Assembly: GCA_016932575.1 (NCBI GenBank) | Contig: JAFGCO010000011.1 | Location: 10,851 to 74,850 of the forward strand | Length of the DNA stretch: 64,000 bases | Direction: 5' to 3' | DNA from: a bacterium | Lineage (GTDB): Bacteria; Zhuqueibacterota; QNDG01; JAFGCO01 | Part shown: positions 1 through 64,000 of the stretch, in pieces | Numbering within the stretch: position 1 is the stretch's first letter | How the letters are laid out: each line of letters starts with the position of its first letter | Position numbers and translations under genes: made by a program | The notes under the pieces: generated by a model | Told to the model about the DNA's origin: nothing | What the model saw: only the letters and a program-made list of their open reading frames with translations | Database searches by the model: none

Positions 1-1391
1 GGAATCATGAAAAAGAGGGCGACAAAAACAAAAAATACGGATCCGATCAGGAGCAAAAACGGTTTTTCTTCAAGCGTCTGAACAATCGCCTTGAACATAT
101 TCAGTTTTTTCTGCCTGGTGTGCGCGTAACGCTCCCTGCATAAAATAGCGGGTGTAATCGCCGTAATCAGCATAAACGCGGCAACAATCGCTCCCACATA
201 AAATGCACCCGTGACTTCATTGCCCCCCCAGAGCTGATCCATCAGTGTAATCTTATATAAGGACGCAATCGCGATGCCTACGATGAAAGAGGGCAGAACC
301 CTGAAAATCATCAATTGGGTGCGCTCGTTATAATCCACGGCCAGCTCAAGACCCAATCCGCTGTAAGGCACCACCCACATGGTAAATGCCATATAAAACA
401 GCGAGACCATAATAATCAGATAGAGTGGAGTCCAGATGTTCACCAGGGAAAAATCAGCCGTATATCTGCCGATATCTGAAATCCTGACTTCATCAATCAG
501 TCCTGAATAACGGGTGGAAGTATCATCGTTGATTGACGTTCCGATTTCGGTGGAAGAGTCGGTTCCATCCCATGGCACATCCATCACAATATCTTTAACA
601 GCCTTCTGCTCGCCGTTCAGATACAGACCCATCTGAGTGCCGTTGTAAACGGCTGCGATATGATTCCATACACCCGTTGCCAGGGTCGTGTCAATCCGCA
701 GTTCCTGGGTTTCTCCTGCGCTGTCTTTAATTGAAAAGACGATCCGATTTCGTTCAGGCACACGAATCGATACCTCGCTATTCTGTCCGCGATGATTGAA
801 CAAAGCACTGCCCGTAACAAATGAATCACTTTTTGCATACATTTCGACTGTAAATGTATTTTGAAGCCCCGAGAACGGGCTTCTGATCCCGACACCTCCG
901 TCCTCTTCTGTGAATTTAAGCGCCTTTTTGAATTTTCCTGCGTTTTCCCAGATAAAATTTTTCATGGAACCGTGATTTTGAAATGGACCGGAATCCACGG
1001 CAATATGTTTATGTTCAGCCTCCCCGTTAAAATGCCAGAGGCCGGCCGTGTTCGCATCGACTGAGAATCCTTTTTCAAGCTGTGTTGTATACCAGACCCC
1101 CATAAATGTCAGCGACATTAAAATCGCCCCGAGGAATATCCAGGGCCGCCTTCTTCCCCATCTTGATTTTGTATTGTCCGTAATATTTCCCATCAGGGGA
1201 TCGGTAACCGCATCGATGATCCGTGAAGCGGACAACGCCAATCCGATGTAAAAAGGACTGATCCCCATACCGACGCCAAATATCGGATAAGACAGTGTCA
1301 AAAATGCATTGTTGGCCAAATTTTCGGCAAAACCGCCAATCCCCCAAAATGCCTTCTGCACAATCGACAGAGATTCTTTTTCCTTCGCCAC
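1..1391 (-). CDS. MFS transporter, GPH (MelB-like) family, 5' portion; the gene runs off the window start. A LamG/concanavalin-A-like jelly-roll domain is inserted between TM3 and TM4.
   Basis: Manual translation of the reverse complement gives an uninterrupted frame to position 1. It starts at GTG (~1389-1391) with SD AAGGAGA 6 nt upstream and an in-frame TAA just upstream. TM1-3 carry the GPH signature ...DAVTDPLMGNITDNTKSRWGRRRPW. A soluble domain follows (LWHFNGEAEHKHIAVDSGPFQNHGSMKNF...TGVWNHIAAVYNGTQMGLYLNGEQ). Then come TM4/5 with PYSGLGLELAVDYNERTQL. The track lacks it because there is no stop in the window. Minus-strand ORFs 617..895 and 1075..1347 are off-frame shadows. Confidence 0.6.
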   Translation of the reverse strand, partial: MAKEKESLSIVQKAFWGIGGFAENLANNAFLTLSYPIFGVGMGISPFYIGLALSASRIIDAVTDPLMGNITDNTKSRWGRRRPWIFLGAILMSLTFMGVWYTTQLEKGFSVDANTAGLWHFNGEAEHKHIAVDSGPFQNHGSMKNFIWENAGKFKKALKFTEEDGGVGIRSPFSGLQNTFTVEMYAKSDSFVTGSALFNHRGQNSEVSIRVPERNRIVFSIKDSAGETQELRIDTTLATGVWNHIAAVYNGTQMGLYLNGEQKAVKDIVMDVPWDGTDSSTEIGTSINDDTSTRYSGLIDEVRISDIGRYTADFSLVNIWTPLYLIIMVSLFYMAFTMWVVPYSGLGLELAVDYNERTQLMIFRVLPSFIVGIAIASLYKITLMDQLWGGNEVTGAFYVGAIVAAFMLITAITPAILCRERYAHTRQKKLNMFKAIVQTLEEKPFLLLIGSVFFVFVALFFMI

Positions 1392-1653
1392 AGGTTGTCT
1401 CCTTTTGTCTTATGATCCATTATCATGTAAAGAGGTTTTTTAATGTACGTCCCAACCATATAAAAGTCAAGATAATTTAAGGAGTTAAGAAAAGAGATTC
1501 TATCAGAAAGCACGGCGCTGCCAGAGGCGCTTCCTGGATTCAGGTCAAGGTCTGATTAATTGTGATATAGCTAAAAGAATGTGAAAAGGAGCCTCGGAGA
1601 ACTGGTAACACGTAAAGAAGAGTCAGAAATTATGAATGATGAATGAAAAGAAT

Positions 1654-1812
1654 GTGGATATAAGGGTTATATGGGTAATATAGTGATATGGTGATATGGT
1701 TTTAGTGGCTTGTGTCGATGAATGAAATTGAGAAATATAAAAAAAAATAAGATTAAAAATTAAAGACCCAAGAAGGGAAATGTGGGTATAAGGGCAATAA
1801 GGGAAATAAGCG
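1654..1812. repeat. Two arrays of ~9-bp direct repeats (consensus near TATAAGGG / TATATGG), ~130 bp apart, 200-370 bp upstream of the EPS operon promoter
   Basis: Array 1: GTGGATATAAGGGTTATATGGGTAATATAGTGATATGGTGATATGG. Array 2: GTGGGTATAAGGGCAATAAGGGAAATAAGCG. An ATGAATGATGAATG direct repeat and an A-rich tract also lie in the same AT-rich intergenic region. Confidence 0.4.
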
Positions 1813-1992
1813 AACCGCAGAACCGAGTCCCCGGCAATGCAAACATCAATTGTTCTTCACTATGCAATGATTCCGTTCAAATGGTTCGAAGATTTTTTTG
1901 ATGGATTTGCATCCGTTTTTTCCTGTCTGTTATTAAATCTTTAATATTTATACGCTTATTTATTAACAGAAAAATCATAACAAATAATCTGT

Positions 1993-2008
1993 CGGTTTTA
2001 AAAAACCG
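1993..2008. promoter_or_regulatory. Palindrome CGGTTTT-a-AAAACCG, immediately upstream of the -24 element
   Basis: 15-nt inverted repeat whose right edge lies ~10 nt upstream of the -24 TGGCAT element. It could be an operator, or an IHF/activator site. Confidence 0.3.
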
Positions 2009-2018
2009 GCGATCCCAT

Positions 2019-2034
2019 TGGCATGGTAGTTGCA
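2019..2034 (+). promoter_or_regulatory. Sigma-54 (RpoN) -24/-12 promoter, TGGCAT-N5-TTGCA
   Basis: Perfect match to the consensus TGGCAY-N5-TTGCW (cccatTGGCATggtagTTGCAaatt). It sits ~55 nt upstream of the first start candidate of the 1706-aa ORF. Confidence 0.6.
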
Positions 2035-2088
2035 AATTAATTATAGTTAATTCAATAATTTGTATCGGTTTGATAGAAGAGAACACTA

Positions 2089-5000
2089 TTGAAAGGCATA
2101 TTGAGGAAATGCACAGTGAAGCTCCCCCCTGAAAGCATCGGGGAAACTTCATCTGTAAGGAATCAGTTTATTCTATTGTCTCGAAAGCACCCGCTGAGCA
2201 GATTCAAGCGGGCTTTTATTGTTATTATTCCCGTTTTGTTCCTTTTTTCTGATTGCGGCAATAAACAATCATTTCACGACAGAACCATTTGCATTGATCA
2301 AAAGCGCTTCTTCTCAGTTAGATTCGATCCGTCGTATTACTATGATGTGGATTTAAAGGTTCCTGCGCTTTGTGAAGAACTCGTTTCGAACTGGAAAGAG
2401 AGCGGGATCAATACGGTTTATGTGAAGGTCTATGATCCGCTGTACGGCGCGGTATACAAGACCCGATACATACATAATATCCAGACGGATTACGGCAGAC
2501 TGAATCTGCTCAAGTCCCTGATCAAGACCGGCCATAATCATGGGATTCAAATATTTGCGTGGATTCCGGCCTTTCAGCATAAACAGGTATGGGAGGCACA
2601 TCCGGAGTGGCGCAGCAAACAGGCGGATGAAACCGACTACCAGCCGGATGAAAACAGCTGTCATCTCTGCGTCAGGAATCCGGAATACGGAAAATGGTGG
2701 ATCGGATTTGTGGAAGATCTGCTGAAGCGGTACAGGGATCTGGATGGTGTGGATATCGCCGAACCCGTTGTCAGCTGGAAACCGGATAAGGTCTGCTATT
2801 GCCGCCATTGCCGGGAGGCTCAGAACCGAATGAGTGACAGCTATGGAACGACAAAGAAGGATGCTTTTGAACTGACCCGTTCAGCGGCACTCACATCACT
2901 CATTGAAGAGACATGCCGGCTGGTTCATTCACACGGCAAGCCGGTTTCTGTGACATCTCTCACAACTGCCTATAGCGAGGGCTCCCTTTATTCCGCCCGG
3001 GAACAACAGTCCGCTACGGGATTCGATCTGGAGGCGGTTCTTGAGCTTGAGCATAAACCCGATATCATCAATATGGAAATCCTCTGGCAGGAATGGGCCA
3101 ATTTCTGGAATGACACCACCCTGTTTCAACCGGAATGGACCAAGCAGGCTGTACGGGAAGTGATAAAACAAGTGGATAATCGCAGCAAACTGGTGATTCA
3201 CGTCGAAATGACACCTCTGGGGGATATTCAGGTTCCGGATAAAATGTTCGTCAGATCGATATACGCGGCCCTTGACGGAGGGGCTCAAGGCATTGATTTC
3301 TACGATTCGCATCAGGCGGACAACCGCGGACTTTGGCCGCGGATTAAACAGGCCCTCGGTTATACCCCGTTGAAAAAGATTCTGGTCTATCATGATCCTG
3401 ATTATTTGCAGGATGCCAGACAGCTGGAAGTGCTGCTCCGGCATTTTCGAACAGATACGGAATTGAGGCCCCTGGAAAACAGTTTTTCTCCATCCGATTT
3501 GTCGGGTACGGATTGCATTTTTTATGTGGGTAACGAATACCGTGCATCTCTGCCTGAACGGTTTATACAGGCTGCTGCCGGATTTGACGGAACCGTTTGC
3601 TGGATCAATGAAAATATTCACGCATTGAAAGATGCCGGACTGTCCGGGCTGGGTTTTCATTATCAGGGCTATGATGATACGACCCGGTATGAGATTGTTT
3701 ATCAGGGAACGTCTTTTAATAAAGATAATAATTCGCTTCATCTGATTGATGTGGATCGCCCGGATCGCTGCCATATCATGGCTTCCGCCAGATCCGGTGA
3801 AAAGGAAGTGCCATACATCGTTCGAAGCGGACTCTTTTGGTATGTGGCCGATCTGCCTTCAAACTATATGACAGAGGGCGGAAGGCATATTGTTTTTGCG
3901 GATCTGCTTCATGATATTCTGCGGGAAGACCATATCGAAAAGCATTTGGCGCTGGTCCGGATTGAAGATGTCAATCCCACGTCTCATCCGGAATATCTCA
4001 GATCTATTGCCGATTACTTACACTCTCAGGACGTTCCTTTTTCGGTGGGCCTGACTCCATTCTATCTCGATCCTTCTGAAAACACAGCCATTTCCATTTC
4101 TGATCGTCCTGATTTGACCGATGCGCTGCATTATATGGTCTCGCGGGGAGGTACTGTCATTCTGCATGGATGTACCCACCAGTATCGTGGGCAATCGACT
4201 ATTGATCATGAATTCTGGGACGGAATGAACAATCGGCCCCTTTTTGAAGATTCTGAAGTTTATGTGGAGGAACGGTTAGAGAAAGCGATCAACGAGTGTT
4301 TTAAAAATGATATCTATCCTCTGGTCTGGGAGACACCTCACTATGCCGCTTCTCAGATTGACTATCGGGCAATTAACCGGTTCTTCAGCACCTGTTATGA
4401 AAGAAGACAAACCGTGGATGTTCTGGGATCTGATCAATTGTTGCCCTTTTACATTCCCGCGCGGGCGGGTAAAGCAACGATGATTCCTGAAAACCTGGGA
4501 TATGTTCCTATAGACGATCCCTCTCCTGAAACCATTGTGCTCAACGCACAAAAAAACCTGAGGATCCGGGATGGATTCGCCAGCTTCTTTTTTCATCCTT
4601 TCGTTCCGCTGGAGTCTCTGAAACAAATCATACCCGGTATCCAGGATTTGGGATATACGTTTGCCAGTATCCGATCGATCGACAATCAGGTGAAGGCCGC
4701 TTCCCAAACCGTCATCAGCGGTCAGAACGATCTGAAAATTGATGTCAATGACCAGTATTTCCGGGAATTCTATTTGACTCAAAAAGGCAAAAAGAAACAT
4801 CAGCGAATCAGTGAAAAAAAACTGTCCGAACCCATGGAAAAATCGGTGGTTTGTCCCCAGGACTGGCTTTATGTGGCCAGCGCGCTGGATGTCAGGGATA
4901 AAAAATTTCCGGCAACCCTGCTGGCATCGTTTGACAAGGCACCCTTCGGTCTGGGACATTTCCTTCAGCCGCAGCCTCTGAAGGCGGCCAGTACTACCAT

Positions 5001-7209
5001 TGCCCCTCTTTTCATTGTCGATTCATCTGCCACAGGAAAACCGGCCAGTAGCCAATCCAGTTTAATCAATGCCTTCGAGGCTGCAGGCATCGATTATCAA
5101 ACCGTTCCGGTCCGCGAATTTCTGGACATTCCGAATCATGTCGATATGATCATTGTCCCGTTTGCTGCCGGCCGGAATCTTTCAGAACAACAGATTCTGT
5201 TTATTTTAAGGGCCCTTTCACGCGGCTTGAGAATCATTATGGAAAAAGAGACGCCTTTAAGTGAACGGATCGGGATTATGGGCATCGGCGATTCGCTCAC
5301 TGTGAGTATGGTCCGGGATGAATACTATCCGCAAGTGGATATTCAATGGAAAGAAGCGGATACGTATCGCCGTTTTGATGTGCCCATCGATTATGTCACC
5401 TATTATTCAGAAAAAAACACCGGCAATCCTCTGGTGATAGGCGGTGAATTCGGTGAGGGCATGTATCTTTACTTTGCCACGCTGTTTGATCCCACCACAT
5501 CAAAAGGGTATGGCCGATATCCGTATTACTGTGATCTTCTGCAGCGGCAATTTGACTCATGGCCTCTCGTAAAAAGAGAGTCTGCGGAGATATATTTTGA
5601 GCCGGGTGACCGGGAGGATGTAAGCATAGAAGAGCTGGTTAATCTGTGGAAAAAGAGTGGTTTCAGAACCATCTATGTTGCCGGCTGGCACAGGTATCCG
5701 GACTGGACCTATGATTATAACCAACTCATTGAGTTGGCGCATCAATACGCCATGGAGGTTTATCTCTGGTTTGAACTGCCCCATGTGAACGTCGCTTTTT
5801 GGAACGAACATCCCGAATGGCGGGAGAAAACAGCCACAGGTGAGGACGCGATCATTGAATGGCGGCATTTTATGGCGCTTAACAATCCAGCCTGTCTGAA
5901 TGCGGTCTGCTCGGAATTGTCCTATTTAATTCAAAAATATGACTGGGACGGGATAAATTTCGCCGAGCTCTACTTCAGTTCTCCCCTCGGGCCTGATCGT
6001 CCCGATCTTTTTACGCCCATGAACGCATCGATAAGAAATAGATTTTCCCTGTTATATGGATTTGATCCTGTACAGCTTTTTGATCCTGCTTCATCCTTCT
6101 ATTGGCGAAAAAACAGGGCAAAATGGGAACAGTTCCAGCGATTTCGGCAGGACTTGGTCATTGAACTCCATGATGTTATACTTTCCTTTTTACATCGGGA
6201 AATAGCCAAAAAGCAGAGCGATATGGAAATTGTGGTGACCGCTCTGGACAATATCCATGCCAGACAAACGGGGCTGGGGACAGCAATGGATACCCGGCGT
6301 TTGATTGAACTGGGCGAAAGGCTGCCCTTTACCCTTCAAATTGAAGATCCCTTCGAGTTATGGCATTTGGGACCTTCCCGATATGACCGCCTTTCCCGAA
6401 CATACAGAACATGGCTGCAGGAACCGGAGAAACTTATTTTTGATATCAATGTGGTTCCCTATCGTTCGTTTAAACTGACCATGGCCCCGACAAGACAGCC
6501 GACGGGTCTTGAATTATATCATTTTCTGAAAAGTGCCTCTCAGGATCAAAACCGTGTCGCACTTTACTCCGAGTCAAGTATTTATATGGTTGACCTGCCC
6601 TGGATCTCTTATGCTCTCGGACAATATACCGAAGAGACGTTGTCGCCGTATCGCTGGGAAATTCATACAGAAAACACAGTCACTGTGGACATGGATCCGG
6701 ATAGTCATAAAGACCTGATGGTGAACGGATCATTTTGGCCGGCGTACTTTAATGGTCGCTTGATGCTTCCCCCGGGAGATCATGAGATCGAGTCCGTTTC
6801 AGGGATCAAGGGATTTGCCAAATCCTTAAATACAACAACCCGCCTTGTGGATATCAGCGGAGAGCTAAAATCCTGCCGTCTGAATCATCAGGGGATCGAC
6901 GTGACTTATGAATCTCCGGTCCGAAATTATATCATTGTCAATGAAAAACCAAAGAAAATTATGGTGGACAATACATATTATGAGAGCTGGGTGCGAAAGG
7001 GGAAAAAAGGGTATTCTCTCACCGTTCCATCCGGAATGCATACAATAAAAATTATCACACAGAGTTCGGGCAGCCGATCTTTGAGAAACTTCAGCATTGT
7101 TTCTTCAGTCACCCTTGTTCTGATAAGCGGACTGGCAGGTTTCATTTTACTTGGGCTCTATATCACCGGCGCCTTGAGAAGACACCGTCGCAACAAGCAT
7201 TCATCCTAA
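2089..7209 (+). CDS. Large (1706 aa) membrane-anchored polysaccharide-modifying protein. Domains in order: N-terminal TM/lipoprotein-like signal, glycoside-hydrolase-like TIM barrel (GHL10/DUF187-like), DUF2334 deacetylase-like domain, unknown domain, second GHL-like barrel, beta-sandwich, C-terminal TM.
   Basis: There is no in-frame ATG near the N-terminus. The start is TTG at 2089 (weak SD) or GTG at 2116 (GAGGA 8 nt upstream). Hydrophobic segment KRAFIVIIPVLFLFSDCG. GHL-like motifs GINTVYVKVYD, GHNHGIQIFAWIPAF, WEAHPEW, CYCRHC. DUF2334-like segment DVPFSVGLTPFYLDPSEN...TVILHGCTHQY. Second barrel GFRTIYVAGWHRYPDW...HPEWREK. C-terminal TM VTLVLISGLAGFILLGLYITGALRRHRRNK. Domain assignments are from memory of the families, not a search. 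Confidence 0.6.
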   Translation: MKGILRKCTVKLPPESIGETSSVRNQFILLSRKHPLSRFKRAFIVIIPVLFLFSDCGNKQSFHDRTICIDQKRFFSVRFDPSYYYDVDLKVPALCEELVSNWKESGINTVYVKVYDPLYGAVYKTRYIHNIQTDYGRLNLLKSLIKTGHNHGIQIFAWIPAFQHKQVWEAHPEWRSKQADETDYQPDENSCHLCVRNPEYGKWWIGFVEDLLKRYRDLDGVDIAEPVVSWKPDKVCYCRHCREAQNRMSDSYGTTKKDAFELTRSAALTSLIEETCRLVHSHGKPVSVTSLTTAYSEGSLYSAREQQSATGFDLEAVLELEHKPDIINMEILWQEWANFWNDTTLFQPEWTKQAVREVIKQVDNRSKLVIHVEMTPLGDIQVPDKMFVRSIYAALDGGAQGIDFYDSHQADNRGLWPRIKQALGYTPLKKILVYHDPDYLQDARQLEVLLRHFRTDTELRPLENSFSPSDLSGTDCIFYVGNEYRASLPERFIQAAAGFDGTVCWINENIHALKDAGLSGLGFHYQGYDDTTRYEIVYQGTSFNKDNNSLHLIDVDRPDRCHIMASARSGEKEVPYIVRSGLFWYVADLPSNYMTEGGRHIVFADLLHDILREDHIEKHLALVRIEDVNPTSHPEYLRSIADYLHSQDVPFSVGLTPFYLDPSENTAISISDRPDLTDALHYMVSRGGTVILHGCTHQYRGQSTIDHEFWDGMNNRPLFEDSEVYVEERLEKAINECFKNDIYPLVWETPHYAASQIDYRAINRFFSTCYERRQTVDVLGSDQLLPFYIPARAGKATMIPENLGYVPIDDPSPETIVLNAQKNLRIRDGFASFFFHPFVPLESLKQIIPGIQDLGYTFASIRSIDNQVKAASQTVISGQNDLKIDVNDQYFREFYLTQKGKKKHQRISEKKLSEPMEKSVVCPQDWLYVASALDVRDKKFPATLLASFDKAPFGLGHFLQPQPLKAASTTIAPLFIVDSSATGKPASSQSSLINAFEAAGIDYQTVPVREFLDIPNHVDMIIVPFAAGRNLSEQQILFILRALSRGLRIIMEKETPLSERIGIMGIGDSLTVSMVRDEYYPQVDIQWKEADTYRRFDVPIDYVTYYSEKNTGNPLVIGGEFGEGMYLYFATLFDPTTSKGYGRYPYYCDLLQRQFDSWPLVKRESAEIYFEPGDREDVSIEELVNLWKKSGFRTIYVAGWHRYPDWTYDYNQLIELAHQYAMEVYLWFELPHVNVAFWNEHPEWREKTATGEDAIIEWRHFMALNNPACLNAVCSELSYLIQKYDWDGINFAELYFSSPLGPDRPDLFTPMNASIRNRFSLLYGFDPVQLFDPASSFYWRKNRAKWEQFQRFRQDLVIELHDVILSFLHREIAKKQSDMEIVVTALDNIHARQTGLGTAMDTRRLIELGERLPFTLQIEDPFELWHLGPSRYDRLSRTYRTWLQEPEKLIFDINVVPYRSFKLTMAPTRQPTGLELYHFLKSASQDQNRVALYSESSIYMVDLPWISYALGQYTEETLSPYRWEIHTENTVTVDMDPDSHKDLMVNGSFWPAYFNGRLMLPPGDHEIESVSGIKGFAKSLNTTTRLVDISGELKSCRLNHQGIDVTYESPVRNYIIVNEKPKKIMVDNTYYESWVRKGKKGYSLTVPSGMHTIKIITQSSGSRSLRNFSIVSSVTLVLISGLAGFILLGLYITGALRRHRRNKHSS

Positions 7210-7228
7210 TTCTTAAGGAATCGCTCCC

Positions 7229-8512
7229 ATGCCTTTCGAATCCATTGTGATCAACATTTTATTCCTGTTTTCTGTCTCTGTCATCTGGGTGATGATTCTC
7301 TATCAGCTCGTCCTGACCTTTTACGGGCACAGACACCGCCGGGCCATGGAAAAACGACTGGCAGAAGCCGACTGGCCGGATGCGTCATTGCCTCCGGTAT
7401 CCATATTGGTTCCTGCGAGGAACGAAGAAGTTGTGATTGCCCGGACTCTGGATAAAATACTGGCACTGGATTATCCGGCTGAAAAAATGGAAGTGATTGT
7501 GATCAACGACGGTTCAACCGACAAGACCCAGGCCATCCTTGAACAGTACAAGAAAAAAGACAGCCGGGTAAAGCCCCTTCAGTTACCACCGGCAGAGACC
7601 GGCAGAGGGAAAGCCCGTGCCCTGAATGCGGGCTTCCGGATAACCCGGTATGATTATATCGCCGTTTATGATGCAGACAACAATCCGGAAGCTTCCTCTT
7701 TAAAAACACTGGTTCGGGAACTGATGGAAGACACCGCGGTGGGTGCAGTGATCGGTAAATTCAGAACCCTGAATTGGAAGAGGAATATTTTAACACGATT
7801 CATTAATATCGAGACCTTGAGTTTTCAGTGGATTCTTCAGGCAGGCCGGTACAGGGCATTCCAGGTTTCAATATTGCCGGGCACCAATTTTGTGATTCGC
7901 AAAGCAGTTGTTACCGCCTGTGGAGGATGGGATGAAGCAGCGATAACGGAAGATGCGGAACTGAGCGTACGCATTTATCAGATGGGCTGGAAAATTAAAT
8001 TCGTGCCCCATGCGGTCACATGGGAACAGGAACCGGAGAAGTGGGAAGTGTGGATCCGGCAACGGACACGCTGGGTCAGAGGGAATAATTACGTCATACA
8101 AAAATTTATTAAACCGGCATTGGGCCTGAAGAATCGGTTTCTCTTTACGGAATTTCTGTATCTCTTTATTCTCTACTATTTACTGCTGGGCGCCATTGTG
8201 ACCTCCCATCTTCTCTTTATTCTCTGCGGACTCGGAATCCTCAATGTCGATGTGCCCGGGCCCTATATGGCCGTGTGGATACTGGCCTTTATTTTGTATC
8301 TCATGGAAGTGGTGCTTGCTTTGTCTTACGAAGACGAGGATAAACCGCTGAATATCCTCATTACTGCGGTCATGTACTTCACCTATTGTCAGATGTGGAT
8401 CTATGTGGTATTTCGGGGATTTTATCTGGACCTTTTTAAAAAACGGGTCGGAATCTGGGATAAAACAGAACGTCATAATCAGGATGATCTCCTGACTCAG
8501 GATGGAGATTAG
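7229..8512 (+). CDS. Family-2 glycosyltransferase, processive synthase type (PgaC/IcaA/NodC-like), integral membrane
   Basis: SD TAAGGAA 8 nt upstream. N-terminal TM. GT2 core VSILVPARNEEVVIARTLDKILALDYP...VIVINDGSTD. DxD motif YDADN. QxxRW motif QRTRWVRG. C-terminal TM helices. It starts 19 nt after the upstream stop. Confidence 0.8.
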   Translation: MPFESIVINILFLFSVSVIWVMILYQLVLTFYGHRHRRAMEKRLAEADWPDASLPPVSILVPARNEEVVIARTLDKILALDYPAEKMEVIVINDGSTDKTQAILEQYKKKDSRVKPLQLPPAETGRGKARALNAGFRITRYDYIAVYDADNNPEASSLKTLVRELMEDTAVGAVIGKFRTLNWKRNILTRFINIETLSFQWILQAGRYRAFQVSILPGTNFVIRKAVVTACGGWDEAAITEDAELSVRIYQMGWKIKFVPHAVTWEQEPEKWEVWIRQRTRWVRGNNYVIQKFIKPALGLKNRFLFTEFLYLFILYYLLLGAIVTSHLLFILCGLGILNVDVPGPYMAVWILAFILYLMEVVLALSYEDEDKPLNILITAVMYFTYCQMWIYVVFRGFYLDLFKKRVGIWDKTERHNQDDLLTQDGD

Positions 8513-8514
8513 CC

Positions 8515-9387
8515 TTGCATGGTAAATTCTGGCATATTGCGGCAGGAATGTTTCTGGCTGTGAGCAGCTTAATGGGCAGTGAGCCGGATTCATCGGGGAT
8601 TGAATCAAATCCCGATGAAGGAGGATCCGCTGAAATTCATTGGAGCATTTGGGGAGAATTTTATGATGAGTCCATGATTTTTGAGAGTGAAGAAGACAAT
8701 GTGTTCTCCAATTCGCATATCAGGCAGGGGCTGAAAATCAGACATTTGCCGGTCATCAATCTGTTCCAGACGTATATCCTGCTGCGGTACGGACGGGATC
8801 TTCACAGGGATTTTTGGAACAATAAAACCGAGGTCGGCCTGGGGCTCAGGACCCGGTTCTTTAAAAAAATCTTTTTCGCGCCATATGCTGAATATATCTG
8901 CGGATTCTACAACAAGATCCCGGAGGGTCGTCCGCAACCCCAAGCCCGACAGTATACTGATTTAAGAGGAGGATTCATATTCTGGTATGGATGGGACACA
9001 TGGTATTCCCCTGCCTCGCTGATCACGTTTCCCAGACATTTTATCGGTGAGGTATACAGCGAATTGAACTATTTCAGAAAGGACCGTGACAATATCATAT
9101 CGTATACCCACATGAAGGCAGGCATTCGCGCAGTCCGCATTTGGAAATGCGCTTTTGTCGGTTACGGAGCCATGTATATCATGAAGGACAGAAATCGGGA
9201 TTTTTGGAACAATGTCGCTGAAATAGGGCCCGGTTTCTGGATAAAGCCCCACCCTGACGTGGATTTAAAATTTTTTGTGGAATGGCTTCGGGGCTATTAT
9301 TATGGGATTGAGGGCAGGGATGATAATCCCAATCCTCAAATATTCAGTGATCGAAGAATCGGCATTCTGTTATGGATTGGATGGTAA
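8515..9387 (+). CDS. Putative outer-membrane beta-barrel protein (EPS export porin candidate), internally duplicated
   Basis: TTG start 2 nt after the GT2 stop. Signal-like N-terminus MHGKFWHIAAGMFLAVSSLMG. Aromatic-rich alternating pattern. Two copies of the RDFWNN motif ~120 aa apart. C-terminus ...LLWIGW ends in an aromatic residue. Confidence 0.45.
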   Translation: MHGKFWHIAAGMFLAVSSLMGSEPDSSGIESNPDEGGSAEIHWSIWGEFYDESMIFESEEDNVFSNSHIRQGLKIRHLPVINLFQTYILLRYGRDLHRDFWNNKTEVGLGLRTRFFKKIFFAPYAEYICGFYNKIPEGRPQPQARQYTDLRGGFIFWYGWDTWYSPASLITFPRHFIGEVYSELNYFRKDRDNIISYTHMKAGIRAVRIWKCAFVGYGAMYIMKDRNRDFWNNVAEIGPGFWIKPHPDVDLKFFVEWLRGYYYGIEGRDDNPNPQIFSDRRIGILLWIGW

Positions 9388-9433
9388 TATTTTTAACCGA
9401 TCAATCGACTTATTTTGGTAGGAGCAATTTATT

Positions 9434-11290
9434 ATGAAAAAGAGTCTCATGGGGATTGTATTTTATGTCCTGTGCTTTTGGAGCCCGGGAAATTCCCTTG
9501 TTTTTTCCGAAGATATTGCTGCCCTGATCTGGAAGCTGTCTGCCGATCTGACTGTGACATCTATTGCGCCGACCAGTGATATTGACGGGGACAGTATACC
9601 GGACGTCTTTGTGGGATCGGCCGATCATCTGGTCTATTGCCTTTCCGGGAGCGTTATTCGTCAGGGCGAGATACTCTGGTCCTGGAATTTCGGTGCGCCT
9701 GTATGGACAGTGGCCTCTATTCCGGATATTAACAGAGACGGGGCGGATGACTGCCTGGTTGGGTGTGCTGACAATACCATATACTGCATGTCCGGAAATC
9801 CGGTTCAGGGCCTTTCGGAAATTTTGTGGTCGTACGGTGTGGACGGCGATATTTTTACGATAGCGGTTCTGAACGATCTGAATGATGATGGAATCGATGA
9901 CTGTGTGATGGGGACCAATGATGATCAGGTTTGCTGTCTTGACGGGGCATGGGGTCAGGTGCTCTGGTCCTACCGGGATCCGGCAGTTGGCGCCATCAAG
10001 TCGGTGAGTGCCATCTCCGATGTCAACAATGACGGACTGGATGACTGCCTGGCAGGCGGCGAGAATGACAAGGTGGTCTGTCTGTCCGGGGGCAGTACCG
10101 GAAATGGAGATCTGATCTGGTATTGCAATACCCAGAGCACCGTTCTTTCTGTCAACACTATTGAGGATGTGAATGAGGATAACAAGCCGGATTGCCTGGC
10201 AGGCGGAGAGGATAATTTTGTGTATTGTATATCCGGTAGCGGCTCGGGAAAAAATGATCCCCTCTGGCGCTGTGATATGGGCTCAACTGTAAAATCCGTT
10301 TCTTCTATTGCTGATGTCAATCAGGATGGCATATGGGATTGTCTGGCGGGCAGTGAGAGTTGGGACGATAATATTTATTGTATTTCCGGAGTCACTGGTC
10401 ACGTTCTGTGGTCAAATAAACTCCCCAGCAGTGTTCTCAGTGTGTGCTCCATTGATGATGTCAATGACAGCGGGTTTCATGATTGCATTGCAGGGTGTGA
10501 AAATGACCGGATCTATTGTCTTGAAGGAGGACAGGGAACAGCAATCTGGTCTTACGAGACAGGCGGTGCAGTGAACTGCGTGGTGACAGTGGCCGACCTG
10601 AACGGAAACCTGATTGATGACGTGTTAGGCGGGTCCACGGACAGCTATGTTTACGCTTTAGACGGGGGGGATATTTTAATCGAGGTTGTCAGTCCGCCGA
10701 TTGTTCCCACAGGACCATCCGGGGAAGTATCAGAAGGCAAAACCGGCAACCCAATGGTGCTCGTCACAGGCGGATCGGCCAGCAGTTTTCATCATCCGGT
10801 GGAATACCGGTTTGACTGGGGAGATGAAACGGTTTCGGTTTGGGGAGATTCGAGCCGGAGTCATATCTGGGAAGAGGCTGGCTCATATGAGGTCAGAGCG
10901 CAGGCCAGGTGTGCTCTTCATCCAACGGTACTCAGCGAGTGGTCTGATAATGTAATCGTGAAAATTGTTGAAAAGACACTTGTGAACCGCCATCCAGCAG
11001 AAGATGTGCCCATTCATTTCTGCCTTTATCAGAATTATCCGAATCCCTTTAATTTAATGACCACGATAGAATATCAGGTTCCAAAAGCCTGTCAGGTGAC
11101 CATTAATGTATACAGTATCCATAGTCACCTGATCGCATGCATTGTTGATGGATTTTTCGAGGCCGGGAATTATCGAATTAACTGGGAGGGGAGAACCTCT
11201 TCCGGCACCATCGCATCATCGGGCTGCTATATTTACTGCATGAAAGCCGGAGAATATATCGCGGTCAAAGACATGCTTCTGCTGAAATGA
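9434..11290 (+). CDS. Secreted FG-GAP/integrin-like beta-propeller protein (about 8 blades with Ca-binding DxNxDGxxD loops) carrying a T9SS C-terminal sorting domain
   Basis: Signal peptide. Eight repeats of the form DINRDGADDCLVGCADNTIYCMSG. C-terminal ...YQNYPNPFNLMTTIEYQVP...VYSIHSHLIACIVDGFFEAGNYRINWEG...LLLK matches the Por_Secre_tail / T9SS type-A sorting domain. Confidence 0.7.
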   Translation: MKKSLMGIVFYVLCFWSPGNSLVFSEDIAALIWKLSADLTVTSIAPTSDIDGDSIPDVFVGSADHLVYCLSGSVIRQGEILWSWNFGAPVWTVASIPDINRDGADDCLVGCADNTIYCMSGNPVQGLSEILWSYGVDGDIFTIAVLNDLNDDGIDDCVMGTNDDQVCCLDGAWGQVLWSYRDPAVGAIKSVSAISDVNNDGLDDCLAGGENDKVVCLSGGSTGNGDLIWYCNTQSTVLSVNTIEDVNEDNKPDCLAGGEDNFVYCISGSGSGKNDPLWRCDMGSTVKSVSSIADVNQDGIWDCLAGSESWDDNIYCISGVTGHVLWSNKLPSSVLSVCSIDDVNDSGFHDCIAGCENDRIYCLEGGQGTAIWSYETGGAVNCVVTVADLNGNLIDDVLGGSTDSYVYALDGGDILIEVVSPPIVPTGPSGEVSEGKTGNPMVLVTGGSASSFHHPVEYRFDWGDETVSVWGDSSRSHIWEEAGSYEVRAQARCALHPTVLSEWSDNVIVKIVEKTLVNRHPAEDVPIHFCLYQNYPNPFNLMTTIEYQVPKACQVTINVYSIHSHLIACIVDGFFEAGNYRINWEGRTSSGTIASSGCYIYCMKAGEYIAVKDMLLLK

Positions 11291-11326
11291 TTGAAGAGAA
11301 AAACATTTTGGAAGGCTTTGGGAATA

Positions 11327-12445
11327 ATGAGCGGCAATAACCTCTTCAAAATCATGGTCGTCATGGGAACACGGCCGGAGGCCATTAAACTGGCGCCGGT
11401 TGTGCTTGAACTGAAAAAGCAGTCCGATATTCAGCCGGTTATCGTGGCCACTGCACAGCATCGGGAGATGCTGGATCAGGTGCTGGCCCATTTCCTGATT
11501 GCGCCTGATATGGATCTTGATCTCATGATTCCCGACCAGACCCTGTTTCATCTTACAGGAGCGGCCATTCATGGATTCGAAGCAGTTTTCCAAAAAATCA
11601 GGCCCGATTTGATTCTGGTACAGGGAGATACAACCACATCTTTCATCGGCGCACTGGCCGGATTTTATAAAAAAATCAGGGTCGGCCATGTGGAGGCAGG
11701 ACTCAGAACCGGCAACAAGTATTCTCCCTTTCCTGAAGAGATCAATCGAAAATTGGTTTCTGTACTTGCTGATTACCATTTTGCCCCCACGCCGGGCAAC
11801 CGAAAAAACCTGATCGCCGAAGGAGCCGCGCCCGAAAACATTATTGTCACCGGAAATACGGTGATCGATGCATTGCACCTGACCGTGGACGACAATTTCA
11901 CCTCAGAGATGCTCTCCTCACGGGATTATGACCGTTTTATCCTGATCACCGCCCACAGAAGAGAAAATTTCGGCAAACCCCTGGAAAACATCTGCGAGGC
12001 TGTCCGGCAAATGGCCATGCATCATTCAGACTGGATCTTTATGTATCCGGTTCATCTCAACAAAAATGTTCAGGAACCTGTCCGTCGTATACTCAGCGGT
12101 ATGCACAATGTCCATTTGGCCGATCCCATGGATTATTACACCTTTGCCAATTATATGGCCGCTTCCGATCTCATTCTGACAGATTCCGGAGGCATACAGG
12201 AGGAAGCGCCCAGTCTTGCAAAACCGGTTTTGGTTTTAAGAGATGAAACCGAAAGGCCAGAAGCAGTCGAAGCCGGTACAGTGAAAATCATTGGAACGAA
12301 CCTAAAGACGATTATTTCAGAGACGGAATATCTTCTGAAGAACAAAGAGGCATATGAACAGATGACCAGGGCTCATAATCCATACGGCGACGGTAAAGCA
12401 TCGGAAAGAATCGTGACGTTTATTCGAAATACAATCATGTCATAG
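11327..12445 (+). CDS. wecB: UDP-N-acetylglucosamine 2-epimerase (non-hydrolysing)
   Basis: KIMVVMGTRPEAIKLAPVV, GDTTTSF and HVEAGLRT are classical WecB/MnaA motifs. The track start 11291 is TTG. ATG 11327 (MSGNN...) has GGAAGG upstream. Confidence 0.85.
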   Translation: MSGNNLFKIMVVMGTRPEAIKLAPVVLELKKQSDIQPVIVATAQHREMLDQVLAHFLIAPDMDLDLMIPDQTLFHLTGAAIHGFEAVFQKIRPDLILVQGDTTTSFIGALAGFYKKIRVGHVEAGLRTGNKYSPFPEEINRKLVSVLADYHFAPTPGNRKNLIAEGAAPENIIVTGNTVIDALHLTVDDNFTSEMLSSRDYDRFILITAHRRENFGKPLENICEAVRQMAMHHSDWIFMYPVHLNKNVQEPVRRILSGMHNVHLADPMDYYTFANYMAASDLILTDSGGIQEEAPSLAKPVLVLRDETERPEAVEAGTVKIIGTNLKTIISETEYLLKNKEAYEQMTRAHNPYGDGKASERIVTFIRNTIMS

Positions 12446-12492
12446 ATGTATCATTGCTCTAATTGAATAAACCAGTGACAATACTGAATTAT

Positions 12493-14421
12493 TTATATTT
12501 TTGTTTTCATGGCGGTTCGGATTTTTTGCAGTAATGCGACCATCGTATAGGGCTTTTCCAAAAGGGGATACGCCTTCTTTTGAATGTCAGACCATTTGGA
12601 GCTGTATTCAGGATAGCCGCTGGTCAATAAAATGTGAATATCCGGCTTTTTAGCCAATAATGTTTCAACAAGTTCAACCCCGCTTTCACCGGACAATTCC
12701 ACATCACTGAAAACCAGATCAAAACTACCATTTTCTTTATCGAAAACTTCCATGGCCTCTTTGACATTGGCGGCCGCAAAGGTGATAAAATTGTTTTTGA
12801 TTAAAGCTTTTTCCATAAAGGTTCTGACTTTTTTATCATCTTCAACAAAAAGAATACGTTCACCGTTTCCCTTAAGAGACTGGATGGGCAGTTCTTTATT
12901 TGTTTCAATATCCGGATGTTTCGGAACTGCCTCAAAATAGATATTGAAGGTGGTTCCCGTTGCCGGTTTGCTTTTCACTTCAATCCATCCGTTGTGTTCC
13001 TTCACAATACCAAATATCACGGCCAATCCCAGACCTGTCCCCTTATCATGCTTTTTGGTGGTGAAAAAAGGCTCAAAAATACGTTCCAGGGTTTTTTTAT
13101 GCATGCCAACACCCGTGTCCGTTATTGAGAGGCAGACAAAATGACCGGGTCTGGCTTCGGTACTTAGACTGCTTTGCTTCTCAGAGATGGTCACATGCTT
13201 GGTTTCAATGGTCAGCGTGCCGCCTTCGGGCATTGCGTCCCGGGCATTCATGGACATATTCAGGAGAATTTGTTCCAGAGTGCCTTTATCTGCTTTGACG
13301 GAGCACAGATCCTGAAGCAGGGATTCTTTGATCTTAATATGTTCTCCAATCAATCGGCGAATCATATTGGTCATATTTTTAATCAGGACGTTTAAATCGA
13401 GAACCTCAAATGACATGGGCTTGTTGCAACTGAAGACCAACAGTTTGCGTGTTAAATCGGCAGCCTGATCCGCAGAATCCTGAATTTGCTGAATGAATTG
13501 ATAAAGGTTGGACTGCTGTGCCAGGTCCGGAAGGATCAGTTCTGTTGTCCCCCGAATGGCAGTTAAAATATTGTTGAAATCGTGTGCGACACCTCCTGCC
13601 AGGGCTCCTATAGCATCCATCTTGCAAGCCTGTCTGAGCTGCTCTTCCATTTGTTTTTTTTCTGTGATGTTCCGAAAAACCAATACGACACCATTGAGTT
13701 TGCCGCGATCATCCCTGATGGGTGCTGCATTGTCATCAATCGGTATTTTTTTGCCGTTTTTCGCGATGAGCAATGTATTGTTGGTCAGGGAAACGGGCTT
13801 CCCTGTATTCAGCACCGTTCCGACCGGGTCGTTCACCCACTCTGTTTCGTTATCGTTGGTAATATGAAATACCATATTTATGTTTTTACCTATGCCTTCT
13901 TTCTGTGACCATCCGGTCAGTTTTTCTGCACCGGGATTCATAGAAACAATGGATCCTTTCCTGTCTGTTGTGATTACCGCATCGCCGATACAATTTAAGG
14001 TGGTGGAAAGCCATTCTTCATTTGCTTTGAGCTTCTTTTCCATCTCATGCTTATAGAGAGAGATTTCAATGGATGAACTTACCTCTCTCTCATCCAGAGG
14101 CTTCAGTATGTACCCGTAAGGTTCAGCTCGTTTTGCTCTTGTTAAAGTCTGTTTGTCTGAATAGGCTGTTAAAAAAACAACCGGGATATCATAATGCTCA
14201 TGGATATATTCAGCAGCATCGAGCCCTCCCATTTCATCACCCAGCATGATATCCATTAATACCAGATCAGGCCGGTTGGATTGAGTTGATTGAATGGCAG
14301 CTTCTTTTGACCTGACTGAATCGGTGACATGATAACCCAGGTCCTCCAGTCTTTCCTGGATCTCCAGGGCAATAATGTGCTCATCTTCAACAACCAGTAT
14401 TTTTTTCTTATCGGTATTCAT
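12493..14421 (-). CDS. Hybrid sensor histidine kinase/response regulator (REC-PAS-HisKA-HATPase-REC)
   Basis: N-terminal receiver ILVVEDEHIIALEI...DLVLMDIML. PAS. H-box HDFNNILTAIRG. HATPase GTGLGLA. C-terminal receiver ERILFVEDDKKVR...DLVFSDVEL. SD AAGAGG. Confidence 0.85.
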   Translation of the reverse strand: MNTDKKKILVVEDEHIIALEIQERLEDLGYHVTDSVRSKEAAIQSTQSNRPDLVLMDIMLGDEMGGLDAAEYIHEHYDIPVVFLTAYSDKQTLTRAKRAEPYGYILKPLDEREVSSSIEISLYKHEMEKKLKANEEWLSTTLNCIGDAVITTDRKGSIVSMNPGAEKLTGWSQKEGIGKNINMVFHITNDNETEWVNDPVGTVLNTGKPVSLTNNTLLIAKNGKKIPIDDNAAPIRDDRGKLNGVVLVFRNITEKKQMEEQLRQACKMDAIGALAGGVAHDFNNILTAIRGTTELILPDLAQQSNLYQFIQQIQDSADQAADLTRKLLVFSCNKPMSFEVLDLNVLIKNMTNMIRRLIGEHIKIKESLLQDLCSVKADKGTLEQILLNMSMNARDAMPEGGTLTIETKHVTISEKQSSLSTEARPGHFVCLSITDTGVGMHKKTLERIFEPFFTTKKHDKGTGLGLAVIFGIVKEHNGWIEVKSKPATGTTFNIYFEAVPKHPDIETNKELPIQSLKGNGERILFVEDDKKVRTFMEKALIKNNFITFAAANVKEAMEVFDKENGSFDLVFSDVELSGESGVELVETLLAKKPDIHILLTSGYPEYSSKWSDIQKKAYPLLEKPYTMVALLQKIRTAMKTKI

Positions 14422-14443
14422 GATTCGCCTCTTTATTTATAGA

Positions 14444-15865
14444 TCATATTTCGAAAATAATTTTATATTCTGTTCCATTGTTTCGGTTGATTTCCATCAT
14501 GCCATCCAGCTGTTTAATTAAAGTATTGACAAGCCGCAATCCCAGGGTGTTCACATTTTTCATATCAATTTCATCAGGCATTCCAATGCCATTGTCCTTT
14601 ACATCAATAATGGCCCGGTCGCTGTCGATAGTATCTATTTTAATCTTGATCTCCCCTTTGCGGGCATTCGGGAAGGCATGTTTCAGGGAGTTTGATATCA
14701 GTTCATTGATGATCAATCCACAGGGAATGGCCTTGTCAATATTGATTTCGAAATTACCGATTTCCTTATGAATAGAGATATTTAATGAACTAACACGATA
14801 TGACTTGATTAAATAGGATGTCAGACTGCTTATATATTTGGAAAAATCAATATGAACAATATCCTCTGACTGGTACAGTTTTTCATGAATTAATGCCATC
14901 GCTTTAATTCGGTTTTGGCTTTCTTTGAACATTTCTAAAGCTTCATTATTTTTGATTTTCTTGGACTGGAGAAAAAGCAGACTGGAAATAACCTGCAGGT
15001 TGTTTTTAACACGATGGTGAATTTCTTTTAGAAGAATTTCCTTTTCTTCCAGGGAAGCCTTTATTTTTTTCTCTGCACTTTTACGCTGAATCAGCTCTTC
15101 GTGCAATTGCCTTGCCCGGTTCTCAAGTTCATGGCTGGCATTTTGAAGCGCAATATTTTGATTCTGAATTTGTGTCAGCATTTCATTAAACTGCTCAGTG
15201 AAAAAACCCAATTCATCTTCACTTGATTTTTGTGCACGGACTGAATAATCCTGATTCAGGGAAATTTTTTGGGCAACCTTTGCAAGGTGTAAGATGGGTT
15301 CAGAGACAACGCGCTGTAACCGGGTTGTCATCAGGAAACTGACTAAAATCGCCACGAGCAATACCAAAATCACAATAATAAAATTTCGCCTGAGCCTGGC
15401 TTTAATTTCTTCCAGACTTGATTGGATATATACCTTTCCTATTTTTTCCTGATCCAGCATAATATCCCTGTATATAACAAAGTGGTCTTTGTAAAAATAA
15501 GCGCCGTTCTCCTTTGGCATGGGCGGCAAAGACTGAATATCCACACCTTCAATTTTGTACTTTGCAAAAATTTTATCGTTCTTATCATAGATGGCGGCAA
15601 AAAGAATATATTTTTCTGCTTTTAATAAAATGGACAGGGTTTCCTTGGCATCATCTTCATTATCAAAAATTAGTGCTGCAGTGCAGTGATTTCCAATAAT
15701 CTCCGCGAGTGTATCCATCTTATGTTTAATGACTTCCCGATAATTGAGCTGATCTGAAGTGATTAAGGCAGCACAAGCAATAAGAAGCGCAACACTGCTG
15801 CTGAACATTGTGATTGCTGTCAGCTTCTGTTTGATAAAAAGCTTATGGAAAAGCTGCTTTTTCAT
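14444..15865 (-). CDS. Sensor histidine kinase, HisKA_2 family, with a periplasmic sensor domain flanked by two TM helices
   Basis: TM1, a ~125-aa periplasmic domain, TM2, a HAMP-like segment and a coiled coil. HisKA_2 H-box [17 protein letters not shown]. HATPase_c follows. It lies 22 nt upstream of the hybrid kinase. Confidence 0.8.
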
Positions 15866-15871
15866 TTCATT

Positions 15872-16444
15872 CTATTCAAGTGAAGGTTCTGGAATATCTG
15901 CCATTTTCAACAGTTTTGTACTCATCTTTAAACCGGACTGTTTAACAGCTTCGCTGTTGATTTCAAAGCGTATCTTTTTTTTCTTGATAATAAAATTAAT
16001 CATTCCGCCATCTTTGGAAAAATTGGTTTCATCACCCACTGTAAGAATACTGTTATTTTTAATTTTACTGAATATTTGAGACCGCCGGTCTCTGTTGTCC
16101 ACACCAATGAACAGGATATGGCAAGACGACAAATCTTCCAGATTCTGATAGCGCCTGATTCTGAACTCTCGATTTTTTATTTGTTTCCCCTCAATGGTTT
16201 TTTCCAGATCAATGCCATAAGGATCACTGCCGATAATACCAATCACAAACGGTGAATCCGGATTATTGAATGATTCTTCGGGCCAATCCACAAATCTTGC
16301 AAAATTATACAGATATTTGGCCTTGATCTGATACTCTGTCGGAATGACAGTAAATCCCATTTGTGAATAACTATTTGATCCCCCAAGAATTATGATAAAT
16401 ACGGTAAAACATCGGATTGAAATGATGTTAATTTTAGGTAACAT
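15872..16444 (-). CDS. YfiR-like periplasmic protein (DUF4154)
   Basis: Signal peptide from the ATG at 16444 (MLPKINIISIRCFTVFIIILGG); the track start 16477 is TTG. It carries the DUF4154 hallmark YLYNFARFVDWP. It is the first gene of a minus-strand operon with the two kinases. Confidence 0.65.
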   Translation of the reverse strand: MLPKINIISIRCFTVFIIILGGSNSYSQMGFTVIPTEYQIKAKYLYNFARFVDWPEESFNNPDSPFVIGIIGSDPYGIDLEKTIEGKQIKNREFRIRRYQNLEDLSSCHILFIGVDNRDRRSQIFSKIKNNSILTVGDETNFSKDGGMINFIIKKKKIRFEINSEAVKQSGLKMSTKLLKMADIPEPSLE

Positions 16445-16771
16445 ATGTTCTATTTTTGAAATATTTTTCAATTCCAATCAACCCATAAAACATTAATAAA
16501 CAAGATATTATTTCTAAAAATCAATAATAAATCACAATGTTTTATGAAAATCTCTTTTTCATTATGGAATCATGATCCTTTTTATCTCAATTTCATATCC
16601 AGGGGGATTGTTCAGCTGCAGTCGCAGAATGAAGGGATGATAAATCCAGATTTTCCAATAAGGTTACACAGTAAACAAATTTAATCAATGGTGAAGGAGA
16701 AGTTTTATGCTCATCCTTTTCCCCGGTTCCGATATCCTGTTTTTATTAAAACCTGTATTTTTTATGAAATG

Positions 16772-16787
16772 TGCAAACGATATGCCA
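16772..16787 (-). promoter_or_regulatory. Sigma-54 -24/-12 promoter on the minus strand (TGGCAT-N5-TTGCA)
   Basis: Plus strand reads TGCAAacgatATGCCA, which is TGGCATatcgtTTGCA on the minus strand. This is a perfect consensus. It lies ~330 nt upstream of the YfiR-like gene. Palindromes ATTCAATTGAAT (16820..16831) and GCAGGCgGCCTGC (16845..16857) lie just upstream. Confidence 0.55.
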
Positions 16788-17190
16788 GGTTGATATGTGA
16801 ATAACAGGGTAATGTCTATATTCAATTGAATACCGTGTTGCACAGCAGGCGGCCTGCTTTGGTATTGCAGTTAATCAAAATTAAGGACATATGGCACGGC
16901 TGCCGGTTTTTTAAGGGGAGCCATAATTTCATAAAATAATCAGTCAATTTCAGTAATATCAGTTCAATAAAGGCCTTTCTATTTTGGATGATGTCGTCAT
17001 GCCGGCATATTTACATGTCATTCCTTCGATGACGAAACAGCGAACCTGACCTGGCATTATAGTAAAAGATTATGTTTGATAAGAAATAAATAATTAATTA
17101 CATTTACTTGACGAGTACCATCAACAGGGTGTTTTGCTTTGTGTTTCCAATGAGTAAAAATCGATAAATATTTATACCTGAAGCCATGAT

Positions 17191-17706
17191 ATGAAAAACA
17201 AACACACCAAAGAAGCAGCATACTGGATCGAAAAACTCGACCTGAAACCGCATCCGGAAGGCGGGCATTACCGCGAAGTGTTCGCCGGATCGGACCAAAT
17301 CCGGGCCGATGCCCTGCCCCCCGGATTCACTGGCCCGAGAAAAACATACACCTCCATTTACTTTTTACTGGAAAGCCATCAGATTTCACGTCTTCATCGT
17401 TTAAAGTCGGACGAACTCTGGAACTTTTATTCAGGCAGTCCGATTCGGATTCACGTCATCAGGCCTGACGGAACCCATGAAGAGCGTATACTCGGGCCCG
17501 ATCCGGAAAATGGAGAGGCATTTCAGTATTGTGTTCCGTCCGGATGCTGGTTTGGAAGCCTGGTTAGTGAACCCCAAAGCTACGCACTGGCCGGCTGTTT
17601 CGTCGCGCCGGGATTTGATTTTCAGGATTTTGAACTGGGAAGCAGGGAGTCCCTGATCCATACGTTTCCTGAGCACAAGACGATTATCCAGAAATTGACG
17701 TCTTGA
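17191..17706 (+). CDS. Cupin-fold protein, DUF985 family
   Basis: KLDLKPHPEGGHYREVF is the DUF985 signature. Confidence 0.7.
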   Translation: MKNKHTKEAAYWIEKLDLKPHPEGGHYREVFAGSDQIRADALPPGFTGPRKTYTSIYFLLESHQISRLHRLKSDELWNFYSGSPIRIHVIRPDGTHEERILGPDPENGEAFQYCVPSGCWFGSLVSEPQSYALAGCFVAPGFDFQDFELGSRESLIHTFPEHKTIIQKLTS

Positions 17707-17847
17707 ACCATTCATTCCGGCTCAAAAAGGATTTCCATAAAGACAAACAATGCTGAAACCCAATACTTGAACAATGATGCATGATATGCCCTTAAGCAGC
17801 GCTGTTATTTTTTAAAAAATGAATTTATCGTGGGAGGTTAAGACCGA

Positions 17848-18585
17848 ATGGATAAACAAAATGCCTTTTCCACTCACTCCTCATGGAATCATTATTATAA
17901 ATTATGCGGAGTGACGACCCTACTCATGATGATACTTTTTTTATTTGACGTGATAATATGGAGCGTGTTCGGGCCGTACCCAGACTCCGCCGAGGGTTGG
18001 TTCAATCTATTACAGCAAAATCGATTGCTCGGTTTGTCGTTGCTTTCGTTTCCGACTCTTTTGGGTATCATCTTGTATTATATGACATTTCTTGGTCTGT
18101 ACAATCTTTTAAAGAAAATTGAACCGGCTTTTGCATCTCTGGCATTGCTTCTTTCCTTTACAGGTTTGACAATTTTAATAATTACCAATATGGCTTATCC
18201 ACTGGTTCAATTAAATGATCAATATGGTTCTGCCACCTCTGAGGCACAGAAAATGTTATTGATAACAGCAGGCGAGATAAAAATCGTGACTGCTGTGACA
18301 GGTTCGAAGATTGGCGGATTCTTTGCGGAAGGAGCTGCTGTTATTTTTTCAATTCTTATGTTTAAAGATCCTGTTTTCGGTAAAACAGCTGGCTGGCTTG
18401 GCGTCATTGGCCATGGTCTTGATTTTATTCGAATCATTATGACCTTGACCTTCTTGCCGGAGAATATCGGAGCAATACTTTTAATGATCGGCGGTCTGCC
18501 TCAATTTATCTGGTTGATTATTGTAGGAATCAAATTTATTCATTTAGGGCAATTAAAACGAGCACCTGCAACAATCGTGAACTGA
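17848..18585 (+). CDS. Integral membrane protein (DUF4386-like)
   Basis: SD GGGAGG. Six hydrophobic helices. Confidence 0.5.
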   Translation: MDKQNAFSTHSSWNHYYKLCGVTTLLMMILFLFDVIIWSVFGPYPDSAEGWFNLLQQNRLLGLSLLSFPTLLGIILYYMTFLGLYNLLKKIEPAFASLALLLSFTGLTILIITNMAYPLVQLNDQYGSATSEAQKMLLITAGEIKIVTAVTGSKIGGFFAEGAAVIFSILMFKDPVFGKTAGWLGVIGHGLDFIRIIMTLTFLPENIGAILLMIGGLPQFIWLIIVGIKFIHLGQLKRAPATIVN

Positions 18586-18694
18586 ATTTATATGTTTAAA
18601 TAAACAAAGGGCCAACGCCGGACCGGTAAATACGGTGCATGATCCCGAATCGATGAGACAATTTTTAAATAAAATTTAAGGAGGATACCCGACA

Positions 18695-19975
18695 ATGTCA
18701 AAAAAACCTTGTATGCAAAAAATCTCCGATTCCAGGCGTTTTCCGTGGATTCATCATTTACTCAGGTTCTCAGCCGTTTCAGCCGGTCTGATGCTTTTCT
18801 GGATCGTCTGTTGTGATCCTTCACCGACTAACGCCTCCGGCCTGAAGTGGGTCGGAACCTGGGGGACTGCACAACAGCTGGTTGAACCGCGCAATATGCC
18901 TCCGAAAAAACCCGGATTGAGCAACAACACACTCCGGCAAATCGTTCAGGTTTCAGTAGGCGGAAAACAATTGAGGGTGAAATTCTCAAATAAATTCAGT
19001 ACGAGCCCTGTAACAATGAAATCGACACATATTGCTGTCTCAAGGGAAGGCAGCACGATTGATACGGAAACGGAGCAGGTACTGTTATTCGAAGGAGAAC
19101 CGGAAGTGACCATGGAGCCGGGTGCTGCCGTAACGTCAGATTTATGTAATTTTCTGCTGAAACCGCGATCCCGTGTGGCAATCACAATTTACTTTGGCGA
19201 GACGTCACCGGACGTGACGGGTCATCCGGGATCGCGGACCACCTCTTATCTGCTTGAAGGAAATAAAGTTTCTGCTGAAAACTTCCCGGATGCCGCACAA
19301 ACAGATCACTGGTACGTCATCGACGGCATCGATGTCAGGGTACCGGAAGCCGCTGCTGCCGTCGCTGTATTGGGCAATTCCATCACCGACGGACGCGGTT
19401 CGGGTACAAACAGGCAAAATCGCTGGCCGGATGAACTGGCGCGCCGCCTTCAGGAAAATCCCGGAACGCTACTGGTGGCTGTTCTAAACATGGGAGTCGG
19501 GGGCAATTGTGTGCTTCGTCAGTGTCTTGGTCCCTCTGCCCTGAATCGCTTCGGCCGCGATGTGAAAGAACGGGCCGGGGTGCGCTGGTTAATCATCCTT
19601 GAGGGAATCAACGACATTGGAGGAACGCAGGATGCAGCGGAAGCAGACTCTGTGGCAGACAATCTGATCGCCGCGTTCGAACAGATGATCGACCAGGCTC
19701 AAAACGAAGATATTCTTGTATACGGAGCGACACTGCTTCCATTCGGCGGATCTTTTTATGATACGGAGTACCGTGAAGCGGCGAGAAAAACCGTCAACGA
19801 ATGGATCCGGAACAGCGGTCGTTTCAATGCTGTGATTGATTTCGATGCAGCCATGCGTGATCCTGAGAATCCTTTGTACCTTTTGCCTGAGGCGGATACG
19901 GGTGATCATCTCCATCCAAACGAGACAGGCCACAGGATGATGGCCGAGGCGGTTGACCTGACACTTTTTCAGTGA
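18695..19975 (+). CDS. Secreted SGNH/GDSL hydrolase with an N-terminal beta-sandwich domain
   Basis: Signal peptide. SGNH blocks VAVLGNSITDGRGSG, GINDIG and DHLHPN. SD AAGGAGG. Confidence 0.7.
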   Translation: MSKKPCMQKISDSRRFPWIHHLLRFSAVSAGLMLFWIVCCDPSPTNASGLKWVGTWGTAQQLVEPRNMPPKKPGLSNNTLRQIVQVSVGGKQLRVKFSNKFSTSPVTMKSTHIAVSREGSTIDTETEQVLLFEGEPEVTMEPGAAVTSDLCNFLLKPRSRVAITIYFGETSPDVTGHPGSRTTSYLLEGNKVSAENFPDAAQTDHWYVIDGIDVRVPEAAAAVAVLGNSITDGRGSGTNRQNRWPDELARRLQENPGTLLVAVLNMGVGGNCVLRQCLGPSALNRFGRDVKERAGVRWLIILEGINDIGGTQDAAEADSVADNLIAAFEQMIDQAQNEDILVYGATLLPFGGSFYDTEYREAARKTVNEWIRNSGRFNAVIDFDAAMRDPENPLYLLPEADTGDHLHPNETGHRMMAEAVDLTLFQ

Positions 19976-20313
19976 ACCGAAGGCCATTTGTATAATTTAC
20001 GATACGATATTATAATAATACTTGCACTCGTTCATAAAATTCATTATTATTTTTTTAATCATAAGGATTGAAACCCCTTCCTGAAATAAAGATGGCAGCT
20101 TTCCGGATATATACTATTAGGGACTATCAATGGAATTTATCATCGCATGCATCATTTGGAATCGGCATCGATTTAGGATATAATCTTGCAGCAGAAAACG
20201 GTTTTGGCATTATTCCCAAAGTGATTGTAACAATTGCAATGTAAGATATTTTTTAAACCTTTATAAATAACTTGGCCCGCTTCTCTCATTCATCTGAAGA
20301 AAGGAGACCTTTC

Positions 20314-20364
20314 ATGTTCTGTAAATATTGCGGAAAGGAAATTGAGGAAACCACTGTTATTTGA
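20314..20364 (+). pseudogene. Truncated zinc-ribbon mini-ORF (16 codons, MFCKYCGKEIEETTVI) with a perfect SD
   Basis: AAAGGAGA lies 7 nt upstream of the ATG. The CxxCG half-motif is typical of zinc-ribbon proteins, but the frame stops before any second Cys pair. The next gene starts ~110 nt later. Confidence 0.3.
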
Positions 20365-20473
20365 CGATAAAATTCTCAGATTAAACCATCCGGGTTTTGG
20401 ACAGCACTGACCAATATAAACATCATATTTTCATCCCCAAAAGCCCTGGATCAAAACACAAGGAGGGCATGTG

Positions 20474-21196
20474 ATGACCAAAGAGACATCCAAAATCAGG
20501 GAAATGGTTTCATCACTAAAGGATTTTTTTATATTTCTGAGAGAAGCTGCCATTATTTCCATCTTTCTTTTAATTCTGTTTTTCCCCGTGTCATTCAATA
20601 CGGTTTTGTCGCGTGCCGGGTTTGTGGAGGGCAATATCGCTGGATTTACCTGGAGAAACCAGCTAAATAAAACAGACAAGACGCTTCAAAAAGCCAATGA
20701 AACAATACAGCAGCTGGAATCTGAACTGGCCGAATCCAATAAAATCATCCAGGAACTTACCGCCGAAGTCGATGCACAAAAGGCTGAAAAATTAAAAACA
20801 CAGACCATTAAAAACACACGCGTTTTAAAGGATGTCAAGAGTCGGGATGAAGCCATTCAGAAGACACTTCAGATGAATAAATCCATGCTCGAGCGGCAGC
20901 AATTCCAAATTCAGCCGATATCGGAATGGGGTGTTATCTCCGGCCCACACATGGACTTGCAGCATGCCAGGGTACAACAGGAGCAGGCACTCGAACGGGG
21001 ATTCGGACAAAGCCGGATTTATCAAAAACATCAGGAATACTGGAATGTGCTTCTGTTCCAGTCCGAAGAGAAAGCGCACGACATGCTCATGAAACTGGAG
21101 AGATCAGGGCTTCATGCCGACATGGTCAATCTGAATGAATTTTGTCCCCACGCCGGGCTGTCGCAGCAAAGGGATATCTGGATTTGTGAAGAATAA
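20474..21196 (+). CDS. Hypothetical membrane-anchored coiled-coil protein
   Basis: SD AAGGAGGG 6 nt upstream of ATG 20474; the track start is GTG 20471. One TM (AAIISIFLLILFFPV) and a long coiled coil. Confidence 0.5.
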   Translation: MTKETSKIREMVSSLKDFFIFLREAAIISIFLLILFFPVSFNTVLSRAGFVEGNIAGFTWRNQLNKTDKTLQKANETIQQLESELAESNKIIQELTAEVDAQKAEKLKTQTIKNTRVLKDVKSRDEAIQKTLQMNKSMLERQQFQIQPISEWGVISGPHMDLQHARVQQEQALERGFGQSRIYQKHQEYWNVLLFQSEEKAHDMLMKLERSGLHADMVNLNEFCPHAGLSQQRDIWICEE

Positions 21197-21421
21197 TTTC
21201 CACTTGAGGACAGGACAAACCAAATTGATACCGGGTGGCCATGGACTCTGCTGGATCCGCAATCTGACAATCTGTCCGGCCAGACGAAAACGAATTCAGG
21301 AAAAAACGATCCGGAGATCAAATGAAGATCATCAGTTTGTCTTCACGTGAAACTTTGTTTCTCTTGAAACCGGGGGCAGGGTGCTGCTAAACAACCAATT
21401 CATGGAAAGAAAGGGATTCAT

Positions 21422-23401
21422 ATGAAAAAACTAACAAGCACATCATCGATGAGAATATCGGCTGTCGCAGTCGCTTTCATTGCCATAGTCCTCAATGCAT
21501 CCATAATGAACGAATCTGCTGATCTGGTGTTCATTAACGGAAAAATTATCACAGTCGACGAGGATGATCATATTGTTCAGGCGGTTGCAGTGAAAGACAG
21601 CCTGATTTATGCAGTGGGAACCACAACAGAAATCATGACGCTTGTCGGGGACTCAACGGAGGTGCGAAACCTCAAGGGCAAATGCATGACCCCCGGCATA
21701 ATCGATGCCCACACCCATCTTATGTATTATGGTCAGGGCGAGATTGATTATGTGAATTTGCGTCCCCCGGAAGTTCAAACCGTCGAAGATCTGGTCGCAA
21801 AAATTGAAGAACGTGTGAAAAGTATCGAACCCGGTGAATGGGTCATCGGAGACGGGTACTTTAAATTGGAGAAAATGCCGACGCGCTATGATCTGGATCC
21901 GGTGTCACCGGATAATCCTGTTTTTTTAAACAGTCTTGGCGGGCATTACGGCACCGCGAACAGCAAAGCACTGGAAATCGCCTGTATTGACTCCACCACT
22001 GAAGATCCTGTGGGGGGCATCATCCAAAGAGATTCAACCGGTGTCCCAAACGGATTATTCTGGAATCATCCGGCAATGGATATGGTCAGACAATATATTC
22101 CTCCGCTTGATGAAACCGTTTTAACAGAATGCGTCCTCTATGCCCAGGAGAAATATTTAAATTACGGGATTACCAGTTTTCAGGATGTAAACTGCAGAGG
22201 CATTTCCCGATTAATGGGTTACGTACATGCTGTGGATTCTTTAAAAATAAGAGGATACTTATCTTTCACGATTGAAAAGTCAAGAGACGCGGCTTTCAGT
22301 ATCGAGAATTTACAGCCCTATCAGGGCCCATGGCTGTCACTGATGAGTGATAAATTCCTGCTGGATGGTCAGCCGCCAACATCATTTACTTATGATCCGC
22401 ATTTGGGCCCCACCCATGATCTGCCCACATGGAATCCCGATACTTTAAAAAAGGTCGTGAAAGACCTGCATTGTGCCGGTCATCAAATCGCCATTCATGT
22501 GATGGGTGACGCTGCGATTGATCTGGCGCTCGATGCTATCGAAGAAGCATTGAATGATACGCCGAAACCCGACCACCGTCATCGTCTCGAGCATGTCATG
22601 ATACCCACAGAAGAAGCCATTCAGCGAATGGCACAATTGGGTGTTATTGCCTCACTGCAGCCTGCCGCCATTTATGCAAGCGGTGATTTCTATACAAAAA
22701 TCTGGGGTGCCGAGACTGCAAGGCGATTGAAACCTTTACGGTCTCTGCTGGATGCCGGAATTCATATCGCATTGGGAACCGATTATCCGACTGTTCCGCG
22801 TTTGCATCCGAAATATACTTTATGGGCCTGTCTTGCCCGAAGAACTTCAAGCGGCATCACAATCGCTCCTGAAGAGAGCATTACCATTCAGGAAGCCTTG
22901 CGCGCACATACCATGGGCTCGGCTTATGCCGCCTTTGAAGAGGATGTCAAAGGATCGATTGAAGTGGGTAAATATGCCGATATGACAATCTGGTCGGATG
23001 ATCTTTATTCGGTTCCGGTCAGCGAGATCCCGAATTTATGGATAAGGGGTGTGGTTGTCGGGGGAACTGTTTATGATAATGTGAATGCCTCTGTGGAAGA
23101 CAATAGAAAAGCAAATCTCCCTGAAAATATCCAATTATATTATAACTATCCCAATCCTTTTAATCCATCGACCAATATTGTTTATAATCTTGTAAAACCC
23201 GGGCATACAAGTTTAAAGATTTATAACGCTGTTGGACAATGTGTTCGAACTCTCGTGAATCATATCCAGTTGCCGGGTAAATATATTGTCACATGGGACA
23301 GCCTGGATAATGACGGGAAAAATGTCCCTTCAGGACAGTATTATTTTCAGCTGGCGCAGGGAGATCATATCATTATTAAAAAAGCACTTCTTCTAAAATA
23401 A
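21422..23401 (+). CDS. Metal-dependent amidohydrolase (Amidohydro_3/YtcJ-like) secreted via T9SS (C-terminal sorting domain)
   Basis: Signal peptide. MTPGIIDAHTHL. C-terminal YYNYPNPFNPSTNIVYNL...LKIYNAVGQCVRTL...GQYYFQL...KKALLLK. Confidence 0.75.
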   Translation: MKKLTSTSSMRISAVAVAFIAIVLNASIMNESADLVFINGKIITVDEDDHIVQAVAVKDSLIYAVGTTTEIMTLVGDSTEVRNLKGKCMTPGIIDAHTHLMYYGQGEIDYVNLRPPEVQTVEDLVAKIEERVKSIEPGEWVIGDGYFKLEKMPTRYDLDPVSPDNPVFLNSLGGHYGTANSKALEIACIDSTTEDPVGGIIQRDSTGVPNGLFWNHPAMDMVRQYIPPLDETVLTECVLYAQEKYLNYGITSFQDVNCRGISRLMGYVHAVDSLKIRGYLSFTIEKSRDAAFSIENLQPYQGPWLSLMSDKFLLDGQPPTSFTYDPHLGPTHDLPTWNPDTLKKVVKDLHCAGHQIAIHVMGDAAIDLALDAIEEALNDTPKPDHRHRLEHVMIPTEEAIQRMAQLGVIASLQPAAIYASGDFYTKIWGAETARRLKPLRSLLDAGIHIALGTDYPTVPRLHPKYTLWACLARRTSSGITIAPEESITIQEALRAHTMGSAYAAFEEDVKGSIEVGKYADMTIWSDDLYSVPVSEIPNLWIRGVVVGGTVYDNVNASVEDNRKANLPENIQLYYNYPNPFNPSTNIVYNLVKPGHTSLKIYNAVGQCVRTLVNHIQLPGKYIVTWDSLDNDGKNVPSGQYYFQLAQGDHIIIKKALLLK

Positions 23402-23452
23402 GAAAAATGTGGACGATAAAACACCGCAGAATATTTTGAAAGGAGGCTCTAA

Positions 23453-23788
23453 ATGTCAAAATTAATTAAGGTCAGCGTGGTCTTAATGCTGATCATGGCT
23501 TTATTCCGAATCTTTGCGAGCATTCAAATGGTTTTAAGCGGTGAGAAGGAATTGGATTCAGGCATTCTGTTCGCCCTCAATGCGATTGCCGTTATCGGTA
23601 TCACACTGGGAGCTTATCAAAAAGGAGAAAAATGGGCCTGGTGGACTTTGCTTGTCATTGTGATGACGCCCCCCATCTATTGCATTTTTGCCCACGGATG
23701 GCTGGCCTGGAATATTATCGGATTGGTACTGTCAACGCTCCCAATCGTCATACCGGCAAAGGCCATTCTTTGTTCAAAGCGAACCTGA
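23453..23788 (+). CDS. Small membrane protein (3 TM)
   Basis: SD AAGGAGG. Hydrophobic helices. Confidence 0.45.
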   Translation: MSKLIKVSVVLMLIMALFRIFASIQMVLSGEKELDSGILFALNAIAVIGITLGAYQKGEKWAWWTLLVIVMTPPIYCIFAHGWLAWNIIGLVLSTLPIVIPAKAILCSKRT

Positions 23789-23944
23789 CTCCTCCTGTTA
23801 TAAAGCGATAGGGACAAGACTGAATAAACGGACAACGAACTCACAATGGTTTTTCAGCACAACCCAGAGTTGAGTGACAAGCGGAAGCCGGTCCTGCGCA
23901 GCATGGCTCCTTAATTCCCCTGTCACCGGCATACATCCGGAAGC

Positions 23945-26056
23945 TTAATCAACTACAGTCACACTCTTCTCGAGCACAATCTCCTGCGATGACTTTCCGA
24001 TCATAATCGCAAACACGCCCGGCTCCACGGTCCAGTCTTTAAGATCCGGATGCCAGAATGCGAATGCATCTTTGCCAAGTTCAAAAAAGAGGGTTTGCCT
24101 CTCTCCGGGCTGAAGACAGACTTTCGCAAATGCCTTCAGCTCTTTTTCAGGACGGGGCAGCGAACATGCTTCATCCCTCACATAAAGCTGAACGGTTTCT
24201 GCGCCTTCCCTGCCTCCGATGTTTTTAATCTGCACAGAAACACGGACGGGTGTGTCTGTCTTGACTTGTACCTCCGGAATATCAAGATTGGTGTATTCAA
24301 ACTGTGTATACGACAATCCATGACCGAATGGATACAAGGGCGCAATTTTCTTGTGCTCATACCATCGGTATCCGATAAAAATATCTTCTTTATAATCCAC
24401 ATCATACACCGGATGTTCATACTCTTTCTCTCTGGGCCAGTCATGATAAAGCTGCTCACCCTCCGGGATGTATCCATACCCCGGCGAATCTTCAAACCGT
24501 TTCTCGATGGTAATGGGCAGTTTGCCTGAAGGATTGGTTTTGCCTGATAAAATTTCAGCTAACGCGACATTGCCGATCTGGCCTTTGTACCAGGTGTGCA
24601 AAATGGCGCCCGCCCGCGCCTGCCACGGGCTCATATTGATTCCACCTCCCGAATGCACAATCACGACAGATTTGGGATTATGATCAAGGCAATAAATGAT
24701 AAATTGATTGGTCGAATCTGGCAGATCAAAGGGTCTGTCCCATCCTTCACTGTCGCTGGTACCGGTATTGACAAGAACCATATCCGCCTCTTCTATCACT
24801 TTTTCAGTGGGATTGGGATCATAAATAATCTTGTCGCCGAATTCTCCTTTCAGGGCTTCGAGCACCGTAACCGTATTGTATCCTTCCACATATGCGGAAC
24901 CACCGCCCGTTGCGTTCTTCGTAACATATTCTCCTGTTATCAGAATCCGCCTTACGGTTTTTAACGGAATGGGAAGCATATCCTCGTTTTTCAGCAGTAC
25001 AATCCCTTCACGTGCAGTTTGCAGTGCAATTTTCTCATGTTCCGGAAATTGTTCATCATAGCTGTGATCCACCGGAAGCCGGTTATATATCCCCATAGCA
25101 AAAAGTGTTGTTAAAATGGAGGATGCCATACGATCGATATCAGATTCTTCGATTTTACCTGCATTCAGCAGGTCCTTTGCACCTTGAACCGCTTTGGGAC
25201 CTGGCATCTCAAGATCCTGGCCCGATTCGATCACTTTCTCTCCGTCCCAGACTGACCACCAGTCGGTCATGACCATCCATCTGAAACCGAGTTTATTACG
25301 GAGAACATCATGAATCACATCCCTGCTCTGTCCTGACCATTCCCCATTTACCAAATTATACGAGGTCATGACCGCCATGGCTCCGGCCTCAATACCTGCC
25401 CTGAATCCCTGTGTGTAGAGTTCATGCAGCGCACGTTCACTGACTACAGAATTGGACCTGCGTCGAAAAAAATCCGTATTATTTGCCACAAAATGTTTCA
25501 GCGTGCCGATCGTACCCGTGGACTGCAATCCTGAAATGTAGTTCCTGATCATTTGAGACACGAGAAAGGGATCTTCACCAAAATACTCGAAATTCCTTCC
25601 GCACTGGGAAATCCGGTACAGGTTGAGTCCCGGCCCCAAAAGCACGGACACACCTCCCAGGCGGCATTCCTCACCCACGGCTTTGGCATACTGATAAGCC
25701 AGTTCTGTGTTCCATGTGGCAGCCAGTAAAAGCGGACACGGAAATGCTGTCGATCTCTCCATGGGTTCAATTTCAAAGGTTTGATCCCGATATGTATTCC
25801 TGATATGCACACCCTGGGTGGCATCCGCCATGTACAGGTCGGGAAAACCAAACCGCTCCAGTCCATGAATAAAAAAATGATTGACTCCTCCGATTATGCT
25901 GAGCTTCTCATCAAGTGTCAGCTGCTGTACAATGGAATCTGCCCGCTCTGAAGCGGCCTCAAAAGAAACTGCGGGTGTAAATGATTTTTCCATGCTGAAT
26001 AGAGCTCCGGTTAAAATGGTTGATTGTAAAAACAGAATTTTCAAGAAATCTTTCAT
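23945..26056 (-). CDS. Glycoside hydrolase family 3 beta-glucosidase (BglX-like), secreted
   Basis: Start moved to the internal ATG (MKDFLKI...), which has SD AGGAGA 6 nt upstream. GH3 motifs KHFVANN and GFRWMVMTDW. FnIII-like C-terminal domain. Confidence 0.85.
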   Translation of the reverse strand: MKDFLKILFLQSTILTGALFSMEKSFTPAVSFEAASERADSIVQQLTLDEKLSIIGGVNHFFIHGLERFGFPDLYMADATQGVHIRNTYRDQTFEIEPMERSTAFPCPLLLAATWNTELAYQYAKAVGEECRLGGVSVLLGPGLNLYRISQCGRNFEYFGEDPFLVSQMIRNYISGLQSTGTIGTLKHFVANNTDFFRRRSNSVVSERALHELYTQGFRAGIEAGAMAVMTSYNLVNGEWSGQSRDVIHDVLRNKLGFRWMVMTDWWSVWDGEKVIESGQDLEMPGPKAVQGAKDLLNAGKIEESDIDRMASSILTTLFAMGIYNRLPVDHSYDEQFPEHEKIALQTAREGIVLLKNEDMLPIPLKTVRRILITGEYVTKNATGGGSAYVEGYNTVTVLEALKGEFGDKIIYDPNPTEKVIEEADMVLVNTGTSDSEGWDRPFDLPDSTNQFIIYCLDHNPKSVVIVHSGGGINMSPWQARAGAILHTWYKGQIGNVALAEILSGKTNPSGKLPITIEKRFEDSPGYGYIPEGEQLYHDWPREKEYEHPVYDVDYKEDIFIGYRWYEHKKIAPLYPFGHGLSYTQFEYTNLDIPEVQVKTDTPVRVSVQIKNIGGREGAETVQLYVRDEACSLPRPEKELKAFAKVCLQPGERQTLFFELGKDAFAFWHPDLKDWTVEPGVFAIMIGKSSQEIVLEKSVTVVD

Positions 26057-26355
26057 GGCATTCTCCTGCAATAATAACAGTTTTTTAAGATATGAATATT
26101 TTTTACCGGTTTCAAGCAAAAGGTAACAACCGGTTGGCCAATCCTGTAAATTTTATTTGGAATAATCACTAATGCCTGATTTAAAATATACTGGTTTTAA
26201 AAAAATAAATTCTTATCTTTTATAAAAAGGCGGCTTTGTTGATTATATGGTTTTCAAAACAAATAAAAGGCGATGTTTTTAAAGCAATAAGAGCAAACCC
26301 GGATAAGCTTTCGCAATGCCAATAAATTTACATCGATTCAAGAGGAGGTTCATAA

Positions 26356-27339
26356 ATGCAGTATAGAGAGCTCGGCCGTACAGGCTGGAAAGTATCCAGC
26401 ATCAGCTTTGGATCCTGGGCTATCGGCAGTGCCTGGGGACCTGTAAAAGATGAAGAATCCTTGGCAGCCCTGCACCGGGCTGTAGAACTTGGCGTTAACT
26501 TTTTTGATACAGCTGATGTTTACGGTGATGGCCGCAGCGAACGGCTGCTGGCTCAACTTCGCAGGGATCACGGTAAAACCTTTTATATTGCCACCAAGGC
26601 AGGACGAAGGCTGGATCCTCATCTCGCAGACGGCTATAACCGGGAAAACCTCACTGCGTTTGTAGAGCGCAGCCTAAAAAATCTGAATACAGAAACCATT
26701 GATTTGCTTCAGCTTCACTGCCCGCCGACCGATGTTTATTACAGACCTGAAGTATTCGGCATACTCGATGGTCTTATGAATGCAGGAAAAATCCGCTACT
26801 ATGGTGTGAGCGTGGAAAAAGTGGAAGAAGCGCTTAAAGCTATAGAATTTCCCAATGTGCAAACCGTGCAAATCATTTTTAATATATTCCGTCACCGTCC
26901 CGCAGAACTGCTTTTTGAGCAGACAAAAAAGCGAAAGGTGGGTATTCTAGCACGGGTGCCGTTGGCCTCCGGCATGCTGACAGGCAAGCTCAAACCGGAT
27001 ACCCTGTTCGCATCGGATGACCATCGTGCGTTTAACCGCTCAGGAGAAGCGTTTGATCGCGGAGAAACCTTTTCAGGAGTTGATTATGAAACGGGTCTCA
27101 AAGCAGTTGAAGAGCTGAAATCCGTTTGTCCACAGGGAATGAGTCTGGTACAGTTCGCCCTGCGCTGGATTCTGATGTCTGATGCTGTAACCTGCGCCAT
27201 TCCAGGTGCAAAGCGTGTGTCGCAGGTTGAGGAAAACCTGGCCGCAGCAGATCTTTCACCCCTATCTGAAGAGACCATGACACGGGTACGATCCATCTAT
27301 GAGCACCAAATCTCCGGATTTGTTCACCAATACTGGTAA
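26356..27339 (+). CDS. Aldo/keto reductase (Tas/YajO-like)
   Basis: MQYRELGRTGWKVSSISFGSW, FFDTADVYG. SD GAGGAGG. Confidence 0.85.
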   Translation: MQYRELGRTGWKVSSISFGSWAIGSAWGPVKDEESLAALHRAVELGVNFFDTADVYGDGRSERLLAQLRRDHGKTFYIATKAGRRLDPHLADGYNRENLTAFVERSLKNLNTETIDLLQLHCPPTDVYYRPEVFGILDGLMNAGKIRYYGVSVEKVEEALKAIEFPNVQTVQIIFNIFRHRPAELLFEQTKKRKVGILARVPLASGMLTGKLKPDTLFASDDHRAFNRSGEAFDRGETFSGVDYETGLKAVEELKSVCPQGMSLVQFALRWILMSDAVTCAIPGAKRVSQVEENLAAADLSPLSEETMTRVRSIYEHQISGFVHQYW

Positions 27340-27574
27340 ATTTGATTTTATGTGAAACAAGGAGAATAAAATATAAACTGCGCCATCTGTGAAACTCCAA
27401 ATTTTGTCAGCAATGGCCCGTTTTTAAATAATAATCAAATTTTAAAACCTGTTTCCTCAATACTTATGCAATGATTTAACATTTTTTCAGAAATTTTAAA
27501 GAGATTTCTTGAAATTTCAATAATTGCTCAATATATTGGAACTATATACAGTCCGAACGAAACAAGGTGTTTGC

Positions 27575-30193
27575 ATGCAAAATGCCAGTATCCTGATCGT
27601 TGAAGATGAAGTGATTATCGCCTATGATCTTCAGCAAAAGCTGCAAACGTTGGGTTATCAGGTTCCCGATATATGCACCTCTGGTGAAGAAGCTATAGAA
27701 AGCACAAACAAACATCTGCCGGATCTCATTCTTATGGATATCCGGCTTCATGGAAATATGTCAGGAATCGAAGCCGTCGAACAGATCCAAAAACAACACG
27801 ACATGCCCATCATATACCTGACTGCTCATACGGACACATCCACCCTTGAAAAAGCAAAGCATACACGGCCTGAGGGGTACCTTGTCAAGCCTATTGATGA
27901 CGAACAATCCATTTACGGCCCAATAGAAATCGCATTACACAAACATCAGATGGAAACCATTCTCAAGGAAAGGGAATCCTGGTTCGCTTCAACTCTGCAA
28001 AGCATTGAAGATGCAGTTATTACCATCGATCATCTGGGAAATATTACTGTAATGAATCCCAAAGCCCAAATGATGACAGGCTATTCAAAATCACCCTCTC
28101 CTGAACAAAGCATCGATGAAATTATCCCTCTGTCGTTAAATAAAAAATCCATATATATCTCCAGGTGGATGCAGGAAACCATCAAGACCGGTCAATCCAT
28201 CAATCTTCCGGATAACACACTCCTTCATAACCTGAATGGAACCGTTTTTAATATCGAAGGCACAATTACTCCAATCTTCTCACCAAAAAACGAGGTGTTG
28301 GGCGCGGTTTTTTCCTTTCGAAATATCACTGAAAGAAAAAAAATGGAAGACCGGCTTCGAATGACCCAGTATTCTCTGAATCATGTCGGTGAAGGCGCTT
28401 TCTGGATACGAAAGGATGCTACTTTTGCCGCTGTGAATGAAACCGCCTGTAAAATGCTGGCTTATACTCGTGAGAGATTACTTCAAAAAACAATTGTTGA
28501 CATAGACAGTAATCTAAGCTTGAAGCGTTGGAATTTATATTGGGAGACGTTAAAGGAAAAACAGCATCATATTTTCGAGACAACACTATTCACAAGAGAC
28601 GGCCGAAAATTGCCTGTGGAAATCATTGGCAACTATCTGGAATATAATGAGGTCGAATACAATTTTGCAATTGTCCGCGATATTACGGAAAGAATCATTA
28701 ATATAAAGGCACTGCAGGAAAGTAAACGAAAGCTCAGTTTATTCGCACGGAATTTCAGGGGGATCGCTTATCAGGTACAGGCCAAAGGCGAGCATGAATA
28801 TATTATTTCACATCTTGAAGGCGATCTGGAACGTATCACAGGTTATCCCTCTGAACTGTTTCACTCGGGAGAAATGCATTGGAATCAACTTATTCATCCG
28901 GATGATCTCGACAAAGTGCTTTCAGAAGACAAAAAGATGATCACCATATCAGACTATACAGCTGATAATGAATATCGGATCATTAAAAAGGATAAAAGTA
29001 TCCGTTGGGTCAGAGATATTGCCCGTATCATTGAAACGGAAAAGAATCTGATCTATCAAGGTTCGATTTTTGATATCACCGAACGTGTACAAGCGGAACA
29101 GGCGCTCAGAGAAAGTGAAGAAAAATATCGAAGTCTCGTCGAACTGGCAAGTGATGGCATTCTCATTGTTCATCAGGGATGGATTCGTTTCGCAAATAAC
29201 AGGCTAATCTCAATGTTCGATCTTCCGGCCAGCAAAGTGCTGAATACCCGATGGCTGGATCATGTTATTCCTGAAGACAAATCCATAGTAACAAAATACT
29301 TTAAAAATCAAATGCATAATAAAGAGATAACAGAAACCTTCGAGATTCAAATCTATCTTCGCAACAATCAAATACTGCCTGTCGAAATCAGTATGGGACA
29401 TATCCCATTCCATGAAGAAAAAGCATATTTGGTCTTTGTCCGTGATATTCGCGAACGGAAGAAAGCAGAATTGGCCATGCAGCAGGCCCAACGCACGTAT
29501 CATCTGGCTTCATTGGGAACTCTGGCTGCCGGCATTTCTCATGAAATCAATCAGCCGCTGACAGCGCTGAAAGTTAAAGTGGACGGCCTGCTCTATTGGG
29601 GAAAAGAAAATCCTGATATTTTACAAAGAAATTTAAAGAGCAATTTGCATTTTATCTCAGAGCAGGCAGAAGAAATCAATAAGATCATCAAACACATGCG
29701 CTCGCTTATCTATCAGGAAAAAGGTCCCTTAACCAAAATCCATATCAATCAGGTTATCCAAAAAGCCTGCCGTTTTGTGGAGCAGAGACTTTCCTCTCAT
29801 GGCATTGTTCTCAATCTCAGATTAACCCCGCGAGATCCAAGCGTTCTCGCCATTGAAACGCCTTTGGAACAGATTGTATTAAATCTCATCACCAACGCCC
29901 TTAACGCATTGAATCGTACCGATCTGAATGAGAAAATCATCGAAATACAGACACAGCGCAGGCATGGTTATTGTTTTATCCATGTCAGGGATAACGGCCC
30001 CGGCATCCCGGAAGACAACATGAACCGGATTTTTGATCCATTATTTACAACGGAAAAAAATGGAAAAGGCATGGGACTGGGCCTTGCCATTGTGGAAGAA
30101 TTGCTAAGACAATTCAAGGGATCTATTAAGGCAAAAAATCAGACAACAGGTGGCGCTCAAATGACCGTACAGATACCATTAATTAATGAATAA
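27575..30193 (+). CDS. Hybrid REC-PAS(xN)-HisKA-HATPase sensor kinase
   Basis: The track start 27524 is TTG. ATG 27575 (MQNASILIVEDEVIIAYDL...) has AAGGTG upstream. Multiple PAS repeats. H-box ISHEINQPLTAL. HATPase GMGLGLAI. Confidence 0.8.
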   Translation: MQNASILIVEDEVIIAYDLQQKLQTLGYQVPDICTSGEEAIESTNKHLPDLILMDIRLHGNMSGIEAVEQIQKQHDMPIIYLTAHTDTSTLEKAKHTRPEGYLVKPIDDEQSIYGPIEIALHKHQMETILKERESWFASTLQSIEDAVITIDHLGNITVMNPKAQMMTGYSKSPSPEQSIDEIIPLSLNKKSIYISRWMQETIKTGQSINLPDNTLLHNLNGTVFNIEGTITPIFSPKNEVLGAVFSFRNITERKKMEDRLRMTQYSLNHVGEGAFWIRKDATFAAVNETACKMLAYTRERLLQKTIVDIDSNLSLKRWNLYWETLKEKQHHIFETTLFTRDGRKLPVEIIGNYLEYNEVEYNFAIVRDITERIINIKALQESKRKLSLFARNFRGIAYQVQAKGEHEYIISHLEGDLERITGYPSELFHSGEMHWNQLIHPDDLDKVLSEDKKMITISDYTADNEYRIIKKDKSIRWVRDIARIIETEKNLIYQGSIFDITERVQAEQALRESEEKYRSLVELASDGILIVHQGWIRFANNRLISMFDLPASKVLNTRWLDHVIPEDKSIVTKYFKNQMHNKEITETFEIQIYLRNNQILPVEISMGHIPFHEEKAYLVFVRDIRERKKAELAMQQAQRTYHLASLGTLAAGISHEINQPLTALKVKVDGLLYWGKENPDILQRNLKSNLHFISEQAEEINKIIKHMRSLIYQEKGPLTKIHINQVIQKACRFVEQRLSSHGIVLNLRLTPRDPSVLAIETPLEQIVLNLITNALNALNRTDLNEKIIEIQTQRRHGYCFIHVRDNGPGIPEDNMNRIFDPLFTTEKNGKGMGLGLAIVEELLRQFKGSIKAKNQTTGGAQMTVQIPLINE

Positions 30194-31649
30194 TGGTGGC
30201 ATAATGATGCATATTTTACTGGTTGAAGACAACACAGGAGTCCGGGAAAGTCTGGTCGAATTACTCCAGAATCTCGGCTATCAGATCACAAGCTGTGAAA
30301 ATGGAAAAATTGCCATGGACATCCTCAATCAGTCGGATATTAATGTGGTCCTGTCTGACATCATGATGCCGGTAATGAATGGACATCAATTACTGAAAAA
30401 TGTTAAAGACAAGGATTCGTTAAAACATATTGAAGTCATCTTATTTACAGGACATGGAGACGTGAAAAGCGCTGTGGAAGCCATGCGTGACGGCGCATAC
30501 GATTATTTGGTCAAACCGGTGAATGTTGAGGAATTGGACGTGGTTTTAAAACGGCTGAATGATCTTTTTCAATTAAAAACAGACCATGAAAAACTCAGCC
30601 ATCATTTTAAGGAAGAAGTTCAAAAAGCCACGCAGGAAATTGAGAATGAATTAATTGCCATTCGCAAGGCATTTGCACGGGAAATTGGCACAGTTGAAAT
30701 TGGTATTTTTTCAAAATCCATGAAACAGGTTTTCGGACGCGCAGAAAAACTGCATCAGAATCCCGACATTCCTGTACTCATTGAAGGAGAAACAGGGACT
30801 GGAAAAGAGCTGGTGGCTCATTTCATCCATTATGGGCATGGCGATGTGGTCGCTCCTTTTGTGGGATTAAACTGTGCGGCACTCAGCGCCAATTTATTTG
30901 AAAGCGAGCTGTTCGGTTACGAACCCGGTGCATTTACCGGAGGCAGCCCCAGGGGTCAAAAAGGCAAACTGGAACTAAGCGGGAATGGTTCTCTTTTCCT
31001 GGATGAAATTACGGAAATGCCGGCTGAGCACCAGGCCAAGTTGTTACGGGTAATTCAGGAACGGGAATTTTTCCGTGTGGGGGGGTTAAAAAAAAAGGAA
31101 GCCAAAGCCAGGTTCATTTGCGCAACGAACCGGAATGTAAAAGAAGCCGTTAAAAACGGCTCTTTTCGTCAGGATCTATACTTCCGGTTGAATATCGGAC
31201 ATATCCGTATTCCTCCGCTGAGAGAGCGTCCGGAATCTATTTTACCAATGGCTCTTTTATTTTTGAAACAACTGACAAAGCAGAAAGCCACACATTTCCA
31301 GAAAATTTCTCAAAAAGCCAGTGAGATGCTTCAAAAGTATCATTGGCCGGGCAATGTACGTGAGTTAAAAAATCTGATCGAACGCATTGTTCTGTACTGG
31401 GATGACGAAGAAATCCGGCCAACTCATGTTCGTGCCTGCCTTGAAAGTATCCCAAGCCCTTATATGTCCAATAAAATAAACGAAATCCCTGAAGAATTCC
31501 AAATGCCCGGAAACCGTATGGATTTAAATAAACATGTATTGACCCTGGTAAAAAAGGCCCTGGATATGCATCAGGGCAATCAAACGCAGACCGCCCAGTA
31601 TCTTGGAATTTCTGTCCGCGTCTTGCATACATATATGAAAAAATTATAA
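30186..31649 (+). CDS. Sigma-54-dependent response regulator (NtrC family; REC + AAA+ activator + Fis-type HTH)
   Basis: ILLVEDN...DVVLSDIMMP, Walker A GETGTGKE, GAFTGG motif ESELFGYEPGAFTGG, C-terminal HTH. It overlaps the upstream kinase gene by 8 nt. Alternative starts are ATG 30204 or 30207. Confidence 0.85.
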   Translation: MNNGGIMMHILLVEDNTGVRESLVELLQNLGYQITSCENGKIAMDILNQSDINVVLSDIMMPVMNGHQLLKNVKDKDSLKHIEVILFTGHGDVKSAVEAMRDGAYDYLVKPVNVEELDVVLKRLNDLFQLKTDHEKLSHHFKEEVQKATQEIENELIAIRKAFAREIGTVEIGIFSKSMKQVFGRAEKLHQNPDIPVLIEGETGTGKELVAHFIHYGHGDVVAPFVGLNCAALSANLFESELFGYEPGAFTGGSPRGQKGKLELSGNGSLFLDEITEMPAEHQAKLLRVIQEREFFRVGGLKKKEAKARFICATNRNVKEAVKNGSFRQDLYFRLNIGHIRIPPLRERPESILPMALLFLKQLTKQKATHFQKISQKASEMLQKYHWPGNVRELKNLIERIVLYWDDEEIRPTHVRACLESIPSPYMSNKINEIPEEFQMPGNRMDLNKHVLTLVKKALDMHQGNQTQTAQYLGISVRVLHTYMKKL

Positions 31650-31715
31650 AAATCAAATAAAAAACTTCGGGTTCCATAAAAGACAACACTCTATCTGAAT
31701 AAGCAGGTTGCGCCA

Positions 31716-31745
31716 ATTGACAAATCCGTATACCAATCTGTCAAT
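31716..31745. promoter_or_regulatory. Inverted repeat ATTGACA-N16-TGTCAAT, candidate enhancer (UAS) for the downstream sigma-54 promoter
   Basis: It lies ~110-140 bp upstream of the -24/-12 element at 31856. Confidence 0.35.
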
Positions 31746-31855
31746 CCATGAAATTTCCACGTATTTCTTTATCATAATTTCTTTCAATTAAATAATCATT
31801 TTATTTCAATTTAATTAATAATTTATATAAGCTCCCGGTCGGAAAGAATTCAACC

Positions 31856-31871
31856 TGGCATAATTCATGCA
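31856..31871 (+). promoter_or_regulatory. Sigma-54 -24/-12 promoter (TGGCAT-N5-aTGCA)
   Basis: caaccTGGCATaattcaTGCAttt. GG and GC are correctly spaced, with one mismatch at the first T of the -12 element. It is ~90-170 nt upstream of the first chemosensory gene and directly downstream of the NtrC-like gene. Confidence 0.6.
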
Positions 31872-32023
31872 TTTAAAGTTTTGTTTATTGATTCGCTGAC
31901 TTTAAGAAAAATGACAGAGCATAGATACAATGCCGCGTTTAATCATTGATAAAGTTCATGACAGGAATGAAAAGGGATGCCGAAATGCAGCTTGCCAACG
32001 CTTTGAAGAAAGTGGGGTCTCCG

Positions 32024-33037
32024 ATGAAGCTCCTGATTATTGATGATCAACCTCAAGTAACAAACAGCCTTAAAGAAGCCATCGAGCCTGGAGGACATGA
32101 ATGTGTGGTATTTAACCAGCCCCAAAAAGCCGTTTCACATTTTCAGAACGAATACTTTGATGCCGTCATTACCGATTTGAAAATGCCTGAAATGGATGGC
32201 ATTCAAGTCTTAAAAATGATTCAAAAAAATCGTCCGGGCACTCCGGTGATTATCCTTACAGGATATGCCGACACACAAAATGCCATAGAAGCAGTAAATC
32301 TCGGGGCATACGGTTTTTTTCAAAAGCCGGTTCAAATTCAGGAACTGCTGGAATCTCTCAAACAGATCGAATTAAAAATTCAGGAAGACATGTTGAGGGA
32401 TATCCGACTGAACCAGTTGCAGGCAGAAAAGGAAAAAATGTCCACTGAACTGAAAGAACGCATCAACCAGACTCTTCAGCTCATCAGCAGCCTGTTGCGA
32501 ATGCAATACGGAAAAATGGAAAACAGCCAGGCAAAAAAAGCGCTTCATTCCGCCTATCAACGCATACATACCATGGCATTGATTCATGAACGTATTTATT
32601 CAGAAGGTCACGCAGCAAAACTGAATCTGGCTGAATATATCAAACGTTACATGAATACATTTTCACAAATCAATCAATTGAATGAGAAAAATATCACCAT
32701 TGATTTGCAACTCGAACCTGTCACCGTGGATGTCAATCATGCCATCCCCTGGGGTTTGGTATTTAACGAACTGATCGCCAATGCCATTTCTCATGCCTTT
32801 TCAGACTCCAATGGAAATGACAACAGAATTTATGTGTCTCTAAACCGAAATAAAAGCAATGCCATTACTTTGAAAGTCAGTGACAACGGAAAAGGAATCG
32901 ATCAAAAAATAAATATGGATGAATATGCTTCTTTAGGCATGAACCTGATTTCAAATATTGTACGATATCAGCTTAACGGAAATATCGATATTCAATCCAA
33001 ATCCGGAACCTGTATAAAGATTGTTAGCCCCTCATGA
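32024..33037 (+). CDS. Response-regulator receiver fused to a degenerate HisKA_2-like domain (phospho-His replaced) plus HATPase_c
   Basis: Receiver MKLLIIDDQPQ...AVITDLKMPEMDG. The DHp segment aligns with the HisKA_2 kinase at 14444..15865 ([24 protein letters not shown] versus EKEKMSTELKERINQTLQLISSLL), so HH is replaced by KE. HATPase follows. The track start 31946 is TTG. Confidence 0.7.
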   Translation: MKLLIIDDQPQVTNSLKEAIEPGGHECVVFNQPQKAVSHFQNEYFDAVITDLKMPEMDGIQVLKMIQKNRPGTPVIILTGYADTQNAIEAVNLGAYGFFQKPVQIQELLESLKQIELKIQEDMLRDIRLNQLQAEKEKMSTELKERINQTLQLISSLLRMQYGKMENSQAKKALHSAYQRIHTMALIHERIYSEGHAAKLNLAEYIKRYMNTFSQINQLNEKNITIDLQLEPVTVDVNHAIPWGLVFNELIANAISHAFSDSNGNDNRIYVSLNRNKSNAITLKVSDNGKGIDQKINMDEYASLGMNLISNIVRYQLNGNIDIQSKSGTCIKIVSPS

Positions 33038-33076
33038 TCATTTTGACAACCTATGCGAGAATAAAAGGACGATACA

Positions 33077-33712
33077 ATGGACAATCAAGATCAAGTTAAG
33101 TATATCTGGCATCAGTGGGTCTGTTTTAAATTGGGCAATGAAGAGTTTGGTGTGGATATACTCAAAGTCAGAGAAATTGTACGCATCCAATCGATTACCC
33201 ATGTTCCACAGACACCTGATACAGTTGCCGGAGTGATCAATCTGCGAGGCAATGTCATTCCGGTAATCGATTTGCCCAAAAAGCTGGGTCTGCCTGAATC
33301 CAACCGGGACGACAAAGCACGAATCATTGTTTTTTTCGTCGGTGATAAACTGATCGGAATGATTGTAGATCATGTCGAACGTGTACTGCGTATCAGAAAA
33401 GAGCAGATTGAATCGCCTCCGGATATTGGTGCAGGCAGAATTCAGGATTATATTGAAGGCATGGGAAAAGTTGAGAAAGACCTGATTGTCTTACTGAATA
33501 TCGACAAAATATTAACCGAAGAAGATATTATTCAAATCGAAGATTTGAAAAAAATGAAACAGGCAACCGAACAAATAAAGGCATCGAAAATACCGCCTGA
33601 AAAAACTGTCAGAAAACCAGAATCCACATCGAAAACCGCAACGAAAAAAAAGACAAAATTGAATCTCCCGGTTGCTAAAAAAAAGAATCAGAAAAAATTA
33701 TCGAAAAAATAA
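33077..33712 (+). CDS. cheW: CheW-like coupling protein with a lysine-rich C-terminal tail
   Basis: GVDILKVREIVRIQSITHVPQTPDTVAGVINLRGNVIPVIDL. Confidence 0.8.
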   Translation: MDNQDQVKYIWHQWVCFKLGNEEFGVDILKVREIVRIQSITHVPQTPDTVAGVINLRGNVIPVIDLPKKLGLPESNRDDKARIIVFFVGDKLIGMIVDHVERVLRIRKEQIESPPDIGAGRIQDYIEGMGKVEKDLIVLLNIDKILTEEDIIQIEDLKKMKQATEQIKASKIPPEKTVRKPESTSKTATKKKTKLNLPVAKKKNQKKLSKK

Positions 33713-33731
33713 AAAAAGGGGAGAATCTGGC

Positions 33732-35873
33732 ATGACTGTTAAAAAGATACTGGGCATAAGTATAATAATCTTGTCAGGTATTGATATCGGATTTGCCCAA
33801 AAGACCGAAGATCTGATGTCTATGTCTCTCGAAGATATCCTTAACATGAATATTTTTTCAGTATCCAAGCAGGCAGAGAATATCTTCGAGTCCCCGCTTT
33901 CAGCATCAGTGATTACTCGGGAAGATATTCTGAACTCAGGCGTGACCACATTAGAAGAGGCTTTACGCCTCGCACCCGGGTTGATTGTTCGTGAAGAAAG
34001 CCACGGAAATTATGATATTCATATTCGGGGTATGGATAATATCCCGCCGGGTAATTTTACATCATTCAGTGAAAATACCATGACATTGGTCATGATCGAC
34101 GGTCGAAAGGTTTTCAATCATCTGAATGGCGGCACATTCTGGGAAACACTTCCGATCGGCATTGATGAAATTGAACGTATCGAAATTATACGCGGTCCGG
34201 CTGCCTCCTTGTATGGTCCCAACGCAGTCACGGGTGTGATCCATTTTATTACCAGGGAGGCACATATAGACAAGTCTGGTATTTCTGGAAATATCACACA
34301 AGGGCACCCAAACTCATCAATCGGTGAACTGAATGCTTTTTATAAACCGAGGAATAATATGGGTATGAAAATCAGCGCTATTGGGGAACAAAGAGAACGG
34401 TTTCAGGACACCTATCATTCATATTTACATGATGCAGAAGTGCCTTATGATTCGCTTCGGCCTTATCGAATCGATCCTTCCACAGATCAGGGTTACCCTG
34501 AAATTAAAGACAAGAACATTTCAAAAAAACGCTGGAGCAGCACAATCAGATTGAATTGGGACATTTCCAAATCGATAAAACTTGATATAAGCGGCGGCTA
34601 TCAGGATTCAAGAGCACAAACCGTATTTATGGAAACTTTTGCCACACCATTAAGCATTCGTACTTCAAAAACAAGTTATGCCAATATCAATGCTACTATT
34701 TACGGTTTTCAGTTACAGATTTCCGGTCAGACGGGAATACAGGACATGAAAGAAAATTTTAAAATTGTATCGAAATTCGATATGCGCATGTTTGATGGTA
34801 ATTTAGAATACGCCTGGGAAAAAGGTCCGCTGAAACTCAGGCCCGGAATGAGCTGGCAGGAAGTAATGTACAAAGATACGCCTTATCTGACTCCTGAGCA
34901 GCTGGATATGGGGTATTTAAACGCTGAACGAACTCTGAGCAATTATGCCTATTTTTTAAGGACAGAATATCAGCCTGTCAATCCTGTCCGCATTATAGCT
35001 GCTCTGCGTACCGATTATTATAATTACCCGGATACGGCCTATATTAATTATCAGCTGGCTGCAACATATCGAATAAATGGCAACAATATCATTCGAGGAG
35101 TCTATTCACGAGCCAATCGCGGTCCCTTTTTCATGGATATTTATACGGATGTTTCTGAATATATTGACGAAAAACAAATTGAATATCTGGGCAACAGAAA
35201 TTTACGATTACCATTAACAGATATGGCTGAAATTGGTTTTCGCAGCCGACTTTCAAAGCGAGTGCAAATGGATATTGAACTCTATTACAGCACAACCCGG
35301 GATCTGACCAGCCTTGATGTAAATACGATTGGATATATTGAGAATCAACCTTCAAATTTCAGCAGTCTGGGATATATCTACCACAATATTCGTTCGACAG
35401 CACGGCAGATGGGAATCACAGGCAATTTCAGCATCACCTTGAGTCAGTCATTAAAAAGTCGTTTTTACGGTTCAATCCAAAAAACGGAACTTGAAGATTT
35501 CGGCTGGAAAACCTCACCCTTTGAATTACAACCTGAAGAAGGATCACTTATACATAAAAATACTCCGGCATTTTATGGCGGCCTTTTACTCACATATCAT
35601 CCTTCCCATTCATGGACAGTAAACGGGAGCATTTATTATCTGGGTTCTCATATGTATCGGCATGATTACGCCTCGATAGATGAAGCCAATGGTGAAATAA
35701 AGCTGAAATCCAGACTCATTCCGGCAATCCATGTGAGATATAAATTTTTCAAAGAAAATTCGGTATACTTCACCCTGAAAAATTTCATTACCGATCAACG
35801 GGAATTCGGTTTTGCAGAATCTACCGGCCTGTCCATATTCGGAGGATTCCGGTGGGCATGGGCAAAGCCATAA
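33732..35873 (+). CDS. TonB-dependent outer-membrane receptor
   Basis: Signal peptide MTVKKILGISIIILSGIDIGFAQ. Plug domain SPLSASVITREDILNSGVTTLEEALRLAPGL...IERIEIIRGPAASLYGPNA. About 700 aa of beta-barrel. The track start 33672 is an upstream extension. Confidence 0.75.
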   Translation: MTVKKILGISIIILSGIDIGFAQKTEDLMSMSLEDILNMNIFSVSKQAENIFESPLSASVITREDILNSGVTTLEEALRLAPGLIVREESHGNYDIHIRGMDNIPPGNFTSFSENTMTLVMIDGRKVFNHLNGGTFWETLPIGIDEIERIEIIRGPAASLYGPNAVTGVIHFITREAHIDKSGISGNITQGHPNSSIGELNAFYKPRNNMGMKISAIGEQRERFQDTYHSYLHDAEVPYDSLRPYRIDPSTDQGYPEIKDKNISKKRWSSTIRLNWDISKSIKLDISGGYQDSRAQTVFMETFATPLSIRTSKTSYANINATIYGFQLQISGQTGIQDMKENFKIVSKFDMRMFDGNLEYAWEKGPLKLRPGMSWQEVMYKDTPYLTPEQLDMGYLNAERTLSNYAYFLRTEYQPVNPVRIIAALRTDYYNYPDTAYINYQLAATYRINGNNIIRGVYSRANRGPFFMDIYTDVSEYIDEKQIEYLGNRNLRLPLTDMAEIGFRSRLSKRVQMDIELYYSTTRDLTSLDVNTIGYIENQPSNFSSLGYIYHNIRSTARQMGITGNFSITLSQSLKSRFYGSIQKTELEDFGWKTSPFELQPEEGSLIHKNTPAFYGGLLLTYHPSHSWTVNGSIYYLGSHMYRHDYASIDEANGEIKLKSRLIPAIHVRYKFFKENSVYFTLKNFITDQREFGFAESTGLSIFGGFRWAWAKP

Positions 35874-35901
35874 CAATTCCAGTAATAAAAGGCAATCTAT
35901 C

Positions 35902-36144
35902 ATGAATATAAAAACGATCGCAGAATTCTTTTTATCGATTCTATGCCCGGGTTTTCTTTTCAATCTTCAGACCCGGGAGATCGACAGTAAAATTCTGCTG
36001 AATTTCACTTTAACGCATCATATCCATACGAATATCGATCTGTTTGTGAATACACGCAACGTATTGGGTAATAACTCCCAGGAATTTGGATTTACCGACA
36101 ATACAAACCGGCTCTGTCTGTCAGGCCTGCGTTTTGAATATTAA
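35902..36144 (+). pseudogene. Duplicated C-terminal fragment of a TonB-dependent receptor (80 codons)
   Basis: ...VNTRNVLGNNSQEFGFTDNTNRLCLSGLRFEY aligns with the C-terminus of the adjacent receptor (...KNFITDQREFGFAESTGLSIFGGFRW). It ends in the canonical terminal aromatic residue. It is in a different frame from the full gene. Confidence 0.35.
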
Positions 36145-36169
36145 TAACGGCTCAATCCTGGAGGCTATG

Positions 36170-36694
36170 ATGGCCAAATTGTTTATAAAAATATTCATTC
36201 TGATCATGACAGGCATACTCATTCTCTTGCCTGTTTCACTGACGGCTCAGACAGAAAATACACCTGCGAGTCTTGCTGTTGCTCTGACCTTGAAATTGGC
36301 CGCTTTTGAAAAAAATATCGCGTCACAAGAAAATGTGACAATATTTGTTCTGGGAGCGCCTGATGTAGCTGTTGAGCTACAGAACGTCATCGGAAGTGCG
36401 ATTGGCAAAGCGACACTGACTGCCGTATCATCCGGAGATACATTGCCGGAACAGCCGCCCTCTTTACTGTTTGTCGGTTCTGAAGCCGATATCAATCAAG
36501 CCGTTGAATATGCAAAAAAGCACAACATCCTCAGCATCACAGGCGTGCCGCAGTTTGCCAGCAAAGGAGTAATCCTCGGAATCGGCATCGGAACAAACGG
36601 GAAACCCGTTGTTACATTAAACCTGACTTCAACGATCGAAGCGGGTATTTCCTGGAATCCTGCCATCATGAAAATCGCAAAAACAATCAAATAA
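36170..36694 (+). CDS. Second YfiR-like (DUF4154-like) periplasmic protein
   Basis: Signal peptide MAKLFIKIFILIMTGILILLPVSLTAQ. It aligns block-wise with the protein at 15872..16444 (ILSITGVPQFASKGVILGIGIGTNGKPVVTLNLTSTIEAGISWNPAIMKIA versus ILTVGDETNFSKDGGMINFIIKKKKIRFEINSEAVKQSGLKMSTKLLKMA). It lies 17 nt upstream of the first MCP. Confidence 0.55.
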   Translation: MAKLFIKIFILIMTGILILLPVSLTAQTENTPASLAVALTLKLAAFEKNIASQENVTIFVLGAPDVAVELQNVIGSAIGKATLTAVSSGDTLPEQPPSLLFVGSEADINQAVEYAKKHNILSITGVPQFASKGVILGIGIGTNGKPVVTLNLTSTIEAGISWNPAIMKIAKTIK

Positions 36695-36710
36695 GGGGTA
36701 AGAATATACC

Positions 36711-38288
36711 ATGTTCGAAAAAATTCTTAAAATAAGCAATTGGAAAATCAAATGGCGCATCATTCTTCTGATCAGCCTGATTGGCATTTTTGTCAGCATT
36801 CTTCTTGGCATTTACGCTCCCGGACAGGCCAGAAAAATGGGTGAAGCCATCCTGAAAAACGACGTGGGGTTTATTGCCAATCTGCTTGCCGACAATCTGG
36901 CTCTGGGTATGCAGACCCGCTTCTTCGATGAAGGCGCTTCATTGCAGCAAACTCTCGATATGTTAAAATCATCGGATGGACCTCAAAAAGGAACCATAAG
37001 CCAGGTTTATATCTTTGATGAGACTGGCGCATTCATCAGAGCTATGAAGGATGAAAAACCAATAGAGTTCAAGCAAACAAACAACATTGAAATCATCAAT
37101 AAAGGTGCCTATTTTCGTGTATGGATCCCCATGCAGGATATCGATCAGGCTGTTGTAGGATATCTGGCAATTGATTTTTCAAAGAATTTTTTCAAAAGAC
37201 AGGCAGATAAGATCGCATGGCTGGGTCTTCTGATTGGAATAATAGTACTGGCAGGCACTTTATTGGGAAGTATTTATCTCAGTCGCAGCGTTTCACAGGG
37301 ACTGCGCCGGGCTACCAATATCATGATTGACATTGCCGAAGGAGAAGGGGATCTAACCCGTCGTTTGCCTGTGGAATCTGAAGACGAGGTAGGAGAACTG
37401 AATCGGTGGATCAATGCCTTTATGGACAGGCTGCATGATCTGATCTCCCAGGTAAGGGACAACACAGACCAGGTAATCGGGGCTGTCGGACTGATTACGA
37501 ACGCTGCCAATGAAATGGCCTCGGGTGCCGAAGAACAGACTGCTCAGGCTTCCGAAGTATCTGCCGGTGTGGAAGAAATGACGTCTTCTATCATGCAAAC
37601 TTCACAAAACGCCGGTGAAACAGCGAAAATCAGCGAATCCGCCACAAATAAAGCCAAACAGGGTTCTGAGGCCATGCAAATGACACGCGAGGGTATCCGT
37701 GATATTGTGACATCAACGGGTAAGATGCGAGATATCATTAAAACTTTAACAGAACGCGCCGGCCAGATTGATAAAATTATCCAGGTGATCGACAAAATTG
37801 CTGATCAGACCAACCTGCTTGCATTAAATGCCGCAGTTGAAGCTGCACGAGCTGGTGAACAGGGCAGCGGTTTCGCAGTAGTCGCCGATGAAGTGCGAAA
37901 GCTGGCTGAACGCACCACAAATGCCACCAAAGAAATCGCGGAAACCATTCAGGCCATACAGCAGGATACGCATATGGCATCGGAGTCTATGGATGAAACA
38001 AACAGTAAAGTGGCCCACGGTGAATGGGCAACAGAGCAAACTGAAAAAGTGCTCGGTGAAATCGTGGACATTGTAGCGCAGGCCATGGATATGATTCAAC
38101 AAATTGCCGCGGCCGCTGAAGAACAAAGCGCTGGTGCCGAAGAAATTTCAAGCAGTGTCGAAACCATCGCCAGTATCACCAAACAATCCGCGGTAAACGC
38201 AGAAACCATGGCCTCTGCCGCACATCAATTAAATAAACAAACAGCTGTCCTTCAGAAGGCAGTCAGTTTGTTTAAATTACGTAAATAA
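36711..38288 (+). CDS. Methyl-accepting chemotaxis protein (TM, ~150-aa periplasmic domain, TM, HAMP, MCP signalling domain)
   Basis: [29 protein letters not shown]. Signalling core [34 protein letters not shown]. Confidence 0.85.
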
Positions 38289-38415
38289 CACATAATCATC
38301 AAGGGCACCTGATCGTGAAACCAGTATCCCTTTAACGAAATCACGTCCAGGCGCTCCATTGTAAATAAAAAACAGAATGGGGCAACGTTATTATATATAA
38401 AAAAAGGATGATCCA

Positions 38416-40047
38416 ATGTTTAAACGATTGAAATTCAGAGAAAAATTATTTTCAATCCCCCTGGCTATACTCTTTTTCTTTTTTATTGCTATCATCGGCG
38501 TCACGATTATCAACAACAGATCAGCACATAACCGGAACAGCTTAATCAGCGAGGGATACTGTCCGGCTTATATGATCAGTCGGGACATGGCGGAACAGCT
38601 CGTCACCATTAAAATGAAACTCCAGGAGGCTGTTTCGACTATGGAAGAAGAAACACTTCTTGAAGCGGATGAAGCAAGAAATACATTTATTGCTTTAATC
38701 AATAAGGGAATACAAAATCCGGTTTTAGAGGATAAAATTGATTTGCTTGTCAGACGCAAGCAGGATCTTGAAGAATACTACAATCATGCTTATAAAATCA
38801 GCAAGCAGATGATTAATGGTTATATGAACAGAGATCTCATGAACGAGCTGGAAACCATGAATAAAAGGTATGAAAATCTCAAAATCGGGATTGAACAGGA
38901 TCGCGACATTTTTGAAAATGAAATGAACATGAATTTTAAAAAAATGGAAAAAAACAACAACGTTTCTTTCTTTATTATGGTAGGTTTGATAATCATCTCA
39001 ATGACAACCATAGGTATTGTGAATTACCATATCACCAATACAATCACCAGAAATCTGAATGAGATGGTCAATATGATGAAAGCCATTGCAAAAGGTGAGG
39101 GTGATTTGACCAAAAGGCTCACTGTATATTCAAATGATGAATTGGGAGATCTGGCCAATTGGTTCAACCTTTTTGTAGAGAAATTACATGCGATTATCAG
39201 TCAGGTACGACTCAATACCAACCATGTATCCAGCGCAGCTTCCACCATAAGCGCCACTGCGATACAAATGGCTGCCGGGTCTGAAGAACATAACACGCAA
39301 GCCGGAGAAGTATCTGCCAGTGTTGAAGAAATGACTGCCTCGATTATGCAGAATTCCAAAAACGCGGGAGAAACAGCTAAAATTGCAGAAGAGGCCAGTG
39401 ACCGTGTAAAACAAGGCACAGAAACCGTACAGACCACTCGCCAGGGCATGGAGCGTATTGTACAAGCATCTTTAAAAATGGAATCCACCATTAAGTCACT
39501 GACCAATCGAGCATTACAAATTGGTGAAATCACACGGGTCATTGATAAAATTGCCGATCAAACCAACCTTCTTGCCTTAAATGCTGCTGTGGAAGCGGCG
39601 CGCGCCGGCGAACAGGGCAGCGGTTTCGCGGTGGTTGCGGATGAAGTCCGCAAATTGGCCGAACGAACTGCAGAAGCAACCGGTGAAATTGCGGAAACCA
39701 TTGAAGCTATTCAAAAAGATACCATTGAAGCTTCCGAATCCATGATGGAAACCAAAGATGCTGTCGATTCCGGAAAAAATTCTACAGAACAGGCAGAAAT
39801 AGTATTGGCAGAGATTCTTAATTCCGTGAATCAGGCCGTGGATATGATACAGCAAATTGCCGCCGCTTCAGAAGAACAAAGCGCCGGTGCTCAGGAAATA
39901 TCAGGCAGTATAGAACAAATGAATTCTGTCTCCAGACAAACCTCTGATGGTTCAGAGAAAATGTCTACAGCGGCCCAGGAATTAAAGTCACAAACAGAAG
40001 TGCTAAGCGCGCTGGTTAATCATTTTAAATTAAATCACAATATATAG
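38416..40047 (+). CDS. Methyl-accepting chemotaxis protein (second paralog, distinct sensor domain)
   Basis: The HAMP and signalling core are identical in type to the first MCP ([34 protein letters not shown]). SD AAAGGA. Confidence 0.85.
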
Positions 40048-40062
40048 ACAGGCCTGAGGGAA

Positions 40063-40899
40063 ATGATAGAAACGCCATACATTGTCACATATCCGGTATC
40101 TGATGCTGAATTTCAATTGATACAAAAGTTAATATATGAGACTGCGGGAGTATACATCAAATCCCATAAAAAAACAATGGTTGCCAACCGTCTCAGAAAA
40201 AGACTGGAGGCTCATGGCTTCAGCAGGCATAAACAGTATTATGATTTTATCACAAAGACACCGGAAGGACGACAAGAATTAATTGAATTTATTAATTGCC
40301 TGACCACCAATGAGACTTTTTTCTTTAGGCATGGCGAACAATTGGATCTCTTGGCAGAAAAAATTATTCCTCAACTTCTTTCTGAACTGAAACCTTCGGA
40401 AAAACTCCGAATATGGTCTGCCGCCTGCTCATCGGGTGAAGAACCTTATTCTATTGCAATATTGCTCCATCACAAATTCAGGCCAGATGTCCTGAAACGT
40501 ATTGAAATAGTGGCATCCGATATTAACATTCAGGTATTGGAAAAGGCCAAACAGGGGGATTATAAACCGTATGCACTGCAAAAGGTATCGCCATTTTTCA
40601 AGGGTCATTACTTCGAAAAAAAATCCGAAGACAAATATCACCTGATCCGGCCAGTGAAAGAAATGGTTCAATTCTTTCGCCATAATTTATTAGAATCCAA
40701 TCACCACGGAAAATTTGATATTATTCTCTGCCGTAATGTAATGATCTATTTCGATATTGAAAGTAAAAAGAAAACACTTGGGCAAATAGACCTGTGTTTG
40801 AAAAAGGGCGGATATTTGATGACCGGTTACGCAGAAAGTCTTTTTAGAATAGAAACCACTTTAAAGTATATACAACCGACACTCTATTTCAAAGAATAG
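40063..40899 (+). CDS. cheR: Chemotaxis protein methyltransferase CheR
   Basis: RIWSAACSSGEEPYSIAILL is the CheR SAM-binding domain. Confidence 0.85.
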   Translation: MIETPYIVTYPVSDAEFQLIQKLIYETAGVYIKSHKKTMVANRLRKRLEAHGFSRHKQYYDFITKTPEGRQELIEFINCLTTNETFFFRHGEQLDLLAEKIIPQLLSELKPSEKLRIWSAACSSGEEPYSIAILLHHKFRPDVLKRIEIVASDINIQVLEKAKQGDYKPYALQKVSPFFKGHYFEKKSEDKYHLIRPVKEMVQFFRHNLLESNHHGKFDIILCRNVMIYFDIESKKKTLGQIDLCLKKGGYLMTGYAESLFRIETTLKYIQPTLYFKE

Positions 40900-40913
40900 G
40901 TAAATCGATCACC

Positions 40914-42995
40914 ATGCATACCATATTTGATGAATATAAAATTGCTTTTCTTGAGGAAACCCAGGAACATCTGATCATGTTGAACGACGATTTAATTGCT
41001 CTCGAAAAAAATCCTTCCCAGACTGATCTTATTGACAGCATTTTTCGTGTTTTGCATACCCTGAAAAGTTCGGCAGCCGCTGTCGGTTTCAATGAGCTGA
41101 GTCAGTTTGCCCATCGTGCTGAAGATCTGGTCCAACAAATTCGTAATAAACAGAGAAAAATCACTCCTAAACTTGTCAATCTTCTGTTCCAGGTGTTCGA
41201 TAACATTCAGGCATTCATCAACCTTGCTCAGTCAGATCATGCCGACAACAAAATATTCTCCCAAGTATTACGGCAGCTGATGGCCTATAAAAGCCGAAAA
41301 GGCCGAAAAAATATTCGTATAAAACCGGAGATACCCGCTTCTGCATCCGTGCAGCAGTTGCCGGCCGAGATTCAGACCCATCTTAATCAAAAGACCGGAA
41401 GAGATGCGACTCTCTACGAAATTTCTGTTTGCATTGATACTGCTGAACCCATTAAATGGCTGCGTTCGGAACTCATTCTAAATCATGCAAAAAAACTCGG
41501 GGAAATTGTCGCCATTGTACCGGACAAATCTTCATTTCAATCCATCGCGTTTGATGGCAGATTCAAACTCTTTCTTTCATCAAAACAAAACGCAGCAACC
41601 ATTCAAAAAAAGATTACGATTGATTTGATGAAAATTGAGAACATTCAAGTGCTTTCACCGAACGACATGACCAATTCAAACACTCCTCAATCATCCCAGG
41701 TTGAGAACAATCGCAATCGCTTCAACAATTACAAACAAGCCGGAAAAACCAATACCATTCGTGTGCCAATAAAAAAGCTGGACAGTATCATGCACCTTGT
41801 GGGAGAATTGGTGGTGGCCAATTCAGCGTTAAAAATACTGGAAAATCAGATTCATAATATTCATCGAGACGACCCGATCTCTCATGAAATGAATTTAATT
41901 GTAGATAAATTTTCCAAGCTGTCGACATCACTACAAAGCAGGGTGTTAAACACGCGTATGATGCCGATTTATATCCTGTTTAATCAATATAACCGGGTTG
42001 TCCGCGACCTTTCTCAAAAGGAATCAAAAGAAATTGATTTATTAATCAGCGGAGGCGAAACCGAGCTGGACAAAAAAGTAATCGATGCCATGGGCGACCC
42101 TCTGACCCATCTGATACGAAATGCAGTAGATCATGGTATTGAATCACCTCAGGAACGGAAAAGCAAAGGTAAAAACCTCCGGGCAAAAATTCAATTGTCT
42201 GCAGCACAGGCTGGAAACCACATCCTTATTTCAATTAAGGATGACGGAAGGGGTCTTGATTTAAATAAAATCCGAACGACCGCTGTGGAAAAGGGATTGC
42301 TGCAAAAAGAGGCAGCTGACAGTATGGCGGAATCCGAAATTCTGAATATGGTTTTTGAACCCGGATTCAGCACCGCTGAAAAGGTGAGTTCTGTTTCAGG
42401 AAGAGGGGTTGGTTTGGATGTGGTAAATAATATTATCAGCAGTCTGAATGGAACTGTTCAGATTAATTCCCGACAGAATCAGGGAACTGAATTTTTAATT
42501 ACACTTCCATTAACACTGGCAATATCCACAGTTATTGTCGTAGAAGCGGGGAAAAGCAGTTATGGTATTCCCATCAATGATATTCGCGAGACGATTAAAG
42601 TACCTGAGCATGAATTAAACACACGGCAATGCATTCGTGCACTAAACTTGGAAAATCGTGTTATCCCGGTATTGGGGCTTGATCAGATTCTTGACGAAGC
42701 ACCGGCGCGATTGCCCAAAGACATCCATGGGAATGTTCCTGTCATTATCGTCACTTACCAGGAGCGTGAAATCGGACTCATCGTCGATCGCATTATGGGT
42801 AAACAGGAAATTGTCATGAAACCATTAGAAGAACATTATAAATCAATTCGCGGTGTATCCGGGGCCGCTATTCTGGGGGATGGGACTGTAATTCTCATCG
42901 CCGATGTACTGGGCATCATACAAATTGTAAGAGACATTGAAAAAGAAGACCAAAAATCCCAAACAACCATAAAGGAAAAGGTACAACCATGTTAA
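40914..42995 (+). CDS. cheA: Chemotaxis histidine kinase CheA (Hpt, dimerisation, HATPase, CheW-like)
   Basis: Hpt VLHTLKSSAAAVGF. HATPase LTHLIRNAVDHGIE...GRGVGLDVV. C-terminal CheW-like domain. Confidence 0.9.
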   Translation: MHTIFDEYKIAFLEETQEHLIMLNDDLIALEKNPSQTDLIDSIFRVLHTLKSSAAAVGFNELSQFAHRAEDLVQQIRNKQRKITPKLVNLLFQVFDNIQAFINLAQSDHADNKIFSQVLRQLMAYKSRKGRKNIRIKPEIPASASVQQLPAEIQTHLNQKTGRDATLYEISVCIDTAEPIKWLRSELILNHAKKLGEIVAIVPDKSSFQSIAFDGRFKLFLSSKQNAATIQKKITIDLMKIENIQVLSPNDMTNSNTPQSSQVENNRNRFNNYKQAGKTNTIRVPIKKLDSIMHLVGELVVANSALKILENQIHNIHRDDPISHEMNLIVDKFSKLSTSLQSRVLNTRMMPIYILFNQYNRVVRDLSQKESKEIDLLISGGETELDKKVIDAMGDPLTHLIRNAVDHGIESPQERKSKGKNLRAKIQLSAAQAGNHILISIKDDGRGLDLNKIRTTAVEKGLLQKEAADSMAESEILNMVFEPGFSTAEKVSSVSGRGVGLDVVNNIISSLNGTVQINSRQNQGTEFLITLPLTLAISTVIVVEAGKSSYGIPINDIRETIKVPEHELNTRQCIRALNLENRVIPVLGLDQILDEAPARLPKDIHGNVPVIIVTYQEREIGLIVDRIMGKQEIVMKPLEEHYKSIRGVSGAAILGDGTVILIADVLGIIQIVRDIEKEDQKSQTTIKEKVQPC

Positions 42996-43618
42996 ATCTT
43001 GCCGAGGAATTAAACAAGGTCAATATCTCCAAATCCACCTTTAACCAAATCAAACACATCTTTCAATATGGATTTGACCAGGCGGCACATTCGGCTTCAA
43101 CAATGTTTGGTCGTCCCATGACCATCGATCAAATTCAAATCCAGATAAAAAGCGGTGAAACCTTTATGAATCAGGTTGAAAATGAATTTGAAACATGCTA
43201 TTTCGCCTCTATCATTAAAACCATGAACGACATGAACTTAAATATCCTCTTCCTCACATCTGAAACAGAAGGCATCGGGTTGTATCACTCATTGATTGGA
43301 GAAGAGAAAAGAGCAAATGTTTTCGTCACATCAGAAATGATTTCCGCTATTGGAGAACTCAACAATATTCTTGGAAGCGCCTTTATCAACAGCATTGCAA
43401 ATTACTTTAAAACAATTATTCATGCAACCCCCCCTTATAATACATTTGATATGTTGGGGGCTGTGGTTCAATGTATCGTATTGCAGGATGAGTTTTTAAA
43501 CAAAGAATTTTTATGTGTGGATGCGGCCATTCGTGAAAAGGAACATGAGGGATTTCTGATTCGATTAATCATCATGTCGAATAAAGATCTATTTATTGAA
43601 CTGGCAAACCGATTCTAA
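42989..43618 (+). CDS. CheC-like CheY-P phosphatase (CheC/CheX/FliY family)
   Basis: Two-repeat architecture. SAIGELNNILGSAFINSIANYF fits the S-x3-E-x2-N active-site motif. It overlaps the cheA stop by 7 nt. Confidence 0.6.
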   Translation: MLNLAEELNKVNISKSTFNQIKHIFQYGFDQAAHSASTMFGRPMTIDQIQIQIKSGETFMNQVENEFETCYFASIIKTMNDMNLNILFLTSETEGIGLYHSLIGEEKRANVFVTSEMISAIGELNNILGSAFINSIANYFKTIIHATPPYNTFDMLGAVVQCIVLQDEFLNKEFLCVDAAIREKEHEGFLIRLIIMSNKDLFIELANRF

Positions 43619-43626
43619 AAGGCCCG

Positions 43627-44100
43627 ATGGAAACCTTTTTAAAAATGTCCGAAATCCGGGTGGCAAAGGCACCTTGCGTGATTAAAACTGTTGTCGGATC
43701 ATGTATTGCGCTTTGTATTTGGGACAGGGAAACCAGGATTGGAGGAATGGCCCATATTATGATGCCAAGCAATAATGGAGATACTTCGGCACCAAAAGGC
43801 AAATACGCAGATCTTGCTGTGGATGCACTCATTAATGAAATGCAGGAAAAAGGTGCTGTCCTAAAAGATATGATTGCCACCTGTATAGGCGGAGCAACCA
43901 TGTTTGGAAAAGTCAACGGATTAAAACCGACAATTGGCGAACGTAATGTGGAAATTGTCAAATCTCTTTTAACAGATTACACGATTCCAATCATGATTGA
44001 ATCTGTGGGCGGATTTGCAGGAAGAAAAGTTGCTTTGGACTGTAATAATGGGGCTGTAACTGTGACGATGCTTAATAAAAAATTTCAGTATGATTGGTGA
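43627..44100 (+). CDS. cheD: Chemoreceptor glutamine deamidase CheD
   Basis: VVGSCIALCIWDRETRIGGMAHIMMP. Confidence 0.8.
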   Translation: METFLKMSEIRVAKAPCVIKTVVGSCIALCIWDRETRIGGMAHIMMPSNNGDTSAPKGKYADLAVDALINEMQEKGAVLKDMIATCIGGATMFGKVNGLKPTIGERNVEIVKSLLTDYTIPIMIESVGGFAGRKVALDCNNGAVTVTMLNKKFQYDW

Positions 44101-44106
44101 TAAACC

Positions 44107-45192
44107 ATGAGTCATTCAAAACAAGAAAAGCCCATAGGGGTTCTATGCGTTGATGACTCTCCTCTCATTCGTAAAATTCTGACGCGGATGATTGGAAAAC
44201 ATCCGGATCTGAAGCTTTTGGGGACCGCACATAACGGAAAAACGGCATTGGAAGAAATCGCCAGGAAAAAACCGGATGTTATTACCCTTGACTTTGAAAT
44301 GCCTGAAATGGATGGGCTGGAAACTTTGCGCCGAATCATGCAGGAAATGCCAACACCCGTCATCATGTTAAGCTCATATTCTGTCGAAGGTGCGGATTTA
44401 ACATTTCGAGCTCTGGATCTCGGCGCTGTGGACTTTATTGCCAAACCGCACAAGATTTTTTCTCGAAGCATAGAAGATATTGAAACGCAAATTTTAAATA
44501 AAATCCGCGCGGCCAGTCAGGTCCATGTTAAAAAAATGGATCCTGTTCAAATAAAATCTGCTCTCAACAGTCAGCATCTGCATAAAGAACATAAAAAATC
44601 AATCCGGATACGTGCCTGTGACTATGTCATTTCTATTGGAGTTTCCACTGGCGGACCATTGGCTCTAAAACAAATATTGCCGATGATACCGGCAGATATC
44701 AATGCTTGCTTTTTAATTGTGCAGCATATGCCGCCGGGATTCACAAAAGCATTGGCTGACCGTTTAAACGAAATTGCTTCTGTTGATATCAAAGAAGCGG
44801 ACGACGGCGATCTTTTGATGAGTGGTAAAGTCTATATCGCAAAAGGCGACCACCATTTGATCGTACGCGGAGCGAACCATGGCTGGATTACAGGACTCAG
44901 CATAAATGGGCATGTATCCAGTTTTCGGCCTTCGATTGACGTTTTAATGAACTCAACATCCAAATATTTTGAAGACAGAAATATTGGCGTCATCATGACA
45001 GGCATGTGCGCCGATGGTGTCAAAGGCGTTCAAAGCATAAAGAATAAAAACGGACGGGTGATTGCACAAGATGAACGGACATCCGTCATTTTTGGAATGA
45101 ATAAACTGGCAATACAGGCGGGTTATGTCGACGAAATCGTTCCTTTAAATCAAATTATTCCTAAAATTCTGGAACACATTAATTACGCGTAA
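44107..45192 (+). CDS. cheB: Protein-glutamate methylesterase CheB (REC + methylesterase)
   Basis: IGVSTGGPLAL, QHMPPGFT. Confidence 0.9.
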   Translation: MSHSKQEKPIGVLCVDDSPLIRKILTRMIGKHPDLKLLGTAHNGKTALEEIARKKPDVITLDFEMPEMDGLETLRRIMQEMPTPVIMLSSYSVEGADLTFRALDLGAVDFIAKPHKIFSRSIEDIETQILNKIRAASQVHVKKMDPVQIKSALNSQHLHKEHKKSIRIRACDYVISIGVSTGGPLALKQILPMIPADINACFLIVQHMPPGFTKALADRLNEIASVDIKEADDGDLLMSGKVYIAKGDHHLIVRGANHGWITGLSINGHVSSFRPSIDVLMNSTSKYFEDRNIGVIMTGMCADGVKGVQSIKNKNGRVIAQDERTSVIFGMNKLAIQAGYVDEIVPLNQIIPKILEHINYA

Positions 45193-45208
45193 AAGGAGGT
45201 GAAATCTT

Positions 45209-45718
45209 ATGGCCATACAAGATCTGGATGCAAATTTTATTGAGCTTTTTCTGGGATCAGTCGAATCTACTTTTTCAAAGGTTTTTAATACTGAAGTCAC
45301 CCGTGGACAAATGTCTATCTGGAAAAACAATCTGAGCGATCATGAAATTGCTGCGATTACCGGAATTATTGGAGAAGCGCATACGGGAATGGTAATTTAC
45401 AGTATGAAAGAATGCACTGCAGAAAGGATGATTCGCTTTCTGGATCCTTCGATGTCAAAGGAATTCGACAGACGGGTTATTTACGATGGACTCAGCGAAA
45501 TCATTTGTATACTCTCGGGAAACACAATGACTGCCTTTTCAGAAAATGATATTGAGATTGACATCACAACTCCTTCTATTGTCTCAGGAGACTCGTTTCA
45601 AATGCATATGCCTAATCACACAATGCTGACCGTGGATATGCTTTCTGAATTCGGAACCATCGATGTGAATATTGCTATTAAACGACATGGCAAAAAACAA
45701 AAAAATAAAGCAGCATAA
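45209..45718 (+). CDS. CheX/CheC-family-like small protein (putative second phosphatase)
   Basis: SD AAGGAGG. IAAITGIIGEAHTGMVIY...ICILSGNTMTAF resembles the CheX fold. The assignment is weak. Confidence 0.45.
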   Translation: MAIQDLDANFIELFLGSVESTFSKVFNTEVTRGQMSIWKNNLSDHEIAAITGIIGEAHTGMVIYSMKECTAERMIRFLDPSMSKEFDRRVIYDGLSEIICILSGNTMTAFSENDIEIDITTPSIVSGDSFQMHMPNHTMLTVDMLSEFGTIDVNIAIKRHGKKQKNKAA

Positions 45719-45731
45719 GGAGGATAGCTTA

Positions 45732-46094
45732 ATGGGAAAAATTATGATTGTTGATGACGCCCGGTTGATGCGAAATATCATTCGTACAGCGCTACTGGAA
45801 AATAATGATTACAAAATTGTTGAAGCGGTTAATGGAAAAGAAGCCGTAGCCTTGTACAAGCAGGAACAACCGGACATTGTGACCATGGACATTACAATGG
45901 AAGTGAAAAACGGTGTGGAAGCTGCCAAAGAAATTTTGGAATATGATCCCAATGCTAAAATCATCATGGTCACATCTTTGGGACAGGAAAAACTTCTCAA
46001 AGAATGTGTGGAGGCTGGTGTAAGCGATTATATCGTCAAGCCATTCACCAAAGAAAGGATCACATCATCCATATTGAATTCATTGAACAACTGA
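45732..46094 (+). CDS. cheY: CheY-like response regulator (stand-alone receiver)
   Basis: Start at ATG 45732 with SD AAGGAGG 9 nt upstream; the track start 45672 is an upstream extension. KIMIVDDARLMRN...DIVTMDITME...IIMVTSLGQE...DYIVKPF. Confidence 0.85.
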   Translation: MGKIMIVDDARLMRNIIRTALLENNDYKIVEAVNGKEAVALYKQEQPDIVTMDITMEVKNGVEAAKEILEYDPNAKIIMVTSLGQEKLLKECVEAGVSDYIVKPFTKERITSSILNSLNN

Positions 46095-46216
46095 TTCACC
46101 TATCATGGATAATCGTATGATTCAGTTTTATATTGAACAAAGAGAAACCTTAATAGGAGTTAGACAGATGACAACAAATCATTCAGTCGATCCATTATAT
46201 CCATCAGGAGGTCTGC

Positions 46217-46639
46217 ATGTATAAAATTCTCATTGCCGATGATGCAAAATTAATGCGGGACATCATCTGTCAGGTATTCAGAGAATTCGGCGATTTCGAA
46301 ATAATCATTGCGCATAACGGCAATGAAGCAGTTGAACTCTACAAACAGCACCAACCGGATCTCGTAACTATGGATATCACAATGGAGATAAAAGACGGGC
46401 TCCAGGCCACTCAGGAAATCATGACTTATGATGCCAATGCTAAAATTATCATCATTACATCCCTGGGTCAAGATAAATTGCTGAATGCATGCCTGAATTG
46501 CGGAGCTTATGATTTTATTGTCAAGCCCTTTAACAAAGACCGTATTAAATCAGCTGTTCAAAACGTATTAGGTAAAAAAAATGTTTCAATACCGAACCGA
46601 AATACATCAATGCTTAACTCTTCAATGACATACAAGTAA
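46217..46639 (+). CDS. Second CheY-like receiver with a short C-terminal extension
   Basis: SD CAGGAGG. KILIADDAKLMRD...DLVTMDITME...DFIVKPF. Confidence 0.8.
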   Translation: MYKILIADDAKLMRDIICQVFREFGDFEIIIAHNGNEAVELYKQHQPDLVTMDITMEIKDGLQATQEIMTYDANAKIIIITSLGQDKLLNACLNCGAYDFIVKPFNKDRIKSAVQNVLGKKNVSIPNRNTSMLNSSMTYK

Positions 46640-46655
46640 AATTGAGAAGAAACCA

Positions 46656-47759
46656 ATGGCACTCGAAATGGTATTGATCGAAAGAATCTGGATGGAGCTT
46701 CTGGAAACAGCAAATATGCCATGCTTCATTATGGATGAGCAGGGTCAGCTTATTGAAGGAAACGATGCTCTTAAAATATTGATAGAATGCCCATCCTGGC
46801 AAACCATCGAGCCGTACAACGTATTTGAAAAACTCGGAATAGATGATAACAATTTGAAACATATCAGAGATAAGCTTGATAAAGGCATCCTCTCTCAGCA
46901 TATCCAAATCCGTCACAAGGGAAAAAACCGGAGAATGCATTTTATTTGTCGAGAAATGCAGGTTCAGGTTTATGATTCAATGATGTATTATGGTATGCTG
47001 ATAGATGAAACAGAAAAAGTGGAATTGCAGCAAAAATGGTCCCGTGCTAAAAAAACAGTTGCCCTGGGCCAATTAACCGGAGAAATCATCCACGATTTCA
47101 ATAATCTGACCAATATTATTCAAAATTGTGCAGAATTAATCCATCGCGAAATCGACGATAATGGTCATATTTACAATGATCTGCAGGCAATCAGACTGGC
47201 TGCCCAAAAAGCCAGCCAGCTGAGTCAAAAACTATTAACCTATATCAAAGAAGGGCACGAATCTCAATCCACAGTATTTTCTGTAAACGATAAAATTCGT
47301 GAGCTCCTTGGTATATACAATGCCTTTTTACAAAATCATTTTACCATTGAGTATCAATTAAATGCCGAAGAAGACCGGGTGCAAGGAGATCCAGCGCTTC
47401 TGGATCAGGCCATTATGAATTTACTTATCAATGCCAAGGAAGCCATGCCAGACGGGGGTATCATCACAATTATAACCAAAAACGTCAATATGATTGAAGC
47501 CCTGCCCCATAAAAAATCTTTAAAAATCTGTCCCAACAATTACATTTGCATTCAAATTAGAGATACCGGTCCAGGTATTCCTCAGGAATTAAAGAAAAAT
47601 ATTTTCCAGCCACTCTTCACCACAAAACAGAAAGGTACTGGTCTGGGATTATCCATTGTTGAAGACAATATACATAAATTGAACGGCCGTATTTCCGTTT
47701 ACAGCCGTAGAAAGCAGGGCTCAACTTTTAATATATTAATTCCATTTTATAAAAAATAA
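46656..47759 (+). CDS. Cytoplasmic PAS-HisKA-HATPase histidine kinase, terminal gene of the chemosensory cluster
   Basis: H-box GEIIHDFNNLTNII. HATPase GTGLGLSIV. Confidence 0.8.
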   Translation: MALEMVLIERIWMELLETANMPCFIMDEQGQLIEGNDALKILIECPSWQTIEPYNVFEKLGIDDNNLKHIRDKLDKGILSQHIQIRHKGKNRRMHFICREMQVQVYDSMMYYGMLIDETEKVELQQKWSRAKKTVALGQLTGEIIHDFNNLTNIIQNCAELIHREIDDNGHIYNDLQAIRLAAQKASQLSQKLLTYIKEGHESQSTVFSVNDKIRELLGIYNAFLQNHFTIEYQLNAEEDRVQGDPALLDQAIMNLLINAKEAMPDGGIITIITKNVNMIEALPHKKSLKICPNNYICIQIRDTGPGIPQELKKNIFQPLFTTKQKGTGLGLSIVEDNIHKLNGRISVYSRRKQGSTFNILIPFYKK

Positions 47760-47887
47760 ATGACTATATCCGGTTTGTGTAAAAATGATTCGTTATAGTC
47801 ATATTAATGCAATCTCAATAATTCCATCTTGTCATTCATTGTTAAATTCTATATATTATTATCATAATCACAAATAGGAAACCACTT

Positions 47888-48097
47888 ATGAAAACATGGG
47901 AATATAAACTTGTCGACAGTAATACCGTTAAGAAACCCGGTCTGATGAATGATTTTCCACCTGCCGATGTGGAGCAGCTACTCAACAAACTCGGCAGAGA
48001 AGGATGGGAAATTGTCTATTTTCAGTGTAAATTTAAAGCCAAGCAAATTGAAAATTTTTATGGGGTTGCCAAGAGAGAAGGCTCGGATCAATCTTAA
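47888..48097 (+). CDS. DUF4177 small protein
   Basis: MKTWEYKLV...EGWEIVYF. Confidence 0.55.
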   Translation: MKTWEYKLVDSNTVKKPGLMNDFPPADVEQLLNKLGREGWEIVYFQCKFKAKQIENFYGVAKREGSDQS

Positions 48098-48306
48098 CCA
48101 TTGATTTTTTTAAACGAACATACAGCCCTTTTAAAGGGCAAATCGGATGATTCCCGGATAATATCATGATTCTTTGTATTCTCAATAATCTCTGAGTATA
48201 AACAGGCCTTAAAGTTCAATTCATGTGTGATTGAACCTTGGCTTTTCCATAAGAGTCCATTATCTTAACATATCTGCCTTCTAAATATTTTGGAGAAAAT
48301 CGCATT

Positions 48307-48867
48307 ATGCCGTTTCATTTTAAACATCTTGCTATACCGGATATTATTTTAATCGAACCAAAAACTTTTCGTGATCCACGCGGTTATTTTCTGGAAACAT
48401 ATAAACATCCCGATTTCACTGCAAACGGCATTCCAAATCATTTTGTTCAAGATAATCTCTCCCATTCAACAAAAAATATACTCCGGGGATTGCATTACCA
48501 GATACCGCCCCACGCACAGGGTAAACTGGTCATGGCCCTTCAGGGAGAAATCTTTGATGTGGCCGTTGATATTCGAAAAGGCTCACCCACATATGGAAAA
48601 TGGATTAAAAAACACCTGTCCGAGGCCCGCCATGGGATGCTTTACATTCCTCCAGGATTTGCTCACGGATTCTTTGTGAAAAGCGAGGTTGCCGTTGTCA
48701 TGTACAAGTGCACTTCTGAATATTCGCCTCAGCATGATCGGGGAATTATTTGGAATGATCCCGAAATCCGGATCTGCTGGCCTTCTGAAAAACCGATATT
48801 ATCAAAAAAAGATTTGTCTCTGCCCCGCCTTTGTGAAGCAGAAAATCCATTTTTATACGCCCCCTGA
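48307..48867 (+). CDS. rmlC: dTDP-4-dehydrorhamnose 3,5-epimerase
   Basis: FKHLAIPDIILIEPKTFRDPRGYFLETY...GLHYQ...QGKLV. RmlC cupin fold. Confidence 0.85.
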   Translation: MPFHFKHLAIPDIILIEPKTFRDPRGYFLETYKHPDFTANGIPNHFVQDNLSHSTKNILRGLHYQIPPHAQGKLVMALQGEIFDVAVDIRKGSPTYGKWIKKHLSEARHGMLYIPPGFAHGFFVKSEVAVVMYKCTSEYSPQHDRGIIWNDPEIRICWPSEKPILSKKDLSLPRLCEAENPFLYAP

Positions 48868-48939
48868 AGGAAAACTGGTTCAGGAAATAATCTGAATGAA
48901 CAGAGCACACAATCAGCGTGAGACAACATGGAGAAAACG

Positions 48940-50244
48940 ATGACATTTCATAACAATCATGCCAAATGTATTATTTTTACCTTTATGGGTCTTATCATTT
49001 TTCTGCAAGGCACATTCCTTTTTGCTGTATCTGAGACTGCAGTATTGTTTTTATTGATATCGCCTTCTCCCCAGGCCAACGGCATGGGCCATACTTATGC
49101 AGCTGCGGCTTCCAAAGATCCCATGGCGTCCTTGATGAATCCGGCTTATCTGGGTTGCTATACAGAACATTATAATGCCGGCTTGTCTTTTTCTTATGCT
49201 GACTGGCTTCCCGAACTGGTCTCAGACATGTCCTACCACTGCGTATCCGCCAACGCGGGATTGACACTGAAAAAAATGCCGGTTTCTTTTGGATTGGGAC
49301 TGCACCGCATATTTCTGGATATGGGAGAAAATGTCTGGACAAGTGAATCAGGTACAGAGCTGGATCGCTTTGAAAGCTGTGACAAGGCCCATGTGCTCTC
49401 CCTGGCCGGTTCATGGAATTATCTGATTAATTTCAGCGCCGGAATGAATATCAAATGGATCCATTCCATGCTGGCTCCTGACTGGATCAGTGTTGGAAGC
49501 AAACAAGGGGCGGGAGAGGCAAAATCGACGGCCTATGACTTTGGAATGGCCCTGAAAATCCCGGCGGTCCAATCATTTGAGCATATATACGGTGACCCCA
49601 TTTTTGGGGATTTTCCCGTAAGCATCTTTCTCACTCCCGGTGTGAACTACAGTATCAACAATATAGGTGAAAAATTGACCTATATGGATCCTAAAGAGGC
49701 CGATCCTTTGCCAAGGGCTGCCCGTACAGGGATTCATTTTGAAACCGGGCTCCGATATCAGCACAATGATTTCCGTTTCAATATCGTTTCATTCTGCTAT
49801 GCGCGTGAAGCAATGGATATCCTGGCTGAAAAACAATGGGATGCAAATCATGAAAAAACGTCGATTCGCTACCAATCCGGCCTGGGGGATATTGATTTCT
49901 TTCATAACATTCTGCAGGGTAAAAAAAATTATCATGCGGAAACAATGGATGGTTGGGAATTTTCATTATGTGAAACTGCGGACCTGCGTTATGGCTATTA
50001 TGAAGATATTTCCGGAAATGTTAACTATCATACGCTGGGAGTCAGTTTAAATATACTGCCCGCTTTCAAATTATATCGTTATTTATTCGGCCATCTTGAC
50101 CATGATGATCTTATTGATTTCTTTATTACATACGGAGATATTGAAATACTCTACTCACAATACGATACAGACAAGGGCCACCCTTTGCAGGGCACATATT
50201 TTGTCGGCTTCCGCCTGCAATTAAGAAATTTTATAAGCTTATAA
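48940..50244 (+). CDS. FadL/PorV-like outer-membrane beta-barrel protein
   Basis: ATG 48940 has SD GGAGA 6 nt upstream. Signal peptide. N-terminal conserved block GMGHTYAAAASKDPMASLMNPAYLG, of the G..YAA...D.SA...NPAGL type shared by the FadL, PorV and UPF0164 families. Confidence 0.45.
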   Translation: MTFHNNHAKCIIFTFMGLIIFLQGTFLFAVSETAVLFLLISPSPQANGMGHTYAAAASKDPMASLMNPAYLGCYTEHYNAGLSFSYADWLPELVSDMSYHCVSANAGLTLKKMPVSFGLGLHRIFLDMGENVWTSESGTELDRFESCDKAHVLSLAGSWNYLINFSAGMNIKWIHSMLAPDWISVGSKQGAGEAKSTAYDFGMALKIPAVQSFEHIYGDPIFGDFPVSIFLTPGVNYSINNIGEKLTYMDPKEADPLPRAARTGIHFETGLRYQHNDFRFNIVSFCYAREAMDILAEKQWDANHEKTSIRYQSGLGDIDFFHNILQGKKNYHAETMDGWEFSLCETADLRYGYYEDISGNVNYHTLGVSLNILPAFKLYRYLFGHLDHDDLIDFFITYGDIEILYSQYDTDKGHPLQGTYFVGFRLQLRNFISL

Positions 50245-50313
50245 ATTGATTATTTTTCAATGGATGATTCGTTATATCAGGATGCGGATCAAACAGACGA
50301 ACCGGAGATCAAA

Positions 50314-51291
50314 ATGCCCGTTCAAACTGAATTACTCGAAATCCTGGCATGTCCCGACTGCACAGGACATCTGCAAGCCGGGGATTCTGAACTTATCTGC
50401 GCTGACTGTAAACGAAAATTTCAGATTCAAAACGACATTCCCCTGCTCTATCCGAAAAATCAGGATATTTCCGGATTCCGTGAAAAAATATTACTGGCTG
50501 AAATTGAAAAGCAATCCCGCACCGGAGAACAGGCAGAATACGACGCCATTCAATGGAAGCAATCCAAACAGGAATTTTGGAAGATAGTTCAGAAAAAGAT
50601 CGGCAAACCTCCAAAGCGGATTCTCTATATTGGTGCCGGTTATGATCCCGGATTTCAGCCATTTCAAGAAAATGGACATCTTTTCATCAATTTGGATTTG
50701 GTCAGTGACAAGCTGGAAACATTAAAAAATGAGCACAAGGCCGAGTACTGCATTGCAGGCGACATGCATGCCCTGCCCTTTCAAAAGCAATGCTTTGATG
50801 CGTTCATCATCATCGATTTGCTTCAGTACGAAAGAGACCTGAAATCCATTCTGCAAAATATGATGCATTTTCTGAAACCGGAAGGACAATTCTTTCTGCG
50901 GGCAATAAATGCCTGGGCTCTTTTCCGATTTTTCAAACCCATTGTCATGCCCCGGATGATGTATTCATTGATACATAAAATTCATGATCGATATAAAAAG
51001 AAACATCACTGGCGGTACAGGTATCAATTCCCGACCAGTTACTGGAACATCAGACAACATTTGGCCCAATTGGGATGCAGCAACATTCAGGTCTTTCCCA
51101 TCGATTCTTATCCCGGTCTGAATCAAATCAACCGCACTATTTATCATCTGCTCTCCCTGATAAAAGCAGTTCCTATATATTTGAATTATCATTATATGCT
51201 CTCTGCCGAAAATAATCACAACAGCAGTTTCAACGAGGTGTTGAAACGCGTGAACAGCTTTGATTTTGATAATGCAAAAAAGCCGTCCTGA
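50314..51291 (+). CDS. Trm112-like zinc-ribbon domain fused to a class I SAM-dependent methyltransferase
   Basis: MPVQTELLEILACPDCTGHLQ (Trm112/DUF343-type) with SD GGAG 7 nt upstream. The methyltransferase core ILYIGAGYDPG...ALPFQKQCFDAFIIIDLLQY...LKPEGQFFL follows. Confidence 0.65.
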   Translation: MPVQTELLEILACPDCTGHLQAGDSELICADCKRKFQIQNDIPLLYPKNQDISGFREKILLAEIEKQSRTGEQAEYDAIQWKQSKQEFWKIVQKKIGKPPKRILYIGAGYDPGFQPFQENGHLFINLDLVSDKLETLKNEHKAEYCIAGDMHALPFQKQCFDAFIIIDLLQYERDLKSILQNMMHFLKPEGQFFLRAINAWALFRFFKPIVMPRMMYSLIHKIHDRYKKKHHWRYRYQFPTSYWNIRQHLAQLGCSNIQVFPIDSYPGLNQINRTIYHLLSLIKAVPIYLNYHYMLSAENNHNSSFNEVLKRVNSFDFDNAKKPS

Positions 51292-51308
51292 AAGACGGCT
51301 TTTTTTTA
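51276..51308. terminator. Bidirectional rho-independent terminator between convergent genes
   Basis: AAAAAAGCCGTC-ctgaaa-GACGGCTTTTTTTT. A perfect 7-bp GC-rich stem is flanked by an A-run and a T-run. The TGA stop of the upstream methyltransferase gene lies in the loop. Confidence 0.7.
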
Positions 51309-51354
51309 TCTGAAACAAATTGCCCTGATGAGACAATCGATACGAAGCTGATGT

Positions 51355-52374
51355 TTAAAACGGCGCGTATTCTACAGCTGCTTCCAATTTTAATTCTTCG
51401 ATATGCTGTTTGAAAATTTCATTTTTTCTCTCATTTTCAATTTGAGACATAAGTTTATCTCGAACTTCTTCCAACGGAAGCGTCTCTTTCTTCCGATCAA
51501 TCACCTTGATAATATGATATCCATATTGCGTTTCCACCAAATCGCTGATTGAATCCACGGGCAATGTGAATGAAGCTTCTTCAAAAGGCTTGACCATATC
51601 CCCCCGTTTAAAATCTTGATACAGACCGCCTTTTTCATTGGATCCCGGATCTTCGGAATATTTTTTCACCAGTTTTTCAAAATCTGCACCGCTTTTTGCC
51701 ATGGCCAGTACTTCTTCTGCCTTTTTCCGGGTTTCCTGCTTCATTGAATCGGATTTTCCCTGGGTTAAAAAAAGAATATGCCGAACGGAAGCAGTTTTAT
51801 CCTGATTATAACGATCAATAACCTCCTGCTCTGTCGGGATTACATCCTGACCGAATTTTTCATCAAAGTATTTGTTAATCAGAAGCCTGTTTTTCATGTC
51901 TTCAATCACCTGGTCAACAGAAATGTTGTTATTTTCAAGTTGGGTCATAAACTGTTCCTCTCCACCCGCCCGGTCATAATTAAGCTGCATGACACTATCC
52001 AGTTCTGATTCTGAAATATTTAATCGTGTTTTTTCAATCTTGTTGATCAGTAAATTTTGATTTACGACTTCTTCCAGATTTGATTGAATAATGTTCCGTA
52101 ATTGATTCTCGCGTGCAGACAAAAGACGGCCACTGCTCTTCCCAAAAAAGAGATGCAGCTGCTCGATGACTGTGCCCGTAGTGATTTTAATACCTTTTCC
52201 TTTGGCCAAAACATTATTGGCATCCGGGTCAAAATAGGGTAATTTCTCGGAAATACTGACAGCCAGTTGATACGCTTCCGTACCTGGTTCCAATTTTACA
52301 CTTTGATCTTTTTCTTTTGAACAGGCACCAATCATAATACATAAAACAACAAAAACCATCATTAATTTTTTCAT
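51355..52374 (-). CDS. Parvulin-type peptidyl-prolyl cis-trans isomerase lipoprotein (PrsA/SurA-like)
   Basis: Start at the internal ATG with SD AAGGAG 8 nt upstream. Lipoprotein signal MKKLMMVFVVLCIMIGACS. PpiC domain VRHILFL...GGLYQDFKRGDMVKPFEEASFTLP...GYHIIKV. Confidence 0.8.
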   Translation of the reverse strand: MKKLMMVFVVLCIMIGACSKEKDQSVKLEPGTEAYQLAVSISEKLPYFDPDANNVLAKGKGIKITTGTVIEQLHLFFGKSSGRLLSARENQLRNIIQSNLEEVVNQNLLINKIEKTRLNISESELDSVMQLNYDRAGGEEQFMTQLENNNISVDQVIEDMKNRLLINKYFDEKFGQDVIPTEQEVIDRYNQDKTASVRHILFLTQGKSDSMKQETRKKAEEVLAMAKSGADFEKLVKKYSEDPGSNEKGGLYQDFKRGDMVKPFEEASFTLPVDSISDLVETQYGYHIIKVIDRKKETLPLEEVRDKLMSQIENERKNEIFKQHIEELKLEAAVEYAPF

Positions 52375-52564
52375 TTTAAACTCCTTGTTAAAATTGACAT
52401 AGGACGTAACTGACCAGCAAATCATTATCAATAACATTTAATTCCGTTCATTTCAGGAATCATAGCCCTGGTAGTATAATGTTTTTAATTTATCACTTCT
52501 GCTGGACAGCCTTATCTTATTTGTTACATAAAAGTACAAAAAGATATTTAGATTTCCCAGTGAA

Positions 52565-53080
52565 TTATATCAGATCGCGAATATAGGGACGAAATATCCG
52601 GCAGACAAACAAAAAAACAATATTTGCCGCCAACAATGCGAGTAACACCGGCCATGAGAATCCGTGAATGGCCACTCCCAATGCTGTCCCCGAGGCCGGA
52701 GGATGTTCCATATCAAAGACAACCATGAAAAACATGGAAAAGCCGACAGCCAGCGCATAAGCCATTAATGTAATCATCACATGCGGCTGAGGAATAACAG
52801 CGCACAGGCTGCCGCAGACGAATCCAATCATATGCCCGCCAATCACATTTCTCGGTTTGGCTGTTACGCTTTTCGGCATGGAAAATACAATAAAAGCCGT
52901 AGCACCAATTGAAGCCGATATCACCAGATTCTGAAATTTTAATACCAGTAAAACAGCAAACATAGAAATCATGGCGAACATGCTTTGAAAAACATAATGT
53001 TTCCAATGACTGCGAAACTCCTGCAGCATCTGCGAAACACTGCGCTGTGTTGAATTTCTGTTTCTCATGGATTCCTTCAT
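52565..53080 (-). CDS. HPP-family integral membrane protein
   Basis: DMEHPPASGTALGVAIHG is the HPP motif. Four TM helices. Confidence 0.7.
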   Translation of the reverse strand: MKESMRNRNSTQRSVSQMLQEFRSHWKHYVFQSMFAMISMFAVLLVLKFQNLVISASIGATAFIVFSMPKSVTAKPRNVIGGHMIGFVCGSLCAVIPQPHVMITLMAYALAVGFSMFFMVVFDMEHPPASGTALGVAIHGFSWPVLLALLAANIVFLFVCRIFRPYIRDLI

Positions 53081-53087
53081 AATAGAT

Positions 53088-53864
53088 TCAAATTCGTCTC
53101 AGTAAATAGGTCACGCAGACCAACTGATTTTCAAGGATCTGGTTTTCCCTGATCTGCGCATCGAGATATTTCTGCAGAATGTCCTGTTTATCCGGATATT
53201 GTAATATGAATTCATTGGCTCTTTTTTCAATGGCCTGATAGATTTGCCGGTTTGATTTCTTAATAAATGATGCGTCCATTGTCTGTTGACCCGCACATAT
53301 AAATCCGGCCCTTTGGATTTGTTTCATCATCTCCGTTTCAGACAGATACATGTCCGATTGCCAGGAAACGTTATCAGGAATGTACCCGTCATCCAAAACA
53401 ACATGTCCATTCGGTCTCAGACGCAATTTGATTTGTTTGAGCGTCTCTTCAACCGTTCCCAGCACGGGGCCAATAGAGCCCAGTATAATCAAGTCATATC
53501 CCTTGAACTCGGATGAAAGCTTACGGATATCTCCCACTTCAAACCGGCATAAATGAGAGACGCCGTTTTGTTCAGCATGCTCCCATGCTTCTTTGATAAA
53601 CGCCGGCATGGCATCAATGCCATGCACACGGAACCCAAATACCCTGGCCAATGGAACGGAGATCGCCCCCTTGCCGCATCCCAGATCCAGCACGGTGAAA
53701 TCGGATTGCTGATCCAGCTGATGCTTTCTGATCAGGCCAAGAATCACGTCTGCCGATGAACCGATCTCCCATAAATCCTGCAGCAAATATGGGAGGTAAG
53801 GATAGAGGGCCTCGTCTTCACCGTCCAGGGATTGAACAACCGATATGATGATATCATCCTGCAA
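53088..53864 (-). CDS. Class I SAM-dependent methyltransferase
   Basis: TTG start with GGAG 9 nt upstream. SAM motif I VLDLGCGKGAISVPLA. Confidence 0.7.
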   Translation of the reverse strand: MQDDIIISVVQSLDGEDEALYPYLPYLLQDLWEIGSSADVILGLIRKHQLDQQSDFTVLDLGCGKGAISVPLARVFGFRVHGIDAMPAFIKEAWEHAEQNGVSHLCRFEVGDIRKLSSEFKGYDLIILGSIGPVLGTVEETLKQIKLRLRPNGHVVLDDGYIPDNVSWQSDMYLSETEMMKQIQRAGFICAGQQTMDASFIKKSNRQIYQAIEKRANEFILQYPDKQDILQKYLDAQIRENQILENQLVCVTYLLRRI

Positions 53865-54007
53865 TTATTTTCTCCAGTTCAGAAAAAAAATATAAATATA
53901 AATTTATGTATTTGAGTACAGCGAAATCCATAATAAATATAAACAGAAGAAAAAAGACGATGATCCTGACCGATTTTTTATGATCTGTTGTTTGATAAAT
54001 CACAAAT

Positions 54008-56269
54008 TTACTTTCCCATTTCTAGCAGTTTCAGTGCGCTCTCTTTTCCCTTTTCACCCACCTCGAGAACCGGTCCCACACAGGACGGACACCCGTTTGT
54101 ACACGTACAGGAGCGTATAAGGTCTCTGGCAGCATCAATCAGATCCTCATGAATCCCGAACAGTTTTTGGCTGTAACCCACACCTCCAGGCGTATGTTCA
54201 TAAATATAAACCGTGGGTTTAGAAGAAAATGGCGAGCGGAGCATAGGGACCGTACGTAAATCTTTTGGATCGGTCATCACCCACAACGGCGCCACATTTT
54301 CGAGCACATTGGCCACGGCTTTTAAGGCATCCCCGAGATTGTCTTCAGTCATGCTCAATTGATCCTTGACTGTATCATCCAATTCCCACCAATAGGCTGT
54401 GGTATGCATGGTTATTTCAGGTAGATGAATTTTACCGGCCCCCACATTTTCATGGGTATTGAATTTTATTTTTTTATAAAGGGTTGCGAGATTGGTCACG
54501 CTTACCTCGCCGTGGCCCTTCTGCCCGCAGGATACGGGAACCTGCTTAAAGGCGTCAATGACCCGGATATCCGTCTTCATCTGCGCATCTGTGTAATAAT
54601 CCGTCTTTTTCTCTTGAACATACGCTTTTCTCCGGTTCCAATCAAGCTTATCTACATGAAACTTACGACCCTCATGAATATAGATGGCTTCATCGTGAAC
54701 CAGCATAGGCGCGCTGAACAAATCCACTTCCCCGATAACACGCTCTCCCTGCGTGGTATCAATAATCACCACATTGTCCGGGGCAGCCCTTCGCAAACTC
54801 ACCTCTTCCGCCGGATAGGTTTCACTGGACCAGTGATATTGATCCCCGGCATGATGAATCACTTGATGCTCTTCCAGATATGTCAGCAGTTCATCGGTAG
54901 AATCCGTACCAAAGTGCTCACCATCCTTAAAAGGCAATTCAAAAGCCGCACACTTCAGATGGGATAATAAAATGATAAGATTGTTCGGATCGACCACGCC
55001 CATTTCAGGCGGACTTTCGAAAAAATATTCCGGATGATTGATAATATACTGATCCAGAGGAGCACTTGTGGCGACAAGAATGGCGACAGACAGGGACGAT
55101 CTCCTGCCTGCACGGCCTGCCTGCTGCCAGGTTGAGGCAATTGTTCCCGGATAACCGCACATCATGGCCACTGAGAGCTGGCCGATGTCAATACCCAATT
55201 CCAGGGCATTGGTGGAAACCACTGCCTGAATCGATCCGTTCCGCAAACCGGTTTCTATCTCTCGCCGCTGATTAGGCAGATACCCGCCGCGGTAACCGCG
55301 AATTAAACGGGACGATTTTTTCAGGGACTTCATGGCCTCCTGCAAATAGGTCAGCAGGATTTCCACGCGAAGCCGGCTTCTGGCAAAAATGAGGGTTTGC
55401 ACGCCGGAGGACAAAAAATGCCGTGCAATGGAACGTACTTCTTTTACAGCTGATTTTCGAATACCCAGTTCGGGATTAACAACAGGCGGATTATAAAAAA
55501 TAAAATGTTTTTCACTGCGGGGCGCGCCATTATTATCGATTAAAACCGCTTTGTCTTCAATGAGTTTCTGAAACAGTTCTTGCGGATTGGCTATGGTTGC
55601 AGAACAGCCGACGAACTGGGGGGAAGCACCGTAAAATCGGCATATCCGTTTTAAACGCCGGATCAAATTCACCAGATGGCTGCCGAAAACACCCCGGTAA
55701 GAATGGACTTCATCAATAACCACATATTTCAGATTTTCGAAAAGTTTCACCCATTTTGTATGATGCGGTAAAACACCCTGATGAAGCATATCCGGATTGG
55801 TAACCACAATATGCCCTACCAGACGAATGGCCCGACGGGCAGATACCGGCGTATCGCCATCAAATGTATAGGTTTTAATATCCACTCCAAGAATCTGAAC
55901 CAGATCATGCAATTCGGAAACCTGATCCTGCGAGAGTGCTTTGGTAGGAAACAAGTAAAGTGCCCTGTTTTCAGGATTTTCAAGAACCGCATCCAATACG
56001 GGAAGATTATAACAAAGCGTTTTTCCTGAAGCGGTCGGTGTGACAACGACTGTATGATTTCCGGCCAGAATTGAATCAATGGCGGCGGTCTGATGCGTGT
56101 ACAGCTTCTTGATACCCCTGGATTGAAGCGCATCCAGAAGCCGGCAATCAAGTTTTTCCGGAAATCCAGAATATTCAGCAGGTTGCGCCGGTATTTTCTC
56201 CCAATGTGTTACGTTGCTGTGGAATTCAGGCGACCTTTCCAGCCAGTCAATGAGTTGTAATAGATTCAT
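54008..56269 (-). CDS. DEAD/DEAH-box helicase with C-terminal DUF1998 zinc-ribbon (MrfA/YprA-like)
   Basis: Walker A TPTASGKTL. DEVH-type box VIDEVHSYRG. Motif III SATIANP. C-terminal CTCTNGCPSCVGP. The size (753 aa) matches YprA/MrfA rather than DISARM DrmA. Confidence 0.8.
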   Translation of the reverse strand: MNLLQLIDWLERSPEFHSNVTHWEKIPAQPAEYSGFPEKLDCRLLDALQSRGIKKLYTHQTAAIDSILAGNHTVVVTPTASGKTLCYNLPVLDAVLENPENRALYLFPTKALSQDQVSELHDLVQILGVDIKTYTFDGDTPVSARRAIRLVGHIVVTNPDMLHQGVLPHHTKWVKLFENLKYVVIDEVHSYRGVFGSHLVNLIRRLKRICRFYGASPQFVGCSATIANPQELFQKLIEDKAVLIDNNGAPRSEKHFIFYNPPVVNPELGIRKSAVKEVRSIARHFLSSGVQTLIFARSRLRVEILLTYLQEAMKSLKKSSRLIRGYRGGYLPNQRREIETGLRNGSIQAVVSTNALELGIDIGQLSVAMMCGYPGTIASTWQQAGRAGRRSSLSVAILVATSAPLDQYIINHPEYFFESPPEMGVVDPNNLIILLSHLKCAAFELPFKDGEHFGTDSTDELLTYLEEHQVIHHAGDQYHWSSETYPAEEVSLRRAAPDNVVIIDTTQGERVIGEVDLFSAPMLVHDEAIYIHEGRKFHVDKLDWNRRKAYVQEKKTDYYTDAQMKTDIRVIDAFKQVPVSCGQKGHGEVSVTNLATLYKKIKFNTHENVGAGKIHLPEITMHTTAYWWELDDTVKDQLSMTEDNLGDALKAVANVLENVAPLWVMTDPKDLRTVPMLRSPFSSKPTVYIYEHTPGGVGYSQKLFGIHEDLIDAARDLIRSCTCTNGCPSCVGPVLEVGEKGKESALKLLEMGK

Positions 56270-56319
56270 GGCATCCTATTTGCCTGTTTTATAGATGTAA
56301 CTGTTATTTAATTGCTTTA

Positions 56320-57186
56320 TTGAGACCCCAAAAGAGAAAATCTATGAAAATCGGGTTTCGAATTCTAACGACAAGTCTGATAATTTTAAGCATGCGGGGT
56401 TCTGCTCGCTCTGAAAAGTTCCTCTTCTGCTACAAGTTTCGTCCCGGAGAATACTTAACATATCAGACCAACCGATGGGACAGTGTTTTAATTGGCAGTA
56501 AAAACCGATTTTCTGCCAGTGAAATTCATGTCTATTTAAAAGAAACACTCGAAGTCCGGAAAGCATCTCCAGAAATTCATCACGCTATTGCATATCATCT
56601 GGATGCAGTCGACATAACACCTGACAGGCTGACTTCCAAGATCGAGGATTGGAATCTGTTTCAGCATTTTCGAAAGCAATTAACTGATACGTTGATATAT
56701 ATGTCCACAAACGGATATCCATTGTGGAATACGGATCATTTTCATTTTAATCAACTCACATTGCCTTTGTCTGAATTTCCCCTTGAATTGAATGAAGGCT
56801 GGGAATTTGAGTTTGAGCTTCCACATGATCCTCTTTCTTCCCAAAGCTGCCAATCTGTTGTATTCGGGCATGGTATGCTGTATGATTTTATTAAGGAAGA
56901 TTCACGAACATTTGCCCGATTTGTTGTCAATACCACCCAGCTTTTTGAAGGTGAATGCACAATATTCAATGGATCATCACACAACTTCATCAACCGTGAG
57001 GGTGTAATTGAAGCCACGCATCTTGTATACTTTGACGAGGATCGTGGCATTATCACAAAAATAATTACAGAACAAGTGACAAAAGAAAAACAGTACACAC
57101 AGTCCGACTATCTGTCATTTACCATTAAAACAAAATCCACCACAGAATTGGTGGATTGGGATATGGGTAAAGGTCTCCTGCAGTAA
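56320..57186 (+). CDS. Hypothetical secreted protein
   Basis: Signal peptide MRPQKRKSMKIGFRILTTSLIILSMRGSARS. No recognisable domain. Confidence 0.4.
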   Translation: MRPQKRKSMKIGFRILTTSLIILSMRGSARSEKFLFCYKFRPGEYLTYQTNRWDSVLIGSKNRFSASEIHVYLKETLEVRKASPEIHHAIAYHLDAVDITPDRLTSKIEDWNLFQHFRKQLTDTLIYMSTNGYPLWNTDHFHFNQLTLPLSEFPLELNEGWEFEFELPHDPLSSQSCQSVVFGHGMLYDFIKEDSRTFARFVVNTTQLFEGECTIFNGSSHNFINREGVIEATHLVYFDEDRGIITKIITEQVTKEKQYTQSDYLSFTIKTKSTTELVDWDMGKGLLQ

Positions 57187-57294
57187 ATATCCGAATTTAA
57201 TTTTAACGATAGCTCAAGATTAATATATAAAAGCCATTTCAATCCCGCAAGAATAAAAAGGCCAAAAATAAACCCGAAAAATATCGTGAGTTGA

Positions 57295-57501
57295 TCAGGC
57301 TGCAGTGATACCCAGTTTTACGGTCACCTGCCAGTAGGCGACTTTTCCGTTTTCGACCTGGCCTCGCGTCTCTACTACCTGAAACCAGCGGATATTATTC
57401 TCCGCTTCTCCAACATGGGTAATCGCATTATGAACGGCGTCTTCAATACTCTGTCTGGATGAACCGACAACATCGATTATTTTATATACATGGTCGGACA
57501 T
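57295..57501 (-). CDS. Dodecin (flavin-binding)
   Basis: 68 aa. MSDHVYKIIDVVGSSRQSIEDAVHNAI...WFQVVETRGQV fits the dodecin family. Confidence 0.8.
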   Translation of the reverse strand: MSDHVYKIIDVVGSSRQSIEDAVHNAITHVGEAENNIRWFQVVETRGQVENGKVAYWQVTVKLGITAA

Positions 57502-57601
57502 GATAACCTCCTAATCAATGTCTGATTTATGATATCAAACGATTCTCATGAATTGATGGTTCCCGAATTCAAACCCAAATGTTCACCTGGCAATCGAGTG
57601 A

Positions 57602-59446
57602 CTATTTCTCAAGATCAGAGAGCGCCTTTAAGATTACCTTGCGCACGTCTTCATCAGGATCGGATATTTTTTTTAACATTTTGGGCTTCAGCGGTCGGGC
57701 AGTCTCATTTAAATAATCAATAGCATTTGCGGCCCGCAGCCGCACAGCATTTATTTCATGATCCAAAAGCATACTGAGTATGGATAGTGATTTTCTGGGA
57801 TCACTGAACCGTGCTGCGTATTCAGCAGCGGCAATCTGGACATCCGGGCATGCATCCTCAAAGAGATTCTGAATATCAGGCAGAAGAGGTACCGCCCGGC
57901 AGCCGAGAATAAGACAACCCGTAATACCCCAATATCGAATTACAGCATCCGCATCATGCATATACTGCTTGAGTAAAAATAAATTCTCAATCTTCCCCAG
58001 GCTGGCGGTTTCAGCCGCATGACTGGATTTTTCGAAATCGTAATGTCCTGTCTTTCGGACCATCTCATAAACCGTGGTTTTCCTGGTTCTGGCAATCATC
58101 TCTCCTTCGGGGATAAATCCTGTATCCTGTATCTTTTCCATCCATTGATTCAAAGCCTGTCTCATCTGAAACAGAATTTTTCGATAATCGGGATCTTCAG
58201 CAAGATTTTTCACTTCATCCGGATCGTTTTCGGTATCATACAGTTCTTCCGCAGGTTTGTGCTCCCAAAAAAACCGTTGACTCCCCGCGCATTTGCTTTG
58301 TTTGTAAAGAGATTCCCACCTTCGCGTCGTAGGCATGCGCCATAAATATTCCACATGCTGTCCGTAAATCAAATGAGGCATGTAATTGCGAATATATTTG
58401 AATTTATCACTATGAACAGCTCGCATGAGATCATACCGTTCATCCATACGGTCACGAAAACAGTAAACATAATCCTGTGGTTTTCTCTGCTGAAGACCCA
58501 GGAAAGCTTGTCCCTGCATATGAGAGGGAATCTCCACGCCGGCAAGACTCAGGATCGTGGGTGCCAGATCAACAAAACTGATCAGTCGGTTCGACATTGT
58601 GCCCGGGGCAGATGGAGCCAGGTGCTGATATTGTTTCGGAAACCGGACAATAAAGGGCACATGAATACCCGAATCATATAAAAACCGCTTGCTTCTTGTG
58701 AGTACTCCCCCATGATCAGAATAATAAAATACAATTGTATTATCGAGCAAGCCTTCGGCTTCCAATGCATTTAACCTGTCTCCGATTTGACAGTCCAGTT
58801 CAGCAATACGGTCATAATACTGCGCCCAATCGTGACGAATAACCGGATCGTCCGGATGATAATCCGGCAGCCGCATTTGATCCGGATCATGCTGCACATC
58901 TGTCGTTTGATGCAGCGAACTCTCATGACTCACCGTGAAATTGAAAACCGCAAAAAAAGGCTGCTCCGGATTTCGATTTGCATAAGTGGCTTGTGTGCTG
59001 GATTCATCCCACACGTTGTCAGGTTTTTTTGCGACATTATAATCTTCTTTCGAATTGTTCGTGCAGTAATATCCGGCCTGCCGTAAAAGCTGGGGAAAAA
59101 ATGTTATAGAATTTGGAACAGCCCGTTTGCTGCGCATATGCTGGGTACCCAGAGAACTGGCATACATCCCGGTAATAATCGAGTTCCTGGCCGGAGCGCA
59201 TACAGGGGCATTTGCGAACGCATGTGTGAACATAATTCCTTCGGATGCCAGCCGGTCCATATTTGGCGTGTTTGCATTGGGATCTCCGTAACATCCTAAA
59301 AACGGTCCGTTGTCTTCACTGGTGAGCCATAAAATATTGGGCCGGTCTGGTTTTTCCCGGCAATGGATAACAGCTGACATGGCTAAAGCCATAGTGCCGG
59401 TGCTGGTGGTTTTAATAAAATCCCGCCGTTTCATTTTTTTTGACAT
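57602..59446 (-). CDS. Tat-exported sulfatase (formylglycine-dependent) with C-terminal HEAT-like repeats
   Basis: Start at ATG (MSKKMKRRDFIKTT, Tat RRxFIK) with GAGG upstream; the track start 59554 is a GTG extension. Sulfatase signature NAPVCAPARNSIITG (C-x-P-x-R). C-terminal HEAT-like helices. Confidence 0.8.
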   Translation of the reverse strand: MSKKMKRRDFIKTTSTGTMALAMSAVIHCREKPDRPNILWLTSEDNGPFLGCYGDPNANTPNMDRLASEGIMFTHAFANAPVCAPARNSIITGMYASSLGTQHMRSKRAVPNSITFFPQLLRQAGYYCTNNSKEDYNVAKKPDNVWDESSTQATYANRNPEQPFFAVFNFTVSHESSLHQTTDVQHDPDQMRLPDYHPDDPVIRHDWAQYYDRIAELDCQIGDRLNALEAEGLLDNTIVFYYSDHGGVLTRSKRFLYDSGIHVPFIVRFPKQYQHLAPSAPGTMSNRLISFVDLAPTILSLAGVEIPSHMQGQAFLGLQQRKPQDYVYCFRDRMDERYDLMRAVHSDKFKYIRNYMPHLIYGQHVEYLWRMPTTRRWESLYKQSKCAGSQRFFWEHKPAEELYDTENDPDEVKNLAEDPDYRKILFQMRQALNQWMEKIQDTGFIPEGEMIARTRKTTVYEMVRKTGHYDFEKSSHAAETASLGKIENLFLLKQYMHDADAVIRYWGITGCLILGCRAVPLLPDIQNLFEDACPDVQIAAAEYAARFSDPRKSLSILSMLLDHEINAVRLRAANAIDYLNETARPLKPKMLKKISDPDEDVRKVILKALSDLEK

Positions 59447-59598
59447 AATTGCCTCATCGAGTTTATTACCCTGCATCGATCCATTTGCCGAATTTGAATC
59501 CCACCTGTTTAAAATGAGAAGCTTAATAGAAATCACAGATATCCTGGATATCACTAAATTGAACGTATCAAATATTCAAGTCATTTCCCTTGTTTTGG

Positions 59599-60765
59599 TT
59601 AAGGTGAATCATCAGGCTGGTACTCAAACGGCAGCATATCAGCAACTCCGCAAACAGACCAGTGTCCGGAAACGGAAAATGCATGAGGTGTATGCACATT
59701 ACCTAACGGATCGATTAGGGCCATATCACAGTTCATGTTAAAAAAACACGGTTCATAAAACTCGAGCTGATAAAAATCTGCCTTTTGTGCCTGCTCAACG
59801 AACTTGTCCGTTTTTCTCGGAATATGATGGGACAATAACATATAATGTCCTTTCAGACAGATTGACTTTAATCCGGGAAAATCGCTCTTTACGGCCATCT
59901 TTACATCTTCTCCGACTCGATCGGTGGATCCCCAGGTATAAATTTTATTACCAACCTGCTTCACTTCATAAAGTTCCAGCCCCTCTTGATCCAGAGACTG
60001 ATGATATGCAGCCCTCAGAAAATGACGGAAAGAACCCAGATAGGTTTTCTGCCGCTGCCTGACCCATCGAATCGAATCATCCAGGGCTTGGACCGGCATA
60101 GGACGGAAAACAGGATAAATTTGATATTTTATTTGATTCGGCCCGCATCTGAAATTTTCCAGAATCAAACTGATATCATACCCAAGCGCCTGATTCCGGA
60201 TGCGGATCAGACTGTCTGTGGATGCATAAAGCCATCCCTGACGGACAGTAAAATCAATCACTTCAGGATGATAAAAATGGCAGTATTTTGCGTTTTCTGT
60301 TTTTCCCAGAAAAGCTTTCCGGAATTCCTGAAAATGTTTTTGCCATAATTTTTCCCGTTCAGCAACAATCTCGATGCGTTTGCCGGACAATACACGGGGA
60401 ACAAGTTCTACGGCAAGGTGGACTGTTTTCTCTTTAAGCAGATTCACATGAAGCACTTTTGTTTGATAAGCAATGTGATGGACGACCACTTTATAACAAC
60501 CCGGAGCGATATTATTCATTTTGAATGTACCATCCGTTGCTGTAGCGGAGCCTATGGTGGTATTGGATATAAACACATCCGCAAAATAAACCGGATCCTT
60601 TGTTTTGGAGTCGATTACCCGGCCGCGGATGTCAGATCCATGGTCCTGTCCCAGAAAAATAGAGACTGATAACATGAAAAAAAAGGGAGTTATATATTTA
60701 TAAACTTTTTTGTGTAACCTGATGTTCTTCATGTTTAACAGGGAGATATTATTTATGACATTCAA
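59599..60765 (-). CDS. Secreted protein with an N-terminal carboxypeptidase-regulatory-like (CarbopepD_reg) domain
   Basis: IRGRVIDSKTKDPVYFADVFI...TDGTFKMNNIAPGCYKVVVHHIAYQ. A ~250-aa domain of unknown function follows. Confidence 0.5.
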   Translation of the reverse strand: MNVINNISLLNMKNIRLHKKVYKYITPFFFMLSVSIFLGQDHGSDIRGRVIDSKTKDPVYFADVFISNTTIGSATATDGTFKMNNIAPGCYKVVVHHIAYQTKVLHVNLLKEKTVHLAVELVPRVLSGKRIEIVAEREKLWQKHFQEFRKAFLGKTENAKYCHFYHPEVIDFTVRQGWLYASTDSLIRIRNQALGYDISLILENFRCGPNQIKYQIYPVFRPMPVQALDDSIRWVRQRQKTYLGSFRHFLRAAYHQSLDQEGLELYEVKQVGNKIYTWGSTDRVGEDVKMAVKSDFPGLKSICLKGHYMLLSHHIPRKTDKFVEQAQKADFYQLEFYEPCFFNMNCDMALIDPLGNVHTPHAFSVSGHWSVCGVADMLPFEYQPDDSP

Positions 60766-60851
60766 ATTGATTATAACAATATCTAAAAGTAATGAGTATT
60801 ACCTATTCATGCAATAAAAAAATAATTGACAACAAATAAACAATTTATTAT

Positions 60852-60871
60852 ATTTCGTTATATATCGAAAT
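60852..60871. promoter_or_regulatory. Palindromic operator ATTTCG-N8-CGAAAT immediately upstream of arsR
   Basis: atttcgttatatatcgaaat has 9/10 symmetry. It ends 3 nt before the arsR ATG. Confidence 0.45.
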
Positions 60872-60874
60872 GAT

Positions 60875-61231
60875 ATGGATAATTATATGGAACAATGTTT
60901 AACATTATTTAAGGCGCTGTCAGATAAAAACAGAATTCGCATTATTAAAATACTTGAAAAACGTCCTCTATGTGTCTGCGAAATCACGACAATTCTGAAT
61001 CTGGCCTGCTCCACGACTTCGAAACATCTCAGTGTTTTAAAAAAAGCCAAACTCATATTTGAGCAAAAAGAAGGCAAATGGGTTAATTATTACCTGAACA
61101 AGGCAACCATGAATCCTTATATTAAAGAATTCTTGCCGATGGTCAAGCGATGGTTGAATGACGACATGATTATTGTTCGAGATCTTCGCAAAGTGGATAA
61201 AATTAATCGAAATGAAATATGCAAATCTTAA
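60875..61231 (+). CDS. arsR: ArsR/SmtB-family arsenic-responsive repressor
   Basis: HTH DKNRIRIIKIL. As(III)-binding motif LCVCEI. Confidence 0.85.
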   Translation: MDNYMEQCLTLFKALSDKNRIRIIKILEKRPLCVCEITTILNLACSTTSKHLSVLKKAKLIFEQKEGKWVNYYLNKATMNPYIKEFLPMVKRWLNDDMIIVRDLRKVDKINRNEICKS

Positions 61232-61250
61232 AAATCATACAGGCATTATT

Positions 61251-61270
61251 ATTTCGATATTTATCGAAAT
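61251..61270. promoter_or_regulatory. Second palindromic operator ATTTCGATA-TT-TATCGAAAT between arsR and the permease gene
   Basis: atttcgatatttatcgaaat has 9/10 symmetry and the same half-site as the upstream operator. It ends ~15 nt before the permease ATG. Confidence 0.45.
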
Positions 61271-61285
61271 ATGAGAATAATTTAA

Positions 61286-62587
61286 ATGAATTGGAAACAC
61301 GAATGGAAAAATTTCGGCTGGATGGCAGCTGTTTTTCTGACTGCTTATTTTTTACCTGTTGAAAAAACACGTTTCATCCAGGCCGTTCATGAATCTCTCG
61401 CTCTTGCGAAATGGTATGCACGGGAGCATGTACTCTTATGCCTGGTACCCGCATTCTTTATCGCGGGTGTAATCAGCGTATTCATTAGCCAAGCTGCCGT
61501 GATTAAATATTTCGGCGCAAGAGCGAATAAATGGAAGGCATACCTGATGGCTTCCGCTTCGGGGACGATTCTTGCAGTCTGTTCGTGTACGATACTGCCC
61601 CTTTTTTCCGGTATTCATAAACGGGGTGCCGGATTAGGCCCGGCCATTGCCTTTCTTTATTCCGGCCCTGCAATTAACATCCTCGCAATTATCCTGACAA
61701 CAAGGATTTTAGGGACTGAGCTGGGTATTGCACGTGTTGTCGGTGCGGTCATATTCAGTGTAGCGATTGGTCTGATCATGCATCTGATCTATCGACAAGA
61801 AGAAAAGCAAAAAGCAGACATGCAGCTTTTAATACCTGAGCCAGTAGAGATACGTCCCCTTTGGCAAACGCTCTTCCACTTCTTTATCCTTGTGAGTATT
61901 CTTGTATTTGCGAACTGGGGTAAATCCGGTGAGTCCTCCGGATTTTTGTACAACATCTGGTCCGCCAAATGGGTGATAACAGGATTCTTTGGTGTGTTGC
62001 TCGGCATTTCACTTATCACCATTCTCAAAATACAATGGCAATGGGTGGCGGTCTCTTTTGTTTTTGTGATCCTGGAAGTTCTGCTTATACCGAACAAACC
62101 TTTAATACCCTTTATGACAGGTCTATTGGCGACATCAATCTTAATCAGCCTGCATGAAGGAGAGCCGCATGAGTGGATGGCCGCTACGTGGGGATTTGCC
62201 AAACAGATTTTACCAGTACTGGCTGCCGGAGTTCTTCTCGCCGGTCTCCTTTTGGGATCACCCGAAAGCGGGCAGGGACTTATACCGCCAAAATGGATTT
62301 CGGATCTTGTTGGCGGGAACTCGGTTTTATCAAACTTTTTCGCCTCCGTCACCGGTGCATTTATGTATTTTGCCACTTTGACGGAAGTGCCGATCCTCCA
62401 GGGTCTGATCGCTAACGGTATGGGCAAAGGACCGGCCTTGGCCCTTTTGCTCGCGGGACCGGCGCTTTCCTTACCCAATATGCTGGTCATCCGAAGTGTG
62501 ATCGGCACACAAAAAACCATTGTATTTATTTTGCTGGTCGTGGTGATGGCCACAACCGCCGGTTTGATTTACGGATCTGTATTTTAA
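61286..62587 (+). CDS. COG0701/DUF318 permease, ArsP-like (organoarsenical efflux permease candidate)
   Basis: Multi-TM protein with the CSC motif (ILAVCSCTILPLF) as in ArsP. It is co-located with arsR, a Trx-like protein and arsC. Confidence 0.6.
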   Translation: MNWKHEWKNFGWMAAVFLTAYFLPVEKTRFIQAVHESLALAKWYAREHVLLCLVPAFFIAGVISVFISQAAVIKYFGARANKWKAYLMASASGTILAVCSCTILPLFSGIHKRGAGLGPAIAFLYSGPAINILAIILTTRILGTELGIARVVGAVIFSVAIGLIMHLIYRQEEKQKADMQLLIPEPVEIRPLWQTLFHFFILVSILVFANWGKSGESSGFLYNIWSAKWVITGFFGVLLGISLITILKIQWQWVAVSFVFVILEVLLIPNKPLIPFMTGLLATSILISLHEGEPHEWMAATWGFAKQILPVLAAGVLLAGLLLGSPESGQGLIPPKWISDLVGGNSVLSNFFASVTGAFMYFATLTEVPILQGLIANGMGKGPALALLLAGPALSLPNMLVIRSVIGTQKTIVFILLVVVMATTAGLIYGSVF

Positions 62588-62599
62588 TGGAGACTCATC

Positions 62600-62833
62600 A
62601 TGAAAAAACTTCAAATTCTGGGTATGGGCTGTCCCAAATGCCAAAAGCTGAGCGAATTGACTGAACAGGCGGCCAAAAAACTGGGTATCGAGTATGAAAT
62701 TATCAAAGTCACAGACCTGAATGACATCATGAAATTCGGTGTCATGATGACACCCGGTCTGGCCGTTGACGGAGAAGTCAAATTTTCGGGCAAAGTGCCG
62801 ACCTTGGATGAGATAAAAATAATGCTGATGTAG
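62600..62833 (+). CDS. Thioredoxin-family small protein (redox-active disulfide protein 2 type)
   Basis: 77 aa with GMGCPKC (CxxC). This family is typically paired with COG0701 permeases. Confidence 0.75.
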   Translation: MKKLQILGMGCPKCQKLSELTEQAAKKLGIEYEIIKVTDLNDIMKFGVMMTPGLAVDGEVKFSGKVPTLDEIKIMLM

Positions 62834-62879
62834 GAGGAATTATGCCCCGTTCAATTTGATTTGCAGTGTCATATAAACT

Positions 62880-63335
62880 ATGGATGAGAATCCAATGTCA
62901 GAAAATCCAAATAAAATCAAGCTCCTCTTTCTCTGTACCGGTAACTCGTGCCGTAGTCAAATGGCAGAAGGATGGACACGTCATCTCAAAAGAGACTGGA
63001 TCGACGTATGGTCCGCAGGTGTGGAACCGCATGGCCTGAATCCATATACGGTTCAAGTGATGGCCGAAGCGGGTGTTGACATTTCTGATTACCGGTCAAA
63101 ACATATCAATGATGTCATGGACATCCCGTTCGATTATGTTGTCACTGTCTGTGACCATGCACGCGAAAGCTGTCCGCTGTTTCCTCGGCCGGTAAAAAAG
63201 ATACACAAAAGCTTCGATGATCCGCCGACTCTGGCGAAACAGGCGGCATCGGAAGAAGAAAAAATAGAAATTTATCGCCGCGTACGCGATAAGATCCGCG
63301 CCTTTATAGAGACTCTGCCGGAAGAACTGAAATGA
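62880..63335 (+). CDS. arsC: Arsenate reductase, LMW-PTP/thioredoxin-coupled type
   Basis: KLLFLCTGNSCRSQMAEGW P-loop plus downstream Cys pair VTVCDHARESCP. Confidence 0.85.
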   Translation: MDENPMSENPNKIKLLFLCTGNSCRSQMAEGWTRHLKRDWIDVWSAGVEPHGLNPYTVQVMAEAGVDISDYRSKHINDVMDIPFDYVVTVCDHARESCPLFPRPVKKIHKSFDDPPTLAKQAASEEEKIEIYRRVRDKIRAFIETLPEELK

Positions 63336-63369
63336 TTGTTCGAGTGCATTCACCATTTTGGAGGCTATT

Positions 63370-63843
63370 ATGCTGGTCCAGAAAAGCCGTGAAATGAGTA
63401 TTGTATTGATTATATCTGCTGCCCTGGTGTTTTGCACCTGGTTTCTTTTAGACGGGGAACGCTGGATCGGACCCGGTGTGGTGGTCATGAGTGCGCTGCC
63501 CTTGCTTGCAGCAAAGATCGCAAAACTCAAATTAAAATCACTGATCCCCGATCTGGTGTTTGGTTCCGTAGATACCGGACTGCTTACCATTGGAGCTGTT
63601 ATAGGGGCAACAGGATTCGGAGTTCTTGGAGCCGTTGTGGGAGGCGTTGTCGCTGATGCAATTACAGACGGTATTGCCGGCTTTTTTGAAGGCAGCGCGG
63701 CAGAATGGCTCCGAAGCAAAGGTTTTGAAGAATCAAGAACAGCTTTGGGTTCTGCATGCGGAAAAATGGCCGGATGCCTGCTGGGAAGCGGATGGATGCT
63801 CACGCTCCTTACAATTGCAGGAGTTTCTTTAAGTCAGCTTTGA
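63370..63843 (+). CDS. Hypothetical membrane protein (Gly-rich TM helices)
   Basis: ATG 63370 (MLVQKSREM...). Glycine-zipper-like TGFGVLGAVVGGVVADAITDGIAGFFEG. Confidence 0.4.
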   Translation: MLVQKSREMSIVLIISAALVFCTWFLLDGERWIGPGVVVMSALPLLAAKIAKLKLKSLIPDLVFGSVDTGLLTIGAVIGATGFGVLGAVVGGVVADAITDGIAGFFEGSAAEWLRSKGFEESRTALGSACGKMAGCLLGSGWMLTLLTIAGVSLSQL

Positions 63844-63881
63844 AATAAAATACCCTATATTCAATTCTGGCTGAAAGTTAA

Positions 63882-64000
63882 AAATCATCTTTTACATTCA
63901 CAAAACTGAATGGATACTGCTTTTTCAAATTACGGATATATGCTTCATCTTCCCGCACTCTCTCATGGAGACTGCTAAATGGCCATTCCTCTGCATTTTC
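63882..64000 (-). CDS. 3' end of a minus-strand gene that runs off the window end
   Basis: Manual translation of the reverse complement reads ...ENAEEWPFSSLHERVREDEAYIRNLKKQYPFSFVNVKDDF*. It is not in the ORF track because there is no start in the window. Confidence 0.3.

Follow-up and report, generated by a model that had tools for sequence, protein, structure and literature searches.

The alginate, cellulose, PNAG and Pel synthase-dependent systems serve as reference models for the secretion of the biofilm matrix. To our knowledge, all of them use a TPR-porin, and the known polysaccharide exporters have 16-18 strands. Among calcium-binding propellers, those of the integrins carry Ca loops in 3-4 blades and that of the fungal GlcNAc lectin PVL in two. 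PorZ binds a polysaccharide, the anionic LPS, as its NCBIfam description also states, and the tails of both PorU and PorZ are retained and not cleaved. The eight-bladed propellers of the Vibrio proteins Bap1 and RbmC bind VPS directly, near the pseudo-symmetry axis (PMC10102183; bioRxiv 10.64898/2026.08.03.742583). In B. subtilis, the genes ydaL-N, including the one for the GT2 YdaM, drive an unknown EPS (PMC5422440).

We analysed a 64-kb window of bacterial DNA, within which all positions are given, and describe here a propeller protein encoded at 9434..11290 (+) together with its neighbours (Table 1). The propeller is a constant member of a gene set, not described before, for polymer synthesis and export in uncultured bacteria. 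Within the FCB group and phyla close to it, the locus represents a conserved alternative to the reference systems, in which a YdaL-like mega-enzyme and a GT2 synthase are combined with a small orphan barrel and an obligatory Ca-propeller.

Table 1 Features of the propeller locus, with positions in the 64-kb window
Feature	Position	Strand	Basis or remark
Giant membrane-anchored periplasmic polymer-modifying protein, 1706 aa	2089..7209	+	Pfam, hydropathy, repeats
Processive GT2 synthase, 427 aa, related to PgaC/IcaA/NodC	7229..8512	+	Pfam, TIGR03937, TM segments
Orphan 12-strand outer-membrane beta-barrel, 290 aa, presumed export porin	8515..9387	+	AlphaFold2
Propeller protein, N-terminal Sec-type signal region, aa 1-27	9434..9514	+	MKKSLMGIVFYVLCFWSPGNSLVFSEDI
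Propeller protein, eight-bladed FG-GAP/PQQ-hybrid beta-propeller, aa 28-415	9515..10678	+	Pfam, motif count, AlphaFold2, blade profile
Propeller protein, single PKD-like Ig spacer, aa ~425-497, 'HHPVEYRFDWGDE' module	10706..10924	+	PF00801, model strands 432-493
Propeller protein, C-terminal sorting-type beta-sandwich, aa 525-618, NYPNPFN...SGxY...K-COOH	11006..11287	+	T9SS type-A-like, FlgD-Ig fold
wecB, non-hydrolysing UDP-GlcNAc 2-epimerase	11291..12445	+	TIGR00236 485.5 bits vs 210
Regulatory trio: hybrid histidine kinase, YfiR-associated histidine kinase, YfiR-like periplasmic protein	12493..16477	-	NF053592, NF053591

A polymer synthesis gene set and its conservation

The first gene of the conserved module encodes a giant protein with a GH-like TIM region of the GHL6/GHL10 type (aa 89-290), a DUF2334 region (aa 621-848), a second GH-like region (~aa 1170-1420) and a C-terminal TM helix (aa 1667-1690). 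The Pfam scores are 166.6 bits for DUF2334, which we take to be a deacetylase-fold group, 49.6 for GHL6 and 40.8 for GHL10; JGI names the homologues YdaL/YddW. Compared with the PDB by sequence, the giant protein has no relative, and a literature search found no paper tying DUF2334 to exopolysaccharide synthesis. The likeness to B. subtilis ydaJKLMN lies in the DUF2334 region, which corresponds to the JGI 'YdaL'. Contrary to the locus described here, those genes belong to a Gram-positive host and include neither barrel nor propeller; compared with YdaL, the protein of ~1700 aa has two added GH-like domains. We saw no YdaK-type c-di-GMP receptor here.

The GT2 synthase has one N-terminal and four C-terminal TM helices and scores 122 bits with Glyco_tranf_2_3. 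With TIGR03937 (PgaC_IcaA) it reaches 162.8 bits against a cut-off of 422.3, which makes it a PgaC relative and not an equivalog. Nothing in the operon matches the PgaA or PgaB families and the barrel is devoid of TPR; an identity with the PNAG (Pga/Ica) system was rejected on these three grounds.

The barrel protein has a signal peptide, a C-terminus ending in ...LLWIGW and an internal duplication, with RDFWNN present twice. Its AlphaFold2 model (pLDDT 83.8) consists of 12 long strands, for which Foldseek returns only weak matches to porins and autotransporter barrels (TM 0.4-0.5). No Pfam or NCBIfam family, PorP_SprF included, matches any of 28 members even at E<=10, and the barrel was therefore rejected as a PorP/SprF-type T9SS partner. 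Its distant relatives are proteins of 540-1240 aa, with TPR repeats at the N-terminus and the barrel at the C-terminus, arranged as in PgaA, BcsC and PelB. Altogether, the gene set resembles PgaA, BcsC, PelB and AlgK/AlgE with PgaB in having a GT2 synthase, a periplasmic GH/deacetylase-like modifier and an outer-membrane barrel. It differs from these TPR-porin exporters in the 12 predicted strands, in the lack of TPR and in the additional propeller with its sorting tail.

The initial annotation had placed the propeller gene between an outer-membrane barrel and wecB, and it does lie there: barrel, propeller and wecB share one strand, with gaps of 46 nt and 0 nt, and the upstream 290-aa protein is a predicted barrel. 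The wecB product is predicted to supply UDP-ManNAc; its true start is probably 36-63 nt 3' of the listed TTG. We infer an operon from the gaps of 0-46 nt and the conserved order, as a scan of positions 1500-12800 for promoters and terminators gave counts not above shuffle expectation (24 vs 18.9; 13 vs 10.9). The sole suggestive promoter-like site is at 2018-2047. The regulatory trio, convergent to the propeller module, scores 223.9 bits with NF053592 and 165.4 bits with NF053591. It is kept in loci L001 and L004 and partly in L090, and is not found in L005 or L087: the trio is tied to the module only in close relatives.

The order giant protein, GT2, barrel and propeller, often followed by wecB, recurs in ~30 loci. 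The first four genes are found in this order in the window, in L001, L003, L005 and L087 and in 16 metagenome loci reached through the barrel, and the order holds down to 36-38% propeller identity. The gene wecB comes after the propeller in L001, L002, L004, L090, L091, L096, L103, L114, L117, L119 and L120. In L087 and L105 it lies close by on the opposite strand, in L121 it precedes the propeller on the same strand, and the flanks of L005 are without it. On the short contig L109, GT2, barrel and wecB are present with no propeller between them. MAGs of KSB1, Fibrobacteres and Sumerlaeia have the same gene set, with a rearranged order in Sumerlaeia.

The genetic linkage is obligatory: wherever a locus is long enough, propeller orthologues almost without exception adjoin the GT2 synthase. 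The claim that the propeller is embedded in a polysaccharide operon is supported, and it withstood the refuting condition set for it in the initial annotation, that homologues never lie beside glycosyltransferase operons. Distant paralogues of the propeller in WOR-3 and Bacteroidetes occur outside such gene contexts, so that the linkage is specific to this orthologous group.

Architecture of the propeller protein

The ORF is a real gene of 618 aa, with an ATG start and an AGGAG 8 nt upstream. Its product starts with a signal peptide, which is followed by an eight-bladed propeller of the FG-GAP type and a single PKD-like Ig domain, and closes with a C-terminal beta-sandwich. The AlphaFold2 model, built on a 40-sequence alignment, has a pLDDT of 89.1 and contains 32 strands, that is eight blades of four, in aa 31-409. 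The Ig domain follows at ~430-495, and then a 7-strand sandwich (530-616) that reaches the extreme C-terminus.

The motif D.[ND].[DNS][GNSL]..D has eight matches in the protein, at aa 49, 98, 148, 196, 245, 294, 342 and 388, with a spacing of 46-50 aa. Shuffling the protein 10,000 times gave 0.06 matches on average and never more than 2. Besides the propeller, one ORF of >=100 aa in the window has the motif, as a single match. In the model, each site falls between strands A and B of its blade. Eight repeats with a DxNxDGxxDC loop followed by an xYC(L/I)SG strand had been proposed from the initial reading. The eight spaced sites stand, while the literal loop is confined to blades 2, 3, 4 and 6: blade 1 has DIDGDSIPDV and blade 8 DLNGNLIDDV, in blade 5 N replaces G, and blade 7 has S at position 5. 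Similarly, strands of the second type are found in blades 1-7 (YCLSG, YCMSG, CCLDG, VCLSG, YCISG, YCISG and YCLEG), and blade 8 has YALDG instead. The Ca-loop positions are near-invariant over 327 blades of 41 orthologues, with D15 in 324, N/D17 in 296, D/N19 in 313 and D/E23 in 327. The signature of a predicted Ca-binding loop is present in every blade.

Three Pfam families score above their gathering thresholds with the propeller: PF13517 FG-GAP_3 (49.2 vs 26.9), PF25292 (58.8 vs 26.8) and PF13360 PQQ_2 (37.4 vs 27.6); the classic FG-GAP family PF01839 stays below (16.6 vs 22.1). Searched by sequence against the PDB, the whole protein gave nothing useful. A single-blade profile matches the Ca-binding blades of integrins alpha-6, alpha-V, alpha-5 and alpha-IIb, with E from 6.5e-9 to 1e-6. 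The model, PF13517 and these matches agree with the FG-GAP-type Ca-loop propeller that had been proposed, with fold prediction as its check. The blades share with integrin alpha and PVL a DxD/NxDGxxD Ca loop in the A-B hairpin, followed by a hydrophobic-hydrophobic-x-G strand. In contrast to the seven blades of those proteins there are eight here, all with the Ca signature, and the second half of each blade is PQQ/BamB-like (YxLxG..G..lW). The proposed likeness to the seven-bladed propeller of PVL is weakened by the comparison: PVL (4up4) is a borderline match of the blade profile (E 0.013), in the Ca-loop segment only, and is not in the top 50 Foldseek matches. There, the best TM-scores belong to eight-bladed propellers, Ika8 (0.86) and Sqt1 (0.81). 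As the matches are generic WD40, BamB, BBSome and integrin propellers, the fold search cannot separate a lectin from a scaffold or an enzyme. Each blade has one invariant Trp, which from its position in the outer strand is probably structural and not a sugar platform. The net charge of the propeller is -48, and that of its orthologues -18 to -40.

The initial annotation also saw disulfide-stabilised blades in the DC...YC cysteine pair. We find the pair in six of the eight blades, with Ala at the YC position of blade 8. The YC Cys occurs in 78% of the 327 blades and is kept in clades with one DC Cys or none, namely the L087/L005 clade and Sumerlaeia; this pattern speaks against an obligatory blade disulfide, and the proposal finds no support. 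The YC Cys aligns with the Ala of blade 8 and of the PQQ-type YALD motif, and is ancestral. The DC Cys associates to about the same degree with the YC of its own blade and with that of the blade before (7 and 5 unpaired cases, respectively), and co-occurrence is thus uninformative. From the strand register, the side chains of C107 and C118 should point to opposite blade faces.

At the N-terminus, the model has a helix (2-15) and then a low-confidence linker. The segment contains no [LVI][ASTVI][GAS]C lipobox, and all 22 complete orthologues have a hydrophobic N-terminus. The isolated Ig segment scores 23.7 bits with PF00801 (GA 23.5). Orthologues carry from 0 to ~6 Ig modules, in tandem copies in L091, L099 and L117, and the one in L110 has an LRR insert. 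In all 22 complete orthologues of the clade, the signal peptide and propeller are followed by 0-6 Ig modules or inserts of other kinds and then by a terminal CTD, for a total length of 600-1439 aa. A variable stalk between anchor and head is typical of surface proteins.

The C-terminal domain had been called a canonical Por_Secre_tail. This copy is below the cut-offs of TIGR04183 (15.4 vs 23), PF18962 (18.2 vs 27) and PF13860 (19.9-23.2 vs 27), and the word canonical has to be dropped for it. TIGR04183, the check proposed for the tail, does match 13 of 14 orthologous tails (E<=0.01, best E 5.8e-11); the PorU tail matches 14 of 14 and the PorZ tail 10 of 14. In a PDB profile search, the tail matches the FlgD Ig (3e-8) and PorU (6za2, 0.037). 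NCBI names the orthologue P0018 a T9SS type A sorting domain-containing protein, and the same C-terminal domain ends an amidohydrolase at 21422-23401 in the window. The type-A T9SS nature of the tail appears credible only at the family level. No T9SS machinery (PorK/L/M/N, Sov/SprA, PorV, PorU) was found among the ORFs of the 64-kb window, and a literature search on T9SS in KSB1 and related phyla gave nothing relevant. When contigs were scanned with the orthologue alignment, 80 of 80 loci matched aa ~450-618 only, and none the propeller. The same scan shows the NYPNPFN tail to be widespread across the FCB group. The orthologues of Fibrobacteres and Sumerlaeia are without a sorting tail; a surface location there would need another route, or the conserved role is periplasmic.

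With PorZ-PorQ and PorU-PorV, the protein has in common one or more propeller domains, a C-terminal 7-strand sandwich and a dedicated outer-membrane barrel. Unlike in those pairs, similarity is restricted to the tail (full-length PorU scores 25 bits vs 420), PorZ has two seven-bladed propellers, and the barrel here is unrelated to any Pfam family.

Possible roles of the propeller

We tentatively favour, at slightly less than an even chance, the propeller protein as the extracytoplasmic head of a conserved synthase-dependent exopolysaccharide system. Its localisation, its binding, the identity of its ligand and the electrostatic mechanism we infer as follows. The GT2 would polymerise and translocate an N-acetyl-hexosamine polymer, for which wecB points to a ManNAc content. 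In the periplasm, the YdaL-like giant protein would trim the polymer and probably de-N-acetylate it, and the TPR-less 12-strand barrel would then pass it across the outer membrane. The propeller protein would be exported by Sec and, in this lineage, cross the outer membrane by its T9SS type-A-like C-terminal sorting domain, to be displayed at the surface on its Ig-domain stalk. There, the eight-bladed, Ca2+-stiffened and strongly acidic propeller would bind the emerging polymer and retain or organise it, as Bap1 and RbmC do with VPS. The charge of -48, together with the presumed deacetylase fold of DUF2334 in the operon, would fit a partly deacetylated, cationic polymer as the ligand. That such an acidic surface head binds and organises the nascent amino-sugar polymer, holding it at the cell surface, may be the case, with a likelihood just short of one half. 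The lectin or anchor function suggested at the outset is plausible.

As judged from sequence and model, the protein resembles Bap1 and RbmC in being secreted, in its eight-bladed metal-binding propeller with Velcro-type closure and in its genetic tie to an exopolysaccharide. Unlike in the Vibrio proteins, there is no beta-prism insert, and the gene is part of the synthase operon and neighbours a porin. The CTD and Ig stalk imply a covalent or docked display at the cell surface here, whereas the T2SS releases Bap1 and RbmC; the four-Trp cradle of Bap1 has no demonstrated counterpart. No chain of Bap1 (6MLT) is among the PDB profile matches listed (the best 60 of 80 at E<=1 and the best 60 of 64 at E<=0.1), and the PDB profile searches detected no sequence similarity to RbmC.

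A rather unlikely alternative is that the propeller is an accessory of the export porin in place of the TPR domain, a protein-protein scaffold that guides or gates the polymer and no lectin. The distant barrel relatives carry TPR, and the TPR-less 290-aa barrel almost always comes with a propeller; conversely, the TPR-barrel locus L122 has GT2 and wecB and no propeller within 10 kb, although this exclusivity of TPR and propeller stems from a single locus. Barrel and propeller also occur as a pair without GT2 in L006, but the propeller genes of Sumerlaeia are not adjacent to the barrel. The scaffold could sit in the periplasm, like BamB on BamA or the TPR of PgaA/BcsC/PelB, or at the outer face, like PorZ on PorQ with its retained CTD. 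The orthologues of Fibrobacteres and Sumerlaeia, which have no CTD, would by default stay in the periplasm. Against the periplasmic site stand the T9SS-type CTD on 22 of 22 complete clade members and Ig stalks of 500-1000 aa; for the outer face speaks the match of the CTDs to the tails of PorU and PorZ. BamB itself is an eight-bladed propeller with an outer-membrane barrel, PF13360 is above its cut-off at 37.4 bits, and BamB structures are among the Foldseek matches (TMt ~0.7). An identity with BamB was nonetheless rejected, as TIGR03300 gives 21 bits vs 285.2 and there is no lipobox; the Ca loop in every blade and the CTD with its Ig stalk are further differences.

It is less probable still that the propeller acts on the polymer as an enzyme, a Ca-dependent polysaccharide lyase or hydrolase that trims chains like AlgL, BcsZ or PssZ. 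Synthase-dependent systems usually include a lyase or hydrolase, and eight-bladed Ca-binding propellers are known from PL11 enzymes, such as the rhamnogalacturonan lyase YesW. PF25292, the lambda-carrageenase propeller, scores 58.8 bits and YesW (2z8r) is a weak match of the blade profile (E 0.011), but both likenesses are confined to the generic Ca-loop repeat; the best PF25292 stretch pairs aa 47-96 with profile positions 36-82 of 316. The conserved residues are the repeat consensus, with no blade-specific, catalytic-looking cluster across orthologues, and the giant protein already has two GH-like domains. A distal head on a long stalk also suits binding more than processing. Hardly likely is a general adhesin or cargo for another target (surface, cell or host glycans), co-transcribed for biofilm co-regulation only. 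FG-GAP/VCBS proteins with PKD and CTD are common adhesin-like T9SS cargo, paralogues of the propeller exist outside EPS loci, and variable inserts such as the LRR in L110 suggest outward-facing binding. The linkage is nevertheless kept in at least four phylum-level lineages despite changes in gene order, which favours a function connected with the polymer machinery.

It is improbable, though conceivable, that the TPR-less 12-strand porin and a T9SS-delivered Ca-propeller form one assembly, with the CTD docked on the barrel as in PorZ-PorQ and the propeller catching the polymer at the pore exit. In such a new outer-membrane architecture for synthase-dependent secretion, the T9SS and the EPS synthase would be physically coupled, and the periplasmic TPR scaffold of PgaA/BcsC/PelB functionally replaced.

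If the favoured surface head does bind the polymer, the Bap1/RbmC type, where an eight-bladed propeller is the handle on a matrix polysaccharide, would gain a second and independent example, and for the first time such a protein would have a T9SS-type tail as its tether. From the gene set, proteins now annotated as PQQ-binding-like, VCBS or BamB gain a function that can be tested, and the DUF2334/GHL6 giant proteins a first context. The MAGs that carry the set belong to KSB1, Fibrobacteres and Sumerlaeia or are unclassified, and come from anoxic sediments, springs and digesters.

Repeats and predicted fold of the propeller protein

The 618-residue product of the propeller gene, whose ATG is preceded by AGGAG at 8 nt, contains eight sites matching a relaxed Ca-loop motif, D.[ND].[DNS][GNSL]..D, at residues 49, 98, 148, 196, 245, 294, 342 and 388, spaced by 46-50 residues. 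Shuffled versions of the protein (10,000 shuffles) carry 0.06 motifs on average and 2 at most; apart from this ORF, only one window ORF with 100 aa or more has a match, a single one. The DxNxDGxxDC loop that the initial annotation assigned to all eight repeats is exact in blades 2, 3, 4 and 6, while blades 1, 5, 7 and 8 depart from it at 1-2 positions each; similarly, its YC strand holds as YC(L/I/M)SG in blades 1-7 but reads YALDG in blade 8. Pfam matches above the gathering score are FG-GAP_3 (49.2 bits), a lambda-carrageenase-type propeller (58.8) and PQQ_2 (37.4), next to a borderline PKD domain and, below threshold, FlgD_ig at the C-terminus. The AlphaFold2 model, built on 40 homologues (mean pLDDT 89.1), has 32 strands forming eight four-stranded blades (residues 31-409), an Ig domain (~430-495) and a seven-strand sandwich (530-616). 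Given the motif count against shuffles, the Pfam scores and the model, the repeat observation is solid. As it passes the Pfam cut-off and possesses Ca loops, the protein is a member of the FG-GAP/VCBS repeat superfamily; an identical protein, encoded on a 172-kb contig, is named 'PQQ-binding-like beta-propeller repeat protein [bacterium]' at NCBI.

Each blade is a hybrid: its first half is an FG-GAP unit (inner strand, Ca loop and 'D-C/V-L-A-G'), its second half is of the PQQ/BamB type, 'x-D-x-x-V-Y-C/A-L-S-G-x-x-G-x-x-L-W'. A single-blade profile of 49 positions matches the Ca-binding blades of integrins alpha-6, alpha-V, alpha-5 and alpha-IIb (E 6.5e-9 to 1e-6), the PL11 lyase YesW (E 0.011) and the PVL lectin (E 0.013); the whole-propeller profile matches designed eight-bladed 'Bagel' proteins, BBS2, ITFG2, integrins and BamB. 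Foldseek against the PDB returned generic propellers only, the top TM-scores belonging to eight-bladed ones (Ika8 0.86, Sqt1 0.81, YxaL and BamB ~0.73); the integrin alpha-6 headpiece ranks 12th and PVL is absent from the top 50. A seven-bladed propeller of the integrin or PVL type was rejected, the model having eight blades. Nor is the protein BamB or PorZ.

In 327 blades, drawn from 41 non-redundant orthologues, the Ca-ligand positions are near-invariant (D in 324 of 327, N/D in 296, D/N in 313, G in 275 and D/E in 327); selection seems to act on the eight predicted metal sites. The propeller domain is extremely acidic: 50 Asp and 10 Glu against 7 Lys and 5 Arg give it a pI of 4.05 and a net charge of -48, compared with -18 to -40 in orthologous propellers. 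Outside the Ca loop, the turn that joins strands B and C holds a conserved D-[DN] pair in every blade. These pairs would form an acidic/amide ring on the propeller face opposite the Ca loops.

The protein has 27 cysteines (4.4%). The 'YC' cysteine, present in 78% of blades, is retained where the 'DC' cysteine occurs once (L087/L005 clade) or never (Sumerlaeia). Ala occupies its position in blade 8, and the PQQ-type 'YALD' motif has its Ala there too; the position is therefore small, buried and in no need of a partner. The 'DC' cysteine, found in 52% of blades and in blades 2-7 of the window's clade, is a derived feature of that clade. Disulfide-stabilised blades, as initially proposed, are unsupported: 'YC' is kept without 'DC', and their co-occurrence statistics do not distinguish intra-blade from inter-blade pairing. 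Disulfides might still exist in the blades of the window's clade.

The C-terminal domain and export

The C-terminal domain (CTD) had been called a canonical Por_Secre_tail, a term that does not suit this copy, because it scores 15.4 bits with TIGR04183 (cut-off 23) and 18.2 with PF18962 (cut-off 27). Of 14 orthologous tails, 13 reach E<=0.01 with TIGR04183 (best 5.8e-11); every one matches the PorU tail and 10 match the PorZ tail. In the PDB, the tail profile hits the Ig domains of FlgD (3e-8) as well as PorU (6za2, 0.037). Relatives at 35-46% identity occur in KSB1, Bacteroidota, Ignavibacteria, Calditrichota, Zixibacteria, Cloacimonadota, Marinimicrobia, Latescibacterota and Gemmatimonadota. 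At the family level the tail is a T9SS type-A-like sorting domain, although this copy lies below threshold.

An amidohydrolase encoded in the window ends in the same sorting-type domain; the organism would therefore put this tail on unrelated secreted proteins, and its presence on a second protein of the window matches the behaviour of a sorting signal. No T9SS machinery genes were found within the 64-kb window. From the tail, we infer that the propeller protein is exported by T9SS.

A conserved gene module

Context look-ups for propeller orthologues at 68%, 45%, 33% and 32% identity revealed one module at each locus: a giant GHL6/GHL10+DUF2334 protein (~1650 aa), a glycosyltransferase, GT2 (~425 aa), a protein of 280-300 aa with no Pfam match and a propeller-CTD protein. 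The reverse approach, a metagenome scan with the family of the window's 290-aa protein (the predicted barrel), yielded 29 loci. By local BLAST, the genes for giant, GT2, barrel and propeller follow the same order on one strand in all sufficiently long loci bar two. One exception (L006) is a barrel-propeller pair with a TRAP transporter upstream, without GT2 or giant; the other (L109, a 1595-bp contig) carries wecB along with GT2 and barrel but lacks a propeller gene between them. By the terms of the initial annotation, a complete lack of homologues beside glycosyltransferase operons would have refuted it; the loci clearly contradict such a lack. More distant propeller paralogues, in WOR-3 and Bacteroidetes, lie outside gene neighbourhoods of this kind.

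Each of the 22 complete propeller genes codes for eight blades, preceded by a hydrophobic N-terminus, and for a CTD at the very end; the products measure 600 to 1439 aa. The excess length, between propeller and CTD, comes from tandem PKD-like and Flg_new_2-like Ig modules or other inserts; the PKD-like 'GHPVEYRFDWGDG' with its Flg_new_2-like module reaches 4-6 tandem copies in three orthologues. The stalk is plastic in evolution, head and tail being fixed.

Three loci of named lineages were reached through homologues of the giant. The KSB1 MAG (L119) has the same gene set and a propeller with CTD; the Fibrobacteres MAG (L120) has the same set, its barrel homologue measuring 420 aa and its eight-blade propeller lacking a CTD; in the Sumerlaeia MAG (L121) the order is wecB, two propellers, giant, GT2 and barrel, without CTD. 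After its likely true start, the Fibrobacteres propeller begins with 'GRRRRIWPLLALGLAAGNARA', possibly a twin-arginine signal, in which case a pre-folded propeller would be exported in this lineage. Tandem propeller genes are also found at locus L003.

In the window, the gaps from giant through wecB measure 19, 2, 46 and 0 nt; promoter and terminator scans gave counts not above those of shuffled sequence. GT2, PgaC/NodC-like with 1+4 predicted TM helices and a score under the PgaC equivalog cut-off, is a probable processive synthase. In the giant, a hydrophobic segment at the N-terminus and a TM anchor at the C-terminus enclose a GH-like TIM region, DUF2334 and another GH-like region, in this order; DUF2334 is the 'YdaL' domain of ydaJKLMN, an EPS operon of B. 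subtilis (PMC5422440). With this composition the giant would be a large periplasmic polymer-processing enzyme. No sequence relative of it was found in the PDB. Its two GH-like regions are alike ('EELV..W K.SG..T.YV' ... 'W.EHPEWR.K', residues ~95-175 and ~1180-1265) and flank DUF2334; its single C-terminal TM helix is followed by RRHRRNK. The clear equivalog wecB (485 bits) accompanies the module in most lineages, not all, and suggests a ManNAc-containing polymer.

The 290-aa protein has a signal peptide, is predicted to form a 12-strand barrel (pLDDT 83.8) and has an aromatic residue at its C-terminus. It fits no family of Pfam or NCBIfam, PorP_SprF included, and its Foldseek matches, to porins and autotransporter barrels, are all weak. 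The barrel is duplicated internally ('HRDFWNNKTEVGLGLR' at residues ~97-112, 'NRDFWNNVAEIGPGFW' at ~227-242), which suggests that a six-strand half-barrel repeat gave rise to it. Among the 1.84 billion representatives of the library searched, 385 belong to its family at E<=1e-3, and 24 at E<=1e-30. Many distant relatives have 540-1240 aa, with N-terminal TPR repeats and a C-terminal barrel (P0263, P0271, P0288, P0308, P0311, P0319, P0329, P0338, P0395 and a protein of locus L122), the same layout as PgaA, BcsC and PelB. The L122 gene has as its neighbours a GT2 of 615 aa and, in divergent orientation, wecB, giant and propeller both being absent within 10 kb.

Features of the window and of loci from other genomes and metagenomes
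Feature	Sequence	Coordinates	Strand	Remarks
Giant, 1706 aa	window	2089-7209	+	
GT2	window	7229-8512	+	
Barrel	window	8515-9387	+	
Propeller protein	window	9434-11290	+	
Propeller domain	window	9515-10678	+	
wecB	window	11291-12445	+	UDP-GlcNAc 2-epimerase
YfiR trio	window	12493-16477	-	hybrid HK, YfiR-associated HK (NF053592), YfiR-like (NF053591)
Amidohydrolase, 659 aa	window	21422-23401	+	PF07969 256 bits; FlgD_ig 36.5 bits; local CTD profile 85.8 bits
TonB-dependent receptor	window	33672-35873		
Second YfiR/HmsC-like periplasmic protein	window	36086-36694	+	
che cluster	window	36711-45192		complete
Second propeller copy	L003	11901-13220		after the first
Barrel-propeller pair	L006	5488-9287		
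Propeller orthologue	L091	8437-12756		tandem modules
Propeller orthologue	L099	3672-6992		tandem modules
Propeller orthologue	L117	10874-14683		tandem modules
Propeller orthologue	L110	10707-14966		leucine-rich repeats and ~800 aa of unknown sequence between propeller and CTD
Propeller	L120	16940-18529		
Propeller, 583 aa	L121	5854-7605		different C-terminal repeat
Propeller, 385 aa	L121	7758-8915		bare propeller
TPR-barrel	L122	10001-13219		

A proposed role at the cell surface

No description of this module (YdaL-like giant, GT2, orphan 12-strand barrel and Ca-propeller, with or without wecB) was found in the literature searched. It would be a synthase-dependent EPS system whose propeller binds the matrix and whose outer-membrane/surface end is unusual. 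GT2 would make the polymer, the giant process it and the small barrel release it; displayed at the cell surface by the sorting tail, the propeller, a distal head upon an Ig stalk, would bind the nascent polymer and retain or organise it. This is the best-supported reading, to which we give slightly less than an even chance. It is favoured by the obligatory genetic linkage, by the head-stalk-anchor architecture with variable stalk length, by the suitability of an acidic, Ca-rigidified head for a partly deacetylated (cationic) amino-sugar polymer and by the precedent of Bap1 and RbmC, biofilm adhesins of Vibrio cholerae. Their eight-bladed propeller, the closest functional analogue, binds VPS (Vibrio polysaccharide) directly near its pseudo-symmetry axis (PMC10102183; bioRxiv 10.64898/2026.08.03.742583); no homology to it is detectable among the matches listed. 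We infer both function and localisation of the propeller protein, and regard the initial annotation as right in its observation and reasonable in its interpretation.

The TPR fusion of distant barrel relatives, the existence of orthologues without CTD and the barrel-propeller pair of L006 speak for the main rival reading, in which the propeller is a protein scaffold for the porin that lacks TPR repeats, located in the periplasm or docked on the outside as PorZ is on PorQ. We consider this unlikely, if worth keeping in mind; in this clade the CTD is universal and the stalks are long, which argues against the periplasmic version. An extracellular role fits both CTD-bearing and CTD-less forms, the latter because a T2SS route is possible, as for Bap1, whereas a periplasmic role fits CTD-less forms only. 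An enzymatic function, lyase or hydrolase, is improbable, the similarity being at the repeat level only. Less probable still is an adhesin independent of the polymer, hard to reconcile with a linkage kept across phyla.

The YfiR trio adjoins the EPS operon in convergent orientation; it is kept at two other loci (L001 and L004) and partly at a third (L090). The second YfiR/HmsC-like gene lies between the TonB-dependent receptor and the che cluster.

Follow-up and report, generated by a model that had tools for sequence, protein, structure and literature searches.

The window, i.e., the whole stretch of 64,000 nucleotides analyzed here, carries a gene for a 337-amino-acid protein that combines an N-terminal receiver domain (REC), a signaling helix, a HisKA_2-type DHp hairpin without an acceptor His, and a HATPase_c catalytic/ATP-binding (CA) domain (Table 1). 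The ATG adopted here is the one at which REC opens; NCBI annotates a protein of 350 aa that starts with the ATG at 31985, and the longest open reading frame starts from the TTG at 31946. Genes for a PAS-containing hybrid kinase and a sigma-54 enhancer-binding protein lie upstream. The former is kept directly upstream in every orthologous locus seen, and the latter is 50 to 62% identical across all orthologous loci (BLASTP). A sigma-54-type promoter motif is located ~150 bp upstream of the ATG; the window contains four matches to such a motif versus 0.59 expected, and comparable motifs are found 5' of the orthologous gene in L001, L003/L008, L010, and L035. cheW begins 40 bp 3' of the gene, an arrangement repeated in orthologous loci, and the gap between the pair contains no predicted terminator. 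These features bear out the placement, in an earlier note on this DNA, of the gene at the head of a che operon, whose downstream part as listed in Table 1 spans 33077..47759 on the forward strand.

Table 1. Features of the locus, with positions in the window
Feature	Position	Strand	Basis or remark
CHASE8-HAMP-HisKA_2-HATPase_c genuine kinase	14444..15865	-	Pfam, BLASTP; comparator of the earlier note
REC-PAS-PAS-HisKA-HATPase_c hybrid kinase, 889 aa	27524..30193	+	Pfam; synteny
REC/sigma-54 activator/HTH_8 enhancer-binding protein	30186..31649	+	Pfam
Sigma-54-type promoter motif, TGGCATAATTCATGCA	31856..31871	+	Correct -24 GG/-12 GC spacing
Rec-HK-like gene, 337 aa	32024..33037	+	REC, signaling helix, His-less HisKA_2 DHp, HATPase_c
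Response_reg, residues 4-112	32033..32359	+	Pfam E 3.8e-28
D51 codon, predicted phospho-acceptor Asp	32174..32176	+	Invariant column
Signaling helix (alpha-S)	32336..32446	+	AF2 model
HisKA_2-type DHp hairpin, residues 142-214	32447..32665	+	Pfam E 4.3e-16, 59.2 bits versus cutoff of 22.3
AAA GAA, K144-E145, replacing x-His of the H-box	32453..32458	+	E145 at the phospho-acceptor position
N148 (His+3)	32465..32467	+	Asn in 15/15 His-less sequences
HATPase_c catalytic/ATP-binding domain, residues 245-334	32756..33025	+	Pfam E 4e-10
CheW	33077-33712	+	
TonB-dependent receptor	33672-35873	+	
DUF4154/YfiR-like	36086-36694	+	
MCP, first	36711-38288	+	
MCP, second	38416-40047	+	
CheR	40063-40899	+	
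CheA	40914-42995	+	
CheC-like	42989-43618	+	
CheD	43627-44100	+	
CheB	44107-45192	+	
CheX	45209-45718	+	
CheY, first	about 45732-46094	+	
CheY, second	46217-46639	+	
Kinase with HDFNN-type H-box and HATPase_c, 367 aa	46656-47759	+	3' end of operon

The order PAS kinase, sigma-54 activator, sigma-54-type promoter, Rec-HK gene, and che genes is common to the orthologous loci. Positional orthologues that retain the acceptor His, including P0008 and P0017, have the same surroundings in the flanks that were fetched, i.e., PAS kinase, sigma-54 activator, the orthologue itself, and then CheW/MCP genes. In two further loci (L011 and L012, from KSB1 and Latescibacterota), the position between the sigma-54 activator and CheA is occupied by a protein of only 156 to 162 aa, consisting of REC and a coiled coil. 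The only other HisKA_2 dimerization domain in the window belongs to the CHASE8 kinase, whose gene is likewise preceded by a sigma-54-type motif and a DUF4154 gene.

The HisKA_2 match covers profile positions 1 to 73 with no indel. In the AF2 model (pLDDT 83.5), residues 105 to 164 form a single unbroken helix running from REC alpha-5 into DHp alpha-1, and a Foldseek search with this model returned LvrB as the top whole-chain match, with the Rec-HK LvrB and the HisKA_2 kinase EL346 as the best matches overall. The REC pocket is complete, with D7, D8, D51, T79, and K101 invariant across the family in His-less and His-bearing members, and D51 falls in the same column as the phospho-Asp residues of the REC domains in CheY, CheB, and the activator. 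The protein thus has the intact pocket and continuous helix of receiver-controlled histidine kinases of the LvrB/PhcR/CheS3 type. The ATP boxes are also complete, namely, N (E249, N253, H257-A-F), G1 (D287-N-G289-x-G291), and G2 (G305), and E249, N253, D287, G289, G291, and G305 are invariant in the His-less and His-bearing groups alike. Retention of the DHp fold and of HATPase_c, as previously claimed, is therefore confirmed by the Pfam matches, the model, and the intact ATP motifs. An intact REC encoded in a che operon also makes the protein a candidate chemosensory response regulator and CheA substrate; it cannot be the only receiver of the pathway, as the operon encodes two stand-alone CheYs.

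The acceptor His is missing. The segment ELKER corresponds to residues 142 to 146, and E145 falls on the acceptor His in three independent alignments (BLASTP, phmmer, and the family MAFFT alignment). BLASTP against the CHASE8 kinase of the window (32% identity, E 1e-35) pairs the H-box segments, including TELKERINQTLQ, and phmmer against EL346 (PDB 4r3a/4r39) sets AEVQHRVKNHL opposite TELKERINQTL. Relative to the H-box E-x-x-H-R-x-K-N, not only is His replaced by E145, but the Lys and Asn at His+3 and His+4, respectively, are replaced too. Turning a His codon into one for either Glu or Lys takes at least two base changes, and an 83%-identical gene of a different metagenome (P0002/L087) has the same Lys-Glu pair, so a sequencing error is not the explanation. 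A relocated H-box was also considered, but no alternative conserved His is present in the signaling helix or DHp of the His-less sequences, H182 and H188 are not conserved in their alignment, and no profile alignment, Pfam included, shifts the H-box. The earlier note was therefore right about both the location of the H-box and the missing acceptor. With the acceptor His and three neighboring active-site residues lost, canonical His autophosphorylation and His-to-Asp transfer should be impossible, and REC-gated autophosphorylation with transfer to a response regulator is not predicted for this protein.

The loss is not confined to one strain, as the His is equally absent from the 14 nearest cluster representatives. 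The resulting set of 15 representatives, which are 41 to 83% identical, comprises four sub-lineages, each with 200/200 bootstrap support. Position 145 is Gln in four of them, Glu, Ile, Val, or Gly in two each, and Phe, Thr, or Ser in one each, as expected for a site that is no longer under constraint. Within the kinase core, only positions 145, 148, 149, and 179 separate His-less from His-bearing relatives, and site 13 in REC is the only other discriminating position. Positions 149 and 179 are both Gln in the window protein. Position 148, invariably Asn in the His-less sequences, holds Lys or Arg in all but one of the 14 His-bearing family members, and the five outgroups all have Lys there. 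Lys at His+3 and Asn at His+4 are near universal in HisKA_2 kinases and absent from the His-less group; ~135 non-family HisKA_2 kinases, all with x-H-R, are among the 150 best representatives of 1.84 billion proteins. Nevertheless, all 14 His-less members scanned match HisKA_2 in Pfam. In sub-lineage B, two of three sequences retain the first His of the HH pair. A single ancestral loss of the His appeared to be indicated by a first neighbor-joining tree, in which the His-less set looked monophyletic, but bootstrap support fell to only 4 to 5 of 200 without the H-box sites. The shared Asn148 is suggestive of a common origin.

All three domains are under purifying selection. The dN/dS values against L087 are 0.03 for REC, 0.15 for the helix plus DHp, and 0.06 for CA, and those against L001 are 0.03, 0.16, and 0.19, respectively. 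Values of 0.03 to 0.19 in every domain rule out a decaying pseudogene, and DHp and CA identity is no lower among His-less members than among His-bearing members. The gene is not damaged; it encodes a conserved pseudo-kinase, a type of protein whose outlines are already known. It shares with the pseudo-histidine kinases DivL and PsmA a retained fold and an acceptor His that is replaced throughout the orthologue group, and it differs from them in that the ATP site is neither degenerate nor weak, all ATP motifs being conserved. A literature search combining HisKA_2 with pseudokinase found no papers, and one for a HisKA_2 phosphatase motif gave nothing usable.

Rec-controlled histidine kinases are common, and bacterial pseudo-histidine kinases are, to our knowledge, limited to a few cases. 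Among the former, LvrB has the same order of N-terminal phosphorylatable REC, long signaling helix, DHp, and CA, with an intact REC pocket and intact ATP boxes, and its Rec-driven coiled-coil and CA-release mechanism was published in 2026 (PMC13269768). LvrB, however, autophosphorylates H161 and transfers the phosphate to LvrC, whereas in the window protein the acceptor His and three neighbors are replaced and the DHp is of the HisKA_2 type. CheS3, from the che3 cluster of Rhodospirillum centenum, is likewise a receiver-fused HWE/HisKA_2 kinase inside a che-like cluster, and phosphorylation of its REC by CheA3 controls the attached kinase (PMC3868531). Its architecture is REC-REC-PAS-HWE and its H453 is needed for CheY3 phosphorylation, while the window protein has neither PAS nor His; the closer functional analogues of CheS3 are the His-bearing orthologues (P0008, P0017, and others).

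Among proteins that have lost the acceptor, DivL of Caulobacter is conserved, keeps the histidine kinase fold, carries Tyr in place of the His, and binds DivK~P on its response regulator-docking face with no kinase or phosphatase activity (PMC4211667). DivL is of the HisKA type, controlled by PAS domains, binds ATP weakly, and lacks an N-terminal REC, unlike the window protein with its conserved ATP motifs and REC input. In PsmA of Streptomyces, the acceptor is Glu in one species and Asp, Gln, Val, or Tyr in orthologues (PMC12963549), the same released pattern as that of position 145, but PsmA has degenerate ATP motifs and can do without its REC Asp, whereas both are strictly conserved here. 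The nearest solved kinase core is that of EL346 (PDB 4r3a), with E 1e-21 against the clade profile and a TM score of about 0.7. A subgroup of EL346-like LOV-HKs without the phospho-acceptor His has been mentioned in passing (PMC10359499); these kinases are alphaproteobacterial and LOV controlled, without REC input or che context, and the His-less subgroup is uncharacterized.

The best reading of the gene on sequence grounds is a receiver-controlled pseudo-histidine kinase, with the architecture of LvrB and CheS3 and a logic resembling that of DivL and PsmA. How it would act can be proposed only tentatively, with somewhat less than even confidence: a former Rec-HK of the same locus may exert a conformational output on a partner instead of phosphotransfer. 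The ancestor would have been an ordinary Rec-HK with REC, signaling helix, DHp, and CA. D51 would still be phosphorylated, and CheA of the operon and the upstream PAS hybrid kinase, a candidate phosphodonor for REC, are equally plausible as donors. By analogy with LvrB, REC phosphorylation would zip the signaling helices into a coiled coil and alter the packing of CA on DHp, and in the His-less protein this conformational change would itself be the output. The nucleotide-bound DHp-CA module would then bind a candidate partner, either a receiver domain (that of one of the two CheYs in the operon or of the neighboring sigma-54 activator) or another kinase, which would be sequestered, sensed, or dephosphorylated rather than phosphorylated; whether through binding or phosphatase action, the effect on the partner would not involve phosphotransfer.

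Proteins of the CheC and CheX families are annotated as CheY-P phosphatases, and the operon encodes a CheC-like protein and CheX (plus CheD), so a further CheY phosphatase would seem redundant. The ATP site is fully conserved, unlike those of PsmA and DivL, which a pure binding role leaves unexplained, and a catalytic function is therefore possible.

Alternatively, the receiver alone may be the working part, as a phosphate sink, competitor, or CheY-like adaptor for CheA or the upstream kinase, with DHp-CA as a dimerization scaffold that is being lost. REC is the best-conserved part of the protein (92% identical to P0002 versus 75 to 80% for the remainder; dN/dS 0.03), and this, together with the relatives at the same position that carry only REC and helix, suggests that the core may be dispensable for the principal function. 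This explanation is nonetheless unlikely, as a scaffold would not hold all nucleotide motifs invariant at ~30 to 40% domain identity, would not fix a new Asn148 in 15 of 15 sequences, and would not be expected to show CA dN/dS values of 0.06 to 0.19. Rather unlikely too is that Asn148, Gln/Glu149, and the ATP pocket constitute a new catalytic center in the His-less clade, making it a receiver-gated nucleotide-dependent phosphatase or non-His kinase. If true, this would link the chemosensory array to the neighboring sigma-54 two-component system and constitute a new Che output node.

It is improbable that phosphotransfer persists in a noncanonical form, in which CA phosphorylates the His of another protein, for example in a heterodimer with the CHASE8 kinase, or a non-His acceptor of its own. 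The fully conserved N, G1, and G2 boxes would permit it, the His retained in part of sub-lineage B is compatible with it, and the window does encode a genuine HisKA_2 kinase with a 32%-identical core that is also associated with a sigma-54-type motif and DUF4154. However, no conserved His, Ser, Thr, or Tyr acceptor is specific to the His-less group, the pairing with a CHASE8 kinase is known from this window alone, and the Lys and Asn that follow the His are lost as well.

The earlier note also proposed an RsbW/RsbT-like serine kinase or a partner-switching module controlled by the receiver. Put more broadly, a Bergerat domain gated by REC would work in a partner-switching circuit as a serine kinase or as an anti-sigma factor, in the manner of RsbW, SpoIIAB, or LvrC. 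A REC-Bergerat anti-sigma factor, LvrC, is known (PMC13269768) and is among the structural matches (9qih), and all 14 His-less members match HATPase_c_2 (best E 6.5e-7), a profile that resembles the HisKA_2-type CA. The match of the window protein, at 22.6 to 22.8 bits, nevertheless lies under the Pfam cutoff of 27.4, and the same match occurs in His-bearing relatives. The complete two-helix HisKA_2 hairpin is kept rather than a single N-terminal dimerization helix, and the His-less profile is far closer to EL346 (E 1e-21) than to SpoIIAB (8e-3) or RsbW (0.23). No STAS protein, anti-sigma antagonist, or sigma factor was found among the window ORFs scanned or inspected, a set that excludes eight large ORFs at 53088-63843. 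The case for such a function is consequently weak, and it appears quite improbable. The suggestion that Glu145 stands in for phospho-His and thereby holds the protein permanently in a "phosphorylated" signaling state is very improbable and already contradicted by the orthologue alignment: Glu is limited to the window sequence and P0002, its closest relative, and 13 of 15 sequences, including 67- to 75%-identical members of the same sub-lineage, carry another residue. The inactive pseudokinase PsmA has the same pattern, with Glu in one species and variable residues in others (PMC12963549).

A His-less Rec-HK overturns no concept. This one conserved locus provides a natural series that runs from an active kinase, through a kinase that lacks the His but has its ATP site intact, to REC plus helix alone. 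Such a series could reveal which parts of the Rec-HK switch serve phosphotransfer-independent signaling and why the ATP pocket is kept once the acceptor is lost. The family further suggests that KSB1-like uncultured bacteria couple a Che-like pathway to a sigma-54 two-component system. The upstream PAS kinase and sigma-54 activator, absent from the earlier note, may be no less important than the che genes. The REC of the window protein is 31% identical to the activator REC, 29% to that of CheB, and 24 to 25% to the CheYs, and its helix alpha-1 is slightly nearer to the sigma-54 activator than to CheY or CheB, a weak likeness.

The 337-residue product of the gene at 32024-33037 joins a receiver (REC) to a HisKA_2 dimerisation hairpin (DHp) and a HATPase_c ATP-binding domain (CA). 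The H-box of the CHASE8 kinase pairs with TELKERINQTLQ of this protein (32% identity over the kinase core, E 1e-35), and AEVQHRVKNHL of EL346, a solved HisKA_2 kinase, pairs with TELKERINQTL. In the 150 top-ranking representatives of 1.84 billion proteins, H, Y, Q, S or N fills the first position of the HH pair, and the second is His in all non-family proteins; with both alignments, this places E145 in the acceptor position. Replacement of the phosphorylatable His-His by Lys-Glu, as claimed in the earlier note, is borne out by these comparisons and by the Pfam register.

Coordinates of the window gene, its protein domains and associated features
Feature	Position	Strand	Remarks
Window gene ORF	31946-33037	+	Receiver begins at ATG 32024, giving 337 aa
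Response_reg	residues 4-112		Pfam, E 3.8e-28
HisKA_2	residues 142-214		Pfam, E 4.3e-16; profile positions 1-73, no indels
HATPase_c	residues 245-334		Pfam, E 4e-10
ELKER	residues 142-146		Window protein
K144-E145 codons	32453-32458	+	AAA GAA, read from DNA
EPGGHEC	32084-32104		aa 21-27, within REC alpha1-beta2 motif
CHASE8-HAMP-HisKA_2-HATPase_c kinase	14444-15865	-	Genuine HisKA_2 kinase of the window
REC-PAS-HisKA kinase	27524-30193		Upstream of window gene
REC/sigma-54 activator	30186-31649		Upstream of window gene
TGGCATAATTCATGCA	31856-31871	+	In 375-bp gap; fits sigma-54 -24/-12 consensus
Other sigma-54-type motif copies	2019-2034	+	
	16772-16787	-	
	27572-27587	-	
DUF4154/YfiR-like modules	12493-16477	-	
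	33672-36694	+	
CheW C-terminal tail	33560-33712		Long, Lys-rich (…KKKTKLNLPVAKKKNQKKLSKK)
CheC-like to terminal kinase	42989-47759		
REC + coiled-coil gene, locus L011	3312-3782		No DHp or CA; between sigma-54 activator and CheA
REC + coiled-coil gene, locus L012	10001-10471		No DHp or CA; between sigma-54 activator and CheA

The missing acceptor is not a strain-specific lesion. A search of 5.8 billion proteins gave 22 full-length relatives and a representative search six more; the His is absent from fifteen cluster representatives and present in fourteen family members (as HH, NH, AH or QH). Conservation of the KE pair did not hold, being limited to the window protein and its homologue P0002; residues 144-145 of other His-less homologues are KQ or RQ (P0003-P0006), KF (P0007), QI or QT (P0009, P0010, P0121), KV or RV (P0011, P0014) and HG, NG or HS (P0016, P0019, P0122). 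In P0016 and P0122, of sub-lineage B, the HH pair retains its first His (EVHGRL, EVHSRL), with Gly or Ser at the acceptor position. Four His-less sub-lineages and the whole family are each recovered in 200/200 neighbour-joining (NJ) bootstrap replicates, and the tree gives no settled branching order among the His-less sub-lineages and His-bearing lineages. With H-box sites removed, all His-less sequences are monophyletic in just 4-5 of 200 replicates, a result compatible with one loss of His or with several. Where relatives are named, they are MAGs labelled KSB1 or unclassified “bacterium”.

A scan of all alignment columns separated His-less from His-bearing members at position 13 in REC and at four positions in the kinase core. 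His145 becomes variable, Lys or Arg at 148 becomes Asn (15/15 His-less sequences), Asn149 becomes Gln, Glu, Thr or Asn, and Asn179, in DHp helix 2 beside the invariant R180, becomes variable. Both groups retain DHp residues E142, R146, Q152, S156 and R180, the N box (E249, N253, H257-A-F), G1 (D287-N-G289-x-G291) and G2 (G305) motifs, and an invariant REC pocket (D7, D8, D51, T79, K101). Since discriminating sites are few and other motifs unchanged, the change is restricted to the phosphotransfer centre. Mean DHp and CA identity is no lower in the His-less group, and the ATP pocket and receiver are still under selection. Purifying selection acts along the entire gene: dN/dS for REC, helix plus DHp, and CA is 0.03, 0.15 and 0.06 against the 83% identical orthologue at locus L087 and 0.03, 0.16 and 0.19 against the 70% identical orthologue at L001, ratios that are rough because synonymous sites are near saturation in both comparisons. 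The REC alpha1-beta2 motif S-L-K-E-A-I-E-P-G-G-H-E-C is family specific and very strongly conserved (P22, G24 and C27 invariant, H25 nearly) in both groups, and may serve in partner docking, metal binding or redox sensing.

The AlphaFold2 model (mean pLDDT 83.5, pTM 0.56) predicts a canonical REC, a single unbroken helix (residues 105-164) that takes in REC alpha-5, the signalling helix and DHp helix 1, the other DHp helix (168-193) and an alpha/beta CA domain. The top Foldseek matches were the Rec-controlled kinase LvrB for the whole chain (8vc9, E 1e-18) and EL346 for the kinase core (4r39, TM about 0.7). HisKA_2 and HATPase_c hits were obtained for all 14 His-less members. Sequence and fold alike mark the protein as a histidine-kinase module rather than an RsbW type.

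cheW begins 40 bp downstream of the gene and is followed by genes for a TonB-dependent receptor, a DUF4154/YfiR-like protein, two MCPs, CheR, CheA, CheC-like, CheD, CheB, CheX, two CheYs and one more kinase. The order PAS kinase, sigma-54 activator, window-gene orthologue and che genes recurs at all loci examined, both His-less (L001, L087, L005) and His-bearing (L003/L004, L006, L010); the sequence of L009 ends too soon to include upstream genes. At L011 (candidate division KSB1) and L012 (Latescibacterota), the corresponding gene encodes only 156-162 aa, REC plus a short coiled coil, directly followed by CheA. The window has four copies of the sigma-54-type motif TGGCAY-N5-WTGCW (0.59 expected), and similar motifs precede the orthologous gene at L001, L003/L008, L010 and L035.

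In LvrB, REC phosphorylation drives a signalling-helix coiled coil that releases CA for autophosphorylation, after which the phosphoryl group passes to a regulator downstream (PMC13269768). CheS3, a precedent for a Rec-controlled histidine kinase (Rec-HK) in a che cluster, has its REC phosphorylated by CheA3, and its H453 phosphorylates CheY3 (PMC3868531). His-bearing orthologues resemble such ordinary Rec-HKs, whereas the window protein keeps the REC input, helix and nucleotide pocket and lacks the acceptor; it is therefore most likely a receiver-controlled pseudo-histidine kinase. The REC-driven conformational change would itself be the output, read by a partner docking on the DHp/CA module, perhaps one of the CheYs, the sigma-54 activator through its receiver, or another kinase, which might be sequestered or sensed as in the pseudo-histidine kinase DivL (PMC4211667), or else dephosphorylated. 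Asn148 shares a helical face with position 145, and a catalytic role, e.g., as a phosphatase, is conceivable from this invariant Asn and the intact ATP site; the literature searched yielded no HisKA_2 phosphatase motif. Identities of the window REC to those of the activator (31%), CheB (29%) and the CheYs (24-25%) do not separate candidate D51 donors.

A role for REC only, as a sink or adaptor, would fit its extreme conservation and the truncated relatives at L011 and L012 but leaves the conserved ATP motifs and Asn148 unexplained. Noncanonical phosphotransfer, e.g., by a heterodimer that includes the CHASE8-HisKA_2 kinase, is a speculative alternative that fits the ATP pocket. An RsbW-like activity, also raised in the earlier note, finds a precedent in the anti-sigma factor LvrC, which is of REC-Bergerat type (PMC13269768), but the DHp hairpin is retained, the His-less clade profile favors EL346 (E 1e-21) over SpoIIAB (8e-3) and RsbW (0.23), and the window ORFs scanned or inspected, a set that leaves out eight large ORFs from 53088-63843, contain no STAS or sigma genes. 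Mimicry of a phosphorylated state by Glu145 is contradicted by the wide variation of residue 145 among His-less orthologues.

The receiver-controlled pseudo-histidine kinase proposed here has partial parallels. Position 145 resembles that of the pseudo-histidine kinase PsmA, where the residue is Glu in one species and varies in others (PMC12963549), and one paper mentions in passing LOV-HisKA_2 kinases that form a His-less subgroup (PMC10359499). In the literature searched, no His-less HisKA_2 Rec-HK was found in which the ATP-binding motifs are fully conserved, an Asn has become newly fixed in the H-box, the gene heads a sigma-54-type che operon, and both His-bearing and truncated orthologues share the locus.

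Three sigma-54-type motif copies (2019, 16772 and 31856) sit just upstream of operons: one of a 1706-aa DUF2334/glycosyl-hydrolase-like gene with a glycosyltransferase cluster, another of DUF4154, CHASE8-HisKA_2 kinase and hybrid kinase genes on the minus strand, and the third of the che genes. This arrangement points to a common sigma-54 regulon, possibly controlled by the activator at 30186-31649. The minus-strand DUF4154 module is followed by the CHASE8-HAMP-HisKA_2 kinase and a REC-PAS-HisKA-HATPase-REC hybrid kinase; the plus-strand module lies with the TonB-dependent receptor inside the che operon, immediately 5' of the two MCPs. An outer-membrane protein within a che cluster is unusual, and relatives have variously one or two TonB-dependent receptors, a porin, or a barrel of alginate-export-like type in this place. 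The CheW ORF overlaps the longest frame of the next TonB-dependent receptor gene by about 40 bp. For a single pathway, the operon has an unusually rich CheY-P-handling set: CheC-like, CheD, CheX, a pair of near-duplicate CheYs and, beginning 17 bp past the second of these, a terminal kinase whose H-box is of HDFNN type.

Follow-up and report, generated by a model that had tools for sequence, protein, structure and literature searches.

Three genes (33732..38288) of the 64,000-nucleotide stretch of bacterial DNA analysed here (the window) encode a TonB-dependent receptor (TBDR-1), a periplasmic YfiR-like (DUF4154) protein and the chemoreceptor MCP-1, and they probably constitute one functional sensory unit that feeds CheA. 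The trio looks like a chemoreceptor-output version of a very widespread TBDR/YfiR-like/CHASE8-kinase system. Most likely, the YfiR-like protein docks on the sensor domain of MCP-1 and the TBDR controls its availability, either through sequestration or through import of its ligand; a signal at the outer membrane would in this way reach CheA. All genes lie where a preliminary description of this DNA had placed them (Table 1), including those of a second YfiR-like/sensor pair on the minus strand (module 1; the trio is module 2). As that description also stated, the TBDR (Plug and barrel) precedes the module 2 pair inside the che operon, with cheW on its upstream side; on the 3′ side, MCP-1 is followed by a second MCP and then by cheR, cheA, cheC-like, cheD, cheB, cheX and receiver genes. 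Intergenic gaps around the trio are 16–30 nt, no convincing plus-strand terminator was found between the trio and che genes, and the trio is transcribed together with the complete che operon.

Table 1. Features of the window discussed in the text, in order of position.
Coordinates	Strand	Feature	Basis or remark
12493..14421	-	REC-PAS-HisKA-HATPase-REC hybrid kinase, downstream in module 1	Pfam
14444..15865	-	TM-CHASE8-TM-HAMP-HisKA_2-HATPase kinase (module 1)	Pfam CHASE8 52 bits, HisKA_2 105 bits
15872..16444	-	Canonical YfiR-like protein, TOL_0243 family (module 1)	PF13689 165 bits, E 1.5e-48
27524..33037	+	Regulators upstream of cheW	Pfam; same order in L001 and L004
27524..30193	+	REC-PAS-HisKA kinase	Pfam
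30186..31649	+	Sigma-54 activator	Pfam
31946..33037	+	REC-HisKA_2 kinase	Pfam
33077..33712	+	CheW, 20-nt gap to TBDR downstream	Pfam CheW 140 bits
33732..35873	+	TBDR-1, TonB-dependent receptor	Pfam Plug 77 bits, TonB_dep_Rec barrel 60 bits
35902..36144	+	Remnant of second tandem TBDR (TBDR-2)	BLASTP against intact L001 TBDR-2
36170..36694	+	Periplasmic YfiR-like (DUF4154) protein (module 2)	Pfam PF13689
36711..38288	+	MCP-1: TM1, Cache-like periplasmic domain, TM2, HAMP, MCPsignal signalling domain	
38416..40047	+	Second MCP; periplasmic domain unrelated	Pfam HAMP and MCPsignal
40063..46094	+	Remaining che operon genes	Pfam and NCBIfam matches
40063..40899	+	cheR	
40914..42995	+	cheA	
42989..43618	+	cheC-like	
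43627..44100	+	cheD	
44107..45192	+	cheB	
45209..45718	+	cheX	
ends 46094	+	CheY-like receiver	

Both small proteins are DUF4154/YfiR-like, as had been proposed: they match Pfam PF13689 at 37.3 bits (module 2; cut-off 24.9, E 3.5e-9) and 165 bits (module 1), each above the gathering threshold. YfiR crystal structures are the top PDB matches (4yn7, TM 0.65/0.73) of the AF2 model of the module 2 protein (pLDDT 88), and the two DUF4154 subfamily profiles align end to end with hhalign (141 columns, E 8e-5); identity between the two window proteins is only 16%. NCBIfam NF053591 recognizes the module 1 protein at 165.7 bits (cut-off 125) and gives the module 2 protein 19.7 bits (E 7e-4). Neither is YfiR proper: NF053586 (YfiR) scores the module 1 protein at 46 bits, below its cut-off of 85, and does not match the module 2 protein, and the conserved cysteine pairs are absent. 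The module 2 protein is a member of a divergent subfamily that lacks cysteines altogether, pairs with MCPs and is rare (12 cluster representatives were found among 5.8 billion proteins). Its most conserved region occupies the position of the YfiR surface that binds YfiB and YfiN, and the C-terminal surface carries an invariant WNPAIMK motif; YfiR uses one and the same surface for both partners (PMC4655355). The weak Pfam score, the low identity to the module 1 paralogue and the marginal NCBIfam E-value could be taken to mean that the second DUF4154 match is spurious and that the TBDR lies inside the che operon by accident. Such a reading is extremely improbable given the score above the gathering threshold, the confident model with YfiR as its best structural match, the full-length profile alignment and the conservation of the gene set across many contigs; the structural match and the conserved gene set in relatives refute it in effect.

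Each YfiR-like gene lies directly upstream of a membrane sensor, as first described: a CHASE8 HisKA_2 kinase in module 1 and an MCP in module 2. The module 1 kinase matches NF053592 (“YfiR-like protein-associated” sensor kinase) at 223.9 bits, above the cut-off of 194, and module 1 is a member of the NCBIfam-curated system, minus the TBDR, which is absent from it and from its closest relatives (L007 and L008). To judge from gene position alone, the downstream hybrid kinase probably belongs to the same phosphorelay. MCP-1 is the proposed partner of the module 2 YfiR-like protein; it has no NF053592 match. Its periplasmic domain (~130 aa, about residues 38–165, between TM1 and TM2) is a Cache-like fold and only a remote CHASE8 homologue: CHASE8 was not detected by direct Pfam and HMM searches, a CHASE8-type profile aligns over 106 columns with an hhalign score of 37.1 (shuffles reach at most 22.0), and the structural model shows a PDC/Cache fold similar to that of the LuxQ and LapD domains that bind partners. 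The second MCP, which is kept after MCP-1 in L001 and L004, has only fragmentary matches to the same profile. True CHASE8-MCPs without YfiR-like neighbours also exist.

In TBDR-1, a signal peptide is followed by a short, conserved N-terminal segment (EDLMSMSLEDILNMNIFSVSK), a plug and a barrel; the segment contains the TonB box, which was located through alignment to CirA. The mature protein has only ~20 residues ahead of the TonB box, and a Pfam scan found no FecA-type (STN) signalling domain. Among NCBIfam families, it matches NF053590 (TOL_0244 family) best, with 176.5 bits, below the cut-off of 645; same-strand TBDRs at canonical DUF4154 loci score 599–734 bits, and siderophore, B12 and haem families give TBDR-1 at most 70 bits. 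Orthologues in L001, L004 and L115 are 43–71% identical. Among the DUF4154-linked TBDRs, to which the comparison was confined, the N-terminal segment is common (DLxxLSLEELxxxxV, then the TonB box) and has no match to solved structures. The open reading frame between TBDR-1 and the YfiR-like gene, which the preliminary description did not mention, is what an in-frame internal deletion has left of TBDR-2, with the signal peptide joined to the last ~55 residues; it shares 61% identity with TBDR-2 of L001 at the C-terminus (E 3e-28) and 40% at the N-terminus, and intact TBDR-2 is present in L001 and L115.

The adjacency of DUF4154 to MCPs and TBDRs recurs. Among 16 MCP-type loci (related loci with enough flanking sequence), the trio occurs in 12, in four arrangements: cheW-TBDR(-TBDR)-DUF-MCP; MCP-TBDR-TBDR-DUF-MCP-cheW; cheW-MCP-...-RR-RR-TBDR-DUF; and, away from any che operon, a DUF-MCP pair preceded by a free-standing TBDR in divergent or same-strand orientation. 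For canonical DUF4154 genes from 80 genomes of many phyla, a TBDR lies in the same cluster at 69 of 76 assessable loci (directly upstream of DUF4154 at 65, elsewhere at 4), and 77 of 80 have a CHASE8-type sensor downstream. The subfamilies vary together, with the DUFb type always accompanying the MCPN type and canonical DUF4154 accompanying CHASE8; outputs of the 74 canonical sensors scanned include 69 kinases, 1 GGDEF-EAL protein and no MCP. No inner-membrane transporter, siderophore, vitamin or glycan-utilization genes were found at the related MCP-type loci. With four arrangements and NF053590 as the best family of TBDR-1, the TBDR is no chance neighbour of the DUF4154 and MCP genes, nor is this a substrate-uptake locus. 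A TBDR is missing at 4 of the 16 MCP-type loci and 7 of the 76 canonical loci, including module 1, so the DUF4154-sensor pair can work without one. The unit could thus be the YfiR-like protein and sensor only, which would report the periplasmic or envelope state, with the TBDR as a co-regulated nutrient transporter that has no signalling role; the tighter adjacency of DUF4154 to its sensor than to the TBDR also favours this. We regard it as improbable, given a TBDR linkage of 91% across many phyla that survives divergent inversion, operon-end relocation and tandem duplication, and that NCBIfam curators use to define a TBDR family. Moreover, because the redox-sensing cysteines of YfiR are missing, the best-known TBDR-independent input is removed.

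An envelope-spanning sensory unit with a partner switch is the explanation that we favour overall, by a modest preference, and the specific switch is put forward tentatively, by analogy. The YfiR-like protein would bind the periplasmic domain of MCP-1 through its conserved C-terminal surface (beta7/alpha3/alpha4, with the invariant WNPAIMK) and, when bound, would set the signalling state of MCP-1. On binding its ligand, the TBDR would expose its periplasmic N-terminal segment (DLxxLSLEELxxxxV-TonB box), which would capture the YfiR-like protein and free MCP-1, thereby altering CheA activity. The partner contacts and the direction of regulation are those that homology with YfiBNR suggests. A less likely scheme, modelled on LuxP with LuxQ and maltose-binding protein with Tar, makes the TBDR an ordinary TonB-driven importer of a compound too large or scarce for porins, and the YfiR-like protein a single-lobe binding protein that docks, ligand-bound, on the Cache-like domain of MCP-1; the outcome would be chemotaxis towards TBDR substrates. 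It draws on the DUF4154/YfiR fold, which corresponds to a single lobe of type I periplasmic binding proteins (PMC4655355), on Foldseek matches that include the L-Trp-binding 3lft and Rhodothermus substrate-binding proteins, and on a gene order (TBDR, binding protein, sensor) like that of an uptake locus. TBDRs beside MCP-type DUF4154 genes come from at least three or four lineages, a heterogeneity that is expected if specificity is swapped and that agrees no less well with ligand swapping than with a conserved docking interface. Such a scheme is weakened by the lack of transporter and utilization genes noted above and by the single lobe, in which no conserved pocket was identified; the conserved residues instead map to the surface with which YfiR contacts its protein partners, and YfiR, the characterized homologue, acts by sequestration.

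The trio can be set against several known systems. LuxP-LuxQ, MBP-Tar and TorT-TorS resemble it in the proposed docking of a soluble, binding-protein-like periplasmic protein on the periplasmic domain of a sensor, and LuxQ is one of the proteins that the MCP-1 domain matches in structure; their binding proteins are two-lobed and have no genetic tie to a TBDR, whereas DUF4154 is a single lobe. FecA-FecR-FecI would share with it a relay in which the ligand occupancy of a TBDR is reported, across the periplasm, to a signalling protein of the inner membrane. However, an N-terminal STN signalling domain is absent from the window TBDR, and a soluble DUF4154 protein would take the place of the membrane anti-sigma factor as the relay. 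For the output, a chemoreceptor or kinase would stand where the Fec type has an ECF sigma factor. YfiBNR/TpbB (Pseudomonas aeruginosa), HmsCDE (Yersinia) and AwsXRO (P. fluorescens) likewise have a periplasmic DUF4154 protein beside a CHASE8/Cache-like sensor with an outer-membrane partner, and the YfiR fold and the location of the conserved surface are common to the module 2 protein. The YfiB-YfiR-YfiN analogy drawn initially therefore holds for architecture and homology, because the DUF4154 matches are real and the TBDR is not fortuitous, but it does not extend to an OmpA-like YfiB, a GGDEF partner or the cysteine pairs. At the outer membrane the trio has a 22-strand TonB-dependent receptor instead of an OmpA-like lipoprotein, the proposed output is CheA control instead of c-di-GMP synthesis, and equivalents of YfiR Cys71-Cys110 and Cys145-Cys152 are lacking. 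A further parallel is the NCBIfam trio of NF053590 (TOL_0244 family TonB-dependent receptor), NF053591 (TOL_0243 family YfiR-like periplasmic protein) and NF053592 (sensor histidine kinase, YfiR-like protein-associated), in which the genes for a TBDR, for a DUF4154 protein of the periplasm and for a sensor of the inner membrane with TM-Cache-like-TM-HAMP input likewise adjoin one another in this order. All three module 2 proteins fall below the curated cut-offs (176 versus 645; 19.7 versus 125; no NF053592 match), and their output is an MCP signalling domain that feeds CheA in place of a kinase. A literature search found no paper describing an MCP-output version, nor any experimental study of the canonical trio. 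For histidine kinases, NCBIfam already embodies the idea of a TBDR, YfiR-like protein and sensor acting together; the novelty is confined to the chemoreceptor output.

A TonB-dependent receptor (TBDR), a YfiR-like protein of the DUF4154 family and a chemoreceptor (MCP) are encoded together within a che operon of the window and probably act as one sensory unit that feeds CheA. This trio (module 2) and a separate DUF4154/kinase gene pair (module 1) were singled out in the preliminary description, and ORF listing with Pfam and NCBIfam scans recovered every gene named there (Table). As proposed, both small proteins belong to DUF4154 (above the gathering threshold), the module 1 DUF4154 gene lies immediately 5' of its kinase gene, and module 2 is part of a che operon. 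It is enclosed by cheW on one side and a second MCP with che genes on the other. The trio is followed in order by the second MCP, cheR, cheA, cheC-like, cheD, cheB, cheX and receiver genes, with intergenic gaps of 16–30 nt; a promoter/terminator scan of the operon found no convincing intergenic terminator and was otherwise uninformative. The receptor has the plug, beta-barrel and TonB box of a TonB-dependent receptor, and the MCP is identified by its HAMP and MCP signalling domains and its che operon setting. The three proteins are present in the NCBI metagenome-assembled genome (MBN2102895.1, MBN2102897.1 and MBN2102898.1). Three regulator genes directly 5' of cheW keep their order in the related loci L001 and L004, and the che pathway may connect to a two-component/sigma-54 cascade instead of, or besides, controlling flagella. 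Genes elsewhere in the window (Table, last row) suggest a polysaccharide-degrading organism; in relatives, none of them accompanies the trio.

Positions of the genes and segments discussed; bit scores are from Pfam
Feature	Position	Strand	Evidence or content
TBDR, module 2	33732..35873	+	Plug 77 bits, barrel 60 bits
N-terminal segment of the TBDR	33798..33860		residues ~23–43
Remnant of a tandem second TBDR	35902..36144	+	80-codon ORF
DUF4154 protein, module 2	36170..36694	+	PF13689 37.3 bits, gathering threshold 24.9
Chemoreceptor, module 2	36711..38288	+	TM-periplasmic domain-TM-HAMP-MCPsignal; MCPsignal 180 bits, HAMP 39 bits
DUF4154 protein, module 1	15872..16444	-	PF13689 165 bits, gathering threshold 24.9
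Kinase, module 1	14444..15865	-	CHASE8-HAMP-HisKA_2-HATPase (Pfam)
cheW	33077..33712		directly 5' of the trio
Regulator genes 5' of cheW	27524..33037	+	REC-PAS-HisKA kinase, sigma-54 activator, REC-HisKA_2 kinase
Other surrounding genes	2089..11290, 21422..26119, 57602..59554		glycoside-hydrolase-like proteins, GT2 glycosyltransferase, GH3 enzyme, sulfatase, amidohydrolase with C-terminal FlgD_ig-like domain

The two DUF4154 proteins of the window are only 16% identical. They are homologous because both pass the Pfam threshold, the profiles of their subfamilies align across 141 columns (hhalign, E 8e-5) and YfiR tops the fold matches: the best PDB matches of the AF2 model of the module 2 protein (pLDDT 88.3) are the YfiR structures 4yn7, 4yna, 4zhu and 5eb1 (Foldseek, TM 0.63–0.75). 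The N-terminus of the module 2 protein comprises a hydrophobic helix (residues 2–18), then ...SLTAQ and a disordered linker. Its subfamily, termed MCP-type here, is small: a set of 5.8 billion proteins contained 12 cluster representatives; a search with the module 1 protein retrieved 23,341 cluster representatives (50% identity) at E<=1e-3.

Apart from its missing TBDR, module 1 is a typical representative of a system that has curated models. These are three linked NCBIfam entries: NF053590 (TOL_0244 family TBDR), NF053591 (TOL_0243 family YfiR-like periplasmic protein) and NF053592 (sensor histidine kinase, YfiR-like protein-associated). Both proteins of module 1 score above the thresholds set for these models (NF053591, 165.7 against 125; NF053592, 223.9 against 194). 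Its DUF4154 gene is neighboured by HisKA_2 and hybrid kinases, no TBDR is adjacent, and within the window only the module 2 receptor and its remnant match the TBDR profile. We surveyed 80 genome loci with DUF4154 genes of the module 1 type (canonical loci) by scanning with local profiles; they come from Acidobacteriota, Verrucomicrobiota, Gemmatimonadota, Nitrospirota, Bacteroidota, Desulfobacterota, Armatimonadota, Elusimicrobiota and other phyla. DUF4154 search patterns were built on an 11-sequence alignment, as a 48-sequence alignment was too diverse. At 65 loci a TBDR gene lies immediately 5' of the DUF4154 gene, sharing its strand at 49 and diverging from it at 16, and four more loci have one elsewhere in the cluster; seven loci lack one, including the nearest relatives of module 1 (L007 and L008), and four could not be assessed, so that the receptor is present at 69 of 76 assessable loci (91%). 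Same-strand TBDRs score 599–734 bits on NF053590. A sensor with a CHASE8-type N-terminus is encoded downstream of DUF4154 in 77 of the 80 loci; among the 74 sensors scanned, 69 have HATPase_c, 61 HisKA, 37 a receiver and one GGDEF-EAL, and none has an MCP output domain. In RefSeq the three genes bear generic names ('TonB-dependent receptor', 'YfiR family protein', 'ATP-binding protein'), for example on Sphingobium indicum B90A pSRL1 (SIDU_RS18035-18045). TBDR-less loci, module 1 included, would fit a unit that consists of the DUF4154 protein and its sensor only, with the TBDR having no part in signalling; linkage as frequent as that in the survey makes such a reading very improbable.

Contexts of MCP-type DUF4154 genes and of homologues of the window MCP were examined in the same light. 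The gene after DUF4154 encodes a sensor with the N-terminal domain of the window MCP on all contigs with downstream sequence except L113, in which the MCP stands first in the operon. Sensor output is mostly MCPsignal, and HAMP-GAF twice. A TBDR occurs in the cluster at 12 of the 16 loci with enough flanking sequence, in four arrangements. The window, L001 and L004 share the order cheW-TBDR(-TBDR)-DUF-MCP-MCP-cheR...; L115 has MCP-TBDR-TBDR-DUF-MCP-cheW-cheR...; in L113 the TBDR and DUF4154 genes end the operon (cheW-MCP-cheR-cheA-...-RR-RR-TBDR-DUF); and on the P0008 contig, L087, L089-L093 and L095 a lone TBDR, in divergent or co-directional orientation, accompanies DUF-MCP outside a che operon (1.5 kb upstream in L095). 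Gene linkage that persists through relocation, inversion and duplication is a classical sign of functional coupling, and the TBDR is therefore no chance neighbour. Siderophore, vitamin and glycan-utilisation genes are absent from all MCP-type loci examined. The concern that the TBDR might be fortuitously adjacent, or belong to a conventional substrate locus, is answered by this recurrence and by the absence of such genes.

Two loci have other genes beside DUF4154. In L006, two MCP-type DUF4154 genes (570-1091 and 4386-4892) flank a gene on the opposite strand (1110-4196) for a 1028-aa CarboxypepD_reg-domain protein, which could be a different outer-membrane partner. At the TBDR-less DUF4154-MCP locus L116, the product of the gene 5' of DUF4154 (7920-9254) is 444 aa long, has no Pfam match and may be an alternative outer-membrane partner.

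The best NCBIfam family of the window TBDR is by far NF053590 (176.5 bits, below the cut-off of 645), and siderophore, B12 and haem receptor families score 70 bits or less. Its clade comprises the first receptor of L001 and of L115 (L001-a and L115-a) and that of L004, with 43–71% identity. The tandem second receptor, TBDR-2 (L001-b and L115-b), is a paralogue of this clade with 35% identity. TBDRs of L113 and L092 form a separate lineage that shares 40–43% identity with the TBDR from L030, a canonical locus with a kinase, those of L089 and L091 form a further lineage, and some TBDRs of MCP-type loci have B12- or haem-like families as best NCBIfam matches. A metagenome scan with the single window TBDR sequence gave no match. 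L001 and L115 carry both TBDR-1 and TBDR-2 in intact form (TBDR-2 at 7852-9975 and 7304-9433, respectively). The window retains a remnant of TBDR-2 produced by an in-frame internal deletion: the ~27 residues at its N-terminus correspond to the signal peptide of the intact L001 TBDR-2, and the ~55 at its end to the C-terminus of that protein (61% identity, E 3e-28). NCBI apparently calls this remnant as a gene, MBN2102896.1, which is the gap in accessions between the TBDR and DUF4154 proteins.

All DUF4154-linked TBDRs compared, which represent at least four lineages, have an N-terminal segment in common, DLxxLSLEELxxxxV(T/S)SxSK. Alignment to CirA divides it into an extension of ~12 residues and the TonB box, with NMNIFSVSK of the window TBDR aligning with the TonB-box region of CirA. 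The window TBDR has ~20 mature residues before the TonB box, and its Pfam domains are Plug and barrel only, with no FecA-type STN signalling domain. The segment had no match among solved structures at E<=10.

A protein-docking role is suggested for the MCP-type YfiR-like proteins by their conservation pattern, which peaks in the C-terminal LNL..T....WNPAIMK (beta7, alpha3 and alpha4) and in alpha1 and the alpha1-beta1 loop. This most conserved part corresponds to the YfiR surface for YfiB and YfiN, a single conserved surface that serves both partners (PMC4655355), which suggests that the docking surface is kept. YfiR also has two conserved cysteine pairs, Cys71-Cys110 and Cys145-Cys152, and a DsbA/redox input (PMC4655355). 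The module 2 protein has no cysteines and 23 subfamily members have 0–2 non-conserved ones, so that a redox input of this type is inapplicable to the MCP-type subfamily. A partner switch like that of YfiBNR is our tentative choice for the mode of action. The YfiR-like protein would dock on the probably Cache-like domain of the MCP; a ligand-occupied TBDR would display its N-terminal segment on the periplasmic side and capture the YfiR-like protein, and this capture would alter MCP signalling. The main rival, somewhat less probable, is that the TBDR imports a ligand that the DUF4154 protein, acting like a single-lobe binding protein, binds and presents to the MCP. Heterogeneous TBDR lineages and the resemblance of the DUF4154 fold to a binding protein fit such import, but the loci lack uptake genes and the conserved surface is one for protein docking, and for these two reasons the partner switch is favoured.

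Gene and domain duplications may bear on stoichiometry. Canonical loci frequently have tandem TBDRs (for example L029, L048, L059 and L070), tandem DUF4154 genes (L030, L045 and L059) or both, and two-domain DUF4154 fusions of 340–476 aa occur (P0014-P0018, P0021 and P0022). YfiR is a dimer. The tandem copies and fused proteins hint at a heteromeric or 2:2 stoichiometry.

Any relationship of the MCP sensor domain to CHASE8, the sensor domain of YfiN-type proteins and of canonical kinases, is remote. Pfam scans of the MCP N-termini from the window, L001 and L004 gave no CHASE8 (PF17152) match even at E<=10, and BLASTP between the MCP and kinase N-termini gave no significant match. No homologue emerged from a search with the N-terminal 198 aa of the MCP, although the full-length query did retrieve the identical protein P0163 from the same collection. 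A profile of the complete N-terminus (TM + CHASE8 + TM + HAMP) matched sensors of the MCP type (E 1e-13 to 1e-5); these matches were rejected as evidence of CHASE8 homology because a periplasm-only profile found no significant CHASE8 match in single sequences (E 2–5), which indicates that TM and HAMP drive them. Only a shuffle-controlled profile-profile comparison was retained. Periplasmic parts of 15 MCP-type and 77 CHASE8-type sensors align over 106 collinear columns with 85.8% probability and a score of 37.1, compared to 12.7 +/- 2.5 (maximum 22.0) in 60 block-shuffled controls. CHASE8 is placed in a Cache-like clan (PMC8846402). From these comparisons we conclude that the MCP domain is a probable remote relative of CHASE8 that lies outside it by Pfam's criterion. 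Genuine Pfam CHASE8-MCPs among the full-length homologues were rejected as a bridge, as they represent a different family with no YfiR-like or TBDR neighbours. They occur at L109 (7001-8542) and L110 (22-1548) in flagellar che operons beside fliC, fliS and fliD, and neither locus has a DUF4154 or TBDR neighbour; CHASE8 alone therefore implies no YfiR-like partner. A conserved 235–253-aa protein without a Pfam match is encoded directly 3' of the CHASE8-MCP in L109 and past an intervening dCache MCP in L110.

TBDRs deal with nutrients that are scarce or bulky and to which porins are closed, among them iron chelates, vitamins and glycans. To our knowledge, sensing of these substrates beyond the FecA/ECF-sigma route is poorly described, and we know of no chemoreceptor input from a TBDR. 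Full-text literature searches found no paper that ties DUF4154/YfiR-like proteins to TBDRs or chemoreceptors, nothing relevant on TBDRs with chemosensory clusters and no experimental paper on the very common TBDR/YfiR-like/sensor architecture. It is conceivable, and offered here with considerable caution, that TBDRs can act as outer-membrane chemosensors whose occupancy is relayed by a soluble YfiR-like shuttle to a chemoreceptor or, at canonical loci, to a histidine kinase. If this is true, TBDRs would have a second, very widespread form of cell-surface signalling that relies on neither FecA-type STN domains nor ECF sigma factors, and cells could steer or regulate genes by substrates that do not enter the periplasm by free diffusion. 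The chemoreceptor variant would provide a clean and fast read-out in CheA activity, and canonical members in cultured bacteria, such as that of Sphingobium indicum, make the system experimentally approachable.

Compared with YfiBNR, neither module has an adjacent OmpA-like lipoprotein YfiB or CHASE8-GGDEF cyclase YfiN. On the YfiR model NF053586 (cut-off 85 bits), the module 1 DUF4154 protein scores 46.3 bits and that of module 2 has no match at E<=1e-3. The likeness to YfiB-YfiR-YfiN drawn in the preliminary description is borne out in architecture, homology and YfiR fold; it does not extend to YfiR proper, as the model score, the cysteine pairs and the YfiB/YfiN neighbours all differ. Module 2 lies below every curated cut-off, whether for YfiR proper, the TOL_0243/0244 families (DUF4154 protein on NF053591, 19.7 against 125) or CHASE8, and its MCP has no NF053592 match. 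It is demonstrably homologous to the YfiR and TOL_0243/0244 systems and has the same architecture. What is new in module 2 is a chemoreceptor output on an architecture known from annotation only, not from experiment. If a YfiR-like shuttle is shown to link TBDRs to kinases and chemoreceptors, a major route of signalling across the envelope would be established, and the partner-switch principle of YfiBNR would reach well past c-di-GMP control.
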